Both the position numbers and the translations under genes were made by a program. The notes under the pieces were generated by a model. It saw nothing but the letters and a program-made list of their open reading frames with translations, had not been told where the DNA came from and ran no database searches. DNA of 64,000 nucleotides, taken from positions 196-64,195 of the forward strand of contig CANRIB010000005.1 of assembly GCA_947630575.1 (NCBI GenBank). The letters are read 5' to 3'. This stretch comes from an uncultured Bacilli bacterium (lineage in GTDB: Bacteria; Bacillota_I; Bacilli_A; RF39; UBA660). Below, piece after piece: positions 1-64,000 of this stretch; within the stretch, counting starts at the first letter, position 1; each line of letters starts with the position of its first letter.

Positions 1-166
1 AAAACTGTCCGTAGCTAAGTTTCTCATTTTTATCTTTATATTTTAATCTTTATTTTAGTATTATTTATATAGCTATATTTTTAGCACTTACTAGTCGTAC
101 TTTTTATTCTTTTATCCCTTATAAACACTGGGTTTATTCAAAACTGTCCGTAGCTAAGATACTTCA

Positions 167-1684
167 TCATGATATTTTGTATGGATTATTTGATGCCCCT
201 GTTCCTGTAAATGTTATATCAGCCTTCAGATTTATTACTGGGCGCACACCCCTCGCGCCGTACACGCTGTTAGTGTAGAGGTAGCCATACGAATCCACAC
301 GGAACACGTAAGCATAGCCGTTACTGTCGAAGTAATACGGAGACATTGTCCAATAGTCTTTATTTGTACATAGCCAGTATTTATTATTACTTTGACCTGC
401 AAATCCTCCGGCAAATATTACTTCGTCACTTGTTATTAAGCCTACTGGATTTGTTAATTTCTTATTTCCTAATATTGTTGTTCCATCTTTTGTTGTCGCT
501 CCTTTTGAATTTTGTCCTGTAAACAAATCTCTTGTTGGATTTGAACATTTCAAAGTTGGTTCTTGTGTTTTATCTTCACTCGTATCTGAATTCCATACTC
601 TATGGACTGGTGCATATGCAGTTTGTCGTTTTGCATATCCTCCGTTGCCTTTTCCTAGATAACTTCCGTGGTTTTTATCTGCTAATTCTCTATCATTGCA
701 AAAGCCTGTGTCTATATCTATTTTTTCTACTATTCCTTGGCTTCCTAAATTTGTATTTGTCCACCATTTATCTAATTCTCCTTTTATTGTACTATCTTTT
801 GAATTTTGGTGTGCATCAGCATACTTACTTGTGCTACCACCATTGTTCATGAATCCTACATATGTATTATCATTGTAAGTTGCATTATATTGTTGAACAG
901 TTTTATCGTTAGTATATGTAGTTGTTATTTGAGTACCTGTACCTGTTGTTGCTGGAGCTGTTGTTCCTCCTGCAGTATTTGTTCCCGCATATATTAACCT
1001 TATTGTGCCATTTCCATTTATTCGGATGATTCTCCACCATATATCTTTTCCATTTTCTTGTCCAAATTTTACCCAGTTATTTTTATTATCATCTAATGTT
1101 CCTCTAAACACGTAACTAGTTCCAAAATCATCCTCTACACTATATACTCCATTTTCGGCCATATTATTATTTTGACTTCCACTATCATAACATATTCCCC
1201 CTTTATTTCCACTACAACTTGGTCCTGTTATATTTGCAGTCAATATTCCATCTGATTCTATTCCTAAATTAACTAAAGTATCTTCTGCTGTATGTTTTTC
1301 TTTTTTAAAATACAAAGTACATTTATCTCTTTTCTTTAGATTACTAAATGTATGATTACCATCTATTGTTTTTAATATTGCTTCTTCGTCTTCTTGGGTA
1401 TCGTCTATCATACATTTACTTTTATTTTCGTCTATTTCATAACCGGTAGTTGGTACACTTGTTGTTATTTCATATCTTCCATCATCATTTTCTTTTCGAA
1501 TTTCAACTATCGTAAAATCATATGGACTATATGATATATTACCATTAACTATAGATACACTTTTGGTTACTTGATATTTTGCTTTACTTACCATTAATAT
1601 TATTGTAAATAATAACAATACTAAAAATACAAAACAAATTATTATTTTAGTTCTTTTATTTCGCTCTATCTTCTTAAATTCCAT
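167..1684 (-). CDS. Membrane-anchored secreted protein, paralog A (divergent N-terminal half, conserved C-terminal lectin-like domain with hypervariable cassette)
   Basis: 505-aa ORF with N-terminal hydrophobic anchor IIICFVFLVLLLFTIILMV. The C-terminal ~330 aa closely match ORF 45484..47442 (WWRIIRINGNGTIRLIY, YVGFMNNGGSTS, DYWTMSPY...GVRPVINLKAD). The YW[ST]xSP...G[VF]RP[VA] pattern recalls DUF1566/DUF6273-type C-lectin-like domains (from memory, not searched). Confidence 0.8.
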   Translation of the reverse strand: MEFKKIERNKRTKIIICFVFLVLLLFTIILMVSKAKYQVTKSVSIVNGNISYSPYDFTIVEIRKENDDGRYEITTSVPTTGYEIDENKSKCMIDDTQEDEEAILKTIDGNHTFSNLKKRDKCTLYFKKEKHTAEDTLVNLGIESDGILTANITGPSCSGNKGGICYDSGSQNNNMAENGVYSVEDDFGTSYVFRGTLDDNKNNWVKFGQENGKDIWWRIIRINGNGTIRLIYAGTNTAGGTTAPATTGTGTQITTTYTNDKTVQQYNATYNDNTYVGFMNNGGSTSKYADAHQNSKDSTIKGELDKWWTNTNLGSQGIVEKIDIDTGFCNDRELADKNHGSYLGKGNGGYAKRQTAYAPVHRVWNSDTSEDKTQEPTLKCSNPTRDLFTGQNSKGATTKDGTTILGNKKLTNPVGLITSDEVIFAGGFAGQSNNKYWLCTNKDYWTMSPYYFDSNGYAYVFRVDSYGYLYTNSVYGARGVRPVINLKADITFTGTGASNNPYKIS

Positions 1685-1839
1685 GACTTTGATTCCTTCC
1701 TTATCAATTATATTAGAAATTCCTAACTTATATTAAAATTATAATATCTCATATACTAAAAGTCAAGAAAAAGTTTTTCATTTCAAACACTATATTTTGT
1801 ATATAAGCTTTAAATGAGAAAATTAGACTGGTGATTGTT

Positions 1840-2292
1840 ATGTATAATACTATAAATATTAAAAAGATTAGATTAAATAAAGGGAAAAATCAAAGTGAAG
1901 TTGCAGATTTAATGAATATAAGCAGGTCTACTTATGCTTTATGGGAAAGTAATAATAATATTTTTCCAATTGATAGATTAGTTGATTTTTGTAATGTTTT
2001 TAGTGTTTCGTTAGATTATGCTTTAAATTTAACAGATAAAGAATTAGTTATTAAAGCGCCAATTGATATAGATAAATCTAGTGCAAGATTAAAAGAATTT
2101 AGAAAAGAAAAAGGCTTAACACAAGAAAAATTAGCTATTTTTTTACAAACTAATAAATCAGTAATTTGTAATTATGAGAAAAAAAGAAGTATTCTGGCAA
2201 CCCCTTTTCTTTATATGATATGTGAGAAATATAAAATAAGCGCAGACTATTTAATGGGAAGAATAGATACTCCTAAATATTTAGACAAATAA
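1840..2292 (+). CDS. XRE-family transcriptional regulator with two tandem HTH domains
   Basis: Two Cro/C1-type HTH units (QSEVADLMNISRSTYALWES and QEKLAIFLQTNKSVICNYEK). Divergent from ORF 167..1684. ATG at 1840 follows a GGTGA Shine-Dalgarno (SD) that contains the GTG at 1831 used by the track. Confidence 0.8.
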   Translation: MYNTINIKKIRLNKGKNQSEVADLMNISRSTYALWESNNNIFPIDRLVDFCNVFSVSLDYALNLTDKELVIKAPIDIDKSSARLKEFRKEKGLTQEKLAIFLQTNKSVICNYEKKRSILATPFLYMICEKYKISADYLMGRIDTPKYLDK

Positions 2293-2301
2293 AAAAGAAA
2301 G

Positions 2302-3273
2302 TTATTTTTCACTTTCTTCTAACATAGTAGTTATAAATAAGCCATAGCCAGTTTTAACATTGTCGGTTACTACATGAGTTACCGCCCCAATTAATTTGCC
2401 ATTTTGAACTATAGGTGAACCACTCATGCCCTGAACAATACCCCCAGTTTCTTTTAATAGTTTTTCATCAGTTATTTCAAAAGTAATATTTTTAATATCA
2501 CTATTTTCATTTATTTTAGAAATATAAATTGTAAATTCTTCAACTTTTTCATTATTTAAGACCGTATAAATTTGGGCTTCTCCGGTTGTTACTTCTTCAG
2601 GTTTAGCTATTTCTATTAATTCTTCTTTATTATATTTGGCATCATATGTGCCATATATTCCATATTTGGTATTTTTAGTTATATCGCCATAAGTATTAGT
2701 ATAATAAAATTTAGCATTTTTACTACCGGGATGGCCATCTTTACTAATTTCAATACCATTAATACTATTTTCAAAAATACTACCTGTTTTTACTTCAACA
2801 ATTTTAGAAGTGTTGGATTCGATTATTTCATGACCTAAAGCACCATATGTGTTTGTTTCGGGGTCAATAAAAGTTAATGTGCCTATTCCAGTGATAGAAT
2901 CTTTAACATATAAACCTGTTTTGTACATACCATTGATATTTTTTAAAGTTAAAGTAGTGGTGTTTTCTTTGTTGTTGCGTAAATAAGTTAGTTCTACTTT
3001 GTTATCTTGTAAATTAGCTTCGATTGCTTTAGTTAATTCATTAATCGTAGATACTTTGGTGTTTCCAACTTTAGTAATAATATCCCCTTCGATTAATCCT
3101 GAGGCCGGAATAGTGCCATTTACTTTGTAAAAGCCTATAATCATGATACCATTGCTTTTAATGTCTATGCCTATCGTTTCCCCTCCTAAATAAACTTTAT
3201 CGGAATAAGCTAGAACATTTAATGGAAAGCCTAAAATACATAAAAAAACTATAAATTTTTTCATACTACTCAC
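2302..3273 (-). CDS. spoIVB: SpoIVB-like S55 serine peptidase (signal peptide, PDZ, protease domain)
   Basis: N-terminal signal sequence, PDZ-like GDIITKVGNTKV, ALGHEI and GMSGSPIV catalytic-type motifs typical of SpoIVB. Shorter (323 aa) than the Bacillus protein. Confidence 0.7.
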   Translation of the reverse strand: MSSMKKFIVFLCILGFPLNVLAYSDKVYLGGETIGIDIKSNGIMIIGFYKVNGTIPASGLIEGDIITKVGNTKVSTINELTKAIEANLQDNKVELTYLRNNKENTTTLTLKNINGMYKTGLYVKDSITGIGTLTFIDPETNTYGALGHEIIESNTSKIVEVKTGSIFENSINGIEISKDGHPGSKNAKFYYTNTYGDITKNTKYGIYGTYDAKYNKEELIEIAKPEEVTTGEAQIYTVLNNEKVEEFTIYISKINENSDIKNITFEITDEKLLKETGGIVQGMSGSPIVQNGKLIGAVTHVVTDNVKTGYGLFITTMLEESEK

Positions 3274-3309
3274 CCATTTATAGTATGGTTTATTTATAGT
3301 TTTATAAGT

Positions 3310-5001
3310 TTACAATAATTGGTTTTTGGTAATATTTTCTATTTCCATTATTATATTTTCTACATCAATTAATTTAGTAGTATTTTGATATTTAATTTCT
3401 ATTTTATTTTCATTAATATTTTTTCCAATTATTACTTGGATAGGAATTCCAATTAATTCCATATCATTAAATTTTACACCTACACGAACATCTCGATCAT
3501 CTAGAATAGCATCGTTTTTTAATTTTTCATATAAATCGCTCGCTACAATAACTTGATGTTCATCTTTCATATTAACAGGAATAATAGCTACTTTATAAGG
3601 AGCAATATTTAAGGGCCAGTTTAAACTGGTAGATGTGGCATTTTGTTCGGCAATGGCAGTCATTAAACGCGCTATACCAATACCATAGCAGCCCATAACA
3701 ACCGGCTTTAATTTATTATTTTCATCTAAAAATTCTAAACCTAATTTTTCACTGTATTTGGTACCTAATTTAAATGGATTAGCAACTTCTACACCTTTAG
3801 TAAAATGAAGTTTTTGGCCACATTTAGGACATAAATCGCCTTCTTTAATAATTTTTAAATCACCAATATAATCGTATTTAAAATCTTTAATATTAACGTT
3901 TTTTAAATGATAATCTTTGATATTAGCACCAACAACAAAGTTAGTCATATGGATAAGATCTTCATCTATTATAATTGGAATAGATAATCCTATAGGTCCA
4001 ACAAAACCCATTTCAGAATTAATATTTTGAATTTCTTCAGCAGTTGCTAACTTAATGTCCGTGGTATTTAAAAGTTTAGATAATTTAGTTTCATTTAATT
4101 CATAATTTCCTGGTATTAATACAGAATATAATTTATTATTTATATTATATACTAGACTTTTAACAATATGGGACGTTGGAATATTTAGAAATTTAGAAAC
4201 ATCTTCAATTGTTTTAACATCGGGAGTATGAATTTTTATAATATCTTTTATTTCTTCTTTTTGGTATTCATTGGGTTTAGCACATCCAACTTCTAGATTA
4301 GTGCTATAATCACAGTTATCACAATATGCAAGAGTGTCCTCACCTATATCACATATAGCTTGAAATTCTTCGGATAAAGTGCCACCCATAACTCCTGTAT
4401 CAGCACGAACAATGCGATACTTAATGCCTAAACGTTCCATAATTTTTTTGTAAGCCACAATCATTTTATTATAACTAATGTCTAAGCCTTCTTCATCTTT
4501 ATCAAAAGAATAAGCATCTTTCATGATAAATTCTCTAACTCGGATTAAGCCAAAACGAGGGCGCATTTCATCACGATATTTATTAGCTATTTGATATAAA
4601 TTAAATGGTAAATCTTTATATGATTTAACTTTAAGTTTGGCTATTTCTACAAATAATTCTTCATGGGTTGGGCCTAAAACATAATTTCTTTCATAGCGGT
4701 CTTTTAAATTAAACATATCTTTGCCAAATTTTTCAGCACGTTCACTTTTTTCATAATATTCTTTAGGTATTAAAGAAGGCATTAATAATTCAATTGCTCC
4801 CGCATTATTCATTTCTTCTCTAACAATGTTTTCAATATTTTTAAGAACTTTTAAACCTAAAGGTAAAAAACTATATATTCCACTTCCTATTTTAGTAATC
4901 ATACCAGCACGTACTAATAACTTACCACTTTTGCTTTCTTCGTCTTTAACATCTTCTCTTAAGGTAAAAAAGTATGTATCACTTAATTTCATAAACTTCA
5001 C
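3310..5001 (-). CDS. proS: Proline--tRNA ligase (bacterial type)
   Basis: 563-aa class II aaRS with an N-terminus typical of ProRS (TLREDVKDEESKSGKLLVRAGMI) and C-terminal anticodon-binding region. Start abuts the xseB stop. Confidence 0.9.
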   Translation of the reverse strand: MKFMKLSDTYFFTLREDVKDEESKSGKLLVRAGMITKIGSGIYSFLPLGLKVLKNIENIVREEMNNAGAIELLMPSLIPKEYYEKSERAEKFGKDMFNLKDRYERNYVLGPTHEELFVEIAKLKVKSYKDLPFNLYQIANKYRDEMRPRFGLIRVREFIMKDAYSFDKDEEGLDISYNKMIVAYKKIMERLGIKYRIVRADTGVMGGTLSEEFQAICDIGEDTLAYCDNCDYSTNLEVGCAKPNEYQKEEIKDIIKIHTPDVKTIEDVSKFLNIPTSHIVKSLVYNINNKLYSVLIPGNYELNETKLSKLLNTTDIKLATAEEIQNINSEMGFVGPIGLSIPIIIDEDLIHMTNFVVGANIKDYHLKNVNIKDFKYDYIGDLKIIKEGDLCPKCGQKLHFTKGVEVANPFKLGTKYSEKLGLEFLDENNKLKPVVMGCYGIGIARLMTAIAEQNATSTSLNWPLNIAPYKVAIIPVNMKDEHQVIVASDLYEKLKNDAILDDRDVRVGVKFNDMELIGIPIQVIIGKNINENKIEIKYQNTTKLIDVENIIMEIENITKNQLL

Positions 5002-5217
5002 CTACTCACTTACTTCAAAATCAATTAATTCTTTATTTTCAGTTAGAATTTTATTAACTTTTTCGGTAGCACTATTTAATTTTTCACTGCAATATTTAGC
5101 TAATTTCATGGCTTCTGTATATTTATCTATAGCCCCATCTAACTCAACATTGCCACTTTCTAATTCTTTTACAATTGTTTCTAATTCTTTTAATGCATCT
5201 TCAAATGATTTTTCCAT
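5002..5217 (-). CDS. xseB: Exodeoxyribonuclease VII small subunit
   Basis: 71-aa helical protein (FEDALKELETIVKELESGNVELD) typical of XseB. Confidence 0.85.
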   Translation of the reverse strand: MEKSFEDALKELETIVKELESGNVELDGAIDKYTEAMKLAKYCSEKLNSATEKVNKILTENKELIDFEVSE

Positions 5218-5219
5218 AT

Positions 5220-5894
5220 TTACACTCCTTCTTTTATTCTTATGCGCCTTATTGTTTCATCAGCATCATAAGTATCATTTATTTTAGTTTCAAGTTCAGT
5301 TGATATAAGATTTTGCATTACTGCCACTTTTTTGGTTTCAATCAAACTTAATTTTTCTTTAATTTCTTCCATTTCTTGAATAATCTTGTCAATTTGGGTT
5401 TGATAAGACTTTTCTTCGGTTATTTTAAGAGTTATTTTTTTATTAATATTATTTAAGTTTTTCTTTAATTTATTTAATTTTTCTTCTATATTAGGTAATT
5501 TATAATTAGTTAAAATCTTCAAGGTATGAGGACTTGGAAGATAATCTTCAATTATATAAAATATGGTAATAAATAAATCTATTAAGCCTATTAAATATAG
5601 ATGAGATACTGGTAAAAACTTAAGGATAAAAAGATTAATAAGAATCATAATAACTATAAAAGCTGGAAATGCGCGAAAGAAGTTTTTGATTGTTTGATTA
5701 AAATTATCTTTAATTAATATTTGTTTTATTTCGTTTAGTTTTTTAATTTCAGATTCTATTTCTTCTTTTTCCTTTAACAGTTTATAATGTTCTTCTTGAG
5801 ATATTACAACTTTTTTATCGAGTTCACTTACTTTTTCCTCTCTAAGCACCAATAAAGTCTTTAATTTGTCAATTAAGACATCATATTTATTCAT
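5220..5894 (-). CDS. Coiled-coil membrane protein of unknown function inserted between xseA and xseB
   Basis: 224-aa ORF with coiled-coil N- and C-terminal segments flanking a hydrophobic core (FPAFIVIMILINLFILKF...LIGLIDLFITIFYII). Its ATG shares one base with the xseA TAA (TAATG). Confidence 0.6.
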   Translation of the reverse strand: MNKYDVLIDKLKTLLVLREEKVSELDKKVVISQEEHYKLLKEKEEIESEIKKLNEIKQILIKDNFNQTIKNFFRAFPAFIVIMILINLFILKFLPVSHLYLIGLIDLFITIFYIIEDYLPSPHTLKILTNYKLPNIEEKLNKLKKNLNNINKKITLKITEEKSYQTQIDKIIQEMEEIKEKLSLIETKKVAVMQNLISTELETKINDTYDADETIRRIRIKEGV

Positions 5895-7231
5895 TATTTA
5901 ACCTCCCTGACTTCGGCTTTAATATCGCCCTTATGAAATTTAATATTAATAATATCTTTTTCTTTTAAAAGTGAACTATCTTTAATAAGATTATCATCTT
6001 TAGTTACGAGAGAATAACCTTTTTCTAATATTCCTAAGGGATTAACTAATTTTAAAGTATTAATTAATATTTGATAGTTATGTTTTTCTTTTAAAATTAT
6101 ATTATTAATAATATTATATAAATTCTTTTCATTATAAATTAATTTTTCTTGTTTTAAGTTAAATAGATTCATAGGATTTTTTAAAACATAAGAATTTTTA
6201 AGATTATGGATAATTAGATTATAATTATCTAGTTTTTTAGTTATATAATTATTTAAAGTATCAATATAATTATCTAATCTTTGTTCTTTTAATTCATATA
6301 AAGATAATGGATTTTTTAAAATATAAGAACTAGTTATATTATCTAATCTTAATTTACTTTTATGAAGAAGATTACCCATAAATTCATTTAATCTTATTTC
6401 ATAGGAATTAATCATGTTATTTATTTCACTGATAGTGGGAACAGCCATTTCAGCAGCACCAGTTGGAGTTGGAGCACGCATATCGGCGACAAAATCCGCG
6501 ATGGTAAAATCTATTTCATGGCCAACCGCGCTAATAATCGGAACGCGAGCTTCATATATAGCTCGAGCGACAATCTCTTCATTAAAAGCCCATAAATCTT
6601 CAATAGATCCTCCCCCACGACCAATAATTAAAACATCTAAATTATAGTTTCCATTATCGGCTTCTTTTATTTGTTTCACTATATCAGGCGCAGCGTATTC
6701 TCCTTGAACTAGCGCAGGAAATAAAATTGTTTCACAAATAGGGAATCGTCTTTTAATAGTAGATAAAATATCTCTAATCGCGGCCCCAGTTGGAGCGGTG
6801 ATAATGCCGATTCTTTTAGGTATTTTTGGAATTGGTTTTTTATGGGCATCATTAAATAAGCCTTCTTTAGCTAGTTTTTCTTTTAATTTTTCAAATTCAA
6901 TATATAAATTACCTAGACCATCTGGTTCCATTTTATCGACATATATTTGATAAGTTCCTTGGGCAGGATAACATGAGATTCGCCCTTCAACCAAAACATT
7001 CATCCCATCTTCTGGAGCAAAAGTAATGTTTACGGCACTTGAATAAAACATGACAGCACTAATTCTTGATGTATCATCTTTTAAAGTAAAATATAAATGA
7101 CCACGGGTATGATTTTTGAAGTTAGATATTTCACCACGAAGATAAACTTTTTTTAAATAAGGATTATCATCAAACATTGTTTTAATATAAGTATTTAAAT
7201 CACTTATTTTAAGATATTTGTTCCCTTCCAT
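5894..7231 (-). CDS. xseA: Exodeoxyribonuclease VII large subunit
   Basis: 445 aa with N-terminal OB fold (VYLRGEISNFKNHTRGHLYFTLKD), catalytic core (IGRGGGSIEDLWAFNEE) and a long helical tail. Confidence 0.9.
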   Translation of the reverse strand: MEGNKYLKISDLNTYIKTMFDDNPYLKKVYLRGEISNFKNHTRGHLYFTLKDDTSRISAVMFYSSAVNITFAPEDGMNVLVEGRISCYPAQGTYQIYVDKMEPDGLGNLYIEFEKLKEKLAKEGLFNDAHKKPIPKIPKRIGIITAPTGAAIRDILSTIKRRFPICETILFPALVQGEYAAPDIVKQIKEADNGNYNLDVLIIGRGGGSIEDLWAFNEEIVARAIYEARVPIISAVGHEIDFTIADFVADMRAPTPTGAAEMAVPTISEINNMINSYEIRLNEFMGNLLHKSKLRLDNITSSYILKNPLSLYELKEQRLDNYIDTLNNYITKKLDNYNLIIHNLKNSYVLKNPMNLFNLKQEKLIYNEKNLYNIINNIILKEKHNYQILINTLKLVNPLGILEKGYSLVTKDDNLIKDSSLLKEKDIINIKFHKGDIKAEVREVK

Positions 7232-7250
7232 ATAATCAAATCCTTTACAT

Positions 7251-7646
7251 TTATTCTTTTATTATTTTATCTAAAACAGCATTAATGATTTTTCTTACAG
7301 CATCATCACTATATTTTTTAGCAAGTTCAATCGCTTCATTAATAATAACAACATGGGGAGTGTCAGTATATTTAAGTTCATAAATGGCTAAACGAAGAAT
7401 GGCGGCACCAGTTTTATCAATTCTTGTTATGTCCCAGTCAATCATTTTTTCATTAGCAATTTTGTCTAATTCATCTTTATAAGTAATTACTCCATAAACC
7501 ATATCTTTAACAAAATCATTTTCGATATCCATGTTATCATGCATAATATCTTCAATATTACATTTTACTTTATTACTATTCATTAAATCATATTGATAGA
7601 GAATTATCATAATTTTTTCTCTTAATTCACTTCTTGTTAATGCCAT
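7251..7646 (-). CDS. nusB: Transcription antitermination factor NusB
   Basis: 131 aa with RSELREKIMIILYQ and AILRLAIYELKY...INEAIELAKKY motifs. Confidence 0.9.
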   Translation of the reverse strand: MALTRSELREKIMIILYQYDLMNSNKVKCNIEDIMHDNMDIENDFVKDMVYGVITYKDELDKIANEKMIDWDITRIDKTGAAILRLAIYELKYTDTPHVVIINEAIELAKKYSDDAVRKIINAVLDKIIKE

Positions 7647-8016
7647 ATAAAATCACCTTTTTTAATTATATCTTATATTTATTAATAATTCAATTTAAAG
7701 ATTAATTTTTGTTGAAATTTGTCGAATTTTAAGGTTATTTTAATAGAACACCTATATAAATAGGTGAAAAAGGTTTTAATTCTATTTTAAATTATAATTA
7801 TATTAGTATGATAAAAAAGAATTTTATTAATTTCACAAAAAAAGAATAACCACATCAATGATTATTCCTTTTATCTTCTTTTTCCTTTTAATGAATCAAG
7901 TACAATTTGTAAACCTTCATACATTTCTTGTATTTCTTCTTCTGTTAAGCTAGCAATACTAAATTGCCAATCTCGTAAACCTGCTTGAAAATTTACAGAA
8001 ATATAATTATTTTTAA

Positions 8017-8601
8017 TCAATATTTTATATTTAATTTATTATTATATTTTTCTATACCTTTTTCTAATGCTTTATCTACATTAACCCAATATCTTTGCAA
8101 AATTTTGCCATTTGTTGGATCTATGATTTCATTTTCTAGTACTCCACAACTATTTTGAATTGTTTTAGCAGAACCAATATTGTCTTTATTACAAGTTATC
8201 AAAACGTTTTCTAAACCCATCTCTTTGCAAAATTCTAAAGCACAATAAAGTTGATAAGAAGCATATCCTTTTTTTCTTTCTGTTGGTCTTATTCCATAGC
8301 CAATATGACCACCACTTTGTAGTAATCTATCATTTAAAGCTAATCTAATATTAATTATTCCCAACAATTTATTATCATTTTCTCTGATAAGAAAGAATGT
8401 TTCTGCTGGTACTTCATCCCCAATTGTTGTTCTAGTTCTATCTTCTTCTAATTTCTTTAACCAGCCATCATAATCTCCTATATAATGTTTTAATCCTCCT
8501 ACCCCATTAATATTTGAATTATAATCGTTAAATTCTTTAATATATTCATAAGCTTGTTCTTCATATTCTTTTGTTGGTCTAATAAATTTTAATTCTTCCA
8601 T
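8017..8601 (-). CDS. GNAT-family N-acetyltransferase
   Basis: 194 aa with acetyl-CoA-binding-type segment GYGIRPTERKKGYASYQL. Confidence 0.75.
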   Translation of the reverse strand: MEELKFIRPTKEYEEQAYEYIKEFNDYNSNINGVGGLKHYIGDYDGWLKKLEEDRTRTTIGDEVPAETFFLIRENDNKLLGIINIRLALNDRLLQSGGHIGYGIRPTERKKGYASYQLYCALEFCKEMGLENVLITCNKDNIGSAKTIQNSCGVLENEIIDPTNGKILQRYWVNVDKALEKGIEKYNNKLNIKY

Positions 8602-8605
8602 TTTA

Positions 8606-9448
8606 TTACCTACTTATTTCTTTTAATTTTTCTTTACTACAAGAGAAATTAATTAATATTCCTGTTTCTTCATAGCCAGCATTAATATAAGCTTTATTAG
8701 AGGCTGGATAATTATAGTCAGTATATAATAAAGGAATTAAGCCTTTATTAAGCAATTCTTTAGTTAAGCTATAAATTAGATTAGCAGCATATCCTTTTCC
8801 TCTTTCTTCTTTAGGGGTATAAACATGATTTAAGCAAGCTTCTTGGCCAATTGTTTTATAATAAACCATTGAAACTATTTTATTGTCTGGATTACGCCAT
8901 ATAAATAAGTTACCAGAATCAAACATAGCTTCAATATCAGCTCTTGCTTGTTCTAAAGAAATAGAATCTACCCCTTCCATCTCTAAGCTATCTTCATACC
9001 AATATTTAGTTAACAATTCTTTTTCACTATCTAAAGGTTTAGACATAGCGCCATCACAATCTTTTGGTTTTTTAACATTTTTGCAATATAAACTGCCCAT
9101 TTCAAAATAATCTTCAGTATTTAATTTATCAAAACCACTTTTTAATAATTGTTGATACAATTCTTTTTTACAAGTAAATTTATCTTTCTCAGTATCAGTT
9201 AAGTAAAATTCTAAAACCTCTTTTAATTCTTCTAATTTTTCATTAGGGAAATTATCAATAGTCCAAATCCATGTAGGCCAACCAATTTTACCACGACAAA
9301 CAATGTAAGTTTCTTCATCGGAATAAAGAAGTAAATCTGGGCTAGCAAAGTTTTTAGCAATAACATGAAATTTAGTTCTATCTTTTAAATAAGCTTCACT
9401 TTGAAATATTTTATTATTTTGATTTATTTTTTTAATCATTTTCCACAC
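8606..9448 (-). CDS. GNAT-domain protein (C-terminal acetyltransferase fold)
   Basis: 280 aa with C-terminal VYTPKEERGKGYAANLIYSLTKEL...NKAYINAGY. Confidence 0.65.
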   Translation of the reverse strand: MWKMIKKINQNNKIFQSEAYLKDRTKFHVIAKNFASPDLLLYSDEETYIVCRGKIGWPTWIWTIDNFPNEKLEELKEVLEFYLTDTEKDKFTCKKELYQQLLKSGFDKLNTEDYFEMGSLYCKNVKKPKDCDGAMSKPLDSEKELLTKYWYEDSLEMEGVDSISLEQARADIEAMFDSGNLFIWRNPDNKIVSMVYYKTIGQEACLNHVYTPKEERGKGYAANLIYSLTKELLNKGLIPLLYTDYNYPASNKAYINAGYEETGILINFSCSKEKLKEISR

Positions 9449-9580
9449 TTCTTTCTATTTTATATTCATCAATTTACAAGATGAATATTTTTATTATTAA
9501 TTAGAATAATTATACAATATTTTCTTAGGATTTTATATACTTTTTCCGTAAAATTTACTTATATTTTATAGGATTATATT

Positions 9581-10819
9581 TTATATAAATATTACTTTTA
9601 AAAATACTTTTTTGCCTTTTTGAATTATTAAAGAATTACCACTTAAATTTTTTTCAGTAATTATTTGGTCAGAAGATTTTACTTTTTCTTGATTTATCGA
9701 AATACCATTTTGGTCAATAAGTCTTTTGGCTTCTGATTTTGATGAAGCTATTTTAGATTCTACAAGTAAATCTACAATATTAATATTTAGTATATTTTTA
9801 GATAATTCTATTGATGGCATATTATCGGATACTCCTTTGTTACTAAATAATTCTTCTGCAGTTTTTTGGGCTTTAAGGGCTTCTTCTTCTCCGTGGACTA
9901 ATTTTGTTACTTCAAAAGCAAGTATTTTTTTAGCTTGTCTAATATCTTTTTTACATAATTCTTTTATGGCTGATATTTCCATTCTGGTAAAGAAAGATAA
10001 ACTTCTTTCGACATCTTCATCAAAAGAATTTATCCAAGCTTGGTAAAAATCAAAAGCGCTTGTTTTATCTCTTGACACCCATAAAGTGCCTGTTGCAGTT
10101 TTGCCCATTTTTTCACCATCAGCTTTTATTAATAAAGGACAAGTGAGACCAAATAAGGGATCTATTTTCTTACCTTCACTATAACCAATTTTACGAGATA
10201 AATCAGCACCGGCTAGAATATTACCCCACTGGTCTGAGCCACCTATTTGAAGGCGACAACCATATTCTTTATTTAAGTGAACAAAATCAAAGGCTTGCAT
10301 TAACATATAACCCATTTCTAAAAATGTTAAACCACCATTTTCTAATCTTTTTTTATAACAATCAGCGGCGAGCATAGTATTTACATTAAAATGGACTCCA
10401 ATATCTCTCATAAAATCAACATAAGTTTTATTGCAGATCCAATCAGCATTATCAACAATAATGGCAGGATTATCTCCATCTGTTTTTACAAATCTTTTAA
10501 CTAATTCTTTAACTTCTTTTTTATTATGGGCTACCTCTTCTTTTGAAAGCATTTTTCGCATATTGCTTTTACCGGTAGGATCACCAATTAATGCGGTTGC
10601 ACCACCAATTAAAATAATGCCATGATGGCCAAAATCTTGAAGCCATCTAAACAAAGTTAGGGCAAAGAAATGGCCTATATGAAGACTATCGGCAGTTGGG
10701 TCTATTCCTAAGTAAAAGGTCATAGGTTCTCCATTAATTAAATCAATAATTTCTTTTTCGTGAGTTAAATCTTTTATATATCCTCTTTCTTTTAAAATAT
10801 CAAATAATTTTTTTTCCAT
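9581..10819 (-). CDS. tyrS: Tyrosine--tRNA ligase
   Basis: 412 aa with class I HIGH motif (LHIGHF), KMGKT (KMSKS-type) motif and C-terminal S4-like domain. GGAGGA SD lies 10 nt upstream of the ATG. Confidence 0.92.
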   Translation of the reverse strand: MEKKLFDILKERGYIKDLTHEKEIIDLINGEPMTFYLGIDPTADSLHIGHFFALTLFRWLQDFGHHGIILIGGATALIGDPTGKSNMRKMLSKEEVAHNKKEVKELVKRFVKTDGDNPAIIVDNADWICNKTYVDFMRDIGVHFNVNTMLAADCYKKRLENGGLTFLEMGYMLMQAFDFVHLNKEYGCRLQIGGSDQWGNILAGADLSRKIGYSEGKKIDPLFGLTCPLLIKADGEKMGKTATGTLWVSRDKTSAFDFYQAWINSFDEDVERSLSFFTRMEISAIKELCKKDIRQAKKILAFEVTKLVHGEEEALKAQKTAEELFSNKGVSDNMPSIELSKNILNINIVDLLVESKIASSKSEAKRLIDQNGISINQEKVKSSDQIITEKNLSGNSLIIQKGKKVFLKVIFI

Positions 10820-10901
10820 AATTTTTTATTCCTCCATTGTATTTTGTATAGTTAATTAAATTACAATCATTAAAGTAATAATAGTAATAGTCACTATCCA
10901 T
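10800..10901 (-). CDS. Tyr-codon-rich upstream ORF (33 aa) between the T-box terminator and tyrS
   Basis: ATG at 10901 lies 6 nt after AAGGAGGTG. It encodes MDSDYYYYYFNDCNLINYTKYNGGIKNYGKKII (8 Tyr, 5 consecutive). It ends at a TGA 20 nt inside tyrS, in a different frame. Absent from the ORF track because it is shorter than 60 aa. Confidence 0.4.
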   Translation of the reverse strand: MDSDYYYYYFNDCNLINYTKYNGGIKNYGKKII

Positions 10902-10920
10902 ACAAACCACCTCCTTGAAA

Positions 10921-11135
10921 TAAAAAAAGAGTAAATCATCCAAAGGACGAATTACTCGTGGTACCACCTTTATTTGTAATAATAGCTTATTACCTCTTAT
11001 TGATAACGGATATTTATCCGATTAAAATCATCATTTGTAATTCATTATTTTAATTTTACTTGTTTGCACCAACCACAAGTTCTCTATAAATTATTTTAAA
11101 ATAATTACTTTGAATGAATCGCTTTTTAATTAATT
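10921..11135 (-). promoter_or_regulatory. T-box riboswitch leader, Tyr (UAC) specifier
   Basis: Minus strand shows AGAGA and AGUA elements, a GGUGCAA distal-loop-like motif, CCGUUA (F-box-like), candidate specifier GAAU-UAC-A at 11037..11039, T-box core AAAGGUGGUACCACGAG (plus-strand 10957..10973), then a terminator hairpin and U-run (about 10921..10965). Confidence 0.8.
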
Positions 11136-11141
11136 GAATTA

Positions 11142-11170
11142 ATTATACCATATTTTAGGTTAAATGGCAA
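11142..11170 (-). promoter_or_regulatory. Sigma-A type promoter for the tyrS T-box leader
   Basis: TTGCCA, 17 nt, then extended -10 TGGTATAAT, read on the minus strand. Confidence 0.65.
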
Positions 11171-11312
11171 ATTTTGTTTTTTAGCTAATTTTTTGGTAAA
11201 AGAATTTTGATAAAATTACTATTTTAGGTTGAATCTATTTTAAATACTTTAAAACTATTATGATTTTTGTTATAATGTAAAAAATAAATTTTAATTTAGA
11301 GGAGGATTTAAA

Positions 11313-11891
11313 ATGGCAAATTTGATTGTTGTTTCGGGACCACAAGCAGTGGGCAAAATGACTGTGGCGGAAAAATTAAGAGAAAAATTGGGATATTCTT
11401 TAATGACAAATCATGATAGTATTGAGCTTTCAATAAAAATTTTTGAAAATGGAAGTTCTGCTCAAAAAGAATTAAATTTAGCAATAAGAGAAAATGTATT
11501 TAACCTTGCCGCAAAAAATAATATAGATATGATATTTACATTTATAACGGCATTTAATTTTCAAGAAGATTTAGATTATTTAAATAGATTAAGAAAAATA
11601 TTTGAACAAACAGGAGGAAGTTTTTATTTTGTGGAATTAATTTCGGATGTAAAAACACGTCTAGAAAGAAATGTTACTCCCCATAGACTTGATTCAAAAA
11701 AGTCAAAAAATAATGTTGAATGGAGTAATAATGAACTAATAGAAAGTATGAAAAAATACAGAATGAACACTTACGAAGGAGAATATATTTGTGAAAATCA
11801 TATAAAAATTGATAATACTCATTTATCACCAGAAGTAGTAGCAGATATAGTTATTGAAAAATGTAATATTCAAAAAGAACGAGGAATTTAA
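11313..11891 (+). CDS. P-loop NTPase / small-molecule kinase-like protein (AAA_33-like)
   Basis: 192 aa with Walker A GPQAVGKMT at the N-terminus. Size and layout resemble nucleotide or antibiotic kinases. SD is GAGGAGG. Confidence 0.55.
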   Translation: MANLIVVSGPQAVGKMTVAEKLREKLGYSLMTNHDSIELSIKIFENGSSAQKELNLAIRENVFNLAAKNNIDMIFTFITAFNFQEDLDYLNRLRKIFEQTGGSFYFVELISDVKTRLERNVTPHRLDSKKSKNNVEWSNNELIESMKKYRMNTYEGEYICENHIKIDNTHLSPEVVADIVIEKCNIQKERGI

Positions 11892-11895
11892 AAAA

Positions 11896-11920
11896 ATCAA
11901 TCTTTCGGTTGATATTTTTT
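11896..11920 (+). terminator. Rho-independent terminator
   Basis: Hairpin atcaatc/ggttgat with loop tttc followed by tttttt, directly after the stop at 11891. Confidence 0.6.
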
Positions 11921-12028
11921 ATACTCACAAGATTATTAAAATACCTTTTTTTAAAAATTAAATATTTCAAATCTTTTTCTACAATTAAAAAAGTGAGTTC
12001 TATTAAAAATAAAACTACACTATTTAAA

Positions 12029-12871
12029 TTATTTTTTTCTTACTAGTCGATGTTTATAACCCCAATTATTCTTGTCATAAGTTTCAAAATTATAACCATT
12101 ATCTATTAATTCAAATAAAGCATCGCCCATTAATTCATTTGGTACATCATCCATTAAAGTTTGCATTGTTCTTCTATATAATGTACTATTTTCAGGAATT
12201 TTTAATAAATGTAATATTTTTTCATACTCATTTAAATTTTCTCTTTCAAATAATTCGGGATAAAAAAGTTGTTTACCATTCATTATCGCGTAAAATAAAG
12301 CATAAATACTTCTAATATCTAATTCTTTGGTCATGTAATCACCATTTAAACATTTTTTCATTCCCATAACATTATCTAAGTCTTCCCAATATGGAGCAAC
12401 TAGACCTGAAATGGAGTCAGATGGATAATCTTTTAATTGAATATCATCAGGATCTATTATAAAGAAATCCATATCATTTTCTTTATTTAAAAGCATAATA
12501 TTTTTGGTATTAGCTAAATCTAAGAAAACCATATCTTTTAAACTCATAACATTTTTTTCTATTTTTTGAAGTAATTTAGCACAAGTTAATAAATCCATAT
12601 CATAATCTTGTAAATACTTTTCTAATTCTATTCCTTCTATAAAAGGATATTTAATAACCATCGAACAAACATTAATTTTACCAACTTTTATTGGTCTAAT
12701 AACAAAATTAGGCCAGTTCTTTTTACGTCTCATAGCAATTAATTTTTCTCTTTGTTGTTGATATTCTTTAATTTTCCAATCACATACATCATATTTTTTT
12801 AAAACAACAGAAGGATTATCTAAATCCCTATAAACCGTAACATAATCCCCTTGTTTAAAATATTCTTTCAT
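12029..12871 (-). CDS. Protein-kinase-like fold protein (atypical)
   Basis: Catalytic-loop-like FLDLANTKNIML and DFG-position IIDPDD, with VLKK as a possible beta3 Lys. ATG at 12871 has a GGGGG SD. The track start at 12886 lies only ~11 nt after the -10 box. Confidence 0.45.
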   Translation of the reverse strand: MKEYFKQGDYVTVYRDLDNPSVVLKKYDVCDWKIKEYQQQREKLIAMRRKKNWPNFVIRPIKVGKINVCSMVIKYPFIEGIELEKYLQDYDMDLLTCAKLLQKIEKNVMSLKDMVFLDLANTKNIMLLNKENDMDFFIIDPDDIQLKDYPSDSISGLVAPYWEDLDNVMGMKKCLNGDYMTKELDIRSIYALFYAIMNGKQLFYPELFERENLNEYEKILHLLKIPENSTLYRRTMQTLMDDVPNELMGDALFELIDNGYNFETYDKNNWGYKHRLVRKK

Positions 12872-12897
12872 AATTTTAACCCCCATTTAATGCTTAA

Positions 12898-12926
12898 ATT
12901 ATACCATAAAAGCATTTAAATGTCAA
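12898..12926 (-). promoter_or_regulatory. Consensus sigma-A promoter
   Basis: TTGACA, 17 nt, then TGGTATAAT on the minus strand. Confidence 0.65.
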
Positions 12927-12967
12927 ATTATGTAAAATTTGGAATAAAAAGAGGTTAATCTTACTAA

Positions 12968-13531
12968 TTATTTTTCATTTCTGATATTTTCTAAAATATT
13001 TTTAACTTCTTTATAAACCTCTATATTGCCATCATTTTGAGCATTTTCGGGTTTCACAAAATCATTTATTTCTTTAAGTGCTTCTTCAATATTATCTTTG
13101 TTAATTCTTTCTTTAATTAATAACTTACATGTATTAATATACCCTCTTATAGCTAAACCGGCTAGAGCTTTATAATAAGTTTTGGTTGGCATTTTAGATT
13201 TTTGGTATAACTCTTTAGCTAAGTCATCAGTAATTAGTCGAGGATTTTTTAAAATAATTTTATTAGTTCTATATACTCCATTAGGAGTTGATTTATTATT
13301 GATTTTTATAACTTCTGAATCTTTGGGAATGATAACATCATATAAAGTATCTCCTCTTATTAACCATCTTAAAATATTTTCTTCATTAGAAAAGTTGAAA
13401 CCACCCATTTTATCGGGTTTGGTTTCTTTAGGATTCCAATTTAAAGCGATATTTTCGGCATCAATTTTATAATGAAAATCACTAGCTCCTGATTTAGTAC
13501 TAAAAAGTACTTTAACAAATTTCTCATGCAT
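12968..13531 (-). CDS. Hypothetical protein
   Basis: ORF 12968..13588 overlaps the upstream GNAT gene by 53 nt. The internal ATG (MHEKF) at 13531 starts just after the GNAT stop at 13536. No recognisable motif. Confidence 0.5.
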   Translation of the reverse strand: MHEKFVKVLFSTKSGASDFHYKIDAENIALNWNPKETKPDKMGGFNFSNEENILRWLIRGDTLYDVIIPKDSEVIKINNKSTPNGVYRTNKIILKNPRLITDDLAKELYQKSKMPTKTYYKALAGLAIRGYINTCKLLIKERINKDNIEEALKEINDFVKPENAQNDGNIEVYKEVKNILENIRNEK

Positions 13532-13535
13532 AGGA

Positions 13536-13997
13536 TTAAACTCTTTTCTCCATTTGCATTCTTTGAGGTTTAAAGCCCATTTTTTCATAAAACTTTATGG
13601 CATTTTCATTTAAGTTCCAAACATTTAACTCAATAGAATTGATATTTAATAGTTGGGCTTTTTCTTCAATAAAAGTAAATAATTTAGTGCCTATCCCTTC
13701 ATTATAATAATTTTTATCGACAACAATATCTTCAATAAATAATATAGTTCTTTTATTCATTACAGGAATAAGCCCTACTTCTTTAATTCTTGCCATAATA
13801 TATCCCTTAATAATATTATTTTCTTCATAAACATAGTTTAAAGTATTTTTATCTTTTAAACTGATTTCAAAATCTTCATATGAAAATGAGTCTTCATTAT
13901 TAAAAATATCAGGACGTTTATTTAAATGGATTTCTTGAATTTGATTGATTAATTTTTTAATATTTTTATAATCATTAATATTAGTTTCTCTTATCAT
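13536..13997 (-). CDS. GNAT-family N-acetyltransferase
   Basis: 153 aa with IEDIVVDKNYYNEGIGTKLFTFIEEKA and NENAIKFYEKMGF motifs. Confidence 0.8.
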   Translation of the reverse strand: MIRETNINDYKNIKKLINQIQEIHLNKRPDIFNNEDSFSYEDFEISLKDKNTLNYVYEENNIIKGYIMARIKEVGLIPVMNKRTILFIEDIVVDKNYYNEGIGTKLFTFIEEKAQLLNINSIELNVWNLNENAIKFYEKMGFKPQRMQMEKRV

Positions 13998-14147
13998 TTA
14001 TCTAGCCTCCCTATGAATAACTTTTTCTCTTTTTAAATAATTATAATCTATAAAATCTTGATAAGTATTTTGCCACCCTGTTACTTGAATGGTAGCAACA
14101 TCAAGTAAATCTTTTGCTTCAATATCTCTAATTATTAAATTATTCAT
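13998..14147 (-). pseudogene. Truncated GNAT N-terminal fragment (49 codons)
   Basis: MNNLIIRDIEAKDLLDVATIQVTGWQNTYQDFIDYNYLKREKVIHREAR resembles a GNAT N-terminus only. Its stop overlaps the start of the next GNAT gene (TAAATG). Confidence 0.45.
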
Positions 14148-14150
14148 AAA

Positions 14151-16694
14151 TTATTTCCTTTCTAATTCTTTTAATTCAAATAAAGCATTAATGGCTTCCA
14201 TAGGTGTCATGTGCAGAGGATCATATTTTTTTAGTTGTTCTCTTAATATATCCGTTTCTTCTTTAGTATCAAAATTCATAGCTAACTGAATATTATTGTC
14301 TTTGGGTGCTATTTTTTTATTGGTATTTTCATAACCATTTAATATTTCTTGGGCACGGTCTAATAGTTCTTGAGGCATAGCAGCAAGTCTTGCAACATGA
14401 ATACCATAGCTTTTATCGGCAGGTCCTTTTTCTACTTTATGTAAGAAAGTAATCATGCTTCCCTCTTCTTTCGCGGCAACATGAACATTTTTGATATTAG
14501 GAAATTCTTTATCTAAAGTTGTAAGTTCATGATAATGAGTGGAAAATAAAGTTTTACATTTAATATTTTTAGCTACATATTCAAGTATGGCTTGAGCAAG
14601 ACTAATACCATCATAAGTGGCTGTTCCTCTTCCTAGTTCGTCAAAGATAATTAAACTATTTGGGGTAGCATTGCTTATCGCGTTTTTTGCTTCCTTCATT
14701 TCTACCATGAAAGTAGATTCACCACTTACTAAATCATCGGAGGCACCAATACGCGTAAATATTTTATCAATAATAGGAAGATTCGCTTTTTTGGCAGGAA
14801 CATAAGAACCCATTTGAGCCATAATGGTGATAATCGCACATTCCCGCATATAAGTTGATTTACCACTCATGTTAGGACCAGTGATAAGTAAAATATCAGT
14901 GGTATTATCCATTACTATATCATTAGGAACAAATGGTACTTTTAAAGTTTCTTCAATGACAGGATGTCTACCATCAATTATTTCTATTTTATTTTCAGCA
15001 TTTATAGTGGGTCTAACTAAATTATAAGCATCAGCACAAACGGCTAGAGAACATAAAGCATCAAGTTCACTAATAATCTCGGCAGTTTCTTTTAAACTTA
15101 AAATATCTTTTTTGATAATGTCCCTTATTTCACAAAATAAAGTATATTCTAATTCAAAGATTTTTTCTTCCGCATTTAATATTAAAGATTCTTTCTCTTT
15201 TAATTCAGGAGAAATAAAACGTTCACAGTTAGTTAAAGTCTGTCTTCGTTCCCAACCAAATTCTTCACTTACTTTTTTAGCTTCACTTTTGGATACTTCA
15301 ATATAATAACCAAAGACACGATTAAAGCCAATTTTTAAATTCTTAAGACCTGTTTCTTCTTTGATTTTAGATTCAAATTCGGCGATAAAATCTTTACCAC
15401 CACTTCTAATACTTTTTAATTCATCTAATTCTTTATTATAACCATCTTTAATAATAAAGCCTTCTTTAACACTTATTGGGGGATTTTCATAAATACTTTT
15501 TTCTAATAATTCATATAAATCTTCATGGGTGTTAATTTCATAGGGAAATTTTAAATCTTTGATAATATCTTTTACACGGGGTAAAACACCAAGAGAATTT
15601 TTTATTTGTAGTAAATCACGAGCATTTAGACTACCAGTGATAACTTTAGCACATAATCTTTCTAAATCATATATTTCATATAATAAATCTCTTAATTCAT
15701 CTTTTAAGATAAATTCATTGTTTAGAGTTTCAATTTTGTCATAACGCGCGATAATTTCATTTTTATCTCTTAAAGGATTTAATAACCAGTTTTTTAATTT
15801 TCGAGAACCCATCGCCGTTTTAGTTTTATCTAGTAACCATAAAAGAGAATAAGTTCTTTCTTTTAATCTTAAAGTTTCAGTTAGTTCTAAATTACGAATA
15901 GTATGAACATCCATTTCGAGATAATCATTCCGATTTACTATTTCTACTTTAGATATATGACTTAAATCTTTTAATTCTTTTATGACTAAATAATAAAGTA
16001 AATGCCTTATTCCTTGTTTTACGCGAACATCATTTACACTTTCAATTAGAGATTCATACCCTTCAGTTAAATAGTTATCACAGATAGATATTTCAATACC
16101 ATAGTTATTTTTTAGAATATTTAAAAGTTCAGAATCAAGATTATTTTCTAATATTACTTCTTTAATATTTAAATGTAATATTTCATTTAATAATTTATCT
16201 TTATTATGACTTATATTTAAACTTTTTAGTTCACCGGTAGAAATATCGGCATAAGTTAAAAGATATAAATATTCTAAGTCAAGTAAAGATGCAATATAAT
16301 TGTTATCATGCTCATTTAAAGATTCTAAATTGACAATGGAACCTTTAGAAATAACTTCAATAACTCCTCTTTTAACCATACCTTTAGTACTTTTAGGATC
16401 TTCTAATTGTTCACAGATGGCAATTTTATAACCTTTATCAATTAGTTTTTCGATGTAGGGATTCACACTGTGGAAAGGAACACCACACATCGGAATTCGC
16501 TCTTTTAGGCCAGCATTTTTCCCTGTTAGAGTTAGTTCTAGTTCTCTTGATGCGGTAATACCATCTTCAAAAAATAACTCATAAAAATCACCAAGACGAA
16601 AAAACAACAATTCATCCGGATATTTATTTTTTATCTCGACGTATTGTTGCATCATTGGACTTAATTCATTTATATCTACTTCACTTAATTTCAT
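14151..16694 (-). CDS. mutS: DNA mismatch repair protein MutS
   Basis: 847 aa with N-terminal mismatch-binding FFRLGDFYELFFEDG, Walker A GPNMSGKST and STFMVEM motif. Confidence 0.95.
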   Translation of the reverse strand: MKLSEVDINELSPMMQQYVEIKNKYPDELLFFRLGDFYELFFEDGITASRELELTLTGKNAGLKERIPMCGVPFHSVNPYIEKLIDKGYKIAICEQLEDPKSTKGMVKRGVIEVISKGSIVNLESLNEHDNNYIASLLDLEYLYLLTYADISTGELKSLNISHNKDKLLNEILHLNIKEVILENNLDSELLNILKNNYGIEISICDNYLTEGYESLIESVNDVRVKQGIRHLLYYLVIKELKDLSHISKVEIVNRNDYLEMDVHTIRNLELTETLRLKERTYSLLWLLDKTKTAMGSRKLKNWLLNPLRDKNEIIARYDKIETLNNEFILKDELRDLLYEIYDLERLCAKVITGSLNARDLLQIKNSLGVLPRVKDIIKDLKFPYEINTHEDLYELLEKSIYENPPISVKEGFIIKDGYNKELDELKSIRSGGKDFIAEFESKIKEETGLKNLKIGFNRVFGYYIEVSKSEAKKVSEEFGWERRQTLTNCERFISPELKEKESLILNAEEKIFELEYTLFCEIRDIIKKDILSLKETAEIISELDALCSLAVCADAYNLVRPTINAENKIEIIDGRHPVIEETLKVPFVPNDIVMDNTTDILLITGPNMSGKSTYMRECAIITIMAQMGSYVPAKKANLPIIDKIFTRIGASDDLVSGESTFMVEMKEAKNAISNATPNSLIIFDELGRGTATYDGISLAQAILEYVAKNIKCKTLFSTHYHELTTLDKEFPNIKNVHVAAKEEGSMITFLHKVEKGPADKSYGIHVARLAAMPQELLDRAQEILNGYENTNKKIAPKDNNIQLAMNFDTKEETDILREQLKKYDPLHMTPMEAINALFELKELERK

Positions 16695-16757
16695 ACTACA
16701 TCTTCACCCTGCATAATAATTATAGCAAAACATCCTTAAGAAATCTAGCAATTATCC

Positions 16758-17645
16758 TTATTTTTCACGAACTTTAATAATATCATCAGAAGATAATTCC
16801 CCAATTAATAAAGAAGAGGTAGGATTATGATGGCTATAGTTATTTTGGATATTTGCTTCATCATAATTAGCATAACAATATTTACATAAATGAAGACAGG
16901 AATTATAAGAACCAATATCAACCATTTGGACACAATGGCAATTTTCGCCTTTACGAGCACGCCAGTTAGGATATTTTTTGCCAGTTAAAATATAAGCTTG
17001 TTCATGAGAGAGGCAATCACCGACAATAAAGCCATATTCACCTAAGTTATGATGCTCATTGCAAGTTTGGACAGTCATATTATTAGAGGTGGCAATCTTA
17101 CTAAAATTAGTACCAATTATTTTATAATCTTCTTCCTTTAAAGGGCGATAATTTAAGATAGACATATTTTTTTGAACATTTTTATAATTATCAAGAAAAG
17201 AAATTATGATTTTATTGACATAACCATTAAGTAAAGAACACATTTTATTAAAAGCTTTTAAGTGATACTCTAAATTATATTTAGGGCTTATAAATATGGG
17301 GTCATATCTAATATATAAATTATCTATACCAATAATTTGAGATAATCTTTTAATACCTTCAATTATTTTACTTTTAGATGGAACATGAGGCTCAATATCA
17401 TTTTTATAGGGAGTTAAAGTAACATGAAAGATAATATTCTTTTTAATATGAGGTAAATAATCTAGGATAGGTAAAGGGTTTTTGGTGCAAAACATAATCG
17501 CGTCGACATCTTTAAAATTAAGACGGCTAACTAATTTAGGATTAAAGGGATTTCTAACATCAATAAAACCAGCTTCATATCTATTAATAAACCATTTAGA
17601 ATAAAAAGCCACTATATCTGTTCTCCCACTTACATTTAATATCAT
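16758..17645 (-). CDS. DUF1848-family protein (Cys-rich C-terminus)
   Basis: N-terminus SGRTDIVAFYSKWFINRYEAGFIDVRNPFNP matches my memory of DUF1848. Cys cluster CHCVQMVDIGSYNSCLHLCKYCYA. Confidence 0.6.
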   Translation of the reverse strand: MILNVSGRTDIVAFYSKWFINRYEAGFIDVRNPFNPKLVSRLNFKDVDAIMFCTKNPLPILDYLPHIKKNIIFHVTLTPYKNDIEPHVPSKSKIIEGIKRLSQIIGIDNLYIRYDPIFISPKYNLEYHLKAFNKMCSLLNGYVNKIIISFLDNYKNVQKNMSILNYRPLKEEDYKIIGTNFSKIATSNNMTVQTCNEHHNLGEYGFIVGDCLSHEQAYILTGKKYPNWRARKGENCHCVQMVDIGSYNSCLHLCKYCYANYDEANIQNNYSHHNPTSSLLIGELSSDDIIKVREK

Positions 17646-17693
17646 ATTCCCTCCATTAGAATTTATTATACTATATTATTTAAATTAAAACAA

Positions 17694-17723
17694 ACAAAAA
17701 GTGGGAAAGAATGGAGTTCCCAC
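17694..17723 (-). terminator. Rho-independent terminator downstream of rpe
   Basis: Hairpin gtgggaa/ttcccac (17701..17723) followed on the minus strand by a U-run. Confidence 0.65.
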
Positions 17724-17815
17724 GTATGAAATTTGAAACTTTACAAAACATAACTATTTTGTATTACGTTTTGCATTACCATTATAATAAATATTTGATA
17801 ATTAGTCAATAATAT

Positions 17816-18454
17816 TTATATTTCTTGTAAAAGATTAATTCTTGCTTGATAGTCTTTAGCCATACAAATATAAGAACCAGATACGGCGATATCAATGTTT
17901 GCTTTAACTTCTTTTAAAGTTTCATTATTAATACCACCATCTATTTCTATTTTATAAGTTAAGTTATTATTATTACGATAGTTTTTGAGTATCTCTACCC
18001 TGTTTACAGCGGAAGGCATAAAACTTTGACCACCGGCTCCGGGAGGAACACTCATAACTAAAACTAAATCAATAATGCTTAAATAAGGCATTAATTCCAT
18101 AATATTAGTATCTGGTTTAATTGATAGTCCGACTTTAATATTATGTCTTTTTATAGCTTCAATAGTTTTAACTATATCTTTAGTAGCTTCTAGGTGAAAA
18201 GTAATATAACTAGGTTCTAATTCGGCTAATTTATCGATGTAGATTAAGGGATCAAAAACCATTAAATGAATATCTAAAGGTAATTCATGATTTTTTAATA
18301 ATTTTAAGACATCGGCTAGTTCAAAATTTCTTTGGGGAACAAATCCTCCATCCATTAAATCAACATGAATATAATTGGCGGTTGTTTTTTCAATGTTTAA
18401 AATAGTTTTTTCTTTACTATATAAACTATTTAAATAAGATACAGATATTTCCAT
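17816..18454 (-). CDS. rpe: Ribulose-phosphate 3-epimerase
   Basis: 212-aa TIM-barrel protein with HVDLMDGGFVP and MSVPPGAGGQSF motifs. Confidence 0.9.
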   Translation of the reverse strand: MEISVSYLNSLYSKEKTILNIEKTTANYIHVDLMDGGFVPQRNFELADVLKLLKNHELPLDIHLMVFDPLIYIDKLAELEPSYITFHLEATKDIVKTIEAIKRHNIKVGLSIKPDTNIMELMPYLSIIDLVLVMSVPPGAGGQSFMPSAVNRVEILKNYRNNNNLTYKIEIDGGINNETLKEVKANIDIAVSGSYICMAKDYQARINLLQEI

Positions 18455-18458
18455 TAAA

Positions 18459-19286
18459 TCACTTCCTTACAAAACTACAATAGTTCTCATAACGAGATTT
18501 TAAGATTTTTCCAGCATTAACTAATTTTTTAATTTCACAATCTTCTTCTTTGATATGACTACAATCTTTATAAAGACAATTAGAATTAGCAAATTCTTTA
18601 AAAGCATTTTTTATTTCTTCATTACTATATTTTTCTAAAGATAAAGATGAAAAACCCGGTGTATCGGCGATATAAAAATCTTTTATTAAATGAAATTCCG
18701 TATGACGAGTCGTATGTTTTCCACGTCCTAAGGCATAGCTAATTTCTCCTTCAAGAAGATTTTTGCTACTATCTATTTTGTTAATTAAACTAGATTTACC
18801 GGCCCCAGTTTGACCAGTTAAAACTATATATTTGTTTTTTAGATACGCTGTTAATTGAGGAATTTCGGTATTAGTAAAAGTTTTAATACCAATATTTTCA
18901 TAATATTTTCTTAAATTATTTAGGTCTTGTAATTCTTTTTTAGTTGCTTTATCTAATTTAGTAAAACAAATAATGGGTTTAATATGGGCTAAAATAATGC
19001 TTACAATTTCTTTATCTAATAAATTTAAAGATAAATCTGGTTCTTTTAGACTAGTAACAATTAAAGCAATATCAACATTGCTTACTTTGGGACGATCAAG
19101 TTCATTTTGACGCTTCATAATATCTAAAATATAATTATTTTTTTCATCTATTTCTACTTCATCACCAACAAGAGGAGTAAGCTCTAATTTACGAAACTTA
19201 CCCCTCGGTTGACAATCATAATAAGTATTAGCTACTTTAACACGATAAATATTGCTAATATTTTTGATAATTTTACCTTTTAACAT
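18459..19286 (-). CDS. rsgA: Ribosome small-subunit-dependent GTPase A
   Basis: 275 aa with circularly permuted GTPase motifs (FTKLD, GQTGAGKSSLIN), C-terminal Zn-finger Cys/His, and conserved position after prkC. Confidence 0.85.
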   Translation of the reverse strand: MLKGKIIKNISNIYRVKVANTYYDCQPRGKFRKLELTPLVGDEVEIDEKNNYILDIMKRQNELDRPKVSNVDIALIVTSLKEPDLSLNLLDKEIVSIILAHIKPIICFTKLDKATKKELQDLNNLRKYYENIGIKTFTNTEIPQLTAYLKNKYIVLTGQTGAGKSSLINKIDSSKNLLEGEISYALGRGKHTTRHTEFHLIKDFYIADTPGFSSLSLEKYSNEEIKNAFKEFANSNCLYKDCSHIKEEDCEIKKLVNAGKILKSRYENYCSFVRK

Positions 19287-21052
19287 AAGCCCCCACAGTC
19301 GTCGCCATCATCACTTTGGTTGGTGTCAGCTTCGGCAACACGAATTTTAAATTTTTGGCCTGATACAATAGTATAACCTTTAGGTTTAGATTGATAATAA
19401 ATAGTTCCAGGTTCATATTCATCAGTCGTAATATATTCGATTTCTAAATCAAGTTCATAAGTATCGGCAAAATCTTGAACATCTGTGGTAGTATAAGAAC
19501 CATCTGTAAAATCAGGATAATATCTAATAACATTAGGATAATACAAAATAATTGTTTCCCCAACAGAAAGTTTTTTACCAGCTTCCACAGATTGACCAAT
19601 TATTTCAGTTGGTTCATATTCATGGTCATCATCTTCATCAACATCTTTGGCATCAAGTCGGACAATAAGGCCTAAAGCTTCTAGACGACCTTTTATTTCA
19701 TTATAATTTTCGCCGGTATAATCTTCAATTGTTACTTGAGTATCCCCAATGGATACACGAAGAGATATTTCAGTTCCTTCTTTTCTTTTAGAACCAATTT
19801 CCGGTTTGGTACCAATTACTTTTCCCTCTTCTATTTCCGCGGATGATTCTTCAATATATTCATCTAAAACGATAAAACCTTTATCTTGTAATATTTCAAT
19901 AGCTTTTTTGATTGACATATCAGAAACATCGGGGATGGTTGCTTGTTTACCACTTTTAGTTATAATAGGAATTAAAACAACTACCGATGTTATTCCTACG
20001 ATTAAGCCTGTAAATATAAAGGCTAGTATTATTAATAATCTATTTTGTTTTTTCAAATCGTCACCCGTTATCTTTTTGGCGATAACTTCTTCTTTCTCTT
20101 CTTTTTTCTTTTTTTCATTTGAATCTTCAAGGTCTTTTTCTTTCTCTTTTTTGACCATTTTCATAATTTTAGCATCATCAGTATCAGTTTCTGGATATTT
20201 ATATTCAATAATTGGTTCTAAAGCCCGGGAATCATCTAAACAAGTTTTTAAGTCATCATGCATCTCTCTAGCATCATTATATCTGTTTTTGGGATTTTTA
20301 GCAGTAGCTTTTTTGATAATATTAGCAATAGAATTAGGAACATTAGGAAGTTTTTCTCTAATATCAGGTAAAGGTTCCTTTAAATGTTTTAAAGCAATTT
20401 CAACCGCATTATCACCTTTAAAAGGAAGTTCTCCAGTGATTAGTTCATACATCACAATTCCCATCGAATAAATATCACTTTGGAGAGTTGATCCTTGACC
20501 ACTTGCTTGTTCTGGTGGTAAGTAGTGAACACTGCCCATCACTGAATTAGTTTGAGTAAGCTGGGTAGCATTCATAGCCATCGCAATACCAAAATCAGTA
20601 ATTTTTACTAAACCATTTTCTAAAATCATGATGTTTTGAGGTTTAATATCCCGATGGATAATATATGAGTCATGGGCAACACTCATACCATCGGTGATTT
20701 GCAGCATAATATCTACTGCTTCACTTAGTGTTAATTTACCACGTTTTTTGAGTAAATTTTTTAAGTGTTTTCCTTCAATATACTCCATAACAATATAGTA
20801 TTCACCATTATCTTCACCAACATCATAAACTTCAACTATATTGGGATGGGCAAGACTACTTGCCGCGAGCGCTTCTCTTTGAAAACGTCTTACAAATTTT
20901 TCATCATTAGATAAATCTCCTCTTAAAATTTTAACGGCGACATTTCGATCTAAAATTGTATCATAAGCAAGATAAACATTAGCCATACCACCTTCACCAA
21001 TTGATTTAATTATTTGGTAACGGTCGCTAATTTTTTGCCCTTTCATTATCAC
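19280..21052 (-). CDS. prkC: Ser/Thr protein kinase with PASTA repeats
   Basis: Hanks kinase motifs (GEGGMANVY, HRDIKPQN, DFGIA), a TM segment, and extracellular PASTA-like repeats (IPDVSDMSIKKAIEILQDKGF). Confidence 0.9.
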   Translation of the reverse strand: MIMKGQKISDRYQIIKSIGEGGMANVYLAYDTILDRNVAVKILRGDLSNDEKFVRRFQREALAASSLAHPNIVEVYDVGEDNGEYYIVMEYIEGKHLKNLLKKRGKLTLSEAVDIMLQITDGMSVAHDSYIIHRDIKPQNIMILENGLVKITDFGIAMAMNATQLTQTNSVMGSVHYLPPEQASGQGSTLQSDIYSMGIVMYELITGELPFKGDNAVEIALKHLKEPLPDIREKLPNVPNSIANIIKKATAKNPKNRYNDAREMHDDLKTCLDDSRALEPIIEYKYPETDTDDAKIMKMVKKEKEKDLEDSNEKKKKEEKEEVIAKKITGDDLKKQNRLLIILAFIFTGLIVGITSVVVLIPIITKSGKQATIPDVSDMSIKKAIEILQDKGFIVLDEYIEESSAEIEEGKVIGTKPEIGSKRKEGTEISLRVSIGDTQVTIEDYTGENYNEIKGRLEALGLIVRLDAKDVDEDDDHEYEPTEIIGQSVEAGKKLSVGETIILYYPNVIRYYPDFTDGSYTTTDVQDFADTYELDLEIEYITTDEYEPGTIYYQSKPKGYTIVSGQKFKIRVAEADTNQSDDGDDCGGLC

Positions 21053-21054
21053 AA

Positions 21055-21807
21055 TTATTTACTCCCTTCATTAATAATTAAATACGCGATGGAAATATTA
21101 TCAGTGCCTCCACGAGCATTACATTTACGAATTAATTTACTTACTCTTTCTTCAATATCTAATTCATGGTCATTTAATACTTTTTCAATTTGGTCATTAG
21201 TTAACATATTAGTTAAGCCATCACTACATAAAAGTATAGCATCAATAGTGGTATCAAATTCCACAACATCAAAAATATCCATTTCACATTTTTCAGCAGC
21301 ACCTAAAGCTTTCATTAAAACGTTTTTCTTAGGATGGAATTTTGCTTCTTCTTCAGTTAAATTGCCCGCTTGAACTAGTAAGTTTACTAAAGTATGATCT
21401 TTGGTTACTTTATGTAAACTACCATTTTTCATAACAAAACCAGAAGAATCCCCGATGTTACCAAATATTAAGTAATCTTTAGCTAATAATGCGACAACTA
21501 AAGTTGTACCCATACCTGTAGAATCAGGATTAGCTTCGGCATATTCTAAAATTGATTTATTTATTTCATTCACACTGTCGTTTAACCAATTTACAGCATC
21601 TAGTTTTGAACCAATAGAAGATATTTTATTAAATCTAGTACCTAAAGCGGCGATAGCCATAGAAGATGCGACTTCCCCTTTACGATGTCCACCCATACCA
21701 TCACAAACAATCATTAAATATTCGTTGCTAGCATTTTTTAATATAGTTACACTGTCTTCATTATGAGTTCTTACTCTACCTGTATCGGTTAGATAAAATG
21801 ATTTCAT
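21055..21807 (-). CDS. prpC: PP2C-family Ser/Thr phosphatase
   Basis: 250 aa with TDTGRVRTHNEDS, CDGMGGH and GGTDNIS motifs. Confidence 0.9.
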   Translation of the reverse strand: MKSFYLTDTGRVRTHNEDSVTILKNASNEYLMIVCDGMGGHRKGEVASSMAIAALGTRFNKISSIGSKLDAVNWLNDSVNEINKSILEYAEANPDSTGMGTTLVVALLAKDYLIFGNIGDSSGFVMKNGSLHKVTKDHTLVNLLVQAGNLTEEEAKFHPKKNVLMKALGAAEKCEMDIFDVVEFDTTIDAILLCSDGLTNMLTNDQIEKVLNDHELDIEERVSKLIRKCNARGGTDNISIAYLIINEGSK

Positions 21808-22829
21808 ATTTTATTCATACTCCCTCTTAACTGACCACAGGCAGCATCAATATTGGAACCAAATTCGCGCCTAATAGTACAGTTTATACCCGCCTTTTTA
21901 AGTGTATCATAAAAAGCCATGATTTTATTTTTACTACTTCGTTTAAAATCGCCCGAATTAGTTTCATTATAAGGAATTAAATTAACATAGACGTTCATTC
22001 CTTTTAAAAGTTGAGCTAATTCTAAAGCATTATTCAAACTATCATTTACATTATCTAGCATAACATATTCTATAGTAACTCGTCTACTAGTAACTTTCAA
22101 ATAATCTTTAATTGCCGTGATTAAAGCCTCAATATTATACACTTTGTTTACAGGCATAAGTTCGCTCCGGAGTTTATCATTGGAAGCATGAAGAGATATC
22201 GCAAGATTGATTTGTAAAGGAAAGGTACTTAATTCATATATTTTGGGAATTAAACCAGAAGTAGATAAAGTTATATGACGAGCCCCGATTTGAAGTCCTT
22301 TGGCATCATTGATTATTTTAATAAAACGAATTATATTATCATAATTATCTAAAGGTTCCCCTATACCCATGATAACGACACTGCTAAGACGAATATTTAA
22401 ATCTTTTTCAATTACTAGTATTTGTTCGACAATTTCATAAGCTTCTAAATTTCGCACTTTTTTTAATTTACCAGAAGCACAAAATTTACAACCCATATTA
22501 CAACCAACTTGACTAGAAACACATATAGAATTACCATAATCATGAAACATAACTACAGCTTCAATAAAATTATCATCAAAAAGGCGAAATAGATATTTTT
22601 TGGTTAGTTCATCTTCTTGCTTTCTTTCTATTTTAATTAAATTAGTATTAAAATCTTCTTGTAATTTATTTTGAATTTCTTTTTTAATATTAGAAAAATT
22701 AGCAATATTAAATTCTCTTTTTTGATATAACCAATCATAAACTTGCTCGGCTTTAAATTTCTTTTCCCCAATGCTTAAAAAATAGGCTTCTAATTCTTCT
22801 TTAGTTAAATCAAATAAATTTCTTTGCAT
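21804..22829 (-). CDS. rlmN: 23S rRNA/tRNA adenine-C2 methyltransferase RlmN (radical SAM)
   Basis: 341 aa with CxxxCxxC (CNMGCKFC) and C-terminal DIDAACGQL. Confidence 0.9.
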   Translation of the reverse strand: MQRNLFDLTKEELEAYFLSIGEKKFKAEQVYDWLYQKREFNIANFSNIKKEIQNKLQEDFNTNLIKIERKQEDELTKKYLFRLFDDNFIEAVVMFHDYGNSICVSSQVGCNMGCKFCASGKLKKVRNLEAYEIVEQILVIEKDLNIRLSSVVIMGIGEPLDNYDNIIRFIKIINDAKGLQIGARHITLSTSGLIPKIYELSTFPLQINLAISLHASNDKLRSELMPVNKVYNIEALITAIKDYLKVTSRRVTIEYVMLDNVNDSLNNALELAQLLKGMNVYVNLIPYNETNSGDFKRSSKNKIMAFYDTLKKAGINCTIRREFGSNIDAACGQLRGSMNKI

Positions 22830-22839
22830 AGTTGCCTCC

Positions 22840-23529
22840 TTAATTATAAGTTAAAGTATATTGGTAATTAGGACCTTGAATAGTAATAAGTTTTAAATTA
22901 TAAGTCGTATTTTCAAACTCTATTTGATAAGTTATGTTGTCTTTAATACTTTCATATAAGTAATTATTATTAATGTTACTAGGATTTAATTTAAATTCTA
23001 AAGTCGAGATTAATGATTCTAAATAGCTTAAATCTAAATAAGTAGAATCGATATTTTCATATAAATTAGTTATAGGAGTACGTCCCATAGTTGTTTCAGA
23101 GTAAACTCCGGTGCTATCAATAACATATTTTAAAGTACCAGTAGGACTTTCTTTATATCCTGTATCAGTTAAGGTATTTTTAGTACCATTATAAATATAT
23201 TTAATATTATCAATCACTATTTCATATTTATATGTATATTCGTTAGATATTAGTTTATTTTTAGCAGTTAAATAAGTATCAAGAGTTAATATTTCAGAAG
23301 GTAAATTTTCTTCTTCTGGTTTTATTGGTTCTTCAATGGAAGGTTTAGTTTCTTCTTTGGGTTTAGCTAAATTATCTTCAGAAATAAATGAGGCAATTAA
23401 ACAAAATATTATGATTATGATAAAAAATATAGTCCAATAAATAAGTTTTAAAATAGCTTTACCTTTAGGGGTTTTCTTTAAATTTTTTATTTTTTCAGGA
23501 AATTTAGAAGAACTTTTTTTACTACTCAT
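22840..23529 (-). CDS. Membrane-anchored hypothetical protein
   Basis: 229 aa with one N-terminal TM (IYWTIFFIIIIIFCLIASFI). Sits where rsmB lies in the Bacillus fmt-rsmB-rlmN arrangement. Confidence 0.55.
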   Translation of the reverse strand: MSSKKSSSKFPEKIKNLKKTPKGKAILKLIYWTIFFIIIIIFCLIASFISEDNLAKPKEETKPSIEEPIKPEEENLPSEILTLDTYLTAKNKLISNEYTYKYEIVIDNIKYIYNGTKNTLTDTGYKESPTGTLKYVIDSTGVYSETTMGRTPITNLYENIDSTYLDLSYLESLISTLEFKLNPSNINNNYLYESIKDNITYQIEFENTTYNLKLITIQGPNYQYTLTYN

Positions 23530-23540
23530 TTATATAACAC

Positions 23541-24473
23541 CTACTTTACTATAACACCTAATAAATTTTCTTTTTTAAGACCATTTAAATAGTCTTTTAC
23601 TAACATAGCTTTTTTGCCACTGGGTTTTATTTTGGTTAAATAATATATTTTATCTTGACAGGCAATTCCAATGGCATCTTTTTTGATAGTAACAATTTTA
23701 CCGGGAGTTTCTTTTGTTTCTTCACCAATATATCCTTCGATGGCTTTTATTTCTTCATTATTTAAAATAAAATTTGCTAAAGGCCACGAATTAAGACCAC
23801 GAATATGATTAAATATTTCTCTGGCAGTTTTATTAAAATCTAAATGTTCATCGCTTCTTTTAATAATTTTAGCATAAGTAGCAAGTTCATTATTTTGTTT
23901 AAGGCGAAGAGCAGTACCATCGGCAATTTTAGGTAAAACTTCTAATAATAAATCTGCCCCGAGAATACTTAATTTATCATGCATAGTTGCGACTGTATCA
24001 GAATCTTTAATAGGAATTTCTTTGGTAGCAATAATATCACCTGTATCCATGCCAACATCCATATACATGATAGTTACACCAGTTTTTGCATCACCATTTA
24101 TAATAGCGCGATGGATGGGAGCCCCTCCACGATATTTAGGGAGAATTGATGCATGAACATTAATGCAACCTAAACGGGGAATATTTAAAACTTCAAGAGG
24201 AACTATTTGACCATAAGCACAGGTAACAATTAAATCGGGTTCGTATTTTTTTAATTCAGCATAATCAGTACTTATTTTTAAGGGTTGAAAAAGAGGAATA
24301 TTATTTTCGAGAGCAAGCTTTTTGATGGGTGAAAAAATTATTTCTTTTTTGCGTCCTACTTCTTTATCAGACTGAGTAACCACTAACATCACTTGTGTAT
24401 TTTTAATCAATGTTTCTAATATTGGACAAGCAAATTCAGGAGTTCCCATAAAAATAACTTTGAGATTTTGCAT
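23541..24473 (-). CDS. fmt: Methionyl-tRNA formyltransferase
   Basis: FMGTPEFA, HASILPKYRGGAPI motifs. ATG at 24473 is preceded by AGGTGA; the track start at 24482 is a GTG inside the SD. Confidence 0.9.
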   Translation of the reverse strand: MQNLKVIFMGTPEFACPILETLIKNTQVMLVVTQSDKEVGRKKEIIFSPIKKLALENNIPLFQPLKISTDYAELKKYEPDLIVTCAYGQIVPLEVLNIPRLGCINVHASILPKYRGGAPIHRAIINGDAKTGVTIMYMDVGMDTGDIIATKEIPIKDSDTVATMHDKLSILGADLLLEVLPKIADGTALRLKQNNELATYAKIIKRSDEHLDFNKTAREIFNHIRGLNSWPLANFILNNEEIKAIEGYIGEETKETPGKIVTIKKDAIGIACQDKIYYLTKIKPSGKKAMLVKDYLNGLKKENLLGVIVK

Positions 24474-24520
24474 AAATATCACCTATTATTATTATAACAC
24501 GAAAAAGATATGAAAAAAAG

Positions 24521-24946
24521 CTATTTTAAACTTTCTAAAATAGCTTTTTCTAAGCCTCTAAATGGTAGAGTGGCACAGGTTTTCCGATTGCCTTGTTTGT
24601 AAATATCATTATAAGCATTACCATCTTTTAATAATTCTTCATTATAAATATCACCATTAGTCATATGATAGAAGTTATGAATATAGTCTAGGGCTTCTTC
24701 TTTAGTTTTACCAATTAAATTATTAATCATTACGGATGTTGCAGATATAGATATAGCACAAGCTTCCCCATCAAAGGTTATATCTTTAATCAAATCACCC
24801 TCAAATTTAATATAAATATCTAAATTATCTATACAACTAGCATTATTAGTATTTATTTTAAGATAGCTTTTATCTTCCGTTCTATAACGATTTAAGGGAT
24901 TTTGATAGTTTTCCATAATAATTGCTCTTTTTGTTTCTTGATCCAT
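24521..24946 (-). CDS. sufU: Fe-S cluster assembly scaffold/sulfur acceptor SufU
   Basis: 141 aa with NifU-like conserved Cys residues (NASCIDN, GEACAIS, KTCATL). Confidence 0.85.
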   Translation of the reverse strand: MDQETKRAIIMENYQNPLNRYRTEDKSYLKINTNNASCIDNLDIYIKFEGDLIKDITFDGEACAISISATSVMINNLIGKTKEEALDYIHNFYHMTNGDIYNEELLKDGNAYNDIYKQGNRKTCATLPFRGLEKAILESLK

Positions 24947-26143
24947 TTATATCATCTCTTTTACTATTCGATTATAATCACTTAATAATTCTACTAAGTT
25001 ATCTATTTCTTCGTAAGTATTATAAAAATATAAGCTTACTCTTACTGTACTATTAACTCCAACACTGGATTTTAATATTTTAGCACAATGATTACCAGCT
25101 CGAACACAAATATTATATTTATTTAAATAATAGGCAACATCTTGGCTAAATACTTTATTTACATTGAACGCGACTATGCCAGAATCACTTTCAAAATTAA
25201 TAATATCAATATGTTTTATGGGTAATAATCTATCTATTAAATACTTTCTTAGTTGGTGTTCTTGTTCCCCTATTTTATCCATGCCAATTTTATTTAAGTA
25301 TTTGATTGCTTCCCCAAGGCCAATAACACCGGCGATATTTTGAGTCCCAGCTTCAAGTCGGGTTGGAAGAGGTTTTAAATAAACTTCGTCAGGATTATCA
25401 AAAGATTCGTTCATTCCTCCTCCAAGATTAATAGGTTCTAAATGTTCTAATAATTCTTTTTTGCCATATAGTACTCCTACTCCCGTTGGTCCACACATTT
25501 TATGACCAGAAAAGGCAAGAAAATCAAGGTCTAAATCTTGAACATCAACCTTAATATGGGGAACCATTTGGGCCCCATCAACAACCATAAAGATATTGTT
25601 ATCATGAGCTAGTTTAGATATTTCTTTTATTGGTCTTTTATCCCCGATTACATTGGTAATGCCGGCAAGACTAATAACTTTAGTTTTAGGAGTTAGAGCT
25701 TTTTTAACATTATCTAGAGTAACATAATAATTATCGTCTAAAGGAATATAATTAACTTTAATACCTAATTTATTTACAAGATGGAACCAAGGAAGAACAT
25801 TTGAGGCATGTTCACTAGTTGTAATTAAAACTTCATCTCCCGCTTCTAATAAATTTCCAAAAAAGCCATTTACAATCATATTTAAACTTTCAGTTGTGCC
25901 ACTTGTAAACACGACTTCTTCTAAATATTCAGCATTGATAAATTCTTTAACAAGTTCTCTCGCTCCTTCATATTCTTGGTTAACTTTAAAAGATAAATCA
26001 TAATCACCACGATGGGCATTCGCGGGATAATTATTGTAATAATCATTCATTTTTTCAATCACGGATGTCGGTTTTAGGCTAGTAGCACTATTGTCAAAAT
26101 ATATAATATCTTCTTTTAATAAAGGAAAATCTTCTCTATTCAT
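24947..26143 (-). CDS. sufS: Cysteine desulfurase SufS
   Basis: 398-aa class V aminotransferase with SGHKMCGPTG (PLP Lys) and RAGNHCA active-site Cys. Confidence 0.9.
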   Translation of the reverse strand: MNREDFPLLKEDIIYFDNSATSLKPTSVIEKMNDYYNNYPANAHRGDYDLSFKVNQEYEGARELVKEFINAEYLEEVVFTSGTTESLNMIVNGFFGNLLEAGDEVLITTSEHASNVLPWFHLVNKLGIKVNYIPLDDNYYVTLDNVKKALTPKTKVISLAGITNVIGDKRPIKEISKLAHDNNIFMVVDGAQMVPHIKVDVQDLDLDFLAFSGHKMCGPTGVGVLYGKKELLEHLEPINLGGGMNESFDNPDEVYLKPLPTRLEAGTQNIAGVIGLGEAIKYLNKIGMDKIGEQEHQLRKYLIDRLLPIKHIDIINFESDSGIVAFNVNKVFSQDVAYYLNKYNICVRAGNHCAKILKSSVGVNSTVRVSLYFYNTYEEIDNLVELLSDYNRIVKEMI

Positions 26144-26807
26144 TTATATTCACCTCCATTTTTATTTGTTCTTGATATTTTTCATTTATAAAATTGGTAG
26201 TAAAGCTTTCTAATAATAATTTTTGAGAGGCATTTAAACTTAAACCTTTGCTCATTAAATAAAATAATTCGTCGGGATTATAAGAACTAATGGTAACTTT
26301 ATGATTAGCGATTACTTCATTAGTATTAATTATCATATTGGGACTTATTTTAATAGTATCATTTTTAGTTATTAAACCTTTTAAATTTTCATTTAATTCA
26401 TTATCATAAGTATTTTCTTTTACAATACCATCACAAACAATATTAACTTTACTATCTTTAGTTTTATTAATAACATGAATCGTGATACTTGCAAAGCTTG
26501 CGTTACCAAGCATATTTAAAGTAATAACTATATTATTTATTCCTTCATTGATAATTAAATAATTTAAAGTTAATTCATTATTATTATGGGTATTGATAGT
26601 TAAATTTAAGTCTTTATTAGTGATACTAATAAAGTCCCCTTTTAATAGAGCTAAATCTTCTAGATTTATATTTAAATTATGATTTTCAGTATCATAATTA
26701 AATAAAGAAACATCCCCGTTAATTTCTAGGTTAGAATCCTTATGATACTCTAAAATATAAGTACCTGTTTTTATTTTATTATCCTCTGCCAATAATAGTT
26801 TATTCAT
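26136..26807 (-). CDS. sufD: Short SufB/SufD-family protein
   Basis: 223 aa with C-terminal DELFYLMSKGLSLNASQKLLLESF typical of SufB/D. Far shorter than canonical SufB/SufD. Confidence 0.65.
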   Translation of the reverse strand: MNKLLLAEDNKIKTGTYILEYHKDSNLEINGDVSLFNYDTENHNLNINLEDLALLKGDFISITNKDLNLTINTHNNNELTLNYLIINEGINNIVITLNMLGNASFASITIHVINKTKDSKVNIVCDGIVKENTYDNELNENLKGLITKNDTIKISPNMIINTNEVIANHKVTISSYNPDELFYLMSKGLSLNASQKLLLESFTTNFINEKYQEQIKMEVNINE

Positions 26808-27552
26808 TTAAATCAGTCCCATTAATTGTAGTTGCCCCAAATCCTGAAGTTTCTATTTTTTGAACAAGATTTTGATTACCATTTTCGATAATTGTACCTT
26901 CTTTCATAACATGAACTTGATAATCTGAAAAATATTTTAAGATATCAGCATGATGGGTTACTATTAAAATGGAAGGTTTATATTTATCATAATAATTTTT
27001 TAGGGCTTCCCCAACAGTTTTTAAAGCATCAACATCAAGGCCAGAATCTATTTCATCGAGGATAATAAATTTCGGTTCTAGAATAAATAATTGTAACAAT
27101 TCATTTTTCTTTTTTTCGCCACCACTCATATTATAATTAATATCACGGTGAACAAATGATTTAGGTAAATTAATAATATTACATATTTCATTTAATTTTT
27201 TATTAAATTCAAATATATCTACACGTGTATTTGTTCTTTCTGCTAAAGCATTTCGAAGCATTTCTGCGTTAGTTATGCCCTCTATTTCAATAGGATTTTG
27301 ATTTAATAAAAAAAAGCCTTTTCTACTAATAGATGTAGTATCTAAATCTTTAATAGATTCATTATTATAAATAATATCACCTTTGGTAACTAAATAATCA
27401 GGGTGAGAGAGTAAAACTTTGCAAATAGTACTTTTACCCGTGCCATTAGGTCCCATTAAAACATGAATTTCACCATCATTTATAGTTAAATTTAAATCAT
27501 GAATTATTGTTTTATCTAAAGATTTAACTTCTAAATCTGTAATTTTTAGCAT
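26800..27552 (-). CDS. sufC: Fe-S cluster assembly ATPase SufC
   Basis: 250 aa with Walker A GPNGTGKST, signature MSGGEKKK and Walker B IILDEIDSGLD. Confidence 0.9.
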   Translation of the reverse strand: MLKITDLEVKSLDKTIIHDLNLTINDGEIHVLMGPNGTGKSTICKVLLSHPDYLVTKGDIIYNNESIKDLDTTSISRKGFFLLNQNPIEIEGITNAEMLRNALAERTNTRVDIFEFNKKLNEICNIINLPKSFVHRDINYNMSGGEKKKNELLQLFILEPKFIILDEIDSGLDVDALKTVGEALKNYYDKYKPSILIVTHHADILKYFSDYQVHVMKEGTIIENGNQNLVQKIETSGFGATTINGTDLNE

Positions 27553-27602
27553 AATAAACCACCAAACTTATTTTATCACATTATAAATAGTTTTTCTACT
27601 GA

Positions 27603-28418
27603 TTATTTAATTAGTTTTAGCTTAGGAGCGACATTTTTTTCGACTTTTTTCAAAAGAAATCTTACTTCGGCATTTAAATCGATGTTACTTTTGGAATTAA
27701 AGCCATTGATAGTTATTAGGGGCTCAGCATTTTCTTTTAAACTAATATTTATAGTGATATCCCCTATTTTTTTACTGTATTGTTTAAAATATACTTCCCC
27801 TTGAGTTAGTTTTTCTTCTTCAAAAATTTTGTAGTCATCTCCTAAAATATCATAAATAATGAGATTAGTGTCTTTAGTATAATTATAAGGTTCGTTTTGT
27901 TGCCAATGATAAAAGTAATTATAATATATATTTTCTAAATCTAGGATAGTACTATAATAAGTAAGACTTTTTAGAATATTAGGATTAATAGTTTTATTGG
28001 TTTCAATAGGTATTTCTAATTTATATATACGATCGTTAATTTGTCTTGATAAGGCTATTTTATGGACTTTAAACTCTTCTAGTATTTGTTTATCATAATA
28101 GTATATTTGAATTAATCTGATATCAGTTCCTTCAGTAATATAGTTATGTCTAAATAAATAATGAATATTATTATAAGTAACACTGATATTTTGTTCATTG
28201 GTTGTTATTTCCATTTTAGTTTTATTTTTAAATATAACTTTTAATTTTATCGTCCCATTTTCACAAGTATAATTAGATAAGCCAAAGCTTGTTTCACCAC
28301 TTAAAAGAAAGCTTAAATTATAAATCATTAAGCAATAATAGTCAGAACTTTCGAGAATTTCGGAGTTTTTAACTTGAAATTTTGATATATCATTATAAAA
28401 TCTATAATTTAAATTCAT
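27603..28418 (-). CDS. Hypothetical protein (no TM, beta-rich, Tyr/Asn-rich)
   Basis: 271-aa ORF with no recognisable motif. Co-oriented and tightly spaced with 28447..28869. Confidence 0.5.
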   Translation of the reverse strand: MNLNYRFYNDISKFQVKNSEILESSDYYCLMIYNLSFLLSGETSFGLSNYTCENGTIKLKVIFKNKTKMEITTNEQNISVTYNNIHYLFRHNYITEGTDIRLIQIYYYDKQILEEFKVHKIALSRQINDRIYKLEIPIETNKTINPNILKSLTYYSTILDLENIYYNYFYHWQQNEPYNYTKDTNLIIYDILGDDYKIFEEEKLTQGEVYFKQYSKKIGDITINISLKENAEPLITINGFNSKSNIDLNAEVRFLLKKVEKNVAPKLKLIK

Positions 28419-28446
28419 TTAAGACACCCTTTCAAGAAAAAATATG

Positions 28447-28869
28447 TTACTTGTTTCCTTGTAACATATTTAGTAAATCAATTTTAAATTTATCTTTAGA
28501 TGCATTAGCTTTAGAAATCATTATACCTTTGTAGGTTGTAAGTTCACTCATATGTCCTTCAAGTAATATTTCGGTTGGTGTGATAGTATCTAACATGATA
28601 GTACCTTCTTTTAAATAAACGGTATAAAATAATTTGACTTCACCATGAACTGCGGCAAACATTTTATCACTTGGTAATTTAAGTTCATATTTTTCTGTAT
28701 GTTCTTTTTTGTTAGTACTTACTAGTTCCCCGACAAAGTTTCCATTACGTAGTGCAGGATAATAATCAAAGTTTAATTTTTTAAAAGCTAACATATTGTA
28801 TTTTTTTAATGCTCTTTCTAGTTTTTTAAACTCATTTTCATTAACGTAATCTAATACATAACCTTTCAT
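28447..28869 (-). CDS. Hypothetical protein
   Basis: 140-aa ORF preceded by GGGGGG SD and two tandem consensus promoters. Confidence 0.55.
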   Translation of the reverse strand: MKGYVLDYVNENEFKKLERALKKYNMLAFKKLNFDYYPALRNGNFVGELVSTNKKEHTEKYELKLPSDKMFAAVHGEVKLFYTVYLKEGTIMLDTITPTEILLEGHMSELTTYKGIMISKANASKDKFKIDLLNMLQGNK

Positions 28870-28900
28870 AAATATAACCCCCTATTTCAATTACGCTTTA

Positions 28901-28929
28901 ATTATAGCATATTTTATTCTTTTTGTCAA
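28901..28929 (-). promoter_or_regulatory. Consensus sigma-A promoter P1
   Basis: Minus strand TTGACA (28924..28929), 17 nt, TATAAT (28901..28906). Confidence 0.7.
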
Positions 28930-28994
28930 ATTCGCGTCAATTCTCAGAGCTATTGTAATCTAAATATTGACTATTTTTTATCTCTGATAACTAA

Positions 28995-29023
28995 ATTATA
29001 CCACATTTGTACGTTTTTGTCAA
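28995..29023 (-). promoter_or_regulatory. Consensus sigma-A promoter P2 (extended -10)
   Basis: Minus strand TTGACA (29018..29023), 17 nt, TGGTATAAT (28995..29003). Confidence 0.7.
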
Positions 29024-29051
29024 ATTAGGGAGATTTATAATTCAATTTAAT

Positions 29052-29080
29052 TAAAGGTATATTGCATAACAAATAATTAA
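29052..29080 (+). promoter_or_regulatory. Sigma-A promoter for the sortase gene
   Basis: TTGCAT, 17 nt, TGTTATAAT on the plus strand, ~35 nt upstream of the ATG at 29115. Confidence 0.65.
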
Positions 29081-29114
29081 ATGTTATAATACAACAAAAA
29101 GCGAGGTAAGAATA

Positions 29115-29954
29115 ATGGAAAAAAAGAATTTTAATTTAAAAAAAATATTTAAGAAATATAAATTGCCAATTATAATTGGGACAGTGGCAATAATTGTTTT
29201 AATTGCCCTTTTGGTAGTATTTTTAGTACTTAAGAAAGATGATAAAACTAATGATAATGATACTAATAATCAAGAAGCAATTAACTATGAAGAAGGCACC
29301 GAAGATTATTTTATGGATGATGTAAAAGAACCAGAAGAAACCCCTAATACTGGTAATGATTATTATGATTATATAAATATGCCTTTATCAAAAATAGATT
29401 TTAAAGAGTTAAAAAAGAAAAATAGTCAAACAGTAGCATTTTTAAAAGTTAATAATACAAATGTTAATTATCCTGTTGTTAAAGCTTCGAATAATGATTA
29501 TTATTTAACTCATGCTTATAATAAATCTTATAATAGTGCCGGTTGGGTATTTATGGATTATCGTAATAATGTTAATAATTTGGATTCAAATACTATTATA
29601 TATGGACATGGAAGTTTAAAGACGACAATGTTTGGGACTTTAAAAAATGTAGTTAAAAAAGATTGGTATACTAACCCAAGTAATATGACTATTACTTTAT
29701 TAACTGAAAATTATACTTTATATTGGAAAATATTCTCAATTTATACTGTACCGGATGAGGTTTATTATTTAATATCTAATTTTGGTTCAGACGAATCACA
29801 TCAACAATTTATTAATACAATGTTAAAGAGAAGTATTTATGATTTTGGAGAAAGTGTTAGTCTATCTGATAAAATGCTAACTTTATCTACATGCTATAAT
29901 AATCAATTAAGATTAGTTGTTCAAGCTAAGTTAGTTAAAAAAGTTGCTAGATAA
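29115..29954 (+). CDS. srtB: Class B sortase
   Basis: 279 aa with N-terminal TM, IIYGH catalytic His, TLSTC catalytic Cys and VVQAKL (Arg-position region). Layout is typical of SrtB. Confidence 0.8.
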   Translation: MEKKNFNLKKIFKKYKLPIIIGTVAIIVLIALLVVFLVLKKDDKTNDNDTNNQEAINYEEGTEDYFMDDVKEPEETPNTGNDYYDYINMPLSKIDFKELKKKNSQTVAFLKVNNTNVNYPVVKASNNDYYLTHAYNKSYNSAGWVFMDYRNNVNNLDSNTIIYGHGSLKTTMFGTLKNVVKKDWYTNPSNMTITLLTENYTLYWKIFSIYTVPDEVYYLISNFGSDESHQQFINTMLKRSIYDFGESVSLSDKMLTLSTCYNNQLRLVVQAKLVKKVAR

Positions 29955-30004
29955 TTAATATTTAATTTAAACACTAGTTTGGATAACTGGTGTTTTTATT
30001 TGTG

Positions 30005-30110
30005 AAAATTAAAAGAATAGAATATTTGGTTTATTCTATTCCTGTATTATGTTTGGGTAAAGGTAACCCAGAATCTTGTCTATTAATAATAAAGGATAAG
30101 CATAATAGAC
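30005..30110 (-). repeat. Structured ~100-nt element, copy 1 (two hairpins plus terminator hairpin)
   Basis: The ~75-nt core ctattcctgtattatgtttgggtaaaggtaacccagaatcttgtctatta...ataatagac is near-identical to 45393..45462. Minus-strand order: hairpin gtctatta/taatagac, hairpin tgggt/accca, then hairpin gaatagaat/attctattc followed by a U-run. Confidence 0.6.
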
Positions 30111-30147
30111 TGAAGTTGTCAATAAAAAGTAGACACTAAAAAAGTAA

Positions 30148-30405
30148 TTATTTAAAACGTTTTTTTAATTTAACAATTGTAAGTCCAGGATTAAATATAT
30201 CTACTTTAAAACTGTCTACTTGTTTATTTCTTTTTAATATTTCATGAACTTTGTTTTTTAATATGGTACTACTATAGCCATGAATTATACCAATATATTC
30301 ATTTTGTAATTTATAATTATCATTAATAAAATCATTTACAATAAATGTAACAGTATCTCTTGTTTCACCATGCAAATTTATGGTTGGAGATTTACTGTTG
30401 TACAT
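30148..30405 (-). CDS. Smr-domain protein
   Basis: 85 aa. INLHGETRD...IIHGYSSTILKNKVHEIL matches the Smr (MutS2 C-terminal) domain pattern. Its start overlaps the upstream PfkB gene by 14 nt. Confidence 0.7.
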   Translation of the reverse strand: MYNSKSPTINLHGETRDTVTFIVNDFINDNYKLQNEYIGIIHGYSSTILKNKVHEILKRNKQVDSFKVDIFNPGLTIVKLKKRFK

Positions 30406-31594
30406 TGTTGTTGGCCTCGATTACAGGAATCGTAGGAGTGGGATTTACTACAGGTGTTGGAGATACCGGAGTTGGGTTTGGATTTACAACGGGAGGTGTA
30501 GGATTTTGAGGATTAGAAACTGCTGGATTAGGAGTAGCACCAAAGAAAGAAGCACCTATATCATTAACATTATTAGTTGTTGTCATAGTTGGAATATTAA
30601 TATTTGCAGCATTAGGAATTTCTGGTAAAGCATCTGTGGTTGGAACTTTAACCTCTTCTTTAGGTTTTTCCTCTACTGGAGCTTTAATATTAAACTTTTG
30701 ATTATAATAATTTATTACTTCTTTAATAGATGGGATAGATGTACGACCTCCCATTTTAGTAACAGATAAACCCGCGGCGATATTCGCATAAGTAACAGCT
30801 TTTTCAATATCAAAGTTATTAGCTAGACAATATGCAAAAGCTCCATGGAAAATATCTCCAGAACAACTTGGGTCTACTTGAGTAACTTTAATACCTGGCA
30901 TAACTTTTATTTCACCATTAAAAGTATACATAGCACCCATATTTTCTAAAGTTACAATAATTTCATTATTAGGATATTTATCTTTTAATTTTTTATAAAC
31001 ATTTACTAAACTAGCAGAGTTATTATAGTCAATTTTTAAACCACTTACAGTTTCGGCAAATCCTTTAGAACACACGATATACTTAACATATTTACATAGT
31101 TCTAATAAATCCCTATCAACACGTCCAGCATCAACAATACTTATCGCATTAGGATACTTATTTAAAGCATTAATTGTGGCACTGTATTCTTTACCATCCG
31201 AAAATACAACATTAGGATTAATATTATATTCGTATTTTTTTAAATTTGGTTGGGTCGCACCAACAACATCAAAACGAGTACGAGTACCATTTTTTTTGTT
31301 GACTAAAATAATTGATAAAGGAGTTCCAGCTTCATAGGCAGTTTCTATAAATTCGGTTTTTACTAAAGCTTGTTCTAATTCTTTTTTGATTTTACTTCCA
31401 TAATCATCGGAACCAATAACACCGGCAAAATATGATTGTTCTCCCCATTTGCCTAAAAGATAAGCAACATTGGCAGCATTTCCACCGCCTGATTCGATTT
31501 TTTCATTTAATAAATACTTGGTTCCTTCAACAGGATATTCTTCAACAGGACATGTTATATCATAACTTGTTCTACCAATACTTAAGATAGTCAT
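30392..31594 (-). CDS. PfkB-family carbohydrate kinase with Pro/Thr/Asn-rich C-terminal tail
   Basis: The first ~300 aa look ribokinase-like (GGGNAANVAYLLGKWG, DPSCSGDIFHGAFAY, GGRTSIP). The last ~100 aa are low complexity (NPQNPTPPVVNPNPTPVSPTPVVNPTPTIP). Confidence 0.75.
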   Translation of the reverse strand: MTILSIGRTSYDITCPVEEYPVEGTKYLLNEKIESGGGNAANVAYLLGKWGEQSYFAGVIGSDDYGSKIKKELEQALVKTEFIETAYEAGTPLSIILVNKKNGTRTRFDVVGATQPNLKKYEYNINPNVVFSDGKEYSATINALNKYPNAISIVDAGRVDRDLLELCKYVKYIVCSKGFAETVSGLKIDYNNSASLVNVYKKLKDKYPNNEIIVTLENMGAMYTFNGEIKVMPGIKVTQVDPSCSGDIFHGAFAYCLANNFDIEKAVTYANIAAGLSVTKMGGRTSIPSIKEVINYYNQKFNIKAPVEEKPKEEVKVPTTDALPEIPNAANINIPTMTTTNNVNDIGASFFGATPNPAVSNPQNPTPPVVNPNPTPVSPTPVVNPTPTIPVIEANNNVQQ

Positions 31595-31713
31595 TTAGAC
31601 CCACCTCTTCTATTCTATAATATCATACCATATTTTGTTTCAAAAATAAATATTAATATTAAATAACGTGTCTATTTTACTCTTAAATTCCTTTTTTGAC
31701 AAGTATTTTCCTA

Positions 31714-31742
31714 TAGAAAAAAAGCTATTCAAGGATAGCTTT
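31714..31742 (-). terminator. Rho-independent terminator of alaS
   Basis: Perfect 8-bp stem aaagctat/atagcttt with a 6-nt loop, enclosing the TAG stop, followed by a U-run on the minus strand. Confidence 0.65.
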
Positions 31743-33476
31743 AATTCTTCTTACACCAGCACTGCTCGCTTCTTCTTTAATAATTTTAAATTTTCCTAAT
31801 TCGCCAGTATGTTGAACGTGAGGTCCACCACATATTTCTTTAGAAACATCTCCGATAGAATAAACATTAACTATATCGGCATATTTTTCAATAAACATAG
31901 CTTCAGCACCACTTGCTACAGCGTCTTTTTTAGACATTGTTTCCATTGTAACAGGAAGGTCTTCCATGATCCATTCATTTACTAAAGCTTCAACGCTGCG
32001 TTTTTCTTCATCAGTAAGCTTGTGGTCACAAGAGAAATCAAAACGCATTCTTTCACTAGTGATGTTACTACCCTTTTGATGAACATCTTTACTTACAATT
32101 TTCTTTAAAGCCGCATTTAAAAGATGGGTTGCAGTATGATATTTGGTTTCTATTTCACCCGATGATGCTAGACCACCTTTAAATTTACCAGCAGAAGCCG
32201 TACGAGATAATTCTTGGTGAGCCTTAAATTTTTCTTTAAAGCCCTCTATATCTACAGAAAGACCATTTTCTTTTGCCATTTCTTCAGTTAATTCAATAGG
32301 AAAACCATAAGTATCGTATAATTTAAAAGCATTATCTTTATCAATTATTTTACTATCTAAATTCTTTAAAAGTTTAGAAAATTCTTTTAAACCTTTTTCT
32401 AAGGTACGATTAAATTTAAGACCTTCATTTTTTAAAACTTCTAATACTACATTTTTATTAGTTTTGATTTCTTCATAATAATCTTCATATTTTTTAATTA
32501 TTTCTAAAGCTATTTGTTCCATAAAATTGCTGTTGGTATCTATTTCTAGTTTTTTAGCATGACGGATAGCGCGTCTAATTAATCTTCTTAAAATATAACC
32601 TTGATCGGTATTACTTGGTTTAATGCCAGCATAATCAGCACTGATAAATACCGCCGTACGAATATGATCGGCGATAATACGCATACTAATTTCATTGCCT
32701 TGATATGGTTTACCACTTATTTCTTCTATTTTGGCAATTATATCTTTCCAAATTGATGTTTCATAATTATCTGTGACACCTTCAAGGACGGCTACAACTC
32801 TTTCAAGTCCCATCCCGGTGTCAACATTTTTTTGAGGTAACTCTGTTATTTTGCCATCTTTGTCTTTATTAAATTCCATAAAAACATTATTCCAAATTTC
32901 CACCCAACGTTCATCGCTAGGATCAAATTTATCTGGAATTGGGTCTTCACTTCGGAAATAGAAAATTTCAGTATCGCCTCCACATGGTCCTGAATCACCT
33001 GCAATCCAAAAGTTATCTTCTACTCCAAGATAGGCGATACGATTATCACTAATCCCTAAAGAACGCCAAACATTGGCCGCAACTTCATCTCTTGGAATAT
33101 CCTCATTACCAGCAAAAACAGTAACGGCTAATCTTTCAACAGGTATTTTTAATACTTTAGTTAAAAATTCAAAACTATAGCCGATACTCTCTTTTTTAAA
33201 ATAATCGCCAAGACTCCAGTTTCCTAACATTTCAAAGAAAGTATGATGGGTTTTATCCCCAATACTATCTAAATCTGTTAGACGAACGCATTTTTGGTAA
33301 TCGCATAGTCTAGTTCCTTCTGGATGTTTTTTGCCCATTAAATAGGGGATTAAAGGTTGCATACCTGCAGTATTAAATAATACAGAAGGATCATTTTCCG
33401 GAATTAAAGGAGCACTAGGAATTTGAACGTGTCCTTTACTTTTAAAAAATTCAATAAATTCATTTTTTAGATTCAT
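31725..33476 (-). CDS. alaS: Alanine--tRNA ligase, short form lacking the C-Ala domain
   Basis: 583 aa with N-terminal FIEFFKSKGHVQIPSAPLIPENDPSVLFNTAGMQP and editing-domain HxxxH/CxxxH motifs (HTATHLLNAAL, CGGPHV). The ORF ends right after the editing domain. Confidence 0.85.
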   Translation of the reverse strand: MNLKNEFIEFFKSKGHVQIPSAPLIPENDPSVLFNTAGMQPLIPYLMGKKHPEGTRLCDYQKCVRLTDLDSIGDKTHHTFFEMLGNWSLGDYFKKESIGYSFEFLTKVLKIPVERLAVTVFAGNEDIPRDEVAANVWRSLGISDNRIAYLGVEDNFWIAGDSGPCGGDTEIFYFRSEDPIPDKFDPSDERWVEIWNNVFMEFNKDKDGKITELPQKNVDTGMGLERVVAVLEGVTDNYETSIWKDIIAKIEEISGKPYQGNEISMRIIADHIRTAVFISADYAGIKPSNTDQGYILRRLIRRAIRHAKKLEIDTNSNFMEQIALEIIKKYEDYYEEIKTNKNVVLEVLKNEGLKFNRTLEKGLKEFSKLLKNLDSKIIDKDNAFKLYDTYGFPIELTEEMAKENGLSVDIEGFKEKFKAHQELSRTASAGKFKGGLASSGEIETKYHTATHLLNAALKKIVSKDVHQKGSNITSERMRFDFSCDHKLTDEEKRSVEALVNEWIMEDLPVTMETMSKKDAVASGAEAMFIEKYADIVNVYSIGDVSKEICGGPHVQHTGELGKFKIIKEEASSAGVRRIKAILE

Positions 33477-33477
33477 T

Positions 33478-34005
33478 TTACTTCTCTCTTTCTAAACAAG
33501 AAATTACTTTATCACTTAAAGCATTTTTATTATCGTTGGTTATTATGAAATCAAAATTATCATAATTTTCTAAGGCTGTTTCGGTGATGTGCATTTGTTC
33601 TTTAATGCTTAGTTTGCTTGGTTCGAATTGATTAATGACATACATAGATATACAATCATTATACTTCTTTTTAAATTCTTCTATCTCTTCTGGAAGTCTT
33701 ACATCACTAATAATAACAATATCATAGTAAAGTTCATATATTTTAATATCTTCCATTAAACGATTAATAAGCATTAAAGGTAAGCCCATATTTTCACGAA
33801 TAGTTACCCCGATGTCTTGTAAAAAACGTCGTGGTTTAGGTTCTTCGCCATTCCAGTTTAAAACTTCTTGGGCATACATTTTTAAATATTTACTAAATTC
33901 GGTAATTAGCACTCTTTTACCAAAAGAAGAATAATATTCTTTAATAATATTGGCAACTTCACCTTTACCACTTCCAGATTTACCGGCCACTAAAAATATT
34001 TTCAT
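33478..34005 (-). CDS. P-loop kinase-like protein (dNMP/nucleoside kinase-like)
   Basis: 175 aa with Walker A GKSGSGKGEV at the N-terminus. Its stop lies 1 nt from the alaS start. Confidence 0.5.
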   Translation of the reverse strand: MKIFLVAGKSGSGKGEVANIIKEYYSSFGKRVLITEFSKYLKMYAQEVLNWNGEEPKPRRFLQDIGVTIRENMGLPLMLINRLMEDIKIYELYYDIVIISDVRLPEEIEEFKKKYNDCISMYVINQFEPSKLSIKEQMHITETALENYDNFDFIITNDNKNALSDKVISCLEREK

Positions 34006-34061
34006 AATATCACCTAAGGAAGATTATATCATTATTTAAAAAAAAATAGAAGACTTTATCA

Positions 34062-34087
34062 CTAAAAAAGACTATTTTTCATAGTCT
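34062..34087 (-). terminator. Rho-independent terminator of the infC-rpmI-rplT operon
   Basis: Hairpin agactat/atagtct (34069..34087) overlapping the rplT TAG, followed by a U-run on the minus strand. Confidence 0.7.
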
Positions 34088-34619
34088 ATTTAAGATTTGC
34101 AAGTAATTCGTCTTTTTTCATTGTTGAATAGCCTTTAATGCCTTGTTCTTTAGCAATATTCTTAAGTTCGGCTAAAGTCATAGCACTATAATCTGCTTTA
34201 TTTTTGTTTTGAGTATTTTTTGTTTCTTTTACTTCTTTAGTTGTAACTTTTTTAACAGTTTTGCCATTTAAAGCGGCTGTACTTGCTTCAACTAATTTAG
34301 CAAAAGCAGCAGGATCATTAATAGCCATTTCACTTAAAACTTTACGATTAATTTCAATACCTGCTTTAGATAAGCCATTCATGAATTTAGAATAACTAAT
34401 GTTATTTTCACGACATGCAGCATTAATTCTAGTTATCCATAATTTACGGAAATTTCTTTTATTGGCTTTTCTGTCGCGATAAGCATATGCTCCACTATGG
34501 AAAACTTGCTCTTGAGCTGTCTTGTATAATCTATGTTTACTACCAAAATATCCTTTGGCTTCTTTTAAAACTTTTCTTCTTCTAGTTTTAGAAACAGTTC
34601 CACCTTTAACTCTTGTCAT
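34086..34619 (-). CDS. rplT: 50S ribosomal protein L20 with C-terminal Rho-N/HeH-like extension
   Basis: The first ~118 aa are canonical L20 ([24 protein letters not shown]). A ~59-aa Lys-rich linker and [30 protein letters not shown] follow. Confidence 0.9.
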
Positions 34620-34630
34620 ATTCTAACCTC

Positions 34631-34825
34631 CTAGATAACAGATTTTAATCTGCTAGCTTCTCCTTTGCCTAATATTCCCTTATTTCTTCTTTGACGAACT
34701 TGTTTTGCAGAATCTTTATTTGTTTTATGGTTTCCATTACTCTTTTTGTAAGTTAAAGTTCCATTTTTTTTCTTTTTTAAAACTTTACTACTTGCTTTAT
34801 GAGTTTTTTGTTTAGTTTTTGCCAT
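34631..34825 (-). CDS. rpmI: 50S ribosomal protein L35
   Basis: 64-aa basic protein in the conserved position between infC and rplT. Confidence 0.85.
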   Translation of the reverse strand: MAKTKQKTHKASSKVLKKKKNGTLTYKKSNGNHKTNKDSAKQVRQRRNKGILGKGEASRLKSVI

Positions 34826-34844
34826 GTTCCTATATTCCTCCTAC

Positions 34845-35369
34845 TTATTTTTTGGGTGCTAATAGCATAAATATTTGACGCCCTTCTAGTTTGGGCTCAG
34901 CTTCAATTATTGAAACATCTTCTAAAGCATCAGCGAATTTTAATAATACTTCTTTACCTAATTCAGGTCGAGCCATTTGACGGCCTTTAAAACGAATAAA
35001 AGCTTTAATTTTATGGCCTTTTACTAGATATTCTTTAGCATTACGAACTCTAGTTTCGAAATCGTGAACATCAATTGTTACAGACAAGCGATATTCTTTC
35101 GTTTCTTTGTTAGTTTCTCTTTGTTTTTTTTGGGCTTCTTTTAGTTTCTTTTGTCTTTCATAACGATATTTGTTGTAATCCATAATTTTAGCAACAGCCA
35201 TATTACCATTATCGTTCATTAAAACTAAATCAAGACCAGCATATCTTGCTAAAGTTAAGGCATCTTCTAATTTTTTTTGACCCATCTGTTCTCCATTAGG
35301 TCCGATTACCATCATTTCGCTTACTTTGATTTGTTCATTAATTAAAAGTTCTTTACTCACACTTGCTAT
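34845..35369 (-). CDS. infC: Translation initiation factor IF-3 (probable AUA start)
   Basis: IF-3 motifs INEQIKVSEMMVIGPNGEQMG. GGAGGTG (35378..35384) sits inside the track ORF, 8 nt upstream of ATA at 35369. The TTG at 35390 has no SD. Confidence 0.85.
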   Translation of the reverse strand: MASVSKELLINEQIKVSEMMVIGPNGEQMGQKKLEDALTLARYAGLDLVLMNDNGNMAVAKIMDYNKYRYERQKKLKEAQKKQRETNKETKEYRLSVTIDVHDFETRVRNAKEYLVKGHKIKAFIRFKGRQMARPELGKEVLLKFADALEDVSIIEAEPKLEGRQIFMLLAPKK

Positions 35370-35390
35370 TTTAAATGCACCTCCATACAA

Positions 35391-35507
35391 TTAAAAAGGT
35401 AGAATATTATATTCCACCTAAAAAACCTGTTTAGTTATTATTTTGGCTTTTTACCTATGAACATAATCCATCAGGTGGAATTTAATTCGCTTTCCTTTTT
35501 TTATTTC
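35391..35507 (-). promoter_or_regulatory. infC leader with terminator/antiterminator (L20-leader-like attenuator)
   Basis: Terminator AGGUGGAAU-AUAAU-AUUCUACCU plus U-run (plus-strand 35392..35419). The upstream segment AUUCCACCU (plus-strand 35473..35481) is perfectly complementary to the terminator 5' arm. Confidence 0.6.
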
Positions 35508-35513
35508 TCAATT

Positions 35514-35542
35514 ATTATAAAATATTATATGCTGGTTGTCAA
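35514..35542 (-). promoter_or_regulatory. Consensus sigma-A promoter of the infC operon
   Basis: Minus strand TTGACA (35537..35542), 17 nt, TATAAT (35514..35519). Confidence 0.7.
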
Positions 35543-35603
35543 GTATTTTTTACTAAGTATATATGCTCATCATTAATGGTTTTTATTTAATTTAAAAAAA
35601 GGT

Positions 35604-36038
35604 TTAATTAAGCCTTTCTTTAACTAGTTTACTTACTAAAGACATATCAGCGTTTGTAATTTTAGCATTTAGTTCTTTCATAACTTTGCCCATGTCTTTC
35701 ATACTAGTTGGATTTACTATATTAAATACTTCATCAATAACTTTGATAATTTCTTCTTCAGACATTTCGGCCGGTAAATAAGTATTTAAAATGGCAATTT
35801 CTTTTTCAAGTTTTGTAACTTCATCATTTTTATTATATTTTTGAAATTCTTCCATGGAGTCTTTGCGAATTTTAACTTGTTTTTTAATTACGGCCATGAT
35901 TTTATCATCAGTTAAATCTTCTCTTTGATTTATTTTTTCTAATTGTAAAGCACTTTTAAGCATTCTTAGAACGGATAATTTAAATTTATCGCCACTTTTC
36001 ATGGCTTCTTTTAAATCATTTGCTATTTTTTCATTCAT
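35604..36038 (-). CDS. yqeY: GatB/YqeY-domain protein
   Basis: 144 aa. LKEAMKSGDKFKLSVLRMLKSAL is typical of YqeY, and it sits downstream of rpsU as in Bacillus. Confidence 0.8.
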   Translation of the reverse strand: MNEKIANDLKEAMKSGDKFKLSVLRMLKSALQLEKINQREDLTDDKIMAVIKKQVKIRKDSMEEFQKYNKNDEVTKLEKEIAILNTYLPAEMSEEEIIKVIDEVFNIVNPTSMKDMGKVMKELNAKITNADMSLVSKLVKERLN

Positions 36039-36049
36039 AATATTCTTCC

Positions 36050-36238
36050 TTAATAATTATTTCTATGTTTTTTGGCGTTTCTTATTTGTTCTTTCTTTTC
36101 ATTTCTTCTACGAACGCCTGGTTTTTCGTAATGCTTTCTTTTTTTTAGCTCAGAAGGGACACCGCTTCGGGCAACTTTGGATTTAAATTTTTTTAATGCT
36201 CCATCAACGTCTCCATTTTTTACTACTACTTTAGTCAT
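36050..36238 (-). CDS. rpsU: 30S ribosomal protein S21
   Basis: 62-aa basic protein (KHYEKPGVRRRNEKKEQIRNAKK). Confidence 0.85.
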   Translation of the reverse strand: MTKVVVKNGDVDGALKKFKSKVARSGVPSELKKRKHYEKPGVRRRNEKKEQIRNAKKHRNNY

Positions 36239-36314
36239 TTACAAAATCCCTCCCTTCATTTACTAATGTATAGTATATCACCATTATTTTTTAATATCAA
36301 GTAATTTAAGTCCT

Positions 36315-36527
36315 TTATTCGGACTTTTTCGTGTTTTCTTCGTCTTCGATAACTTTTTTAGATAGATGGTAGCTAGCCAATTCTTCTTTAATATCAGTTT
36401 TAAGAGTGTTTAAAAAACTTTTTTTGTAGTTATTAATCATTAAGACAGATAACATCATAATTATAAATATTAAGAAAAATGAATATACCATATACATAGA
36501 GGCAAAACCTTTTTTCATACTATTCAC
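36315..36527 (-). CDS. Small single-pass membrane protein
   Basis: 70 aa with one TM (VYSFFLIFIIMMLSVLMI) and an acidic tail. Lies immediately downstream of the bacteriocin-peptide terminator. An immunity role is speculation only. Confidence 0.45.
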   Translation of the reverse strand: MNSMKKGFASMYMVYSFFLIFIIMMLSVLMINNYKKSFLNTLKTDIKEELASYHLSKKVIEDEENTKKSE

Positions 36528-36542
36528 CTATTTAATTGTATC

Positions 36543-36572
36543 AAAAAAAGGGTTAAATTTAAACCCTTTTCT
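36543..36572 (-). terminator. Rho-independent terminator after the bacteriocin peptide genes
   Basis: Minus strand AAAAGGGTTTAAATTTAACCCTTTTTTTGA directly after the peptide-3 stop. Confidence 0.75.
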
Positions 36573-36731
36573 TTAATTTGGATAACAATAGTTTTTAGTT
36601 TTGGCACGTCTAATAGATGAACCTATATCTTTGCCAAAGTCAATGATGGTAGTAAATACACGAATTACTGCAGTTATGAAAGCAGCGTTTACACCACCTT
36701 CGATAGTTAATAATTCATTATTACTTAGCAT
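36573..36731 (-). CDS. Double-glycine leader bacteriocin-like precursor, peptide 3 (52 aa)
   Basis: MLSNNELLTIEGG|VNAAFITAVIRVFTTIIDFGKDIGSSIRRAKTKNYCYPN. Translated by hand; the start follows the peptide-2 stop by 2 nt. Not in the ORF track. Confidence 0.7.
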   Translation of the reverse strand: MLSNNELLTIEGGVNAAFITAVIRVFTTIIDFGKDIGSSIRRAKTKNYCYPN

Positions 36732-36733
36732 AA

Positions 36734-36883
36734 TTAATTACATTTATTAGGGTGAATATAGCCATAAATTACGGAAGCTATAAATACTCCAGCCGCGGCT
36801 ACTCCTAATAATCCCATCTTTAAAACTGCTGATAATGCTCCACCATTTACTTTTACTAAAGTGCTCTTTTCTAATATATCCAT
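36734..36883 (-). CDS. Double-glycine leader bacteriocin-like precursor, peptide 2 (49 aa)
   Basis: MDILEKSTLVKVNGG|ALSAVLKMGLLGVAAAGVFIASVIYGYIHPNKCN with GxxxG-like glycine spacing. The ATG overlaps the peptide-1 stop (TAATG) and is preceded by AAGGTGG. Confidence 0.7.
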   Translation of the reverse strand: MDILEKSTLVKVNGGALSAVLKMGLLGVAAAGVFIASVIYGYIHPNKCN

Positions 36884-37005
36884 TATTTAGCCACCTTTCT
36901 AAAAACTACTTTAAAACTAATAACACTAATTAAAATATGTGTTAGAATGCTGATGATACCTCCACCAGTACATTCTAGCAAATTTTTCTTGGCAATCTTT
37001 TCCAT
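36883..37005 (-). CDS. Double-glycine leader bacteriocin-like precursor, peptide 1 (40 aa)
   Basis: MEKIAKKNLLECTGG|GIISILTHILISVISFKVVFRKVAK. AAAGGAAG SD lies 5 nt upstream of the ATG at 37005. Confidence 0.65.
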   Translation of the reverse strand: MEKIAKKNLLECTGGGIISILTHILISVISFKVVFRKVAK

Positions 37006-37019
37006 ATAATACTTCCTTT

Positions 37020-37424
37020 CTAAAACATTTTTTCTTTTAATTTGGTTATTATTCTTTGTTTATTGTAATAAAAAGTTATATCTATTATTTCGTTATCTTG
37101 ATATTTAGCAGAACATTTTATGGTTAATTCTTTGTAACTAATCATATTTTCTTTATCTACTTTAATTATTTCTTGTTCTATTTCGTAATTAGTTTTTTTA
37201 TGGTTAAAAGAAATTTCTGTTATATCAATATTACTAGGAATAAATGTAGTTATTAAACCATTTTCAACATAACCTTTAGTTTGGTAATAATCATATATTT
37301 TAATTTGAGTAAGGAAATAGCTTAAGATAAGTATTAAGGCTGTAAATAAAATAACTATAACCCAGACAATATTTAATGGTAAAATGCGTTTAAAGGTATA
37401 TTTATTTTCGAAAATATTATTCAT
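37020..37424 (-). CDS. Small membrane-anchored accessory protein of the bacteriocin exporter (unusually short)
   Basis: One N-terminal TM (IVWVIVILFTALILILSYFL) followed by a beta-rich segment. Sits between the exporter and the peptides, where LcnD/ComB-type accessory genes lie, but is only ~134 aa. ATG at 37424; the track TTG is at 37439. Confidence 0.5.
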   Translation of the reverse strand: MNNIFENKYTFKRILPLNIVWVIVILFTALILILSYFLTQIKIYDYYQTKGYVENGLITTFIPSNIDITEISFNHKKTNYEIEQEIIKVDKENMISYKELTIKCSAKYQDNEIIDITFYYNKQRIITKLKEKMF

Positions 37425-39465
37425 ATTCGGCAACCTCAATTACTTTAGGAAATAAATCACTTAAATTTTTATGAGAAACATATATTAAAGTTATATTTGG
37501 GAATAGATGTATGATATTGTTTAATATTTCTCTTTCAAGTGTTTCATTTACTTCACTTAAAGCTTCATCTAAAATCATTATATGGCCTTTTTTTAATAGA
37601 GCTCGAGCTAAGATAATTCTTTGTCTTTCTCCCCCACTTAGATTGTTAGAAGCAGCATTAATTATAGTTTCATAACGATTAGCCCGTTTATTAATTATTT
37701 CATCAATATGACATATTTTACTTACTTTATCTAATTCAGAATCGGGAATATCACGATAACAAAGAATATTTTCTTTGATACTGCCCGTGAATAATTGTTC
37801 TTCTTGACCAACATAACAAATATTGTTTCGAAGAGAATCTAAAGAACAATCTAATTCATTATGACCTCCTATAAAAATACTTCCAGAATAACCTTCATAT
37901 ATGCGATATAAAAGCTTACAAATGGTACTTTTGCCACTTCCACTTTTACCATGTAAAAATACTTTTTCATTAGGTAATATATCAAAAGTTATATTCTTGA
38001 TAACATCTTTATATTGGTTATAAGAGAAAGTTACATTTTTTAAAGATATACTATTATCTTTAATATTAAAGCCTCGATTATGGGTTTCTTCGGGTATATT
38101 TAGAAACTCTCCTAGTTTTTTAAATGAAGCTTTTAAATAATTATATTTGGGTAAGAGCTCGATTAAATCTTTGATAGGATCAAACAGGTAGAGAATAATA
38201 CTATTAAAAGTTATTAAGTTTAGTAATGCTAATTTGTTTTTCGCTATTAAATAAATACCAAAGGTTAAAATTAGAAATAAGCCTACCTCATAGATAAAAT
38301 CTTTAAACAAATTGATTTTATTTAATAACTTAGTTAAATTAAAATTACTTTTTAAAAAACTTATTAGTTTACTTTCTAACCGAATTAAAAACTTCTCCTC
38401 CAAATTTAAGTTTTTAATACTATTATTAAGTTCAACGTTTTCAATTAAAATAGCATTAAACTCAGTTGCTTTATCAATGTTTTCTTTAATATGGCGATAT
38501 ATAATTTTATTAAAAATTAAACTACCGACAATATAAATGCCTATTACTAAACAAAGAAGAAAAAATAATTGGGCATTTATAAAGTATAAGACTATACCAG
38601 ATGTCATGACTAAAATGAGATTCAAAATGAAATTAGTAAATATCTCTGATAATAAAGATTTAATTTCACTTAATTCTTCAACGCGAGATATTATTTCACC
38701 TGTCGTTCGATTTTGCATGAACTTTAAAGGAAGGTTAAATATGTGTTTAAGAAAACTGGTAAACAATTCTAAATCAATATTTTTATTAAAATAATTTAAA
38801 TAATAAACTTTAAAAAAATTAAAGATAACTTTTAAGAAAGTTAAACTACCAAATAATATTATAATAAATTTTAAAAAATTTAAATCGCTTCCTTGTTCTA
38901 TTTGAGAAACTGCAATTTGAAAATAAAAACTATTAAAGATGGCTAGAATAATAACTAGGAAATTAACTAGACAGATACTAAGAAATAATTTTTTATTTTG
39001 ATGCAGAAGTTTGAAAAATATATCAAAGATGGTTGTTTCTTTTTCAAACTTAATAATTTCTGAGATAGGCATGGCGAGTATAAGGACATTATCCCAGATG
39101 GACAAAAAATCTTCTTTTTTCATTTTAACTTTGCCTTTAGCAGGGTCCATGAGATAAATGTGCTTATTTGTAATTTTATAGATAACAACAAAATGCTGCA
39201 GACCATTTTTTAAAACAACATGGGCAATCGCAGGGAAATAAATATTTTTATCATTAATATCTGTTACTTTTACACCCATAGATTCAAAACCATATTTTTT
39301 TAAAGCACTAATTAAATGAAAAGCAGTAGTTCCGTTGATCGTGGTAACTGTGTCTTCTCTTATTTTTTCAACAGGAACATAGCCACCGTAGTATTTAATT
39401 ATACAGGAAATACAACACGCGCCACAGTCCTTTAAATCTCTTTGAATTACTTCTTCAATTTTCAT
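37417..39465 (-). CDS. Bacteriocin ABC exporter with N-terminal C39 peptidase domain
   Basis: C39 motifs DCGACCISCI (Cys), HFVVIYK (His) and MDPAKG. Six-TM region. Walker A GKSGSGKST, signature LSGGERQR, Walker B IMILDEA. ATG at 39465 is preceded by GGGAGG. Confidence 0.9.
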   Translation of the reverse strand: MKIEEVIQRDLKDCGACCISCIIKYYGGYVPVEKIREDTVTTINGTTAFHLISALKKYGFESMGVKVTDINDKNIYFPAIAHVVLKNGLQHFVVIYKITNKHIYLMDPAKGKVKMKKEDFLSIWDNVLILAMPISEIIKFEKETTIFDIFFKLLHQNKKLFLSICLVNFLVIILAIFNSFYFQIAVSQIEQGSDLNFLKFIIILFGSLTFLKVIFNFFKVYYLNYFNKNIDLELFTSFLKHIFNLPLKFMQNRTTGEIISRVEELSEIKSLLSEIFTNFILNLILVMTSGIVLYFINAQLFFLLCLVIGIYIVGSLIFNKIIYRHIKENIDKATEFNAILIENVELNNSIKNLNLEEKFLIRLESKLISFLKSNFNLTKLLNKINLFKDFIYEVGLFLILTFGIYLIAKNKLALLNLITFNSIILYLFDPIKDLIELLPKYNYLKASFKKLGEFLNIPEETHNRGFNIKDNSISLKNVTFSYNQYKDVIKNITFDILPNEKVFLHGKSGSGKSTICKLLYRIYEGYSGSIFIGGHNELDCSLDSLRNNICYVGQEEQLFTGSIKENILCYRDIPDSELDKVSKICHIDEIINKRANRYETIINAASNNLSGGERQRIILARALLKKGHIMILDEALSEVNETLEREILNNIIHLFPNITLIYVSHKNLSDLFPKVIEVAEYE

Positions 39466-39621
39466 GTTTTTTCCTCCCTTCACCTTTATATATTACGGGA
39501 AGATGCCCATTTTCCTTTTTTATTTGGAAATTTAGGACCAAAAACAAATATTTAGGACATGGTTCGACATTTTTTTTATTTTTTTTAGGTATAATAGCTA
39601 ACTTAAGAAAGGAGGAATTTT

Positions 39622-40077
39622 ATGCAAAATAATAAATTGTTGTTATCTTTAAGAGTTAAAGATAATTTAAATCAACAAGAAATGGCGGATATTTTAAATA
39701 TTTCTTTAAAAACATATCAACTTTATGAAGATGGAATTAGACCAATGAAATTAGAAGAGATAAATTTGTTAAGTAATCGTTATAAAGTTTCTTTTAATGC
39801 TCTTTTTAATCTTACAAAAAGTACTAAATATTATAATACAGAAATAAATATTGATTATAAATATTTAAAATTTAGTTTAAGATATATAAGAAGAATGGCT
39901 AGAATACCGATTAATAATCTTTCAAAAATACTTCATACTTCCCCTTCTTCAATTATGAAATATGAAAAAGATCCAACCAAAGTAAGTATTACTTATTTGT
40001 ATAATTTTGCGAAATATTTTAATGTTTCTATTGATTATATGTGTGGAAAAACATTAAAAAAAGAAGTTTTTCAATAA
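39622..40077 (+). CDS. XRE-family regulator with two HTH domains, divergent from the bacteriocin operon
   Basis: 151 aa with the same two-HTH layout and length as ORF 1840..2292 (QQEMADILNISLKTYQLYED and NNLSKILHTSPSSIMKYEKD). SD is AGGAGG. Confidence 0.75.
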   Translation: MQNNKLLLSLRVKDNLNQQEMADILNISLKTYQLYEDGIRPMKLEEINLLSNRYKVSFNALFNLTKSTKYYNTEINIDYKYLKFSLRYIRRMARIPINNLSKILHTSPSSIMKYEKDPTKVSITYLYNFAKYFNVSIDYMCGKTLKKEVFQ

Positions 40078-40107
40078 CTTCTAAAGAGTGATTTTTATCA
40101 TTCTTTT

Positions 40108-41268
40108 TTATTCATCTAAAACTTCTTGTAAGAGTATTTCATCATCTTTAAATAAATCATATTTTTTAACAATAAATTTAAATATTACTTTTAAAAGAGC
40201 AATACATGGAGTCGCAACAACCATACCAATAATGCCAAAATAATGGGCGAAAACTAATAAACCAACAATTATAGTTACAGGATGTAATTTAGTTGTTTTA
40301 CTCATAATAACGGGTTGTAAAATATAGTTTTCAACTAATTGGACAATAACACAGATAATTAAGACAGCAATACCAGTGATACTTCCTTGACTAAAGCCCA
40401 CGATTACGGCGGCAGCTCCTCCAATATATGGACCAATGTAGGGAATTAAATCTGTTAGTCCACAGAACATACCAAATAGCAAAGGAGCTTTTAGACCAAT
40501 GATCGCAAAACCAATAGAATCACAGATAAAGACCATCAACGCGACTAATAAAGTGCCACTGATGGATTTACGGACTTCTTTTCCAATATCTACTAATAAA
40601 ATTTCTATTTCATAACGATTTTTGGCTGGTACTAAACGTAAGAAATGTTTCGAAATTGCATCAAAATCAAATAACATATATAAGCCAACAACTAAACTTA
40701 TTAAGATAGTACCTAAACCGGAAACTAAACTACCTAAAATACTCATAATAGATGTTGGTAAGGAATTAGTTAAATTAACTAAATAATCTCCAATACTTGT
40801 AAATAAATTATCTTTAAAATTAGTTAAATCTACCCCACTGATAGATACTTGAGTAACAAAGTCATCGGCAAAACTTTGGAATTTATCTAAAATTGAAGGT
40901 AAAGTACTTATTAATTCATTAATTTGAGTATATAGTGAGGGAATAAATATTCTTAAAAATATATATATAAATAGTAGAAAGATGCAATAGACTAAAAGGC
41001 TGCCAATAATACGTGGAATACCTTTTTTATGCATGATTTTAACAAGCGGATCTAATAACCAGGCAATGACAAAACCAATAAATAAAGGAGATAAAACTTT
41101 AAAGAAGGTAAATAAAAGATGCCAAACATTTAAGTTTTTTAAGATAATAGTACCACATAAGACAATGGCCACGACCATTACAACATATAATATTTTTAAA
41201 ATCTTTTTAGTAAGTAAAACTACTTCATTAACTTCATTATTATCTATTTCCTTAAATTTATTTTTCAT
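40108..41268 (-). CDS. AI-2E (PerM/YhhT) family transporter
   Basis: 386-aa polytopic membrane protein with the C-terminal region LIPYIGPYIGGAAAVIVGF typical of the family. Confidence 0.75.
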   Translation of the reverse strand: MKNKFKEIDNNEVNEVVLLTKKILKILYVVMVVAIVLCGTIILKNLNVWHLLFTFFKVLSPLFIGFVIAWLLDPLVKIMHKKGIPRIIGSLLVYCIFLLFIYIFLRIFIPSLYTQINELISTLPSILDKFQSFADDFVTQVSISGVDLTNFKDNLFTSIGDYLVNLTNSLPTSIMSILGSLVSGLGTILISLVVGLYMLFDFDAISKHFLRLVPAKNRYEIEILLVDIGKEVRKSISGTLLVALMVFICDSIGFAIIGLKAPLLFGMFCGLTDLIPYIGPYIGGAAAVIVGFSQGSITGIAVLIICVIVQLVENYILQPVIMSKTTKLHPVTIIVGLLVFAHYFGIIGMVVATPCIALLKVIFKFIVKKYDLFKDDEILLQEVLDE

Positions 41269-41269
41269 C

Positions 41270-41797
41270 TTAAACCCTCATTAATTCTGCTTCTTTTTCC
41301 TTAAATATTTCATCAACTTTTTTATTATATTCATTTATAAGCTCTTGAACTTCTTCTAAAGAAGATTTTTCAACATCTTCTGGTAACTCACTTTTTTTGA
41401 TTTCTTCATTGGCTTCTTGGCGAATATTACGTAGAGCAACTTTAGCTTCTTCACATATAGTTTTAGCTTGTTTAACATAATCTCTTCTTTTTTCTTCAGT
41501 AAGTTCGGGAATAGTTAAAATAATTACTTCGCCATTATTAACAGGTGTAATTCCAATATTGGCTTCATTGATGGCTCTTTCAATTTCTTTTAGAGCACTC
41601 TTATCAAATGGTTTAACCATAAGACTACGAGCTTCGGGAACTGTAATATTTGCAAGACTTTGAATAGGTGTCGGTGTCCCATAATAACTAGCACATATTC
41701 CATTTAACATGGAAGGATTAGCCCTTCCAGCCCTGATATTTGTTAATCTGCTTTCAAGATTTTCAATTGCTTTCATAAATTTTAATTCTGTATCCAT
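41270..41797 (-). CDS. frr: Ribosome recycling factor
   Basis: 175 aa with RLTNIRAGRANPSMLNGI and ITPVNNGEVIILTIPELTEEKRRDYVKQAK. Confidence 0.9.
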   Translation of the reverse strand: MDTELKFMKAIENLESRLTNIRAGRANPSMLNGICASYYGTPTPIQSLANITVPEARSLMVKPFDKSALKEIERAINEANIGITPVNNGEVIILTIPELTEEKRRDYVKQAKTICEEAKVALRNIRQEANEEIKKSELPEDVEKSSLEEVQELINEYNKKVDEIFKEKEAELMRV

Positions 41798-41808
41798 ATT
41801 ATTCCTCC

Positions 41809-42633
41809 TTAATCAATAATTATAACATCATTATAATCTTTTTCGATAGATTTGACAAGATAACTTACATTTAAAAAGCCACCTTTATCAATATATAACG
41901 CATAATTTTCGGCATTTAAATTATTTAGAGTTTCCGGAATGTCTATTACTTCTACTTCTTCAGTAATTTTTTCGCCATCTTCTTCTTTTTCAAGCGTTAC
42001 TTTACTTTGTTTAGTATTTAATCTTTCTTGAATTTTTTCTTTTATTTTAGTTATATTTAAGTTATATAATTGAAGTAAATCAGCATTAGTAAGTAGTTCT
42101 CCTGTTTTAGTATCAAAAACATAGGCTACACTGGTAAGATATTTTTCCCCATTAAAACAATCAAAAGAATAATTATCTTTTAAAATAGTAGCATAGTTTT
42201 GATAAAAATATCGGGTATATTTAGCATATTTCGCTTCATAGATGCCAGTTTCTTTATAGCTTATTTTATTTTCTTCTTCCTCAGTTAAGGTTACATCATC
42301 TAGTTTTTTAAAAGAATCTCTTAAAAGAGCCATTTCTTCATTTAATTTTATTTCGGTAGTACGAGCACTAGAACTATCAATATTTATTTTAATATCTTGA
42401 TAATTTATACCATATAATTCATTTTTTAAATCATTATTTAAATAATAAATATATTCTTCACTAGGATTTAGTTTTAAATTCTTTTCTATTGCGACTTCCC
42501 TCGTTTCTTCTTTTGTTATAGGAGCAGGCGAACTCGTAAAATATTCCATTAAAAAGAAACCACCCACCACTAAACAAACAAGAAAGAATAGGAATATCAT
42601 CCCATATAATTTACCATTTCTAATATCACTCAT
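41809..42633 (-). CDS. Membrane-anchored hypothetical protein (possibly DUF3298/RsiV-C-like)
   Basis: 274 aa with N-terminal TM (MIFLFFLVCLVVGGFFLM). The family assignment is a weak recollection only. Confidence 0.45.
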   Translation of the reverse strand: MSDIRNGKLYGMIFLFFLVCLVVGGFFLMEYFTSSPAPITKEETREVAIEKNLKLNPSEEYIYYLNNDLKNELYGINYQDIKINIDSSSARTTEIKLNEEMALLRDSFKKLDDVTLTEEEENKISYKETGIYEAKYAKYTRYFYQNYATILKDNYSFDCFNGEKYLTSVAYVFDTKTGELLTNADLLQLYNLNITKIKEKIQERLNTKQSKVTLEKEEDGEKITEEVEVIDIPETLNNLNAENYALYIDKGGFLNVSYLVKSIEKDYNDVIIID

Positions 42634-42646
42634 AACTTAACACTCC

Positions 42647-43237
42647 TTATTTTAAATAATCTTGTAACATCATTTTTAAGTTATTTTTCTTTAAACCAAC
42701 TTTTAGACTATCCCAATATTCTTCAGGTTTTATATTGCCCATATTAATAGAAGTTTCACTGTCAAAACTAATTATTTTACCATCTTTTACAATAAGTAAA
42801 GTTGGAGCATATATATCTTGGTTTCCTTCGTCTAAAACAGGCAAGAAATTACTTAATTTTACAACAATACTTTGATAAGTAGCGTTTTTCATGTTTCGAT
42901 CTTCATAGAAATCATAATATAATATTTTAGTTACGCCTACTTCTTTAGCAACATCATTTAACATTTGAGCATAATAGCCTGTCCAATTATTAGTTGGAAA
43001 GCCCATAAAAATTATCCCACTGCCATTTTTTAATAAAGCGTATATTTCTTTCGCATTAACATAAGTAAAAACATTATCTTTATTTACTAATGGATAATCA
43101 TGGTCAAATTTTTCATTGTCTATTTCAACATTATTGCCAAAATCTTTATTTCCAATATAGATAAAAGCTAAGATAATTAATATAAATAAGATGCTTTGAA
43201 ATACTTTTTTGATATTTTTATGCATTTTCTTCACCAC
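42647..43237 (-). CDS. Membrane-anchored thioredoxin-fold-like protein without CxxC
   Basis: 196 aa with N-terminal TM. GIIFMGFPTNNWTGYY occupies the position of the WCxxC motif, and PTLLIVKDGKII is a Trx-like beta strand. Likely ATG at 43225. Confidence 0.4.
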   Translation of the reverse strand: MVKKMHKNIKKVFQSILFILIILAFIYIGNKDFGNNVEIDNEKFDHDYPLVNKDNVFTYVNAKEIYALLKNGSGIIFMGFPTNNWTGYYAQMLNDVAKEVGVTKILYYDFYEDRNMKNATYQSIVVKLSNFLPVLDEGNQDIYAPTLLIVKDGKIISFDSETSINMGNIKPEEYWDSLKVGLKKNNLKMMLQDYLK

Positions 43238-43304
43238 TTAATAATATTATAACATTTATTATTCTAGATATTAAGTAAAATCATTTAAAAATGTTAATTG
43301 AATG

Positions 43305-43332
43305 TAAAAAGACTAATCTTTAAAATTAGTCT
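43305..43332 (-). terminator. Rho-independent terminator of rpsB-tsf
   Basis: Hairpin agactaat/attagtct overlapping the tsf stop, followed by a U-run on the minus strand. Confidence 0.7.
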
Positions 43333-44210
43333 TAGTTACCTTTTACTTGATTCATTACTTCTTCAGCAAAGTTTTCATTTCTTTTTTCCATACCTTCACC
43401 TACTTCATAACGAACCATGCTTTTCATTTCACCATTATTTTTCTTGATATAATCATTAACAGTCATATCACCATCTTTAATAAATGGTTGTTCTACTAAA
43501 CATATCTCTTTAAAGTATTTTTTAATACGACCGGCAACCATTTTTTCAGCAATTTCAGCAGGTTTGCCTTCAGACATAGCTAGTTCTTTTTGAACGGCTC
43601 TTTCTTTTTCGACAACTTCTTCAGGAACATCGCTTTCAAAAACGTATTCTGGACGCATAGCAGCAGCTTGCATTGCAACATCTTTGGCAACTTCGGCACT
43701 TGCACCTTTAACAACAGTTAAAACGGCAATGCGACCTCCCATATGAAGATAAGCACCAAAATTTTCATCGTCAGCTTTTTCAACGACTTTGATTCTTCTT
43801 AATGATAGCTTTTCCCCTATTTTAGCAGTTTTAGCAATAATTAAATCTTTAATAGTTCCTTCTTCGCAAGGTAACGCTAAAGCATCTTCTAAAGTAGTGG
43901 CATTACTATTTAAAATAGTATTACCAATTGTATCAATCATTTCGGTAAATTCAGCATTTTTACTAACAAAATCTGTTTCACTGTTTACTTCTAAAATAAC
44001 CGCACGATTATCTTTAATATAAATATTGGCTAGACCTTCAGCGGCAATACGAGATTCTTTTTTGGCACTTTTTGCGATACCTTTTTCTCTTAACCAATCA
44101 ATTGCAGATTCCATATCTCCATTAGTTTCGGCTAGAGCTTTTTTGCAATCCATCATGCCAGCGCCTGTTTTTTCTCTTAGGTCTTTAACCATACTAGCAG
44201 TAACTTCCAT
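43332..44210 (-). CDS. tsf: Elongation factor Ts
   Basis: 292 aa with VKDLREKTGAGMMDCKKAL UBA-like N-terminus. Confidence 0.95.
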   Translation of the reverse strand: MEVTASMVKDLREKTGAGMMDCKKALAETNGDMESAIDWLREKGIAKSAKKESRIAAEGLANIYIKDNRAVILEVNSETDFVSKNAEFTEMIDTIGNTILNSNATTLEDALALPCEEGTIKDLIIAKTAKIGEKLSLRRIKVVEKADDENFGAYLHMGGRIAVLTVVKGASAEVAKDVAMQAAAMRPEYVFESDVPEEVVEKERAVQKELAMSEGKPAEIAEKMVAGRIKKYFKEICLVEQPFIKDGDMTVNDYIKKNNGEMKSMVRYEVGEGMEKRNENFAEEVMNQVKGN

Positions 44211-44233
44211 ATTTATCTCCTTTACTTTCTTTT

Positions 44234-45181
44234 CTATTTTAAATTTGAAATAATTTCTTCTTTTTTCATAGTTGAATAGCCTTTAATGCCTTGTTCTTTA
44301 GCAAGAGCTTTAAGTTCAGTTAAAGTCATTTCACTATAATCTACTTTTTTAGTAGTTTTTTCTTTTTTAGTTTCTTTCTTTTCTTCTTTTTTTACTTCTT
44401 CAGGAATTTTTTCCTCTATTTTTTCTTCTTTAATTAATTCATCCATAGTTTTATGTTCTTTAGCTTTTTTGTCTTCTTCAGTAACATAATCAACCATTTC
44501 TAAATTATGAGCTTCACATATGGCATTAGTTAAAACTCCTAATAGAACTTTAACACTTCTTACAGCATCATCATTACCTGGGATTACATAGTCAACATCG
44601 TCTGGATCACAGTTAGTGTCAACAATTCCAAAAACAGGTATTCTAAGTTTACGTGCTTCTCTTATCGCATTAATTTCTTTTTTAGGGTCAACAATAATTA
44701 AAGCGCTTGGTAATTTAGACATTTCTCTAATACCACTTAAAATTTTGTTTAATTTTTCATATTCTTTTTTTAGCCCGATTACTTCTTTTTTAGGTAAAAC
44801 TTCGAAACGGCCATTTTTCTCCATTTCTTCGATTTCTTCTAATCTTTTAACTCTTCTTCTGATTGTACGGAAGTTTGTTAGAGTTCCACCTAACCATCTT
44901 TCAGTAACATAGTAAGAATTACTTCTTAAGGCTTCTTCCTTTGATGCTTCTCCAGCTTGTTTTTTAGTACCAACAAATAAGAAAGTTCCTCCATTGTTAG
45001 CAATATCTTTAACAGCTTCATAAGCTTCTTCTAATTTTTGAGTAGTTTTTTCAAGGTCAATGATATAAATATCCTCTCTTGTTCCAAAAATATACTCTTT
45101 CATTTTAGGGTTCCATCTTTTTGTTTGATGTCCAAAATGAACTCCTGCTTCTAATAAATAACTCATAGAAACAACGGCCAT
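44234..45181 (-). CDS. rpsB: 30S ribosomal protein S2 with C-terminal Rho-N/HeH-like extension
   Basis: Canonical S2 core ([19 protein letters not shown]). A Glu/Lys-rich linker and [30 protein letters not shown] follow. Confidence 0.92.
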
Positions 45182-45363
45182 AAATTATCCCTTCCTTTCG
45201 TTTTTACCTCTTAATAGTTCAATATGTTAGGCCACTTTTTTTAAAGCACTCGGTCTAACACTCCCCATTAATGTGTATTTGCAATTTATTTGCCGAGATT
45301 ATTTTACTATATATTATTGGAAAATACAAGCGGTAATTACAAGAAATTGATAGGAAATGAGCT

Positions 45364-45465
45364 AAAAAACAAAAAAGAACAGAGATTAAACTCTATTCCG
45401 TATTATGTTTGGGTAAAGGTAACCCATAATCTTGTCTATTAATAAGGATAAGCATAATAGACAAG
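45364..45465 (-). repeat. Structured ~100-nt element, copy 2
   Basis: Same core as 30036..30110. An 11-bp stem cttgtctatta/taatagacaag, hairpin tgggt/accca, then a terminator-like hairpin gaacagag/ctctattc with a different sequence from copy 1 in the same position, followed by a U-run. Begins 19 nt after the stop of ORF 45484..47442. Confidence 0.6.
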
Positions 45466-45483
45466 AAATTTATTATTTCTAAA

Positions 45484-47442
45484 TTATTGGACTATGTAAG
45501 GGTTAGAACTTGTTCCTATATCTTCTCCATCAGTGAAGGTAAATGCTGTATCGGCTTTTAGATTTATTACAGGACGGACACCTAACGTGTCGTTACCGTG
45601 GTCGTAGTAAAGCTGGCCAGTCGAAGACACATGGAATACGTCAGCCGCGCTACTGTAAAAGTCATACGGAGACATTGTCCAATAGGATGAATTTGTATAT
45701 AGCCAATATTTATTATTGTTTTGACGAAAAAATCCTCCGGCATATATTACTTCGTCACTTGTTATTAAGCCTACTGGATTTTTTAATTTTTTATTTCCTA
45801 TTATTGTTTTTCTGTCTTTTGTTGTTGCTCCTTTGGAATTTTGTCCGGTAAACAAATCTCTTGTTAAATTTGCACATTTTAAGGTTGGTTCTTGTGTTGA
45901 ATCCCAATTAGTACCTTCACTCCGCCATACCCGATGGACTGGAGCATATGCAGTTTGCTGTTTTGAATATCCTCCTTTGCTTTTTCCAAGATAACTTCCG
46001 TGGTCTTCGTCTGCTAATTCTCTGTCATTACAAAAACCTGTATCTACATCTATTTTATCTACAATATCAACACTTCCTAAATTTGTTTTCTCCCACCATT
46101 TATCTAATTCAGCTTTTATTGTACTATCACTTAAATTTTGATGTGCATCTGCGTAACTACTCGTACTGCCTCCATTGTTCATGAATCCTACATATGTATT
46201 ATCGTCGTAAGTTTCATTATATTTTTGAATAGTTGTATCGTCAGAATATGTAGTTGTTATTTGAGTGCCTATACCTGTTGTATCTGGAACAGTTGAACCT
46301 ATTCCAGAATATATTAATCTTATTGTTCCATTACCATTTATTCGGATGATTCTCCACCATATAGCTTTTCCGTCTTCTTGTCCAAACTTTACCCAATTAT
46401 TATCTACTGTTCCTCTAAATACATAACTAGTTCCAAAATCGTCTTCTGCACTATATACTCCGTTTTGATTCATATTTATAACAGAAGAACCACAGTTACT
46501 CCCTAAATCATCTTTACAGCTTGGCCCTGTTACTGTTGTTATTGTTCCAAGAGAATTTCCAAGTTTTAAATCAGCTAGCCTTTCTTCTGCAGTAAGTGTT
46601 GTATCTATATCAAAATATAAATAACAAGCTGTTCCACTTTTACTTACATTTGATAATATTATTTCATTATTCTCTATTCTTACTTTTACTTCTTCATTAT
46701 TACATTTTGTTTCTTTTTGATTTAATACATATCCCTCTTTGGGTATTTCTTCTACTTCTTCATATTTTCCTTCTTCCGTTTCTTGGTAAAATGCTACTAA
46801 GTTTATATCGGCTTTTGTATTACTTATCTCTCCATATACTCTTCCTTTAAATCCTTCTCCTATATCTTTACTTTGATTTCCACTATTTGGATATTCTACT
46901 ATGATATAATAATATTTCATTGTTCCTTCTTCTTTGGCTGTTATAAATTCTGTATTAGTTATTTTTATTGTTTGTTCTTCTGTTGTTTTTGGTATCTCTC
47001 CTTCATTTATTGGCTCTCCTAATTCTTCTATATTTGATGTACATACTTCATTTAATTGTTGGGCTCCATTTACTACTTTCTTTTTCTTTTCACAATTTAA
47101 GGTTATCTCTTTTTCTTCTTCTGATACATATACTTTATATTTTAAATTTGTATTTAAATTATTTGTTCCTATCCATGTTAAGTTATAAGCTATAAGTTCA
47201 TTATTACCTGTTGCAGTTGCTGTTACTTTAGATAGAGTTTGATGTCCTGGATATATATCTACATCACCAAACTCTATATTACCACTTATATCTAATGTTG
47301 AACCATTTACTGTTGCCGTTCTTCCTTCTGTTGTTGCTCCTGTTCCTTTAAAAATAGTTTTACCTACAAAATATGCTAAAGATACACCTATTCCTAATAT
47401 TAATACACTTAACAATATTATTACTCTTTTATTCTTTTTCAT
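45484..47442 (-). CDS. Membrane-anchored or secreted protein, paralog B (SipW/TasA-like signal region, Ig-like middle, conserved C-terminal lectin-like domain with hypervariable cassette)
   Basis: ATG at 47442 (MKKNKRVIILLSVLILGIGVSLAYFVGK) follows AAAGGTGAG. The LAYF motif recalls SipW-dependent signal peptides. The C-terminal ~330 aa are paralogous to ORF 167..1684. Confidence 0.8.
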   Translation of the reverse strand: MKKNKRVIILLSVLILGIGVSLAYFVGKTIFKGTGATTEGRTATVNGSTLDISGNIEFGDVDIYPGHQTLSKVTATATGNNELIAYNLTWIGTNNLNTNLKYKVYVSEEEKEITLNCEKKKKVVNGAQQLNEVCTSNIEELGEPINEGEIPKTTEEQTIKITNTEFITAKEEGTMKYYYIIVEYPNSGNQSKDIGEGFKGRVYGEISNTKADINLVAFYQETEEGKYEEVEEIPKEGYVLNQKETKCNNEEVKVRIENNEIILSNVSKSGTACYLYFDIDTTLTAEERLADLKLGNSLGTITTVTGPSCKDDLGSNCGSSVINMNQNGVYSAEDDFGTSYVFRGTVDNNWVKFGQEDGKAIWWRIIRINGNGTIRLIYSGIGSTVPDTTGIGTQITTTYSDDTTIQKYNETYDDNTYVGFMNNGGSTSSYADAHQNLSDSTIKAELDKWWEKTNLGSVDIVDKIDVDTGFCNDRELADEDHGSYLGKSKGGYSKQQTAYAPVHRVWRSEGTNWDSTQEPTLKCANLTRDLFTGQNSKGATTKDRKTIIGNKKLKNPVGLITSDEVIYAGGFFRQNNNKYWLYTNSSYWTMSPYDFYSSAADVFHVSSTGQLYYDHGNDTLGVRPVINLKADTAFTFTDGEDIGTSSNPYIVQ

Positions 47443-47567
47443 TATCTCACCTTTTACTATAGACAAATATGTCCCATATCATAATTATAGAATAACATAT
47501 TTGGGGCAAACTTGTCAATGGCTTATTGGGGCAAATTTGGTAATATTTTTATAGTGAGGTGCTAAAT

Positions 47568-47777
47568 ATGTTAAAAGAATATCGATTAAGAAAAAATATT
47601 AGTCAAGAAAAATTGGAGTCTTTAACTAACTTAGATAGAAAAACAATTTTTAGAATAGAAAATGATATAAATGTTCCTTTACTAGATAATTTTGCTAAAA
47701 TTGTTACTGCTTTAGAATTAACTGACGAAGAAATAGTAAAAGAAGTTAAAAAAACAATAAAAAAAGATAAAAATTAA
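47568..47777 (+). CDS. XRE-family HTH regulator (single domain)
   Basis: 69 aa (QEKLESLTNLDRKTIFRIEND). ATG at 47568 is preceded by GAGGTG. Divergent from paralog B. Confidence 0.75.
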   Translation: MLKEYRLRKNISQEKLESLTNLDRKTIFRIENDINVPLLDNFAKIVTALELTDEEIVKEVKKTIKKDKN

Positions 47778-47780
47778 AAA

Positions 47781-47805
47781 AATAGAGGAAAAATTTCTCT
47801 ATTTT
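47781..47805. terminator. Hairpin terminator between convergent genes
   Basis: aatagag/ctctatt stem flanked by an A-run and a T-run. Confidence 0.55.
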
Positions 47806-47811
47806 GGATAT

Positions 47812-48363
47812 TTAATTATAAAGGTTTATTCTTCTTTCAATCATACGTCTTTCTTTTTTGGTGCCTACTACTTTTTTAGTTATAGTGGAATAGGCATGTT
47901 TGTTAAATGTTTCATAAACACTGCAAGCTTTATCTACTAAACAGACTATTAAGCTTTCTTTATATTTAGGAGGATAAAATGTTAGAGGAAACATATGCTT
48001 AGAAATTATATCTTCTTCTATATGATTAACTTTAAAATCTTTGCGAGCATTAAATAAGGCTATTTTAGGATGGATACGACCATGAAAGCCTTCATTTCTA
48101 GTTGGTTTATATTTTGCATGCCAATCATATAGGAAATAATCATGAAGGAGTGCACCCCTTATTAATTCTTTTTCATGAATATTTAATTTTAATAATTTAC
48201 ATATACGATAACTATAATAAGATACGGCAACTGAATGAAGTAAACAAGTTGTAGTTCCGTGTTGGATATATCTATTCATTTTTAAAAATTTCTTTTTTTG
48301 CATTACTTCTTCTAAGTAACTCTTGAAGACTAAATCTTCAACCTCTTTGTTTCTCAATTTCAT
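47812..48363 (-). CDS. HD-domain phosphohydrolase
   Basis: 183 aa with H...HD motif (LLHSVAVSYYSY...GALLHDYFLYDWH). Confidence 0.7.
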   Translation of the reverse strand: MKLRNKEVEDLVFKSYLEEVMQKKKFLKMNRYIQHGTTTCLLHSVAVSYYSYRICKLLKLNIHEKELIRGALLHDYFLYDWHAKYKPTRNEGFHGRIHPKIALFNARKDFKVNHIEEDIISKHMFPLTFYPPKYKESLIVCLVDKACSVYETFNKHAYSTITKKVVGTKKERRMIERRINLYN

Positions 48364-48470
48364 TTTTTAGTTCTCCTAAATTAATTATATTATAAAAAAT
48401 TTAAAATACCAAGCTTTAATTTAGATTACTTTCCTATTTAGAGAAAGATTAGTTAAATTTTACATGATAT

Positions 48471-49694
48471 TTACATTTTTCGAGTTCTTTTTAGATTTGA
48501 TTCTTGATATAATGACATATTAGTAATAACATTGGGATTAAATAAATGGGTTAGTTTGTAAGTAAAAATAAAGTTAATTCCTTCTAAGTAATTATCATAA
48601 CCTAAAAGATATAAATTATTGATAACTCTTAAATAATAACTAGTCCCCTTTTCGTTTAAGACTTTATTTAAAGTATAAGATAAAAATCGTTCTTTTAAAT
48701 TACCAATTAAATCTACTGTTGCTGGTAAATTATCTTTTAGAAGAATTATATCTATTAATTTATAGGTTGTTTTACAATCAGTTGTTATAGCTAGAGTTTG
48801 ATAATATTTGAAAGGAGTATTTTTCTCTTCTAGAAATGATATACATATTTTGTCTTGTTTAGCTTCACTTAAATCTTGCATTAAATTATTAATTATTGCG
48901 GGAACATTAAGATTAATTAAACTATAAATTATGGTATCTATATCTTCATAGTCTTTATTCATTTCATAAAGAATAAATAAATGATTACTTTGTAATAGTT
49001 GATCGTCTAAATTGACAGAAGTAATTATTTCAACAATATATTGGTATATTTCTCTATTTAAAGAGTTTTTACTGATACTAAATTTATGAGCTATTTTACG
49101 AATATTCTCATTTTCAGGTTTAGTTAAGTAATATTTTTGGAAAAAAGCTTTTTTGTTAGGAGCTTTGATTAAATAATCAGAAACAAATTTTACTTCGCTA
49201 GTAATTATTTTTTGTTCTAATTCTGCACTATAAAAACCGGTTAACGGGGCAATAGAAGTAGTAACATAACTTACTTCATGACTCAATAAATAATTTTTGA
49301 TTATAGCAATTTCATGGGAATATTTTGATGCATCATTAGATAAAAAACGGGCGATATGAATAATTAAACTCTTGCGTTCTTCATTAATCGCGATATCCAT
49401 AAATTCATGAAGATATTTAGTTAATATGGCAGGTTTTAAACTACAAGCAGATATATTTTCGATAATCTTTTTAACATCAATATTCTTTCCATATAATAAT
49501 AGATGGGGCAAGATGGAATTTTTATCTTTGCTTTTAATAGCCATATCAGTTAAAGTTGTAAGTTCTTTTATAGTTAAACCATCATAGACTTCAGGTTCAA
49601 CATAATAAGTTAGAGCACTTATTTCACTTATAAGACCTTTTTTTAAATACTTTTTAATTAAATATTGATATTTTAATATAGTTAATTTATTCAT
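48471..49694 (-). CDS. Hypothetical all-helical protein
   Basis: 407-aa ORF with no TM and no recognisable motif. Lies downstream of the pgsA terminator. Confidence 0.5.
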   Translation of the reverse strand: MNKLTILKYQYLIKKYLKKGLISEISALTYYVEPEVYDGLTIKELTTLTDMAIKSKDKNSILPHLLLYGKNIDVKKIIENISACSLKPAILTKYLHEFMDIAINEERKSLIIHIARFLSNDASKYSHEIAIIKNYLLSHEVSYVTTSIAPLTGFYSAELEQKIITSEVKFVSDYLIKAPNKKAFFQKYYLTKPENENIRKIAHKFSISKNSLNREIYQYIVEIITSVNLDDQLLQSNHLFILYEMNKDYEDIDTIIYSLINLNVPAIINNLMQDLSEAKQDKICISFLEEKNTPFKYYQTLAITTDCKTTYKLIDIILLKDNLPATVDLIGNLKERFLSYTLNKVLNEKGTSYYLRVINNLYLLGYDNYLEGINFIFTYKLTHLFNPNVITNMSLYQESNLKRTRKM

Positions 49695-49725
49695 TTTGCA
49701 CCTCTTTATAATATATTTTTTAGAT

Positions 49726-49749
49726 TTAAAAAGAATGATTGCTCATTCT
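49726..49749 (-). terminator. Rho-independent terminator of pgsA
   Basis: Hairpin agaatga/tcattct overlapping the TAG stop, followed by a U-run on the minus strand. Confidence 0.65.
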
Positions 49750-50341
49750 ATTTAGCTTGAAAGAATTCTTTCGTATTAAAGTAGTATTCTACTCCACTTA
49801 TGACAGATAGAATAGTGGCGATTAATATTAAAGCATAACCAACATTAACACCAATAAATTCAAATGGTAAATTATAGAACATAGTTAGAGCCATACCAAT
49901 CATCATACACATGGTTTTAGCTTTACCAGTAAATGAAGCGGCCACAACTTTGCCTTTATTACCACTGGCCATTTTAAAGGAATCAACAAATATATCACGC
50001 GTAATTATAATAACAGGAATAGCAATACTGATAAAACCATCATAAGCTAAAATAATTAATAAACCATTAACTAATACTTTATCGGCAATAGCGTCCATTA
50101 CTTTACCAAAATCGGTAACTAAATTTCTTTTACGAGCAATTTTGCCATCAAAGAAATCGGTGATGGCGGCTAAAACAAATAAGATTCCGGCGATAATATA
50201 TTTTAAATTAACTGTAATTCGACCGGCGATTTGATATTCAGGAAAATTAATTCCTAAGTTATACCATGGAATCATTAACATAACTAATATAATAATAGCC
50301 GTAATAATTCTTCCTAAAGTTAATTTATTGGGTAAATTCAT
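49748..50341 (-). CDS. pgsA: CDP-diacylglycerol--glycerol-3-phosphate 3-phosphatidyltransferase
   Basis: 197 aa with CDP-alcohol phosphatidyltransferase motif DFFDGKIARKRNLVTDFGKVMDAIADK. Confidence 0.9.
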   Translation of the reverse strand: MNLPNKLTLGRIITAIIILVMLMIPWYNLGINFPEYQIAGRITVNLKYIIAGILFVLAAITDFFDGKIARKRNLVTDFGKVMDAIADKVLVNGLLIILAYDGFISIAIPVIIITRDIFVDSFKMASGNKGKVVAASFTGKAKTMCMMIGMALTMFYNLPFEFIGVNVGYALILIATILSVISGVEYYFNTKEFFQAK

Positions 50342-50352
50342 AATAACACTTC

Positions 50353-50838
50353 CTATCCTTCAAATTCAACATAACTAATGACATTTGCAGTATGGTTATC
50401 AATAGTTATTTGTTTAATGCTCCAAATTATAGCTAATACAACAAGTAAAAAGATAATAATATAAGTAATATAATAATATTTGGAACTATATTTACGAGGC
50501 TTTTTAGTATAAGGACTTACTACTTTGTTTGCTTCGTCTTTTGCTTCTTTGGTGGCTTGACGTTCAATTTCTTTTATGGGAATTTTAGAAGTATATTCAA
50601 ACATATATTCATTAAAACTATCAATAAGTTTTTCACTATCTAAACCTAAATATTTAGCATAATTAGTTATATAACTTTTTAGTTCTAAGATATCTTTGAA
50701 ACATCCAATTTTTCCTTCTTCAATATTTAAAAGAAATTCGGCTTTAATGTCTAAGTCCGACGATGCCTCATCAATGCTAACCCCCGAAGATTCTCGCGTT
50801 TCTTTTAATAAACTGCCTATACCGTCCAAGTTTAACAC
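50353..50838 (-). CDS. rodZ: RodZ-like HTH membrane protein
   Basis: 161 aa with N-terminal HTH (IGSLLKETRESSGVSIDEASSDLDI) and a C-terminal TM. Upstream of pgsA as for ymfM in Bacillus. Confidence 0.6.
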   Translation of the reverse strand: MLNLDGIGSLLKETRESSGVSIDEASSDLDIKAEFLLNIEEGKIGCFKDILELKSYITNYAKYLGLDSEKLIDSFNEYMFEYTSKIPIKEIERQATKEAKDEANKVVSPYTKKPRKYSSKYYYITYIIIFLLVVLAIIWSIKQITIDNHTANVISYVEFEG

Positions 50839-50859
50839 TCCTTTATTTTAAATTAAATA

Positions 50860-51192
50860 ATATTCATAAGCCATGTTCTGTACCCATTTTGGGCGACAAA
50901 TATTTATCTACTAGTTTTCTAGTCCCTTACGCGATTCGTTTCTTTTGTAAGAGCTCTCCGACCATAATTTGGATTTCTCACTCGTGGGGTTTACCGCGTT
51001 CCATTTCCTCTGTTTCCAGATTATTCGTCACTATGGCACTTTATAAGTACTTAATCCTTGAGTTTCCTTTTAGGATTGTTCCTCGCCGTTAGATTTCTCT
51101 ACTTTAGGTTATTTTTTCCCTAAACACGAACATTAAAGTCAATCACAGACTTTGTGAGCATGGACTTTCCTCTACATAATTCTTATGCAGCA
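50860..51192 (-). ncRNA. rnpB: RNase P RNA (bacterial, compact ~330 nt)
   Basis: Minus strand contains AGAGGAAAGUCCAUGCUC (plus-strand 51160..51177), GGUAAACCCCACGAG, and GGGUACAGAACAUGGCUUAU (plus-strand 50865..50884). Candidate P1 pairing is CAUAAG/CUUAUG. Adjacent to gpsB as in Bacillus. Ends are approximate. Confidence 0.9.
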
Positions 51193-51204
51193 TTTGTCAC
51201 GATA

Positions 51205-51537
51205 TTATTCATATTTGCCAAAGACAACCTTTTCTAGTTGACTAATTCTTTTTAATAAATCGACATTAGATACGGTGGTAGTAGCACTGCTACTTGCTTC
51301 ACTGGCCACTAACTGTTCTCGTAAGTTTCTGATTTCCGCTTTAAGTTTGGAATTATCTTCTGTTAAATCTTTAATTTCCTTTTCATTCCTTTTGATGATA
51401 TTGATAAATTCGGTATAATCGCGTATAACCATGTCTAAGTATTTATCAACTTCTTGTGGTCGATAACCTCTGGCATCAATTTTAAACTCTTTATCAAGTA
51501 TTTCTTGAGGAGTTAAATAAATTTTGTCGTTATACAT
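51205..51537 (-). CDS. gpsB: Cell-cycle protein GpsB (DivIVA-domain)
   Basis: 110 aa. LTPQEILDKEFKIDARGYRPQEVDKYLDMVIRDY and C-terminal DLLKRISQLEKVVFG closely parallel B. subtilis GpsB. Confidence 0.85.
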   Translation of the reverse strand: MYNDKIYLTPQEILDKEFKIDARGYRPQEVDKYLDMVIRDYTEFINIIKRNEKEIKDLTEDNSKLKAEIRNLREQLVASEASSSATTTVSNVDLLKRISQLEKVVFGKYE

Positions 51538-51561
51538 CTAATCACTTCCTTTACAATTAAC

Positions 51562-51591
51562 ATTATATAATTTTTTCGGGTATTTTGTCAA
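51562..51591 (-). promoter_or_regulatory. Sigma-A promoter of gpsB
   Basis: Minus strand TTGACA (51586..51591), 18 nt, TATAAT (51562..51567). Confidence 0.6.
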
Positions 51592-51638
51592 TAAATTGAA
51601 TGACATTAGACAACTCTTTTTGTTAAAATAAAAAAAGG

Positions 51639-51752
51639 TTAAGTTTTAGGCTTAGCCTTTTTAAGATTTTTTAAGGTATAATAAGTATCAAACTGAAGAA
51701 TTATTTGATTTAATTCTTTTATCATATCGCTTATTAATATTTCATTTTTCAT
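51639..51752 (-). CDS. Possible small ORF (37 aa)
   Basis: MKNEILISDMIKELNQIILQFDTYYTLKNLKKAKPKT with a GGTGA SD 4 nt upstream. Its 3' end overlaps a hairpin and U-run terminator (about 51625..51660). Confidence 0.3.
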   Translation of the reverse strand: MKNEILISDMIKELNQIILQFDTYYTLKNLKKAKPKT

Positions 51753-51914
51753 TTAATCACCAATAGTATCATAACAAAAATATTTTTTTAGTGCATTAAG
51801 TTTCCTTTTTTTCGACAAAAGTTAGCAAAAATCTTGCGTAAACTTAAGTAAAAGTGGTGCTTATTGGATAGCTATTTAGGAATTTATATAGTATAATGTT
51901 GGTGGTGAGGAATC

Positions 51915-52490
51915 ATGAAGTATCCTGGTAATATTAAAAAGACATTTAAAACTAATATTAATTATCGAAATCGCGGGATGGATTTAGAAGCCTTAATAAA
52001 TGATGCTTGTAAGTATTATTTAGAAAATGATATGGCAGTTATATATAAAAAACCCACCCCAATTGGGATAGTAGAAGTTGATTATAGTAAAATGCTTATT
52101 AAGAAAGCTTATTTTAAAGAAGCCTCAACTTTAGATTATAATGGATTATATAAAGGAAAGTATGTCGAATTTGATGCGAAAGAAAGTAAGAATAAAACTT
52201 CTTTTCCTTTAGGTAATATTCATGAACATCAAATTAAACATATTAGAAATATTATTAGACATGGGGGTATTGCTTTTTTAATAATAAGTATGAATGATGG
52301 TTTTTATTTATTTAAGGGAGAAGATTTAATAGAATTTGTAGATACCCAAGAAAGAAAAAGTATTCCTTTTAATATAATAGATAGTAAAGGTGTTAAATTA
52401 GTATATAATTATAATATTGGGATTAATTATTTAGAAGGAATAAATATAGCTTATAAGGAGTTGATAGAAAATGAAAGTACCAAAAATTAA
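51915..52490 (+). CDS. recU: Holliday junction resolvase RecU
   Basis: 191 aa with NRGMDLEALIN and YVEFDAKES...HQIKH motifs. Followed by ponA as in Bacillus. Confidence 0.85.
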   Translation: MKYPGNIKKTFKTNINYRNRGMDLEALINDACKYYLENDMAVIYKKPTPIGIVEVDYSKMLIKKAYFKEASTLDYNGLYKGKYVEFDAKESKNKTSFPLGNIHEHQIKHIRNIIRHGGIAFLIISMNDGFYLFKGEDLIEFVDTQERKSIPFNIIDSKGVKLVYNYNIGINYLEGINIAYKELIENESTKN

Positions 52491-55011
52491 AAAAGAAAAG
52501 AATAAAGAAAAAAAGAAAAGAAAGTTTAGTATTAAAAATGCGATATTAATATTAGTTATTAGTACGGGTATTATGGTAGCGTCAATTGTTTTAGCTTTTG
52601 TATTATATGTTATTGTAACATCGCCAGATTTTGTGCCAAAAGAATTATATAGTAAACAATCAACATCAATTTATGCGAAAGATGGAACAACAGAGATTGC
52701 TAGAGTTGGAAATGATGATATTGAGCTTATTACTTATAATGATTTACCAGAAGTAGTAATAGATGCTTTAATAGCAACAGAAGATTCAAGATTTTTCCAA
52801 CATAATGGGTTTGATGCAGCGAGATTTTTTAAGGCATCTTTAGGACAACTTGCCGGCCAAAATGCTGGTGGTGCTTCGACCCTTTCCATGCAAGTTATAA
52901 GAAATAAGTTTTCGACTAAAGAAACTCATGGTATTAAAGGTATTGTAAGAAAGTTTTCAGATATATATATGTCAGTATTTAAATTAGAAGCAGTATATAC
53001 TAAAGAAGAAATTATTGAGTTTTATTTAAATAGTCAGTGGTTAGGTCAAGGTACTAGTTATTATAATGGTTCCATAACAGGAATTGAACAAGGTTGTCAA
53101 TATTACTTTGGAAAATCTGTATCAGATTTAACTTTACCAGAAGCTAGTCTAATTGTAGGTATGTTTAATAACCCTTCTTATTATAATCCTTATACTAATC
53201 CTGAGGGAGCTAGTGAAAGAAGAAGTGTAGTATTAAATTTAATGGTTAGGCATGGTTATATTACAGAAGAAGATAGAAAATTTGCCGAAAGTATTGATGT
53301 TCAAAGTTTACTTGTAGACCATAGTAAAGAAGAAACTGGTAAATATCAAGCATTTATTGACTTTGTAATGGATCAAGTAGAAAAAGAAACGGGAGATAAT
53401 CCAAGAAAAGTACCGATGGCAATATATACTACTCTTGATACAAGTATTCAAGATGTCTTAGATGATTTAGCGGAAGGTAAGTTATGGAAATTCCCAAATG
53501 ATACAGTGCAATTTGGGATGGCGGTTACAAGTACCGAAGATGGTTCAGTTCTTGCTTTATCGCCTGGAAGAAATTATGTCCCAACAGGTACTTTAAGAGC
53601 CGTAGGTTCAGATATATATCAAACTGGTATTAAAAGACAACCGGGATCAACAGCAAAAATAATATTTGATTATGGTCCTTATATTGAATATTTACATGGT
53701 TCTACCGGAACAATATTTATAGATAGACCTTGGACTTATAGTAATGGAACTAGTGTGCGTAACTACGATTATGGTTATGCAGGACCTATTACAATGCGCG
53801 AAGCTTTAGTAGATTCCAGAAATATTCCGGCAGTTCAAGCATTTCAAATGGTAGCAGAACAAGTTGGAGCAGATAAAATCGCGGATTTTGCACATAATTT
53901 AGGAATTAATTATGGAAAAGATTTATATGAATCAATCGCGATTGGAGGTGTTAATTGTGCAGACCCTCTTACAATGTCAGCAGCTTATGCCGCATTTGGA
54001 CGTGGTGGTGAATATATTGAACCTTATACATTTACCAAAATAGTTTATTTAGAAAATGATACAGAATATACGCATCCCGTAGAAAGAAAAAGAGTTATGA
54101 GTGAGCAAACAGCTTATTTAATAACGGATATGCTAGTTACAGGAGGAAGTCGAGGAGTTGGTGGTAATTTTTCTATCAGTGGAACTCAAATCGCCGCCAA
54201 AGGTGGAACAACTACCCTAGATAAAAAAACTGCAGATGCTTTAGGAGTTACAACTGAGGCGACTCCAGACCATTGGAATATTACTTACTCCCCTGACTAC
54301 TCTATTGCCTTATGGTATGGCTACGATAGCTTAGGACCTGGGAAACCTTATCTTACAAGTTCTAATGGTAACCCTGCCCGTCTAAATATTATGAAAGCCG
54401 TAGCACCTAAAATATATAAGAAAAATTCAAAGTTTAGTAAACCCTCGGGAGTGACATCCGTCACGATAGAAACCGAAACATATCCAACACAGCTAGCGAG
54501 TGAATATACTCCTAAGAAATTTAAATTAACAGAATATTATGAAAGTGGTTATGAACCTAGTGAGGTATCAACAAGATTTAGTGAACTTAAAAATCCAACA
54601 AATGGAAGTTATTCTTATGATGGAAGTTATATTACCCTATCATGGGACCCAATAGATACTCCAGATGCAATTAATCAAAGTTATATTGAAGAAATGTTTA
54701 ATGATAGTTATTGGAAGTTTTATAGTAAATATAAACAAACATATTATGATAGTAGACTTAAATATAATGCCGAAAATATGGGAACTATAGGTTATCAAAT
54801 ATATTTAAAAGATAATTATAGTGATACTTTTACAGATTTAGGATTTACAACAGAAACAAGTTTTTCTTATCCAGCAAGTTATAGTGGTGATGAATATACA
54901 TTTATTGTTAAATCAGCATATTCAATATTTAAAGATAATATGAGCAGTGGCTTAGAAATAGCATCACAATCAAGTTATGATACAAATATTGGAGATTTAA
55001 GTGGTTTTTAA
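52471..55011 (+). CDS. ponA: Bifunctional class A penicillin-binding protein (glycosyltransferase/transpeptidase)
   Basis: GT51 motifs (EDSRFFQHNGFD, GASTLSMQV) and transpeptidase motifs (STAK-type PGSTAKI, SRN, KGGTT). Long C-terminal extension. Confidence 0.9.
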   Translation: MKVPKIKKEKNKEKKKRKFSIKNAILILVISTGIMVASIVLAFVLYVIVTSPDFVPKELYSKQSTSIYAKDGTTEIARVGNDDIELITYNDLPEVVIDALIATEDSRFFQHNGFDAARFFKASLGQLAGQNAGGASTLSMQVIRNKFSTKETHGIKGIVRKFSDIYMSVFKLEAVYTKEEIIEFYLNSQWLGQGTSYYNGSITGIEQGCQYYFGKSVSDLTLPEASLIVGMFNNPSYYNPYTNPEGASERRSVVLNLMVRHGYITEEDRKFAESIDVQSLLVDHSKEETGKYQAFIDFVMDQVEKETGDNPRKVPMAIYTTLDTSIQDVLDDLAEGKLWKFPNDTVQFGMAVTSTEDGSVLALSPGRNYVPTGTLRAVGSDIYQTGIKRQPGSTAKIIFDYGPYIEYLHGSTGTIFIDRPWTYSNGTSVRNYDYGYAGPITMREALVDSRNIPAVQAFQMVAEQVGADKIADFAHNLGINYGKDLYESIAIGGVNCADPLTMSAAYAAFGRGGEYIEPYTFTKIVYLENDTEYTHPVERKRVMSEQTAYLITDMLVTGGSRGVGGNFSISGTQIAAKGGTTTLDKKTADALGVTTEATPDHWNITYSPDYSIALWYGYDSLGPGKPYLTSSNGNPARLNIMKAVAPKIYKKNSKFSKPSGVTSVTIETETYPTQLASEYTPKKFKLTEYYESGYEPSEVSTRFSELKNPTNGSYSYDGSYITLSWDPIDTPDAINQSYIEEMFNDSYWKFYSKYKQTYYDSRLKYNAENMGTIGYQIYLKDNYSDTFTDLGFTTETSFSYPASYSGDEYTFIVKSAYSIFKDNMSSGLEIASQSSYDTNIGDLSGF

Positions 55012-55023
55012 TAAAGATAATTA

Positions 55024-55056
55024 GTCTTATTTCGATAAAAGAAATAAGGCTTTTTT
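55024..55056 (+). terminator. Rho-independent terminator of ponA
   Basis: 10-bp stem gtcttatttc/gaaataaggc (one G-U pair) followed by tttttt. Confidence 0.75.
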
Positions 55057-55195
55057 ATTAAAAAGTACTTGACCAAAAAATATTTAGTAAGATATATTTA
55101 AATTATAAATATATTTAATGTCGGAATTTGTCGAACGGTTTTTCTTGCTTTAAAACCACTTTTAGGTTTAGAATAAATCTAAGGGGGAAAAGTCT

Positions 55196-56020
55196 ATGAA
55201 CTACAAAACATTAAAAGATGATTTAACATTTAAATATGTTTTTTCTCATGAAGATATCCTAAAAGATTTTATTGATTCTTTTTTAGATTTTATGGGTCTA
55301 AATTATAAAATGATATTTAATGATAGTAAGATTCAAAATTATATGTTGCCTAATAATATGGAAGTTAAAGGCTTCTTTGGTGATATAGTAGTAACATTAA
55401 ATAATGGTTCTATAATTTCACTAGAAATGTATAAAGGTACTTTTACTAAAAGAGAATATAAAAAGAGTTTAAGTTATTTACATAAATTAAGTATAGAACA
55501 AATGAAGCCTGGCGAAGACAATTATGAAAAGATAAAAAAGGTAATAGGAATAAGTTTTATGCAAGGAAACTTTAGAAGAATAAATAAAGAAATAGTAAAT
55601 AGTTATAGTTTTAGAGAAGAGATAACAGAAAAAGTAATAGATGAAGGAGATATAGAATTATACTTAGTAAGATATGATTTAGTACCAAAAAGAAGAACTA
55701 AAAAAGAAAAAAGATTTATAAAATGGTTAAGAATGATAAATGCAAAAGACATAGAAGAATTAGAAAAAATAGGGAAAGGAGATAAGATAATGGAAAATTC
55801 AATTAGAGTAGTAAAAGAATGGACAAAAGAAAGTTCTAAAAATGGGTTAGAAAACTATATTCATAAAATTGAATTTGAATCTGAAGAAAGAGGAGCAAAA
55901 ATAGCAACTAAAAAAAGAAACATGGAAATAGCCAAAAATTTATTAGCTTTAAATATTCCAATTAGTGATATTATTAAAGCAACAGGTTTATCTAAAAAAC
56001 AAATCAGTAATTTAATTTAA
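55196..56020 (+). CDS. Rpn/YhgA-like PD-(D/E)XK nuclease (recombination-promoting nuclease/putative transposase family)
   Basis: N-terminus LKDDLTFKYVFSHEDILKDFIDSFL and GDIVVTL...ISLEMYK (D...ExK) match my memory of the TIGR01784-type family. Confidence 0.65.
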   Translation: MNYKTLKDDLTFKYVFSHEDILKDFIDSFLDFMGLNYKMIFNDSKIQNYMLPNNMEVKGFFGDIVVTLNNGSIISLEMYKGTFTKREYKKSLSYLHKLSIEQMKPGEDNYEKIKKVIGISFMQGNFRRINKEIVNSYSFREEITEKVIDEGDIELYLVRYDLVPKRRTKKEKRFIKWLRMINAKDIEELEKIGKGDKIMENSIRVVKEWTKESSKNGLENYIHKIEFESEERGAKIATKKRNMEIAKNLLALNIPISDIIKATGLSKKQISNLI

Positions 56021-56103
56021 ATTATATATTAAAAGAAGCAAGTTTAGGCTTGCTTTTAGTTTGGAGAAAAGTTTTTCTAACATAGAACAATTTAGTTATT
56101 AGT

Positions 56104-56787
56104 TTATAATTTCATAGTTTGTTTAAGTTTTTTGATTACTTTTTTTTCGATGCGGGAAATATAGCTTTGGGATATTCCGAGTTTTTCGGCTACCTCTTTT
56201 TGAGTAAATTCTTTGGTATTATTTAGGCCATATCTTAAAGTCATGATTTCTTTTTCCCTATCATCTAAAGTGTTTATTTCACTTTCTAATATTTCTTTAT
56301 TTAATATTTTTTCATATTCATTGGGAACATAATCTATTTCTGTTCCTAATATGTCTTCTAAATGTAGTTCATTTCCTTCAGCATCATAGTTTAGAGCATC
56401 TTCAAAAGATATTTCTCCCCTCCTCTTTTTATTTTTACGAAGAAACATTAATATTTCATTAGATATACAACGGGATGCATAAGTAGCAAGTTTAATATTT
56501 TTATCTAGTTTATAAGTATTAATACCTTTTATTAAGCCAATGGAACCAATACTTACTAAGTCTTCTACATCATAACCTGTATTTTCGTATTTTTTAGCAA
56601 GAAATACTACTAGTCTTAGATTATGTTCTATAAGTTTATTTTTGGCTTCTATATCCCCTTTACTCGCCTTAATTATAGCATCTCGTTCTTCTATATCACT
56701 TAAAGGTGGGGGTAATTTGTCAGTTGCTCCCACAAAGAAACATTCATTATATTTACTTTTTAACCAATTAATTATTTTATTAATCAT
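56104..56787 (-). CDS. sigE: Sporulation pro-sigma-E
   Basis: Close parallel to B. subtilis SigE (LPPPLS, NLRLVVFLAKKYENTG, KLATYASRCISNEILMFLRKN, ISQSYISRIEKK). ATG at 56787 overlaps the spoIIGA stop (ATGA). Confidence 0.9.
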   Translation of the reverse strand: MINKIINWLKSKYNECFFVGATDKLPPPLSDIEERDAIIKASKGDIEAKNKLIEHNLRLVVFLAKKYENTGYDVEDLVSIGSIGLIKGINTYKLDKNIKLATYASRCISNEILMFLRKNKKRRGEISFEDALNYDAEGNELHLEDILGTEIDYVPNEYEKILNKEILESEINTLDDREKEIMTLRYGLNNTKEFTQKEVAEKLGISQSYISRIEKKVIKKLKQTMKL

Positions 56788-57584
56788 ATATCCTCCAAAA
56801 TTTGATAATTTAATAAACATTCAATACCATTTAATTTAAATGAATTTTCACTTAAACCAATTAAATAATTTTTAACTTCTTTATCATTTAAATATATTTT
56901 TGTGGGTTTAAAACATTCTAATAAAGAATGATGATTTAAACTGTTATAAGGAATATACATAGGACTACGAATATTATATTTGCCTTTTAATATTTTTTTA
57001 TTTATTAAAATTATAGGTTTATTAGTTATGGGATCTTTTAGTTTATTGCCTGTATCTAAAAAAGCTGGGAGAGATATTTTAGAGTTAGAATCAAAAAAGA
57101 TTGTTATTTTATAATAGTAATTTTTAACTTCTTTTAAAATATTAAGACTTTTAAGAAAGACATATAAAATAAAGGGAGTTAAAACAATGATAAAAAGATA
57201 ATTAATAGTGATTCCTTGATAATAAAAGACTAGACCATTATGAGAATAAGAAAATTCTACTTTAAGGAAATATAAAAAACCTCCTAAAATAATACTAACC
57301 ATATAAAAATAAAGAAGATTACTAATGGTATATTTAATATTTTTATAACCAAAGGCAATTAAAACCATGATTAAGGCTAAAAGAATTTTAAATATAATTA
57401 GAAGATACTTAGGAAGAGCAATAAATAAGCTTAAGAGAGATGTACTACCAAATAAAGCAGAAATAATTAATTTAGATATTTTACTATATCTTTTTAAAGC
57501 AATATTAATAGTTAATAGTAAAGAAAAATCAATAATAAAATTAATGATAAATACTATATCTAAATATATAATCATTTTATTCAC
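56784..57584 (-). CDS. spoIIGA: Sigma-E processing peptidase SpoIIGA
   Basis: 266 aa with five N-terminal TM segments and the DTGN aspartic-protease motif (FLDTGNKLKDP). Located immediately upstream of sigE. Confidence 0.85.
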   Translation of the reverse strand: MNKMIIYLDIVFIINFIIDFSLLLTINIALKRYSKISKLIISALFGSTSLLSLFIALPKYLLIIFKILLALIMVLIAFGYKNIKYTISNLLYFYMVSIILGGFLYFLKVEFSYSHNGLVFYYQGITINYLFIIVLTPFILYVFLKSLNILKEVKNYYYKITIFFDSNSKISLPAFLDTGNKLKDPITNKPIILINKKILKGKYNIRSPMYIPYNSLNHHSLLECFKPTKIYLNDKEVKNYLIGLSENSFKLNGIECLLNYQILEDI

Positions 57585-57794
57585 CAGAAATATTATAATA
57601 TATAAGAGTCAAAATATTTGTCACTTTATAGTTTTAATATCAATTAAATTAAAAATAGGACTATTAAGTCCTATTGCAAGCTTGTTTACTAAGCTTGTAC
57701 GTTATTCTAAGTAAATACGAAGTTTACTTAGCAATATTATTATAACATAGTTTTAATTAATTTACTAGGAGTAACTTTTAAATTATGTAAACCG

Positions 57795-60700
57795 TTAGAA
57801 ATCAAATAAACTTAATTGACTAGTTTCTGGTAGATTGCCAAATACCCCAAGAGAGCGAAGTTTATCTATGGTGGTAGCATTAACATGACCACGATTACCA
57901 AAATCTTCAATACTATAAAATGGTTTGATATTTCGTTCTTCAATTATTTTAGAAGCAACAGAATCCCCTAGTCCATCTAATGTTCTAAAAGGACAAATTA
58001 AAGTTTTTTTGTCTTCACCGATAATAAAGTTTTTGCCATCACTTTTTTCAATATCAATATTGCCAAATTTAAATCCACGAGCAGTAGCTTCAAGACAAAG
58101 TTTTAAAGTTTCTAAAACACTGGTTTCTTTATTAGTAGCGGAATAGCCTTTATTAATGATTTCATTCATTTTAGCTCTAATAGCATCATAACCTTTAATC
58201 ATTGTTTCTAAATCAAAATCATCAAATCTAGTAGAAAAATAGGTAGCGTAATAAACTTCAGGATGATGAACTTTAAAATAGGCAATGCGAAAAGCACTCA
58301 TAACATAGGCGGCCGCGTGGGCTTTAGGGAACATGTATTTAATTTTACCACAGGATTCAATAAACCAAGATTCAATGCCTGCATCTTCCATTTCTTTTTT
58401 GAATTTAGCCCAGCCTTCAGGGTCTTTGGAAGCTTTGCCTTTACGGACAAATTCCATGATTTTAAAGGCTTTGATAGGAGCCATGCCTTTATACATTAAA
58501 TATACCATGATATCATCACGACAACCTATAACATCACTAAATGGAACAACATTGTTACGAATTAATTCTTGAGCATTGCCTAACCAAACATCGGTACCGT
58601 GAGATAAACCAGATATTTTAATTAATTCGGCAAAAGTTTTAGGTTTAGTATCAACTAACATCCCAATAGTAAATGGTGTACCAAATTCAGGAACACCTAA
58701 GGTGCCAGTTTCATTCATGATTTGGTCTTTAGTAACACCTAGAGGTTCGGGAGATAAAAATATGCCCATTGTTTCTTTATCATCTAAAGGAACTGTTGTA
58801 ACATCGATACCCGAAATATCTTGAATCATACGAAGTTGAGTAGGATCAGTATGGCCTAAAATATCTAGTTTTAAAACATCTTGATCTATGGCATGGTAAT
58901 CAAAATGGGTGGTACGCCACGCAGCATCTATATCTTCAGCGGGATATTGGAAAGGCGTAAAATCAAAAACATCCATATAGCCCGGGATAACGACAATACC
59001 TCCAGGGTGTTGGCCAGTAGTTCTTTTAACGCCAGTACAACCCATCGCAAGACGTTCAACTTCAGCCCGATTAATAACGATTCCTTTTTGTTCAGCATAC
59101 CCTCTTACAAAACCACAGGCAGTTTTATCGGCAACTGTACCAATAGTTCCGGCACGGTAAACATTGTCAACACCAAATAATACTTTGGTATATTCATGAG
59201 CGGCAGCTTGATTTAAATCCGAAAAGTTTAAGTCTATATCTGGTACTTTATCAGCATTAAAGCCTAAGAAAGTGGCAAAAGGCATATCTTGACCATCTTT
59301 AGTCATTTTAGTACCACATTTAGGACATGTATAGTCAGGAAGATCAAAACCACTTTTATAGGTAGCTCCAAGAGGTTCACCATTTTCATCATTAAAGATA
59401 CTATGACGACAATTTTTGCAGCGATAATGAGGTGGCAAAGCATTAACTTCGGTAATTCCCATCATGGTAGCTACAAAACTGGAACCAACAGAACCACGAG
59501 AACCAACTAAAAAGCCATCATCATTACTCTTTTTAACTAATTTTTGTGCAATTAAGTAGATAACATCAAAGCCTCCACCAATAATTCCGCCTAAAGTTTT
59601 TTTGACTTTTTTATCAATATCTATTAAAGGGTCCGTTGCTTCTAATATTTTAAGTTCATTTTCACTGGCAGTTTTTTCTTCCCCTTCTAAACTGGCAATT
59701 TTAGTTTGTAATTCTTTAATATTATTTTCTTGTTCTTGTTTTAATTTTAAAATTAATTCTTCTTTTACGATTTCTTTTACAGCATCCATGCCCTTTAAAA
59801 TGGTTTCATGAAGAAGATGAAAAGCTTTAGTGGTTAGTTCATCTCCTTCTAAGCCTTCTTCTCTAATCAATTTAGTTTTGATACTATCTAAGACAGCATC
59901 ACCATATAATTCTTTAGATATTCTTTCTTCAATATTTAAAGGAAGAGGGTCGCCATACCAAGAAGCCGCTTTGGTATAAACTAAATCAGTAACAGTTTCA
60001 ATGGAGTTTTCGATTTTTGGGGAAAAAGGAACGCCGCCTGTTTGAATAATTACTTCTACTTCTTCAATCATGTCGGCAATTTTATTGGTATTTGTAACGA
60101 CAATTTCATAGGCTAAATCTTCACCTAAAAAGGCAAATTCTTCAAGCATTTCTTTAGTAGTTCGAAAATGCATATCGGGTTGGTCAACTCCCCTTTTATT
60201 TAAAGGATGAAGTTTTCCATTGGTTTTTTGAGCAATAATTATATCCCGATATATTTTATCTTGAGGTCGCAAATAATGAGCATCACTGGTCGCAACAACT
60301 ATTTTACCAGCACTTTTGGCAACTCGAATGATTTTCTTTAAGTGTTCTTCTAAATCTTCAACCGTGTGAAAACCACTTGATTCCATTTGTAGTAAATGTT
60401 TAAAAGCACTTATGGGTTGAACCTCAATATAATCATAAAATTGCATTAAGCCTCCAAGTTCTTCATCATCTTTAGTTTTGGCTTCTTCAAATATTTCCCC
60501 ATTGATACAACCACTGCCAATAAGAAGACCTTCACGAAGTTTTTTTAGTTCACCACGAGGTAATTTTGGTTCACTTCCGCGAAATAAATAAGTAGTATTA
60601 GCATAGGAAATTATTTTAAATAAATTTTTTAACCCGACTTTATTTTTAACTAAACAACATAAATGAAAAGGATAAGAGAATTTAATTAATTCATTTAAGT

Positions 60701-62834
60701 CAACAGAATTAAATAATTTGGTCGTTGTTTCAATATTACGGGCATCTAATTCTTCACACATTTTATGAAAGGCATGAGCAGTTCCTTCAGCATCATAATC
60801 GGCACGATGGTGCGCATCTTCATCCCATTCCACTTTGTAGCGTCTAGCTAAAGTCGTAAGTTTATGATTAGGCCATTCAGGATGGAGCATTCGGGCCATA
60901 CTCATAGTATCTAAAACTGTATTGGTAAATTCACCAAGATTATATTTAGCACAAGCGGCACTAATAAAACCAATATCAAATTTGGCATTATGGGCAACCA
61001 TTGGTAAATCCCCTGTCCAATCAAGAAATCTTTTGGTAACAACTTCTTCATTGTCATGACCTTTTAACATATCATCAGTAATATTTGTAAGTTCTGTTAT
61101 TTTCTCAGGGATAGGTCTTCCGGGGTCAATAAATTCATCAAAACAATCAATTACTTCTCCGGCTTTAATTTTGACAGCCCCAATTTCAATCATTTGGTCA
61201 CTTCCCACATAAAAACCGGTAGTTTCAGTATCAAATACTACATATTCTTGTTCTAATAAATTATATTCCCTTAAGTTATGAATAAAATCAATATCATCAT
61301 TTACAACATTTAATTCAGTGCCATAGATAACTTTAAAATGGTCTTCTTTTTCTTTGCCTTTATTAATACTATTTACGGCATGAAATAAATTAGGATAAGC
61401 TTGTAAGGCATTATGGTCAGTTACGGCGACAGCTTTATATCCTAGTCTGTTTGCAAAATCCACAATATTATTAGGGTCTTTTTCATCATTAGGAATTACT
61501 CCATCCATCATACTCATCATCGTATGAGTGTGTAATTCTACCCTTTTTACGGGGGCATCATCAATTATTTTTTCAATTTTAGGTTCAATTTTTTCTAAAT
61601 TCCAAATTTGAAAAACTAGTTCATTATCATAATTATCAAATTCAACATTACCATGAAATCTAAACCAATTTTTTTTCTTCGCAGCATCTTTTAACGCACT
61701 TTTAATTAAACCAAATTCTCTTTTGTTTTTCTTAAATATTTTGGCAAGCATACTACTAGTATTATCACTTATTTTTAGAGTCATAATATTAATATTATCT
61801 GTTTCTTTTAGCTCATCACCAAAAACATAAGCTTCAACAAGAACATTTTCCATAGCCCCAATTATATTAGTTATAGGAGTTATATTGCCTTCTTGATGTT
61901 CACCAATAATAACATTGGGATTGGCACTTTGAGAGATAATTATTTCTCTATTTTCTATTGCTTCTAAGTTTCTTACGCCTAAACTTAAACATTTAGAATA
62001 AGAATCAAAATCTACATTACCATTTAAGCGATACCAATTTTCTTCTTTTAAGATATTTTTTAAGGGTAAATATTCTTCTTTATCTTTTTTAAATATTTTA
62101 GCCATAATACTCTTATTGTTGTCATTAATAGATAAAGTAATAATATTAATATTATCTCTTTCTAAATAAGAAATAGATTCAATATACCCTTCAATAGTAA
62201 TATTTCTACCAATATTATTAATACTATTGATAGGTTGGAATTCTTTGGTAATATTTTTGCCCATGATAACTTCACCAGGCGTATATTCATGAATAACTTC
62301 TTTAAAAGTGGCAGGAGCTTGAACATCTTTTAAGACTTCTTCTACTTCTTTTTGTTTTTCTTCATTTAATTTAGTAGTAATATAATAATCTTTTAAACCT
62401 AAACTGGCTAGTATTCTATGAATATTATTTTCTTCTTTTTTAATTCTTTCTTCTTCGATATTACTTATTACTTCAAAAATAATAATATCATCATCAATAA
62501 GAGGTTTATTATCTAATAAACTAATTAAAGAAGGTTTTTCTTCAACTATTTTTTTAATAATCTCTTCAATATAAGTTAAAACATCTTCACTTGTTATATT
62601 ATCATAATTAATATATATATTACAATTATATAAACCATTTATTTTATATTTATTATTAATTAGTTTATTAATAATATTAAATGGTAATACTTGATTACTT
62701 TTTAAATAAACATTAAATGTTTCGGATTTTTTATTTAATACTACTTTTTCAATAATTACATCTTTTAGAATATTTTCTTCATCATTAAAATTAATACTTG
62801 TTAAAAAATTATTTATATCATGCATTATTTTCAC
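57795..62834 (-). CDS. polC: DNA polymerase III PolC-type, enlarged (1679 aa) with duplicated N-terminal OB domain
   Basis: PHP (VELHTHTMMS), DEDDh exonuclease (VVFDTETTG, HRADYDA), Zn finger (CKNC...CPKC) and Pol III alpha core. Two similar ~90-aa OB-like units at about aa 205-295 and 325-425. Confidence 0.95.
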   Translation of the reverse strand: MKIMHDINNFLTSINFNDEENILKDVIIEKVVLNKKSETFNVYLKSNQVLPFNIINKLINNKYKINGLYNCNIYINYDNITSEDVLTYIEEIIKKIVEEKPSLISLLDNKPLIDDDIIIFEVISNIEEERIKKEENNIHRILASLGLKDYYITTKLNEEKQKEVEEVLKDVQAPATFKEVIHEYTPGEVIMGKNITKEFQPINSINNIGRNITIEGYIESISYLERDNINIITLSINDNNKSIMAKIFKKDKEEYLPLKNILKEENWYRLNGNVDFDSYSKCLSLGVRNLEAIENREIIISQSANPNVIIGEHQEGNITPITNIIGAMENVLVEAYVFGDELKETDNINIMTLKISDNTSSMLAKIFKKNKREFGLIKSALKDAAKKKNWFRFHGNVEFDNYDNELVFQIWNLEKIEPKIEKIIDDAPVKRVELHTHTMMSMMDGVIPNDEKDPNNIVDFANRLGYKAVAVTDHNALQAYPNLFHAVNSINKGKEKEDHFKVIYGTELNVVNDDIDFIHNLREYNLLEQEYVVFDTETTGFYVGSDQMIEIGAVKIKAGEVIDCFDEFIDPGRPIPEKITELTNITDDMLKGHDNEEVVTKRFLDWTGDLPMVAHNAKFDIGFISAACAKYNLGEFTNTVLDTMSMARMLHPEWPNHKLTTLARRYKVEWDEDAHHRADYDAEGTAHAFHKMCEELDARNIETTTKLFNSVDLNELIKFSYPFHLCCLVKNKVGLKNLFKIISYANTTYLFRGSEPKLPRGELKKLREGLLIGSGCINGEIFEEAKTKDDEELGGLMQFYDYIEVQPISAFKHLLQMESSGFHTVEDLEEHLKKIIRVAKSAGKIVVATSDAHYLRPQDKIYRDIIIAQKTNGKLHPLNKRGVDQPDMHFRTTKEMLEEFAFLGEDLAYEIVVTNTNKIADMIEEVEVIIQTGGVPFSPKIENSIETVTDLVYTKAASWYGDPLPLNIEERISKELYGDAVLDSIKTKLIREEGLEGDELTTKAFHLLHETILKGMDAVKEIVKEELILKLKQEQENNIKELQTKIASLEGEEKTASENELKILEATDPLIDIDKKVKKTLGGIIGGGFDVIYLIAQKLVKKSNDDGFLVGSRGSVGSSFVATMMGITEVNALPPHYRCKNCRHSIFNDENGEPLGATYKSGFDLPDYTCPKCGTKMTKDGQDMPFATFLGFNADKVPDIDLNFSDLNQAAAHEYTKVLFGVDNVYRAGTIGTVADKTACGFVRGYAEQKGIVINRAEVERLAMGCTGVKRTTGQHPGGIVVIPGYMDVFDFTPFQYPAEDIDAAWRTTHFDYHAIDQDVLKLDILGHTDPTQLRMIQDISGIDVTTVPLDDKETMGIFLSPEPLGVTKDQIMNETGTLGVPEFGTPFTIGMLVDTKPKTFAELIKISGLSHGTDVWLGNAQELIRNNVVPFSDVIGCRDDIMVYLMYKGMAPIKAFKIMEFVRKGKASKDPEGWAKFKKEMEDAGIESWFIESCGKIKYMFPKAHAAAYVMSAFRIAYFKVHHPEVYYATYFSTRFDDFDLETMIKGYDAIRAKMNEIINKGYSATNKETSVLETLKLCLEATARGFKFGNIDIEKSDGKNFIIGEDKKTLICPFRTLDGLGDSVASKIIEERNIKPFYSIEDFGNRGHVNATTIDKLRSLGVFGNLPETSQLSLFDF

Positions 62835-62943
62835 CCCACTAATATAGAAATTTTCTAGATGGTGTCTAGAATTTTGATAATTTTATTATATTATAAATTT
62901 AAAGTTTATTCAATGTTGGCATTACGAATTTTAGTTAAAAATG

Positions 62944-64000
62944 CTAAATTTTATTTAGCACATCAATATTTATTTGATAGGTGTCAAATCTTTTACTTAC
63001 CCGTCCAGTTATAGATAATAAATCTCCTTTATTAATATTAAAAAGCAAATTATAAGCTTTAGGGAATAGAACAAAATCAAGATTGCCAGTTTCATCACTG
63101 CAAGATAAAAAAGCCATATTATCCCCTTTTTTGGTTTTAATTGTTCGTACTTTTTCAAGTAAGACTACACATCTAACTCGTTTATCAAAATAATTTTTAA
63201 TATTATTTATTTTAATAATATTATCTTTATAAATACTTGAAGGATGATTAGTTAAATAAAAGCCATATGAATTATATTCTTTTTTTCTTAATTCTTCTAA
63301 TGGATATTCAGGATATTCTTCTAATGAGGGAACAGCCACAAAAGATGAGTCTAAATCACTTATTAAAGATGCATAATTAATGGCAATATCGAGATTTTCA
63401 ATCATCATTTTTTTATTTAAATTAAAACTATCTAAGACTCCCGCTTCAATTAAAGAGATAATAGTTTTTTTATTTACACTTTTACCATATACCCGACTTA
63501 CAAAATCTAAATAGTCTTTAAATTCACCATTTTTGGTTCTTTCTTCAATTATGGCTTCTGTGGCATTAATTCCTAAATTTTTAATACTACTTAGAGGTAA
63601 CATTAAACTATTATTAAAAATTAAATAATTATTAGTACTAATATTAATATTGGGTTTTAAAATATTAATATTTTTTATTTTAGCTTCATCAATATATTCT
63701 TTGGTTTTAATTTCACTTCCTATACTCATATTAAGTAAATTAGTAATAAAATAAATAGGAAATTTTGTTTTTAAATAAGCCATTTGATACCCAATTAAAG
63801 CATAAGATACCGAATGGGCTTTATTAAAACCATAGTTAGCAAATTTTAAAATTAATTCATATATTTTATTTGCTATATCGGAAGTGTAACCTCTACTTAT
63901 GGCACTTTCTATAAAATGTTTTTTATCACTTAACATGATGCTTTCTTTTTTCTTGCTCATTGCACGTCTTATGTTGTCAGCTTCAGCATAGGAATAGCCA
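62944..64000 (-). CDS. dnaE: DNA polymerase III alpha subunit DnaE, C-terminal part (5' end outside the window)
   Basis: The frame stays open upstream of the track Met to position 64000 (..GYSYAEADNIRRAMSKKK..). NKAHSVSYALIGYQMAYLK and the C-terminal OB region are typical of DnaE. Confidence 0.85.
   Translation of the reverse strand, partial: GYSYAEADNIRRAMSKKKESIMLSDKKHFIESAISRGYTSDIANKIYELILKFANYGFNKAHSVSYALIGYQMAYLKTKFPIYFITNLLNMSIGSEIKTKEYIDEAKIKNINILKPNINISTNNYLIFNNSLMLPLSSIKNLGINATEAIIEERTKNGEFKDYLDFVSRVYGKSVNKKTIISLIEAGVLDSFNLNKKMMIENLDIAINYASLISDLDSSFVAVPSLEEYPEYPLEELRKKEYNSYGFYLTNHPSSIYKDNIIKINNIKNYFDKRVRCVVLLEKVRTIKTKKGDNMAFLSCSDETGNLDFVLFPKAYNLLFNINKGDLLSITGRVSKRFDTYQINIDVLNKI

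Follow-up and report, generated by a model that had tools for sequence, protein, structure and literature searches.

Diversity-generating retroelement (DGR) targets with a DUF6273 domain have been described in gut phages, where they include the tentaclins and the targets of Faecalibacterium prophages (PMC10743442, PMC11792537). The DGR of Treponema denticola has a single template repeat (TR) next to its reverse transcriptase (RT) and acts on seven targets that are not adjacent to it (PMC5758913). MutS-like (MSL) accessory genes have been reported in 16 cases, including Legionella, as parts of DGR cassettes (PMC5758913). For phage BPP-1, one study describes structured RNA on either side of the template RNA as a requirement for cDNA synthesis (10.1101/2023.10.23.563531).

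Here we examine two paralogous genes in a 64-kb stretch of DNA, hereafter the window, from an uncultured Bacilli bacterium (Table 1). Each gene contains a short cassette that differs sharply from its surroundings in composition. We consider it likely that mutagenic retrohoming by a DGR wrote both cassettes, which would make them variable regions (VRs), and that it acted in trans, with its parts located beyond the window.

Table 1. Positions of the features discussed in the text, numbered from the first nucleotide of the window.
Feature	Position	Strand	Basis and remarks
Paralog A, probable DGR target gene	167..1684	-	ORF; 505 aa, membrane-anchored, with a C-terminal DUF6273-type domain of ~330 aa (predicted)
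GC-rich 3' end of VR-A, GGTGTGCGCCCA	239..250	-	Sequence and TR alignment; presumed homing/priming boundary (IMH-like)
Cassette A, hypervariable core of putative VR-A	239..334	-	96 nt
Putative VR-A, TR-homologous stretch (codons MSP...GVRP)	236..347	-	nhmmer with TR-unit profile; core 239..334
Double-HTH (XRE-type) regulator, divergent from paralog A	1831..2292	+	Pfam HTH_19/HTH_3, two stretches
Paralog B	45484..47442	-	ORF and alignment; 652 aa, with the C-terminal domain of paralog A and a different N-terminal part
Cassette B, core of putative VR-B	45571..45663	-	93 nt
Putative VR-B, partly decayed variable region	45571..45676	-	nhmmer, 27.5 bits; core 45571..45663
72-aa ORF, divergent from paralog B	47559..47777	+	ORF; by eye resembles a small XRE-type HTH protein

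Paralogs A and B have a probable DUF6273-type domain

The two genes lie in a chromosomal setting, with PolC, RpsB, Tsf, ProS and a PBP encoded in the same window. The pairing of an HTH gene with a target gene is also found at L017, L007, L029, L083 and L002. Paralog B has no other record that we could find, and the best match to the window's species among GTDB representatives is 58% identical.

A first-pass annotation of the window had proposed a C-lectin-type C-terminal domain, but no C-type-lectin fold was detected against the PDB by Foldseek or by profile search. The AF2 model of paralog A (pLDDT 91) instead matched phage DUF6273 proteins, with Foldseek E-values of 1e-5 to 1e-3; matches at E 2e-5 to 3e-4 had TM-scores of 0.3-0.5. 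Direct matches to PF19789 (DUF6273) are weak, at 17.5 bits for paralog A and 16.5 bits for paralog B, below the cut-off of 23.5 bits, and they span only the C-terminal 45-60 residues. Several of the 2970 homologs of paralog A carry precomputed PF19789 assignments. Judging from the structural model, the domain is probably of the DUF6273 type, a known DGR target domain. The target family is large, belongs to uncultured gut Bacilli and has at least 14-16 loci per MAG.

Composition and codon usage set two cassettes apart

The cassettes differ in length by one codon. The most GC-rich 90-nt stretch of the entire window is 240..329 (0.578, against a mean of 0.280 and a standard deviation of 0.069), and cassette B, at 0.533, ties for second place. 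On the coding strand, GC content is 0.55 in cassette A and 0.53 in cassette B compared with 0.31 and 0.30 in the respective gene bodies, and A content is 0.19 compared with 0.45. At the third codon position, C reaches 0.50 (A) and 0.42 (B) versus 0.07 in the gene bodies; NNC codons make up 16 of 32 codons in cassette A and 13 of 31 in cassette B, versus 7% elsewhere in the genes. Among two-fold Y-ending codons, the ratio of C to T is 22:7 in the cassettes and 41:246 in the bodies (Fisher p=7e-12). The encoded block is rich in Tyr, Ser, Gly, Asp and Asn within a gene of 30% GC, and both copies display adenine depletion and an AAC-to-NNC signature. No third copy is present in the window.

These results bear out much of what the first-pass annotation had read from the letters: its cassettes and peptides were correct, with cassette A ending at 334, as were the GC-rich, A-depleted character of the block and its NNC-type codons unlike those of the rest of the gene. 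Its count of seven TAC codons was wrong, since cassette A has five and the two cassettes together have eight. The claim that the paralogs are near-identical on both sides of the block was overstated. Upstream homology is 82% over 335..1170, with a peak of 91%, and the conserved stretch downstream extends for only ~27 nt, while the C-terminal tail (167..238) is 56% identical. The cassettes themselves are 62.5% identical. It is therefore composition and codon usage, not divergence alone, that single them out.

Ordinary paralog divergence might be invoked for such a pattern if the cassette encoded a surface loop in which positive selection favours aromatic and small residues, its GC-richness being due to chance. 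Consistent with this, all homologs have a loop of variable length in this region, and the tail beyond it is equally divergent. Selection on the protein does not explain the synonymous choices, however, neither the C:T bias nor the use of GGC, CTC, CGC and GTG as in the TRs. It also leaves unexplained a 12-nt identity to the TR 3' end and a profile match to non-coding TR units, both described below. We therefore rejected plain positive selection, which the synonymous-codon data contradict, and regard divergence of this kind as extremely improbable.

Relatives encode DGR parts and stand-alone TR-RNA units

Related genomes contain the parts that a DGR would need. Compact DGRs at L081 and L073 have the order VR, TR, MutS_I-like gene, Avd-like gene and RVT_1; at L081, the TR lies ~300 nt downstream of the VR, and 27 of the 37 mismatches between them fall at TR adenines. 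In other relatives the RT operon reads MYG1/MSL/bAvd/RT/DUF378, and L007 and L084-L088 have an MSL/Avd/RT operon with no TR or VR adjacent. The RT matches RVT_1 (E 8e-12) and the PHROG reverse transcriptase family (E 4e-86), is 77-88% identical over >100 clusters, and contains the motifs IGNMTSQ and YVRYMDD, which are DGR hallmarks. Three libraries support the Avd assignment: PF22296 bAvd, NCBIfam DivGenRetAVD (E 1e-9, below the curated cut-off) and PHROG 'Avd protein of DGR' (E 3e-15). Within a single MAG, Lapin-030__bin19, the differences between paired VRs and TRs favour adenines, with p-values as low as 1e-8.

In such relatives the TRs reside in units of ~300 nt that are unlinked to the RT operon, occur in arrays of up to five and often lie beside target genes. 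No RT was found near any of 29 TR-bearing loci. The 39 units (33 distinct) have one architecture and 3' end in common: a -10-like box, a 5' GGTTAATCT that pairs with a 3' AGATTAAYC, the TR, a 3' stem-loop and a terminator. Covariation supports the RNA structure, and no Rfam family matches it. The TR inside each unit is Asn/AAC-rich and ~100-120 nt long. A search of 2.9 million viral contigs returned no match to this TR type, and on this ground a phage origin of the units was rejected.

The compositional signature of the window's cassettes extends across the family. Among 76 cassettes, GC content rises to 0.64 compared with ~0.33 in the gene body, and C at the third position to 0.71 compared with ~0.07. 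Lys, Glu, Gln and Met together account for 3.4% of cassette residues, versus 14.4% upstream. Cassettes with more scaffold mismatches tend to have a lower NNC content (rho -0.54, p=7.5e-7), and the family forms a full continuum down to cassettes of background composition.

An RT-independent form of antigenic variation could also draw on such units, if they were silent donor cassettes used in homologous gene conversion of the pilin or VlsE type. Arrays of promoter-proximal cassette copies do adjoin expressed paralogs, and some VRs appear chimeric between two donors. Gene conversion would copy its donors faithfully, however, so differences concentrated at adenines count against it. The donors here are all rich in Asn/AAC and hardly vary from species to species, whereas the recipient VRs are diverse and differ from them mostly at donor adenines; we rejected silent cassettes on this bias. 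The promoter-like box, covarying RNA structure and terminator of each unit and the conserved RT-Avd operon in the genomes point the same way, and we judge conversion of this kind very improbable.

VR-A appears to be an intact match to the template repeats and VR-B a degraded one

A profile built from the TR units matched VR-A with 64.5 bits (nhmmer) over model positions 40-157, which is the TR part of the unit only and reaches the TR 3' end. At the 37 invariant non-A positions of the TRs, the scaffold of VR-A has no mismatch, while 6 of 15 A sites are changed. This perfect scaffold includes synonymous GGC, CTC, TTC, GTG and CGC codons that are rare in the gene body. Relative to the best foreign TR, VR-A differs at 15 of 30 A sites and at 8 of 75 non-A sites (p=3e-5). 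Every TR unit has the same 12-nt 3' end as VR-A, GGTGTGCGCCCA, and it is exactly here that TR (…CCCAATATCC) and VR (…CCCAGTAATA) cease to be homologous. The exact template of VR-A is absent among the 39 TRs, the best of which have 8-10 non-A mismatches and a length difference of one codon.

VR-B is less well preserved. It has mismatches at 7 of the 37 scaffold positions, and its 3' end is mutated to GGTGTCCGTCCT, three substitutions away from the conserved one, so that the GC-rich 3' boundary element common to the TRs is found in VR-A only. In a gapless comparison with the 34-codon TR class, VR-B differs at 13 of 30 A sites and 15 of 74 non-A sites. By these sequence comparisons, VR-B looks like a decaying VR and VR-A like an intact target, competent for homing and recently rewritten. 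Recent rewriting is argued by the fact that the scaffold and GGTGTGCGCCCA of VR-A are untouched although the flanks are ~16% different from those of the paralog. The DGR reading of the first-pass annotation draws support from the flawless TR scaffold, a 3' end identical to that of the TRs, the bias towards adenines and the DGR parts beside relatives, and we are highly confident that a DGR wrote the cassettes.

The missing parts and present activity

As the first-pass annotation had noted, the window itself has no DGR machinery. In tblastn searches, queries from two RT lineages with 44% mutual identity revealed no RT in it, and Avd, MSL and the syntenic neighbours MYG1 and DUF378 are absent as well. 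Searches of the window for a TR by blastn-short, 3-mismatch patterns and the nhmmer TR-unit profile recovered only the two cassettes. The lack of an RT in the window says little, since RTs of this lineage are not normally linked to the targets or TRs. For the same reason, the suggestion that the missing parts lie just to the left of position 1 is plausible for a TR array but not for the RT. The left edge of the window is a 139-nt tandem repeat, within which the only other contigs found to bear paralog A (L001 and L002; 2.3 and 9.3 kb) also end. This repeat has no profile match and was rejected as a TR or TR flank.

The metagenome sample of paralog A does contain a TR unit (L083), and the gene beside it shares 84% DNA identity with paralog A over its 5' part. 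With 13 non-A mismatches, this TR is not the template of VR-A. RT operons were found in sibling samples of the ENA series, but not in that sample. The window, L001 and L002 are three consensus assemblies that represent at least two samples, and their VR-A sequences are 100% identical. Outside VR-A, L002 differs from the window by 3 substitutions and a 25-nt deletion, and the copy in one assembly is frameshifted. Thus the VR-confined heterogeneity envisaged in the first-pass annotation is not seen between these three consensus sequences, which give no sign of ongoing diversification.

The two cassettes could therefore be fossils, written by a DGR in an ancestor and slowly decaying since that DGR was lost or became inactive on both genes. 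Such a reading concerns present activity only and agrees with ours on the DGR origin. It fits the identity of VR-A across assemblies, the pseudogenised copy included, as well as the mismatches and mutated 3' end of VR-B, the family-wide continuum down to background composition and the lack of an RT or TR in 64 kb. Against it stand the pristine scaffold and GGTGTGCGCCCA of VR-A within diverged flanks, the strong conservation of the RT operon throughout the lineage and the TR unit in paralog A's own sample. On balance we consider the fossil reading unlikely, and lean towards a DGR that is still present with VR-A as a live target. The host would then presumably still carry an RT and the TR of VR-A, which should be a 35-codon TR resembling SPYNFNSNGYAYVFNVNSNGNLNNNNVNNANGVRP.

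Discussion

For the biochemical steps of retrohoming at these loci, we infer the following course. A stand-alone TR-RNA gene of ~300 nt elsewhere in the genome would be transcribed, and a conserved RT-bAvd complex, possibly with the MutS-like protein, would copy the TR into cDNA while misincorporating opposite adenines. The cDNA would replace the homologous stretch of the target gene, anchored at the common GC-rich 3' end and resolved on its 5' side within the conserved scaffold (…ATGTCTCCG, GTGTTC, GGCAACCTC, GTGAAC). AAC codons would thereby become NNC codons, which would produce a GC-rich, A-poor block full of Tyr, Ser, Gly, Asp and Asn and free of Lys, Glu, Gln and Met. VR-B would have been written earlier than VR-A and would now be decaying under AT-biased mutation.

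More tentatively, the system may be a genome-wide combinatorial DGR, a proposal to which we give slightly less than even odds. One RT-bAvd-MutS-like operon would serve a library of TR-RNA genes, individually transcribed, dispersed or arrayed and of several length classes, and any TR could be written into any of ~15-20 DUF6273 paralogs, with paralog A as a live node. Homing would rely on the common 12-nt 3' end and the scaffold blocks. The outcome would be chimeric and length-switched VRs and a target set in steady turnover, with fresh and decaying members, and a TR array might lie just beyond the 139-nt repeat at the left edge of the window.

Our analysis identifies both genes as probable hypervariable surface receptors, one of which can probably still be diversified, and would explain two compositional anomalies of the window. 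DGR surveys typically seek TRs and VRs near an RT. Searches confined to that neighbourhood would miss RT-unlinked TR arrays, score such systems as orphan RTs and overlook many of their targets. As natural variants with a common covarying scaffold and different templates, the TR-RNA units form a comparative data set on what DGR RNA priming and homing require, and multiplexed, programmable diversification could be modelled on them. Cassettes grade from pristine to decayed, and this series may serve as an internal clock of target use.

The targets described here resemble the DUF6273 targets of gut phages in domain type, in the position of the VR at the C-terminal end of the domain and in gut habitat. 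Unlike those targets, they are chromosomal, membrane-anchored and paralogous, their domain measures ~330 aa compared with the 172 positions of the Pfam DUF6273 model, and the TR type of their lineage is absent from the viral contigs searched. Surveyed multi-template DGRs likewise have more than one template per system, but their survey does not describe RT-unlinked TR arrays or TR length classes that serve many paralogs. A small MutS-domain-I protein encoded with Avd and RT is a feature in common with MSL-type DGRs, although the operons in L007 and L084-L088 are not part of a cassette with an adjacent TR or VR.

The closest functional parallel is the DGR of Treponema denticola, also a cellular, non-phage system whose RT serves several distant paralogous targets in trans, and whose target TvpA has a C-terminal VR ending in a …VR.V motif. 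TvpA has an FGE-type C-lectin fold, whereas the targets here appear to be of the DUF6273 type. They are also more numerous, and their TRs are multiple, dispersed and arrayed away from the RT. With the Bordetella phage BPP-1 prototype (Mtd, TR, Avd and bRT), our system shares adenine-specific differences between TR and VR, AAC-rich codons in the TR, a GC-rich element at the 3' boundary of the VR, an Avd partner and structured RNA around the template. In BPP-1 a single TR sits between avd and brt within a compact phage cassette; in the lineage described here, the TR instead forms a small-RNA gene of its own, complete with promoter-like box and terminator, and a MutS-like protein is encoded in the operon as well.

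Two cassettes with a composition of their own

The first-pass annotation placed a variable region (VR) of a diversity-generating retroelement (DGR) in the C-terminal domain of each of two paralogs, A and B, and its cassette coordinates and peptides were borne out for both genes (see table). The most GC-rich 90-nt stretch of the 64 kb is 240..329, with a GC fraction of 0.578 against a mean of 0.280 (sd 0.069), and cassette B ranks joint second. On the coding strand, GC is 55% and 53% in cassettes A and B compared to 31% and 30% in the gene bodies, A content is 19% compared to 45%, and C-ending codons make up 50% and 42% compared to 7%. The C:T ratio in two-fold Y-ending codons is 22:7 in the cassettes and 41:246 outside (p = 7e-12). 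The cassettes are 62.5% identical. The claim that their flanks are near-identical was overstated: identity is 82% over 335..1170, peaking at 91%, and falls to 56% over 167..238, the tail that follows ~27 conserved bases. The variable block is set apart by composition and codon choice, not by divergence alone.

Coordinates and properties of the cassettes, their neighbors and the DGR parts of related contigs (L handles)
Feature	Location	Strand	Remarks
Paralog A	167..1684	minus	shares C-terminal region of ~330 aa with paralog B
Paralog B	45484..47442	minus	shares C-terminal region of ~330 aa with paralog A
Cassette A (VR-A)	239..334	minus	96 nt
Cassette B (VR-B)	45571..45663	minus	93 nt
139-nt tandem repeat	window 1..158; L002 8934..9266; L001 2109..2308		runs on left of position 1
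HTH genes paired with targets	window 1831..2292, 47559..47777; L017 8876..9325; L007 8901..9161; L029 8847..9290; L083 374..655
C39-peptidase ABC transporter	window 37417..39483		bacteriocin-export type
Compact DGR	L081 2963..7248; L073
MutS_I-like ORF, compact DGR			PF01624, E 1e-7
Avd-like ORF, compact DGR			114 aa
RT, compact DGR			367 aa; RVT_1, E 8e-12
Distributed RT operon	L007 11976..13831
Stand-alone TR units	L017 6353..8931; L029 11250..11918; L033 2142..2785; L083 83..368; L089-L113
312-aa ORF	L017 6636..7574	minus	between array TR units 1 and 2
Post-stop hairpins	L007 10751..10850; L083 2308..2400
VR of L027	58..199

A large family with a continuum of cassette compositions

Database searches at E<=1e-5 connect the C-terminal domain with 2970 relatives, of which the nearest non-self one is ~60% identical, and a scan of species-representative genomes gave at least 577 confirmed matches. 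The best 80 of these all belong to metagenome-assembled genomes (MAGs) of uncultured gut Bacilli or ex-Tenericutes (rabbit, human), with individual MAGs contributing 14-16 or more loci to the matches listed. All members share one layout, in which YWTMSP is followed by a length-variable stretch and then GVRPVINL. Across 76 family cassettes, GC reaches 0.64 (gene body ~0.33), A falls to 0.08 (~0.41) and C3 rises to 0.71 (~0.07), forming a continuum that extends down to background composition. The residues K, E, Q and M, which NNC codons cannot encode, account for 3.4% of cassette residues compared to 14.4% upstream. An XRE-type HTH gene, divergently transcribed, is paired with the target gene in every locus inspected and may serve specifically to regulate the target's expression.

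AF2 modeled the 331-aa domain with high confidence (pLDDT 91.2, pTM 0.92). The proposed C-type-lectin-like fold draws indirect support from the literature but failed direct comparison, since Foldseek found nothing in the PDB (best E 0.33), a profile search of the PDB was negative, and the best named Foldseek matches among predicted viral structures were DUF6273 proteins (E 3e-5 to 3e-4, TM 0.3-0.5). DUF1566 and C-type-lectin entries appeared among these viral structures only at E ~1. Pfam gives a DUF6273 match below threshold that covers the last 45-60 residues.

Compact and distributed DGRs in related genomes

Related MAGs hold DGRs in two layouts. The compact form, found in L081 and L073 (reverse transcriptases (RTs) 91% identical), packs VR, template repeat (TR), HTH gene, MutS-like gene (MSL), Avd and RT into 3 kb. 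Its TR, with AAC codons, lies ~300 nt downstream of the target gene's VR, 27 of 37 VR/TR mismatches fall at TR adenines, and its VRs end in ALRPVIS. In the distributed form the VRs end in GVRPVIN, the TRs lie elsewhere, and a lone RT operon has the stable synteny MYG1, MutS-like gene, bAvd, RT and DUF378, with no TR or VR adjoining it. The two types of RT are 44% identical. The operon's RT is conserved at 77-88% identity over >100 clusters and scores under the curated cut-offs of group II, retron and Drt models; its Avd is recognized by Pfam bAvd, NCBIfam DivGenRetAVD and the PHROG 'Avd protein of DGR' family.

The distributed TR type is the commoner of the two, and its units are self-contained and ~300 nt long. 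In each, a TATAAT-like box and GGTTAATCT precede a TR of ~100-120 nt, which is followed by AATATCCTTTTA…AGGATACAAGATTAAYC and then by a hairpin with its T-run. We recovered 39 units, 33 of them distinct; the peptides encoded by their TRs are similar to MSPYNFNGSNANVFYVNSNGNLNNNNVNNTNGVRP and of several length classes. Arrays contain five units in L017, three in L099 and two each in L029, L033, L091, L096 and L111; the L017 array has uvrA on one side and an HTH/target pair on the other, and the L029 array separates a target gene from the rpsJ operon. RNAalifold analysis of 28 units yielded a 10-bp helix that closes the TR, with a covarying outer pair (UA 12, GC 9, AU 5), a stem, directly 3' of the TR, in which the inner pairs covary, and a terminator with numerous compensatory pairs. 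No Rfam family matches the unit, and its pattern occurs in 0 of 2.9 million viral contigs. Among 29 loci of this type (229 kb in total), none contains an RT, and in 10 a target gene lies 0.4-10 kb from the TR.

The 312-aa ORF in the L017 array widens unit spacing from ~300 to ~1300 nt and may be an inserted mobile gene. Some target genes (L007, L083) have, directly past their stop codon, the hairpin CTTGCC…GGGCAAG and then a stretch like the TR 3' element (…CAAGATTAAATTCC); possible explanations are a terminator, a target-recognition hairpin and a TR remnant. In paralog A, a 139-nt repeat occupies this position.

VR-A matches the TR scaffold

A profile of the TR unit matches the window only at VR-A (236..347, 64.5 bits) and VR-B (27.5 bits). 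The VR-A match covers the TR part only and reaches its 3' end: VR-A terminates in GGTGTGCGCCCA, the exact 3' end of every TR, after which homology stops, the TR continuing with ATATCC and the gene with GTAATA. We defined a scaffold of 37 non-adenine TR positions invariant in >=27 of 28 units. VR-A has 0/37 mismatches, which puts it in the top class of 74 cassettes, with 6 of 15 adenine positions changed; VR-B has 7/37, three of them in the 3' end. The invariant positions include synonymous GGC, CTC, TTC, GTG and CGC states, and gene bodies use such codons rarely (GGC for 7 of 99 Gly, TTC for 2 of 30 Phe); we therefore infer that selection at the protein level cannot account for the VR-A match.

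Differences from TRs are concentrated at adenines. VR-A departs from the best foreign TR at 15/30 A sites compared to 8/75 non-A sites (p = 3e-5), and VR-B, aligned without gaps to the 34-codon TR class, at 13/30 compared to 15/74. VR/TR pairs of Lapin-030__bin19 are also adenine-biased (down to p = 1e-8). Family-wide, scaffold mismatches drop with rising NNC content (rho -0.54, p = 7.5e-7), as expected if cassettes are rewritten and then decay with an AT bias. Together, the DGR parts of relatives, the match to the TR scaffold and 3' end, and the adenine bias support the DGR interpretation of the first-pass annotation. VR-A looks intact as a DGR variable region, and VR-B looks like one in decay.

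Some Lapin-030__bin19 VRs look chimeric between two TRs. The 5' two-thirds of the L027 VR match one TR and its 3' end another (…TGGGATGTACCTGG; L017+8095 and L029-9265), suggesting either that a single VR can be rewritten in part by different TRs or that its true TR was not recovered. Contig L083, from paralog A's sample, has a complete TR unit (208 bits) next to an HTH/target pair, and the 5' part of its target gene shares 84% DNA identity with paralog A. Upon comparison with VR-A, this TR was rejected as its template.

No DGR machinery in the window

As first noted, the 64 kb hold no RT, Avd or TR: homolog searches with both DGR RT lineages, Avd, MutS-like proteins and the genes flanking relatives' RT operon gave nothing in the window, nor did pattern and profile searches for TR units. 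The window also lacks a third cassette copy and tRNAs. The surroundings of the cassettes are core chromosome (SpoIVB-type peptidase, ProS, RpsB, Tsf, class-A PBP, PolC); the C39-peptidase transporter lies between the paralogs, with no link to the cassettes seen. Any RT and TRs of this organism would lie outside the window, which is normal for this lineage.

The perfect 139-nt tandem repeat begins ~10 nt past the paralog A stop codon and has no similarity to TR units. It is present in 2.4 copies at 100% identity in L002, and the window, L001 and L002 assemblies all break within it; the sole other paralog A contigs, L001 (2.3 kb) and L002 (9.3 kb), thus add no DNA left of position 1.

Origin and present activity

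VR-A is identical in the window, L001 and L002, all consensus assemblies, which is evidence against current activity, so we judged origin and present state separately. A DGR very probably wrote the cassettes; its presence today, with VR-A still a live target, we consider only somewhat favored. L002, from another sample, differs from the window by three substitutions, all outside the cassette, and its paralog A has a 25-nt frameshifting deletion at window 547..571. Upstream of a junction at window ~1772, L002 (1..7344) differs in context from the window (1773 onward): its HTH gene is not the same one, and it encodes a Peptidase_M60/fn3/F5_F8 protein of 1708 aa. This points either to movement of the target gene or its recombination between loci, or to a chimeric assembly.

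Relation to known DGRs

Remote targets have precedent in Treponema, with seven non-adjacent targets, and MutS-like accessory genes are known in 16 DGRs (PMC5758913); two or more TRs are known in 53 (PMC11661182). In the searchable CC-licensed PMC/bioRxiv literature, we found no system in which TRs are described as small-RNA genes of their own, arrayed, unlinked to an RT and serving many chromosomal paralogs. The window's own cassettes are ordinary members of this distributed DGR variant.

Follow-up and report, generated by a model that had tools for sequence, protein, structure and literature searches.

Class IIb bacteriocins, among them lactococcin G, enterocin 1071, plantaricin EF/JK, and the lactobin A/cerein 7B family, are specified by two adjacent, co-translated genes with double-glycine (GG) leaders. 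Their products are exported by C39-ABC transporters and are helical peptides of 30–40 aa with GxxxG-type motifs; an amphipathic, cationic partner is combined with a more hydrophobic one. The peptides pep2 and pep3 described here share this gene layout, this helical GxxxG design, and this division of character between partners. Their exporter has the three-domain architecture of PCAT1 from Clostridium thermocellum (4ry2) and ComA from Streptococcus (8hf4), and the catalytic Cys, His, and Asp are kept. Accessory proteins of the LcnD/ComB/HlyD type are encoded directly 3′ of the ABC gene, as in our locus, and have an N-terminal transmembrane (TM) anchor followed by an extracytoplasmic beta-rich domain, an arrangement common to our accessory protein. 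They are, however, ~400–470 aa long and contain a coiled-coil, a lipoyl domain, and a beta-barrel (the class IIb accessories have ~450 aa), whereas ours has ~134 aa and no coiled-coil hairpin, lipoyl domain, or HlyD Pfam match. In comparisons with the class IIb models TIGR03949, NF038034/35, PF10439, and PF11632, the mature sequences of pep2 and pep3 matched no curated class IIb family above cut-off. The family further differs from class IIb systems in the co-varying single near-C-terminal Cys of each partner, in having no immunity gene conserved across its members, and in its chromosomal fixation beside rpsU. Modified RiPPs (lanthipeptides, sactipeptides, and glycocins) have modification enzymes encoded in the cluster; in contrast, no RiPP modification enzyme genes were found between the flanking housekeeping genes of our locus or of the related loci with gene lists.

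The window, i.e. the whole 64-kb stretch of DNA that was analyzed (64,000 nucleotides), contains the following features of interest:

39622..40077, plus strand: XRE-type regulator, 151 aa, divergently transcribed (Pfam HTH_3 twice and HTH_19)
39466..39621, no strand assigned: intergenic region between regulator and exporter, studied by alignment of 7 lineages and by a repeat scan
37417..39465, minus strand: PCAT exporter, 682 aa from MKIEE, with Peptidase_C39, ABC_membrane, and ABC_tran domains
37020..37424, minus strand: accessory protein, 134 aa, single-pass, with an 8-nt overlap between its gene and the ABC gene
36883..37005, minus strand: pep1 precursor, 40 aa (15-aa GG leader and 25-aa mature part)
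36734..36883, minus strand: pep2 ("pepA" family) precursor, 49 aa (15-aa GG leader and 34-aa mature part)
36573..36731, minus strand: pep3 ("pepB" family) precursor, 52 aa (13-aa GG leader and 39-aa mature part)
36546..36570, minus strand: terminator hairpin, an intrinsic terminator closing the operon
36315..36518, minus strand: orf67, a 67-aa single-TM protein beyond the terminator, with its own promoter-like sites

The three tandem small ORFs reported in the first-pass annotation exist as written there, and its hand translations are right. The gap between the accessory gene and pep1 is 14 nt, the stop of pep1 and the start of pep2 share 1 nt, and 2 nt separate the pep2 stop from the pep3 start. 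A Shine-Dalgarno sequence had been assigned to each ORF; one is present for pep1 (AAAGGAAG) and pep2 (AAGGTGG), but none is visible for pep3, the translation of which is probably coupled to that of pep2. All three precursors fit the described leaders of 13–15 aa ending in GG with hydrophobic spacing. When this pattern was scored as GG at the leader end with hydrophobic residues at −4, −7, and −12 (often Glu at −8), it was found in 3 of the 112 small ATG ORFs of the window, which are exactly pep1, pep2, and pep3, compared with a mean of 0.045 ORFs in shuffled windows. The pep3 leader is canonical (Leu at −12, Ser at −11, Glu at −8, Leu at −7, and Ile at −4, followed by GG), and the pep1 leader is slightly atypical, with Cys or Tyr at −4. 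The ORFs are under purifying selection, with dN/dS values of 0.20–0.32 for pep1, 0.19–0.27 for pep2, and ~0.15 for pep3 at near-saturated dS (0.5–1.8). pep1, pep2, and pep3 are real genes, as all three are found together again, at these dN/dS values (0.15–0.32 overall), at syntenic positions in related lineages of rabbit-gut MAGs. Public gene calls contain identical ORFs, all without a name; NCBI is among the sources for pep1 and pep2, and pep3 is found in ENA and Logan only. In addition, a 270-nt contig from one RNA-seq run matches positions 36580–36849 with 98% identity, although this is a single contig of low depth for which DNA carry-over is possible. The shortness of the ORFs, and Pfam and NCBIfam matches that all lie under cut-off, might suggest chance frames or decayed gene fragments 3′ of the exporter. 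Such an origin is extremely improbable and effectively refuted by the conservation of the trio in many lineages under purifying selection, the 429 homologous clusters matched by the pepB profile, the excess of the leader pattern far beyond chance, and the intactness of all three ORFs in every strain variant.

The C39-ABC exporter placed upstream on the same strand is confirmed as a PCAT that is co-operonic with the peptides. Its Peptidase_C39 domain is matched with an E value of 5.5e-35 (Pfam), and its best solved relative is PCAT1 (E 7e-109), with ComA at about 1e-84. The Cys of the DCG motif, the His of HFVV, and the Asp of DP align with the catalytic residues of PCAT1. From knowledge of the family and these intact residues, the PCAT is predicted to cleave off the GG leaders and to carry the peptides out of the cell. 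The exporter scores below the cut-offs of the named NCBIfam subfamilies (388 bits against 524 for TIGR01193 bacteriocin_ABC, and 339 bits against 500 for NF045998), and its partner is a mini-accessory and not a ComB/LcnD protein. The replacement of an LcnD/ComB-size protein by one of ~134 aa, noted earlier as unusual, is real, but the protein is not unique, being remotely like the Mycoplasma MAG1140 family. It reaches 30.1 bits against NF045999 (MAG1140_fam; cut-off 35) with nearly the whole model aligned (positions 7–124 of 126), and the same model is matched by 5 of the 13 accessory orthologues. The exporter in turn strongly matches NF045998, the model of the Mycoplasma Mbov_0121-family PCAT. 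As both scores lie under the equivalog cut-offs, the exporter and accessory are remote relatives of these two families and not members of them. We presume from the consecutive accession numbers that the NF045998 and NF045999 proteins act as a gene pair in Mycoplasma; no functional literature on MAG1140 or Mbov_0121 was found. An AF2 model of the accessory (pLDDT 78.5) has a helix at residues 6–40 and six strands within residues 44–121, consistent with an N-terminal TM helix and a ~80-aa beta domain that would lie outside the membrane. A fold search of the PDB returned no significant match for the accessory, the best being beta-2-microglobulin (E 0.05), and there is a weak, non-significant local likeness (E 0.5–0.9) to the MFP beta-barrels of BesA (4kkt, rmsd 3.8 over 79 columns) and Spr0693 (5xu0). 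A thiol-oxidoreductase role for the accessory was considered and rejected, since its sole Cys, C104, is kept in close relatives only, and L019, L024, and L025 lack it.

The regulator, a candidate repressor of the operon, combines two HTH domains of the XRE type and lacks a sensor domain; every locus of the window's clade has it at the same position. The intergenic region likely holds the promoter and operator. The alignment of 7 lineages revealed a TTGTCGAA..ATG motif that does not vary, together with a −10-like TAATAT box and the Shine-Dalgarno sequence GAAGGGAG, and the window also contains a direct repeat (GTCCTAAAT twice, 20 nt apart, 39530–39558). The strong terminator reported 3′ of the ORFs was borne out (hairpin 36546–36570, −12.8 kcal/mol, z = −3.97 against shuffles), and an equivalent hairpin lies 3′ of pepB in L008 and L038. 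Beyond it, orf67 is kept only in the window's clade (57–72% identity) and belongs to no Pfam or NCBIfam family; it is the best candidate for an immunity protein in this clade, though possibly unrelated. Lineages outside the clade have other neighbors or none in its place, and no immunity gene common to the whole family was found. A pepB-like 54-aa TM protein is present in L031, L033, and L035. The genes around the locus in the window include the double-HTH XRE regulator, an AI-2E-family permease, frr, rpsU, and yqeY, and an Rfam search found no structured RNA in 34000–42000. A mobile-element origin was rejected: a family member searched by tblastn had no match in the plasmid and phage collections, and the GC content is like that of the flanks. 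A wall-less (Mollicute) host was likewise rejected, as the window contains a class A PBP, a PASTA kinase, and the standard genetic code.

Mature pep2 (ALSAVLKMGLLGVAAAGVFIASVIYGYIHPNKCN, 34 aa) has the character of a uniformly hydrophobic helix, and mature pep3 (VNAAFITAVIRVFTTIIDFGKDIGSSIRRAKTKNYCYPN, 39 aa) that of a strongly amphipathic, cationic helix, the hydrophobic moment (muH) of the amphipathic partner reaching 0.67. An AF2 model of pepB has a long helix following the GG break. Of the window's peptides, the mature parts of which were described in the first-pass annotation as hydrophobic and cationic, pep1 has a charge of +4 and pep3 is cationic; the net charge of many distant members is 0 to −2. 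The GxxxG-like spacing pointed out in pep2 is a conserved (G/S)xxxG (S/G37xxxG41, with G41 invariant) within the C-terminal motif S37xxxG41-x3-P45-x2-C48, and pep3 has it too, in the invariant motif G33xxxG37-SSIRR-x6-C49. The three-peptide set proposed earlier has to be redrawn, because the unit is a widespread pair of pep2 and pep3 and pep1 is a clade-specific, faster-evolving extra. Many MAGs of uncultured gut Bacilli have the pair conserved beside a PCAT; in more than 20 lineages pepA and pepB adjoin or overlap stop-to-start 3′ of the PCAT, and in-frame fusions of pepA with pepB occur naturally. The pepB profile gathers 429 clusters at 50% identity, and the taxonomic spread is under-sampled because the genome scan with the narrow pepB alignment sampled two exact motifs only. 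The mature parts of pep1, pep2, and pep3 fall outside every Pfam and NCBIfam family. Below threshold, pep2 matches Bacteriocin_IIc and TIGR03949, the latter being matched by 14 of the 19 pepA members (best E 4.9e-6), and the lactococcin G-beta model is matched by 11 of the 18 pepB members. These subthreshold class IIb matches, for example 19 bits for PF10439 (cut-off 27.1) and 13.8 for NF038034 (cut-off 37), are driven largely by the leader. Among solved structures the pepB profile found none, and the pepA profile found chance matches and the CtA leader (E = 1). The literature search found no paper describing pepA/pepB-type peptides and nothing relevant beyond a table entry.

As stated in the first-pass annotation, pep2 and pep3 each have one Cys near the C terminus (codons 36740–36742 and 36585–36587, respectively), and this residue is conserved in both partners. 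The pepA Cys lies 2 residues past the Pro, and the pepB Cys lies 6 residues past RR in 56 of the 59 representatives that match the strict GSxIRR pattern. Every one of ~30 pep2/pep3 locus or fusion sequences has one Cys per partner, with the exception of three closely related contigs of one lineage (L038, L040, and L042) in which both Cys are lost together, and none of these ~30 sequences has the Cys of only one partner. The joint loss is a single evolutionary event. The joint conservation and loss, along with the natural fusions of the pair, support an inter-peptide bond, and the two Cys are most likely connected across the peptides by a disulfide or by some other thiol linkage that they share. 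The intermolecular disulfide proposed earlier has gained comparative support from this co-variation, with the bond itself remaining a prediction. Conditions in the gut lumen are reducing, and a disulfide outside the cell may be unstable there. We know of no covalently linked class IIb pair, and a literature search found no disulfide-linked two-peptide bacteriocin.

We consider it fairly probable, judging from sequence, that the operon exports a class IIb-like two-peptide bacteriocin, the halves of which would probably be disulfide-linked. The five genes (PCAT exporter, accessory, pep1, pep2, and pep3) form one operon, probably controlled by the divergent double-HTH XRE regulator. The C39 domain would cut the precursors after GG, and the ABC part would export the mature peptides. 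Their probable translational coupling would mean that pep2 and pep3 are made in roughly equal amounts. As an obligate pair, pep2 would act as a membrane-spanning hydrophobic helix and pep3 as an amphipathic cationic helix, the (G/S)xxxG motifs packing one against the other, and the most likely activity would be permeabilization of the membranes of competing bacteria, as in class IIb systems. To our knowledge, such a bacteriocin would be the first two-peptide one with its halves tied by a conserved Cys pair. It would represent a large, so far unnamed family (at least 429 clusters at 50% identity for the pep3 type alone) made by uncultured Bacilli with small genomes, which live in the guts of rabbits, humans, and ruminants and have an almost unknown ecology. 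It would also offer the design of narrow-spectrum antimicrobials a compact, synthesizable scaffold (34 + 39 residues).

The pairing of a hydrophobic with an amphipathic GxxxG partner counts in favor of this bacteriocin, as does the divergence of the locus genes, which exceeds that of the flanking housekeeping genes as expected of secreted or antagonistic products. Counting against it are a locus that is fixed and not patchy, the lack of a family-wide immunity gene, near-neutral distant members, the lack of a match above cut-off to any curated bacteriocin family, and hosts that are uncultured MAG organisms. The locus was present on every syntenic contig retrieved by a neutral anchor, the AI-2E permease: the regulator and exporter on 8/8 contigs that extend far enough, and the accessory and a pep2-type peptide on 5/5 that reach further, with pep3 identified by BLAST on 2 of these 5 and by ORF scan on the other 3. 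In many deeply diverged lineages the module lies immediately upstream of rpsU, and the genes upstream of the module vary by lineage (frr/AI-2E/XRE, gerE-gerM/spoIIIAH, or rpmF). This constant position with varying upstream genes suggests long vertical inheritance over a typical mobile bacteriocin island, and the fixation at rpsU together with the missing family-wide immunity gene makes a non-antagonistic exported function a serious rival.

On that explanation, pep2 and pep3 would be an exported, possibly disulfide-linked heterodimer with a lineage-core role, for example as part of the membrane or envelope, as a factor linked to development or sporulation, or as a signal to the producer itself, inherited vertically with a dedicated PCAT and mini-accessory, and the bacteriocin look would reflect the shared export route only. 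Selection that is purifying and not diversifying, loci that always hold one pepA/pepB pair with no paralogue arrays, the neutral or acidic distant members, and the resemblance of exporter and accessory to a minimal-genome Mycoplasma module (339 bits for NF045998 and 30 bits for NF045999) are in keeping with it. It sits less well with a peptide design typical of pore-forming two-peptide bacteriocins, with locus genes that evolve more quickly than their neighbors, and with the lack of a nearby receptor, histidine kinase, or RRNPP-type sensor, the sole regulator being a sensor-less XRE protein; moreover, species-core bacteriocin loci also exist. We regard a non-antagonistic role as possible but doubtful. 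Held just as tentatively is the broader form of this explanation, that the module is an ancient vertical core system of a large clade of small-genome gut Bacilli, anchored at rpsU, with a Cys–Cys heterodimer serving the producer's membrane, envelope, or development and remote exporter and accessory relatives that may have been retained in Mycoplasma. If true, it would add a new functional class of PCAT cargo. Were the peptides not a bacteriocin, leader-cleaving exporters could serve conserved, housekeeping-like peptide systems, and metagenomic "bacteriocin" clusters would need re-reading.

With the bacteriocin as the preferred reading, pep1 would be exported as a third peptide, specific to the clade, and would act as an enhancer, a separate bacteriocin, or an inducer. 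Mature pep1 (GIISILTHILISVISFKVVFRKVAK, 25 aa, +4) is hydrophobic and matches no Pfam or NCBIfam family above cut-off. It is confined to the window's clade, and no lineage outside that clade has it, which indicates that the pair works without pep1. This peptide is also the most variable of the three, with M1, L9, and the leader GG as the only positions invariant across the clade. This low conservation and restricted occurrence would suit a peptide of the induction or pheromone type, such as PlnA or EntF, using the same PCAT and autoregulating the operon, rather than a third toxin subunit. Its mature length of 25–28 aa, cationic C terminus, and position before the structural genes are like those of induction factors, and one pep1 homologue marginally matches the EntF induction-factor model (E 0.089). 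However, three-component systems of the ComC/BlpC/induction-factor type have a kinase and a response regulator (or an RRNPP protein) encoded beside the peptide gene, whereas no histidine kinase, response regulator, or RRNPP-type receptor was found in or near our locus, and the XRE regulator has no peptide-binding domain. An inducer role for pep1 seems unlikely. The high hydrophobicity of pep1 is more like that of a membrane-active peptide, its GRAVY value being about 1.3–1.4 in the window and the closest relatives and lower in more distant ones.

The precursor genes pep1, pep2 and pep3 lie on the minus strand beside the gene of a peptidase-containing ABC transporter (PCAT), and the elements of the locus are the following.

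39622-40077, divergent from the exporter: regulator, 151 aa, two XRE-type HTH domains
37417-39465, minus strand: exporter, 682 aa, Peptidase_C39, ABC_membrane and ABC_tran domains
37020-37424, minus strand: accessory gene, 134 aa
37005-36883, minus strand: pep1, small ORF, 40 aa
36883-36734, minus strand: pep2, small ORF, 49 aa
36731-36573, minus strand: pep3, small ORF, 52 aa
36546-36570, 3' of pep3: terminator hairpin with T-run
36315-36518, minus strand: orf67, 67-aa single-TM protein, after the terminator
36050-36238, minus strand: rpsU, ribosomal protein S21

The exporter and accessory genes overlap by 8 nt, 14 nt separate the accessory gene from pep1, the pep2 start shares one base with the pep1 stop (TAATG), and 2 nt lie between the pep2 stop and the pep3 start. 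The hand translations of the first-pass annotation agree exactly with the computed ORFs, and the terminator it placed downstream corresponds to the hairpin at 36546-36570 (-12.8 kcal/mol, z = -3.97 against shuffles). Its assignment of a separate Shine-Dalgarno sequence to every ORF holds for pep1 (AAAGGAAG) and pep2 (AAGGTGG) but not for pep3, which has no recognisable one upstream and is probably translationally coupled to pep2.

When the 112 small ORFs of the 64-kb window that begin with ATG were screened for GG closing the leader plus hydrophobic residues at -4, -7 and -12, exactly three fitted, pep1, pep2 and pep3, bearing out the GG leaders proposed for them; shuffled windows average 0.045 matches. 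Public gene calls contain identical ORFs, all nameless. The DNA derives from a rabbit-gut metagenome organism, and the genome contigs of its relatives are titled "uncultured Bacilli bacterium." Syntenic loci in other lineages, with accessory proteins merely 46-68% identical, all carry the same peptide trio in the same order. The dN/dS ratios of 0.15-0.32 per gene at dS of 0.5-1.8 (Nei-Gojobori counts) indicate that all three reading frames are clearly under purifying selection. A 270-nt contig from one RNA-seq run spans 36580-36849 at 98% identity and stands among sparse contigs over neighboring genes, a weak sign of transcription of the peptide region, with DNA carry-over a possible source of the contig. 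Strain variants of pep3 (window 36627-36696; related locus L005:419-577; the contig of RNA-seq run X10) differ by several non-synonymous changes, of which A17S, F18L and T20S cluster near the N terminus of mature pep3, together with D35G; the C-terminal motif and the cysteine are unaltered, and the closest comparison gives a dN/dS of 0.58.

The three genes co-occur within the window's clade, but in place of the three-peptide set described previously the functional unit is a widespread pair, formed by the pep2-type (pepA) and pep3-type (pepB) peptides, with pep1 as a clade-specific third peptide. pep1 varies most among the three and is confined to loci that have frr, the AI-2E permease and the XRE regulator as flanking genes. 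Homologue searches returned 9 pep2-type and 19 pep3-type clusters, and a pep3-type profile run against 1.84 billion representative proteins retrieved 429 clusters at E <= 1e-3 and 112 at E <= 1e-10, nearly all of 49-60 aa. According to context look-ups and a genome scan, the module elsewhere comprises a PCAT, usually a 123-140-aa single-TM accessory protein, pepA and pepB, and it occurs in rabbit, human (Hadza, HGM) and rumen MAGs labeled "Bacilli bacterium," "Erysipelotrichaceae bacterium" or "Tenericutes bacterium." Natural in-frame pepA-pepB fusions also exist, as two of the representative proteins show (P0146, 102 aa; P0155, 101 aa); in both, the halves retain their own GG leader and cysteine. 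Mature pep2 and pep3 matched no curated Pfam or NCBIfam family and no PDB sequence, and nothing was found in the literature on these peptides or their motifs. Models of class IIb precursors gave subthreshold, largely leader-driven matches (TIGR03949 in 14 of 19 pepA members, best E 4.9e-6; lactococcin G-beta in 11 of 18 pepB members).

The two partners differ in design. Following a leader of 14-15 aa, mature pepA is a uniformly hydrophobic segment of 30-38 aa (mean hydrophobicity about 0.7, muH about 0.15) ending in (S/G)-x3-G-x3-P-x2-C plus 0-6 residues. pepB has a leader of 12-15 aa and a strongly amphipathic mature helix (muH up to 0.67) with an invariant G-x3-G, S-(S/A)-I-R-R, exactly six residues, the cysteine and then 0-3 residues; its AlphaFold2 model, of modest confidence, starts the helix just past the GG site and ends it about eight residues short of the C terminus. 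Both members are cationic in the window's clade (+2 and +4/+5), and distant lineages have lower net charges, between 0 and -2. Wherever both partners are readable, in approximately 30 sequences of loci or fusions, each mature peptide keeps the near-C-terminal cysteine, and two of these sequences have an extra cysteine elsewhere. The exception is a single lineage of three closely related contigs (L038:11372-11654, L040:11371-11653 and L042:11370-11652), in which both cysteines are lost together, as pepA ends in -PKES, -PKEN or -PKEG and pepB is truncated three residues past RR. No locus in this combined set has the cysteine in just one partner. Joint loss is what a link between the peptides predicts and supports the intermolecular disulfide conjectured earlier, although a single evolutionary event amounts to a suggestion and carries no statistical weight. 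Because conditions in the gut lumen are reducing, the disulfide might be short-lived, or another thiol-based interaction may take its place.

The best solved relatives of the exporter are PCAT1 (4ry2, E 7e-109) and ComA, with which its catalytic Cys (DCG), His (HFVV) and Asp (DP) align. It scores below the curated cut-offs of TIGR01193 (bacteriocin_ABC) and NF045998 (the Mycoplasma "Mbov_0121 family" PCAT). The accessory protein has no Pfam family; NF045999 ("MAG1140 family") aligns over nearly its whole length at 30.1 bits (cut-off 35) and is matched by 5 of 13 orthologues, which makes the protein a distant relative of a small family defined by NCBIfam in Mycoplasma. The accession number of this model adjoins that of NF045998. 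The small accessory protein, initially regarded as unusual, belongs to a recurring, Mycoplasma-related type, with 123-140-aa counterparts elsewhere; L017 and L028 have no accessory gene between exporter and peptides. Its AlphaFold2 model (pLDDT 78.5) comprises a TM helix (6-40) and a six-stranded beta domain (44-121), for which a fold search of the PDB gave no significant match. BesA and Spr0693, both membrane-fusion proteins, gave local matches through their beta-barrel domains, but these rank low and only hint at a likeness. A role as thiol-oxidoreductase was rejected because the single cysteine is kept in close relatives alone.

Across three successively more distant lineages of the clade, the locus genes are less conserved than their housekeeping neighbors: identity to the window is 90, 89 and 78% for RRF, 81, 72 and 55% for the ABC exporter, 82, 65 and 57% for pep2, and 68, 46 and 36% for the accessory protein. 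Fixation was assessed on metagenome contigs retrieved through the adjacent AI-2E-family permease, which served as a neutral anchor. Regulator and exporter are present on 8/8 contigs reaching far enough, and the accessory gene, a pep2-type peptide and orf67 on 5/5 reaching further; pep1 gave a BLAST match in four of these five and pep3 in only two. All three peptide ORFs were found in each of the four contigs that were ORF-scanned (the three pep3 BLAST misses and L044). The locus is fixed despite its faster divergence. The module lies directly upstream of rpsU in the window's clade and in very distant lineages (L021, L029, L030, L032-L036 and L050), with L017/L018 and L028 as exceptions, and its upstream neighbor varies (frr/AI-2E/XRE, gerE-gerM/spoIIIAH or rpmF). 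No copy turned up on plasmids or phages, and inheritance of the module looks long and vertical.

Of the original proposal, the GG-leader precursors, predicted to be PCAT cargo, stand, as do a design resembling class IIb and a probable Cys-Cys link; the three-peptide unit does not. The likeliest reading, which we infer with some confidence, is that the locus is antimicrobial. A conserved exported heterodimer with a non-antagonistic role is a serious rival that we consider rather unlikely. Bearing on this choice, long vertical inheritance is unusual, though not unknown, among bacteriocin loci, and no immunity gene is conserved family-wide. Within the clade, orf67 is a candidate immunity protein; it has its own promoter-like sites and 57-72% identity, matches no family and is absent from most distant lineages. 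Its sequence opens MKKGFASMYMVYSFFLIF, and this KGF-hydrophobic start is faintly pseudopilin-like. In L031:3610-3774, L033:6153-6317 and L035:6144-6308 a conserved 54-aa ORF overlaps the pepB end and combines an N-terminal TM segment with a pepB-like "YDLGxxxGSNLRYLLKFGHFC" tail, without a GG leader; its product may have arisen from the toxin partner and act as a decoy or in immunity. The neighborhood of the locus encodes neither a histidine kinase nor a response regulator nor an RRNPP receptor, which argues against a classical pheromone circuit. The regulator/exporter intergenic region (39466-39621) contains motifs invariant across 7 lineages, TTGTCGAA preceding ATG (TTGTCGAA..ATG) and GAAGGGAG, and in the window a direct repeat of GTCCTAAAT (two copies, 20-nt spacing) lies at 39530-39558; the invariant motifs and the repeat are candidate operators for the double-HTH regulator. 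The pair represents a large, unnamed family of paired peptides that are predicted to leave the cell through PCATs and to be tethered by their conserved cysteines.

Several other features of the host were observed. A class A penicillin-binding protein (52471-55011, plus strand) and a PASTA-domain Ser/Thr kinase (19280-21052, minus strand) indicate that the host makes peptidoglycan, despite the "Tenericutes" label of one relative. Ribosomal protein L20 (34086-34619, minus strand; also L019:9116-9679 and L051:7094-7639) is 177-187 aa long, with a C-terminal extension that Pfam identifies in related loci as Rho_N (SAP-like), an unusual fusion for L20. The alanyl-tRNA synthetase (31725-33476, minus strand) has only 583 aa and in related loci consists of the catalytic domain and tRNA_SAD only; the C-terminal region normally found is missing, consistent with genome reduction. 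Pfam offers no match at E <= 1e-5 for four sizeable minus-strand ORFs, at 41809-42633, 42647-43237, 45484-47466 and 167-1684 (274, 196, 660 and 505 aa); those of 274 and 196 aa are syntenic in related loci and may encode clade-specific envelope proteins.

Follow-up and report, generated by a model that had tools for sequence, protein, structure and literature searches.

Two paralogs with GC-rich hypervariable cassettes

Why should a gene of an AT-rich gut Bacilli genome carry, close to its 3′ end, a short GC-rich segment that differs from its counterpart in a paralog at the first two codon positions and retains the third? The question is raised by paralog B, one of two family genes in the 64-kb stretch of DNA analysed here (the window). 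The features that bear on it are the following.

45484..47442, minus strand: paralog B gene, 652 aa from the ATG at 47442; the ORF extends to a TTG at 47466
45571..45675, minus strand: variable region B (VR B), the whole stretch homologous to the template repeats (TRs), ATG TCT CCG ... GGT GTC CGT CCT
45571..45663, minus strand: hypervariable cassette B, 31 codons, in frame, third-position GC 0.63
45571..45582, minus strand: GC-rich 3′ end of VR B, GGTGTCCGTCCT, with 3/12 mismatches to the TR-type GGTGTGCGCCCA
167..1684, minus strand: paralog A gene, the reference counterpart, 505 aa
239..346, minus strand: variable region A (VR A), whose 3′ end at 239..250 is exactly GGTGTGCGCCCA
1831..2292, plus strand: regulator gene with two HTH domains (XRE type), adjoining paralog A and divergent from it

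Paralog B begins with a hydrophobic anchor, continues with a conserved central domain and bears its VR in a DUF6273-like domain at the C terminus. The first-pass annotation had placed its cassette at the same position, in the same frame and between the same flanks as 239..337 of paralog A, and this is indeed so, with ATG TCT CCG TAT upstream and GTA ATA AAT CTx AAx GCx GAT downstream. Its other particulars were reproduced as well: the two cassettes have equal length after VF[RH]V (19 codons to Pro), they differ by one codon upstream of that motif (the extra codon is in A), and the codon pairs GAT/TCT, TAT/ACT, AAC/GAC, AGC/CAC, TAC/AAC, GGC/GAC and GCG/ACG can all be seen. The earlier GC count for cassette B, 47/90, becomes 49/93 (52.7%) on recounting the whole of 45571..45663, and cassette A (239..337) reaches 53/99 (53.5%). 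Over the 64 kb, 90-nt windows have a mean GC of 0.28 (sd 0.069), and both cassettes, at 0.52-0.57, are among the highest. Third-position GC, which is 0.15 in the flanks of both genes, is 0.78 in cassette A. The two genes are 84-85% identical over the flanking ~570 nt and 70% identical in the cassette, and their differences by codon position number 12/10/8 in the 27 cassette codons versus 20/19/33 in the last 150 flank codons, so that the usual third-position excess is reversed. This pattern of similarity and difference between the cassettes is beyond chance. A divergent HTH regulator beside family genes is also present in relatives; paralog B is without one.

Both genes are followed by repeated elements.

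45398..45465, minus strand: 'dsB' element directly 3′ of the paralog B stop codon, a 12-bp hairpin and a small hairpin
30035..30115, minus strand: second dsB copy, with no family gene adjoining
1..158, minus strand: 'dsA' element downstream of paralog A, running over 106..158 and restarting at 1..19, with a 139-nt period

In other species, dsB-like copies follow family genes and dsA copies follow other family genes, the contigs ending shortly beyond dsA. An ORF at 30392..31594, near the repeated dsB element, was considered as a reverse transcriptase (RT) and rejected, since on visual inspection it resembles a sugar kinase of the PfkB type. The region 30148..30405 is Smr-like in appearance.

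The family to which the paralogs belong has more than 1,800 members, all of them hypervariable in the stretch that runs from YWTMSP to GVRPVINL. The GC content of 85 VRs averages 45%, that of their loci 27.5%. The Pfam match to DUF6273 is weak, with an E-value of 0.004-0.008 and a score that falls short of the curated cut-off. The DUF6273 domain has been described as C-type-lectin-like (PMC10743442). An AlphaFold2 model of the last 360 aa of paralog B (pLDDT 94.7) retrieved phage DUF6273 proteins from BFVD in a Foldseek search (E about 7e-5 to 1e-3); in the PDB the same model had no significant match, and the weak list consisted mostly of C-type lectin domains.

Template repeats in related genomes

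In a diversity-generating retroelement (DGR), a reverse transcriptase rewrites a segment of a gene from a template RNA. If the template codons are AAY, mutagenesis yields many amino acids and no stop codons. Genomes of related gut Bacilli/"Tenericutes" contain just such templates, namely non-coding, Asn-codon-rich TRs of exactly the VR segment. We collected 54 TR units in all, and each one readable in frame is Asn-rich, for example SPYNFNSNNNNANVFYVNSDGNLNNTNVNNTNGLRP; the consensus reads ...AAT TCG AAT GGC AAC CTC AAC AAC AAC AAC GTG AAT AAC ACG AAT GGT GTG CGC CCA. The units often form tandem arrays with a period of ~300 nt (five units in locus L022, two each in L030, L038, L052 and L167), and Rfam has no family for them. 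Genes of the PD-(D/E)XK nuclease family lie beside two of the arrays.

The claim that a single TR could not yield both paralogs without an indel was correct, and the length difference is explained by the finding that a single genome among the relatives can contain several TRs of unequal upstream length; L052 and L167, for instance, each combine a 10-residue with a 9-residue class. Paralog B falls in the 9-residue class, which has its own TRs in relatives. At least 8 TRs are present in Lapin-030__bin19, and family genes occupy at least 18-19 loci per MAG; as TRs were sampled in the flanks of family genes only, many must have gone unseen.

Cognate pairs reveal how template and target are related. 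In L038, the VR and its TR mismatch at 1/74 non-A and 16/37 A positions, and for several pairs of Lapin-030__bin19 the counts are about 4/73 at non-A versus 17-18/35 at A. The gene family is thus demonstrably DGR-templated in related genomes. This bears out the core of the first-pass reading, that AAY template codons are being diversified: the Asn-rich non-coding TRs exist in relatives, and both cassettes of the window differ mainly at template A.

Structured RNA and the reverse transcriptase locus

Every TR copy is part of a structured RNA that is conserved and has a −10 box and a T-run of its own. The flanks of the TR fold: standard pairs occupy 97.8% of cells versus 34-45% in slid controls, 24 pairs are changed on both sides versus 5-7 in the controls, and none of 500 shuffles reached the observed values. 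The protein components were found elsewhere on the chromosome. In L004 the DGR core combines a MutS_I (MSL) protein and a bAvd-like protein with an RT (RVT_1, E 3e-23) whose motif reads GNMTSQ...YMDD; MSL, bAvd and RVT_1 are likewise present in L161-L165. Identity of the RT is 76-88% over a set of more than 100 clusters, and in three genomes its locus is syntenic, in a housekeeping neighbourhood, with no TR or VR within 10 kb. No TR stands beside the MSL-Avd-RT block either in L004, by the TR-unit model, blastn with VRs and direct reading, or in L161-L165, by the TR-unit model. In relatives all of this is directly observed: the RT locus, the folded RNA, the A-biased mismatches and the TR signature.

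For the genome of the window, a DGR mechanism is what we infer from these relatives. Autonomous small RNA genes of ~280 nt, with a putative start near GGUUAAUCU, would each carry an Asn-codon-rich TR enclosed by a leader:3′-domain duplex and downstream stem-loops. A chromosomal MSL-Avd-RT locus elsewhere would copy the TR into cDNA, misincorporating opposite template adenines, and the cDNA would replace its counterpart in the putatively lectin-like (DUF6273) domain at the C terminus of a large family of membrane-anchored surface proteins. Such replacement would randomise the AAY-templated codons and reset all other bases to the TR sequence. The GC-rich 45571..45582 is the predicted site of cDNA/target homology, comparable to the GC part of an IMH, and the IMH function of this stretch is likewise an assignment by analogy.

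Searches of the window did not reveal the other components. A gapless scan that tolerated any mismatch at template A produced poly-A noise only, and blastn with the 85 VRs together with nhmmer models of the TR unit and its 3′ domain, at E up to 10, recovered only the two VRs. Neither a search for YxDD in six frames nor tblastn with the RT, Avd and MSL proteins of L004 detected any of the three; YFMDD at 29310 was rejected as an RT motif because it falls in a sortase. The syntenic RT neighbourhood of the relatives is absent from the window too. No cognate TR occurs among the 54 TR units, which MAG loci and a scan of metagenomes supplied, among 120 TR-like small ORFs, or among the 282 small ORFs returned by a profile search with TR peptides. 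The best of the 54 units has 8 non-A mismatches and 3 gaps to VR A, and the two tandem TRs of L167, a locus from a sample with an accession near those of the samples that contain gene A, have 10 non-A mismatches to it. A generic promoter/terminator scan was uninformative in such AT-rich DNA (24 promoter-like sites versus 19.6 expected).

Is variable region B still rewritten?

The first-pass annotation had proposed aligning both cassettes to a candidate TR and counting substitutions at A versus non-A template positions. With no TR in the window and the cognate TR not found, the reference became the consensus of 50 TRs from other species, with 48 conserved non-A and 28 A positions, and against it both VRs are A-biased. 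VR A has changed at 0/48 non-A and 13/28 A positions (p=2e-7), VR B at 8/48 and 14/28 (p=0.0025); in 58 pooled VRs, 6.0% of conserved non-A columns are changed versus 48.4% of A columns. Judged from its bases, VR A looks like a freshly templated VR. VR B was found by the nhmmer TR-unit model at 45677..45572 (model positions 32-143, E 6e-10), and the earlier view of cassette B as the counterpart of A stands in that it is the same DGR-type VR, but it is not a clean one, having 8 non-A changes, three of them in the 3′ end.

The nature of these changes is informative. Of the 39 non-A columns whose length is fixed, VR B departs from the consensus in 7, VR A in none and each of the 50 TRs in no more than 3; when all 48 columns are considered, 3/50 TRs show 7-9 departures, most of which fall where length varies. 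Four of the seven fixed-length changes in VR B are synonymous third-position substitutions (GTG>GTA, CTC>CTT, GTG>GTC and CGC>CGT), and so are all three mismatches at its 3′ end. The 3′ 12-mer GGTGTGCGCCCA is exact in 44/50 TRs and in 31/58 VRs, VR A included. VR B has thus not kept the IMH-like GC-rich 3′ homology with the TR. Substitutions at positions that templating would reset suggest that VR B is most likely no longer, or only rarely, rewritten. We therefore lean towards reading 45571..45675 as the VR of a DGR target that was once written from a TR and has most likely since been retired and left to drift, a retirement read solely from deviation from the cross-species TR consensus. Cassette B would then have been templated at one time and have later acquired ordinary substitutions at template-reset positions, three of them in the GC-rich 3′ homology.

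The strongest competitor, which we regard as possible but less probable, is that VR B is a live DGR target with its own divergent TR elsewhere, one that would contain GTA, CTT, GGT and GTC CGT CCT (GTCCGTCCT). Genomes of the lineage do hold several different TRs, as in Lapin-030__bin19, their length classes differ and the 9-residue class of B has TRs of its own; with only family-gene flanks sampled, such a TR might have been missed, and the A-bias of VR B is still significant. Against this, 0/50 TRs from many species exceed three deviations in the columns where VR B has seven, and 49/50 retain G.T.TGCGCC within the 3′ 12-mer. The deviations are largely synonymous and at third positions, as drift predicts. 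Moreover, mismatches in the 3′ 12-mer correlate across VRs with upstream non-A mismatches (rho 0.42, p=0.001), which fits decay rather than private templates.

Far less probable is that no retroelement is involved and that an exposed loop is under ordinary diversifying selection, its composition reflecting amino-acid preference. Both RT and TR are absent from the window, and VRs are identical between sampled strain alleles, as this idea would have it. Yet selection on amino acids leaves unexplained why GC at third positions rises from 0.15 in the flanks to 0.63-0.78 in the cassettes, and likewise the cross-species nucleotide conservation at synonymous sites of fixed codons, the non-coding Asn-codon copies and the A-specific mismatch pattern, and the TR units in relatives already contradict it. 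Least credible of all is silent-cassette recombination, that is, gene conversion of the pilS/vls/MgPar type in which the non-coding copies are donors rather than RT templates: non-expressed partial copies in tandem arrays do adjoin expressed family genes, and nuclease-family genes do lie beside two arrays, but donors are copied faithfully, whereas here the expressed copies differ almost only at A (1/74 versus 16/37), the non-coding copies consist of near-uniform Asn codons without a diverse repertoire, each copy belongs to a conserved, folded RNA equipped with a −10 box and a T-run, and a DGR-type RT with Avd and MSL is present in the lineage.

Apparent coexistence of templated and probably drifting paralogs

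A third paralog, C (L166), comes from a sample that also contains gene A. By inspection, its VR still has the fixed codons in their TR-type form and ends in an exact copy of the 3′ 12-mer. Most differences between A and C lie at the first two bases of AAY-type codons; two exceptions are at third positions. The templated paralogs A and C and the drifting B, as we read it, appear to coexist in one population, given that A and B share a contig and A and C one metagenome sample. In the very small sample of alleles from other assemblies, of A (P0242) and of C (P0243 versus P0002), a few residues differ elsewhere and the VRs are identical, so there is no direct sign of ongoing diversification, even for the VRs that look live. 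No orthologous allele pair with different VRs was found among the loci sampled. Look-ups of the exact proteins of A, B and one gene nearby led only to short contigs broken off at gene A; for B and P0243 nothing was on record, and B has no second allele there.

Implications

On its own, cassette B is one more DGR VR, probably a decaying one, and its value lies in the system to which it led. We consider it an even prospect that this lineage of small-genome gut Bacilli operates a distributed, multiplexed DGR, in which one MSL-Avd-RT is served in trans by TR-RNAs and rewrites 20 or more paralogs. The RT locus would be single, vertically inherited and embedded in its housekeeping neighbourhood. Each standalone TR-RNA gene would have its own promoter, leader:3′-domain duplex and terminator, and the genes would often form tandem arrays and belong to several length classes. 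Paralogs might join or leave the rewritable set as the GC-rich 3′ homology is kept (A) or lost (B). If this is true, the window holds one live and one retired target of a distributed DGR. The apparent coexistence of A and C with B offers a natural comparison of the sequence features that are kept when a target stays in the rewriting cycle and lost when it leaves.

DGR finders that require RT, TR and VR to be close together would probably miss most of this lineage's system, and this lineage, uncultured gut Bacilli known from "Tenericutes"/Mycoplasma sp. CAG-type MAGs, had no mention in the DGR literature searched. The family's 'hypothetical' proteins, more than 1,800 in number, can be annotated as DGR-diversified surface ligand-binding proteins. 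If confirmed, an RT-Avd complex programmed in trans by interchangeable small RNAs would also be relevant to the re-targeting of DGRs for directed evolution.

Comparison with known systems

A close mechanistic parallel is the DGR of Bordetella phage BPP-1 (mtd VR, avd-TR-brt). In both systems a gene for a ligand-binding protein has the VR at its 3′ end, the TR consists of AAY codons, TR/VR mismatches are A-specific and VR/TR homology terminates in a GC-rich stretch, which in BPP-1 is the IMH. The likeness extends to the RNA. That of the Bordetella phage DGR features an upstream:Sp 'cPRT Stop' duplex, a stem-loop, adenosines and a post-TR stem-loop (bioRxiv 10.1101/2023.10.23.563531), and here, too, a long-range duplex brackets the TR, followed by a stem-loop and adenosines, with a stem-loop right after the TR. 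However, a short leader dedicated to this role provides the upstream strand of the duplex here, whereas in BPP-1 the end of avd does so. The Bacilli TRs are separate transcription units, several per genome, none of them found within ~10 kb of the RT, and their targets are 20 or more scattered paralogs. Finally, BPP-1 is phage-borne and the Bacilli system is cellular; in 2.9 million viral contigs the TR junction motif had one chance match only.

The protein block resembles that of Legionella pneumophila and other 'architecture D' DGRs, which have a small MutS_I-domain protein, bAvd and RT in the same order (PMC5758913). In that survey (Wu et al. 2018, PMC5758913) the TR is part of the cassette, unlike the TR-free MSL-Avd-RT block found here. 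Remote and multiple targets also have precedents: the DGR of Treponema denticola has TvpA and up to seven remote targets, and that of Stenotrophomonas sp. SKA14 two TRs and six to eight tandem targets (PMC5758913, PMC6642488, PMC11661182). These systems share with ours a single RT, many paralogous targets, some of them distant, and more than one TR, but they differ in scale, given the family-gene loci per MAG and the TRs in one MAG counted above. Tandem arrays of autonomous structured TR-RNA genes had no mention in the DGR literature searched.

Silent-cassette systems (pilE/pilS, vlsE, MgPar) are characterised by diverse donors that reappear unchanged, whereas the copies found here are uniform in their Asn codons and the differences fall at A. 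As for the targets, the phage DUF6273 proteins diversified by DGRs ('tentaclins', Faecalibacterium prophage; PMC10743442, PMC11792537) bear the VR in what is probably the same type of domain. Those are phage tail proteins, whereas the Bacilli targets are chromosomal and membrane-anchored and have a large conserved central domain of their own.

Variable cassettes in two paralogous surface-protein genes

Cassette B (45571..45663) and its counterpart, cassette A (239..337), lie in two paralogous surface-protein genes, whose products each begin with a hydrophobic segment and have ~350 C-terminal residues in common:

167..1684, minus strand, paralog A, 505 aa
45484..47442, minus strand, paralog B, 652 aa counted from the ATG (TTG at 47466 opens the ORF)

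DNA identity over the common C-terminal part is 84-85%, and only 70% from ATG TCT CCG TAT to GTA ATA AAT CT. The window has a GC content of ~28%; cassette B reaches 52.7% and cassette A 53.5%, both among the top values of 90-nt windows over the 64 kb (mean 0.28, sd 0.069). Third-position GC is 0.15 in the flanks, 0.63 in cassette B and 0.78 in cassette A. Differences between A and B at codon positions 1/2/3 number 12, 10 and 8 in 27 cassette codons and 20, 19 and 33 in 150 flank codons. All sequence details listed in the first-pass annotation proved correct, including the equal length (19 codons) after VF[RH]V and the single-codon length difference upstream of it.

Other parts of the window are GC-rich as well. 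A 1,679-aa ORF (57795-62834, minus strand) has internal direct repeats of ~360 nt (61624-61806, 61993-62163) and local GC-rich patches, and is unrelated to the model of the variable region (VR). Another GC-rich spot is the Pro/Asn/Thr-rich C-terminal tail, ~90 residues long, of what by eye looks like a PfkB-type sugar kinase (30392-31594, minus strand). The window also holds features ordinary in Bacilli-type genomes: a T-box leader (10940-11131, minus strand) upstream of tyrosyl-tRNA synthetase (9581..10819) and a class B RNase P RNA (50864-51205, minus strand), the latter fitting the uncultured gut Bacilli/'Tenericutes' lineage.

More than 1,800 proteins are homologous to paralog A; all 120 listed have, from YWTMSP to GVRPVINLK, a hypervariable segment with many N, S, Y, D, G, F and H residues. 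When one genome per species was scanned, the family turned up in uncultured gut Bacilli, 'Tenericutes' and MAGs of the Mycoplasma sp. CAG type, with 18-19 family loci in individual MAGs (e.g. Lapin-028__bin40, Lapin-030__bin19). Pfam gave a sub-threshold C-terminal match to DUF6273, described as a C-type-lectin-like domain that bears the VR in phage targets of diversity-generating retroelements (DGRs) (PMC10743442). For the C-terminal 360 residues of B, a confident AlphaFold2 model (pLDDT 94.7) matched phage DUF6273 proteins in BFVD (E ~7e-5 to 1e-3); it had no significant match in the PDB, where the weak list was dominated by C-type lectin domains.

An XRE-type HTH gene with two HTH domains (1831-2292, plus strand) lies divergently upstream of paralog A; paralog B has none. 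Such genes also lie divergently upstream of family genes at loci sampled from relatives (L022 9392-9841; L030 9288-9731; L046 9246-9722; L052 8788-9846, two in tandem; L166 4203-4418), and may encode regulators of the surface-protein genes.

Template repeats in related genomes

A scan of the window for sequence matching either cassette everywhere except at candidate-template A returned poly-A noise only. The two cassettes themselves were the only matches when the window was searched for repeats, with 85 family VRs in blastn and with models of the template repeat (TR) in nhmmer. No ORF resembling a reverse transcriptase (RT) was found in the window; the single YFMDD motif was rejected as RT, sitting in a sortase.

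In relatives, blastn of VRs against all sampled loci revealed copies of the VR segment outside family genes, often tandemly arranged and repeating every ~300 nt (five in L022; two each in L030, L038 and L052). In the protein frame such a copy reads, for example, MRSPNNYNGGAVVFRVDNNGNLNNTGVNNTNTGVRP, and past the VR segment the copies part from the gene sequence, with ISFYN... where the gene has VINLK.... Searching metagenomes for the junction motif raised the number of TR units to 54, all those readable in frame being Asn-rich. In a TR/VR pair from the genome of L038, mismatches affect 1/74 non-A and 16/37 A positions; in several Lapin-030__bin19 pairs, ~4/73 and 17-18/35. Such adenine-specific mismatch between TR and VR of the same genome is the defining DGR signature. 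The one-codon difference between A and B is explained by length classes of TRs. In both L052 and L167, TRs with 10 residues before VF (YNFNSNGNAN) neighbour TRs with 9 (YNFNGSNAN); A belongs with the 10-residue class, B and a third paralog, C (L166), with the 9-residue class.

Genes of the PD-(D/E)XK nuclease family (Rpn/transposase-like) lie in or beside TR arrays in two genomes (L022 7152-8090, minus strand; L038 2797-3318, plus strand). The protein database also contains small Asn-rich, TR-like ORFs that have different tails (..GVRPALS.., following FWLLSP or WWLRSP), namely P0276, P0312, P0339 and P0342, one of them labelled Candidatus Saccharibacteria, which suggests that other phyla have related templates for targets of the DUF1566/DUF6273 type.

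Comparison of the cassettes with the template consensus

The consensus of 50 TRs from relatives stood in for the TR of the window's own genome; 48 columns were taken as non-A (a base other than A in at least 85% of TRs) and 28 as A (A in at least 70%).

Consensus columns changed in VRs
VR set; non-A changed; A changed; Fisher p
All 58 VRs pooled; 6.0%; 48.4%; -
VR A; 0/48; 13/28; 2e-7
VR B; 8/48; 14/28; 0.0025

Against this consensus, the diversification of template adenines proposed in the first-pass annotation is borne out for both cassettes in that changes are A-biased, less cleanly for B with its eight non-A changes. From these counts, VR B appears to carry the DGR signature together with an unusual non-A load, ranking 54th of 58 VRs in this respect. 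Over the 39 non-A columns of the fixed-length part, each of the 50 TRs has at most 3 deviations, A has 0 and B has 7, four of them synonymous third-position changes (GTG>GTA, CTC>CTT, GTG>GTC, CGC>CGT). The last two of these fall in the final 12 nt of TR/VR homology, along with a synonymous CCA>CCT at a template-A site. The 3' 12-mer GGTGTGCGCCCA is present in 44/50 TRs and 31/58 VRs; B has GGTGTCCGTCCT. Across VRs, 12-mer mismatches correlate with upstream non-A mismatches (rho 0.42, p=0.001). About half of the paralogs look to be in register with templates, and the remainder, B among them, look to be drifting. Paralog C, from the same metagenome sample as gene A, by inspection keeps TR-type fixed codons and the exact 3' 12-mer. 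Alleles of A and C from other assemblies have a few residue differences elsewhere and identical VRs, which counts against high current activity even for these two paralogs.

Two conserved non-coding elements, dsA and dsB, follow family genes:

106-158 and again 1-19, minus strand, dsA, ~53 nt (CTTAGCTACGGACAGTTTTGAATAAACCCAGTG...), period 139 nt after gene A
45398-45465, minus strand, dsB, directly after the stop of paralog B, with a 12-bp hairpin (CUUGUCUAUUA...UAAUAGACAAG) and a small hairpin
30035-30115, minus strand, second copy of dsB, 92-98% identical, between sortase and Smr-like genes

Further copies of dsA (L001 2117-2308; L166 6529-6580; L016, L018, L025, L037), with 88-94% identity, follow family genes of other species, whose proteins are only ~40-60% identical. 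No stable RNA fold was found for dsA, and in every case the contig ends soon past it. The 12-bp hairpin of dsB has z = -3.7, and copies 83-89% identical follow Lapin-028__bin40 family genes (L002, L011, L012, L065, L076). VRs before dsA have 0-1 consensus mismatches in the six cases scored, and dsA also follows paralog C with its templated-looking VR; all VRs that dsA follows look freshly templated. The VRs scored before dsB, B included, have 3-9 non-A mismatches. The two elements may be terminators, mobile repeats or cis signals that select the paralogs to be rewritten.

Structure of the template units

In 41/42 TR units a -10-like hexamer is present, usually 6-9 nt before a conserved leader (GGTTAATCT), and in 41/42 a T-run lies 120-185 nt past the TR. 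In the structure predicted by RNAalifold from 41 units, the leader and AGATTAATC, the latter located downstream of the TR, form a duplex that encloses the TR in a loop; a helix UAUCCU/AGGAUA closes a hairpin directly after the TR, followed by a two-part 3' helix. The pair counts strongly support this prediction: 97.8% of cells in the alignment hold standard pairs (34-45% with partners slid by 1-3 columns), 24 pairs are changed on both sides (5-7 in slid controls), and 0/500 shuffles reached the observed values. Sequences and a single-sequence fold place a short stem-loop and an A-rich stretch after the 3' strand of the long-range duplex. No Rfam family was found for the TR units.

The RT-Avd-MSL locus

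About 2 kb downstream of a family gene, L004 (Lapin-028__bin40) has three consecutive genes:

MutS_I-domain protein (MutS-like accessory protein, MSL), 140 aa
bAvd-like accessory protein (Avd), 117 aa
reverse transcriptase, 370 aa, RVT_1 E 3e-23, motif GLPIGNMTSQ...YVRYMDDFVIF

MSL with Avd is already known as the accessory set of 'architecture D' DGRs, among them the Legionella DGR (PMC5758913). No TR was found beside the L004 genes. The more than 100 RT cluster representatives are 76-88% identical, the targets being much less conserved (40-60%). Three genomes (L161-L164, representing one RT, L165 and L004) share the neighbourhood LysM, MYG1-like, MSL, Avd, RT, DUF378. In L161-L165 the locus sits amid housekeeping genes (PheRS, FtsEX, TilS and FtsH around L161-L164), and a search with the TR-unit model detected neither TR units nor VRs up to 10 kb from the RT. 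The junction motif had one match, judged to be chance, among 2.9 million viral contigs. From these observations the system seems to be chromosomal and inherited vertically, its RT, templates and targets lying at dispersed sites.

An MSL (MutS_I) remnant just downstream of a family gene in L046 (11529-12752, UMGS1172), adjoining an IS-type ORF and followed by neither Avd nor RT, could represent a disrupted DGR core. The RT in the last ~1.1 kb of L022 (minus strand), on the same contig as a TR array, is of group-II-intron type (motifs QGGNLSP and YADD) and not a DGR-type RT.

Status of cassette B and relation to known systems

In every testable respect save two, cassette B is a DGR target VR: the cognate TR and RT of the window's genome were not seen, and B deviates from the templates in the 3' homology. 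The same machinery would reside elsewhere in that genome. TR RNAs would be independent transcripts on which RT-Avd, acting in trans, carries out self-primed, adenine-mutagenic cDNA synthesis, and the cDNA would replace the VR by way of the GC-rich 3' homology. Since B has lost part of this homology and drifted at template-fixed sites, it would no longer be rewritten, and is probably a relic within a DGR system.

Already known are DGRs with several remote targets (Treponema) or with at least two TRs (Stenotrophomonas, 53 MAG DGRs), as well as MSL and targets with DUF6273 (PMC5758913, PMC6642488, PMC11661182, PMC10743442). In open-access text we found no description, for this lineage, of autonomous TR-RNA genes in tandem arrays that do not adjoin the RT, combined with at least 20 paralogous targets, and no match for DGR together with RF39, Tenericutes or Mollicutes. 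The TR-unit layout mirrors that of the Bordetella phage DGR RNA, whose 'cPRT Stop' is made up of the upstream(avd):Sp duplex with a stem-loop and adenosines, and in which Avd is bound by a stem-loop immediately following the TR; similar elements were predicted in 207/278 Avd-type DGRs (bioRxiv 10.1101/2023.10.23.563531). The upstream strand in the phage RNA is avd coding sequence, whereas the relatives' TR units use a dedicated leader instead, as a free-standing TR gene would have to.
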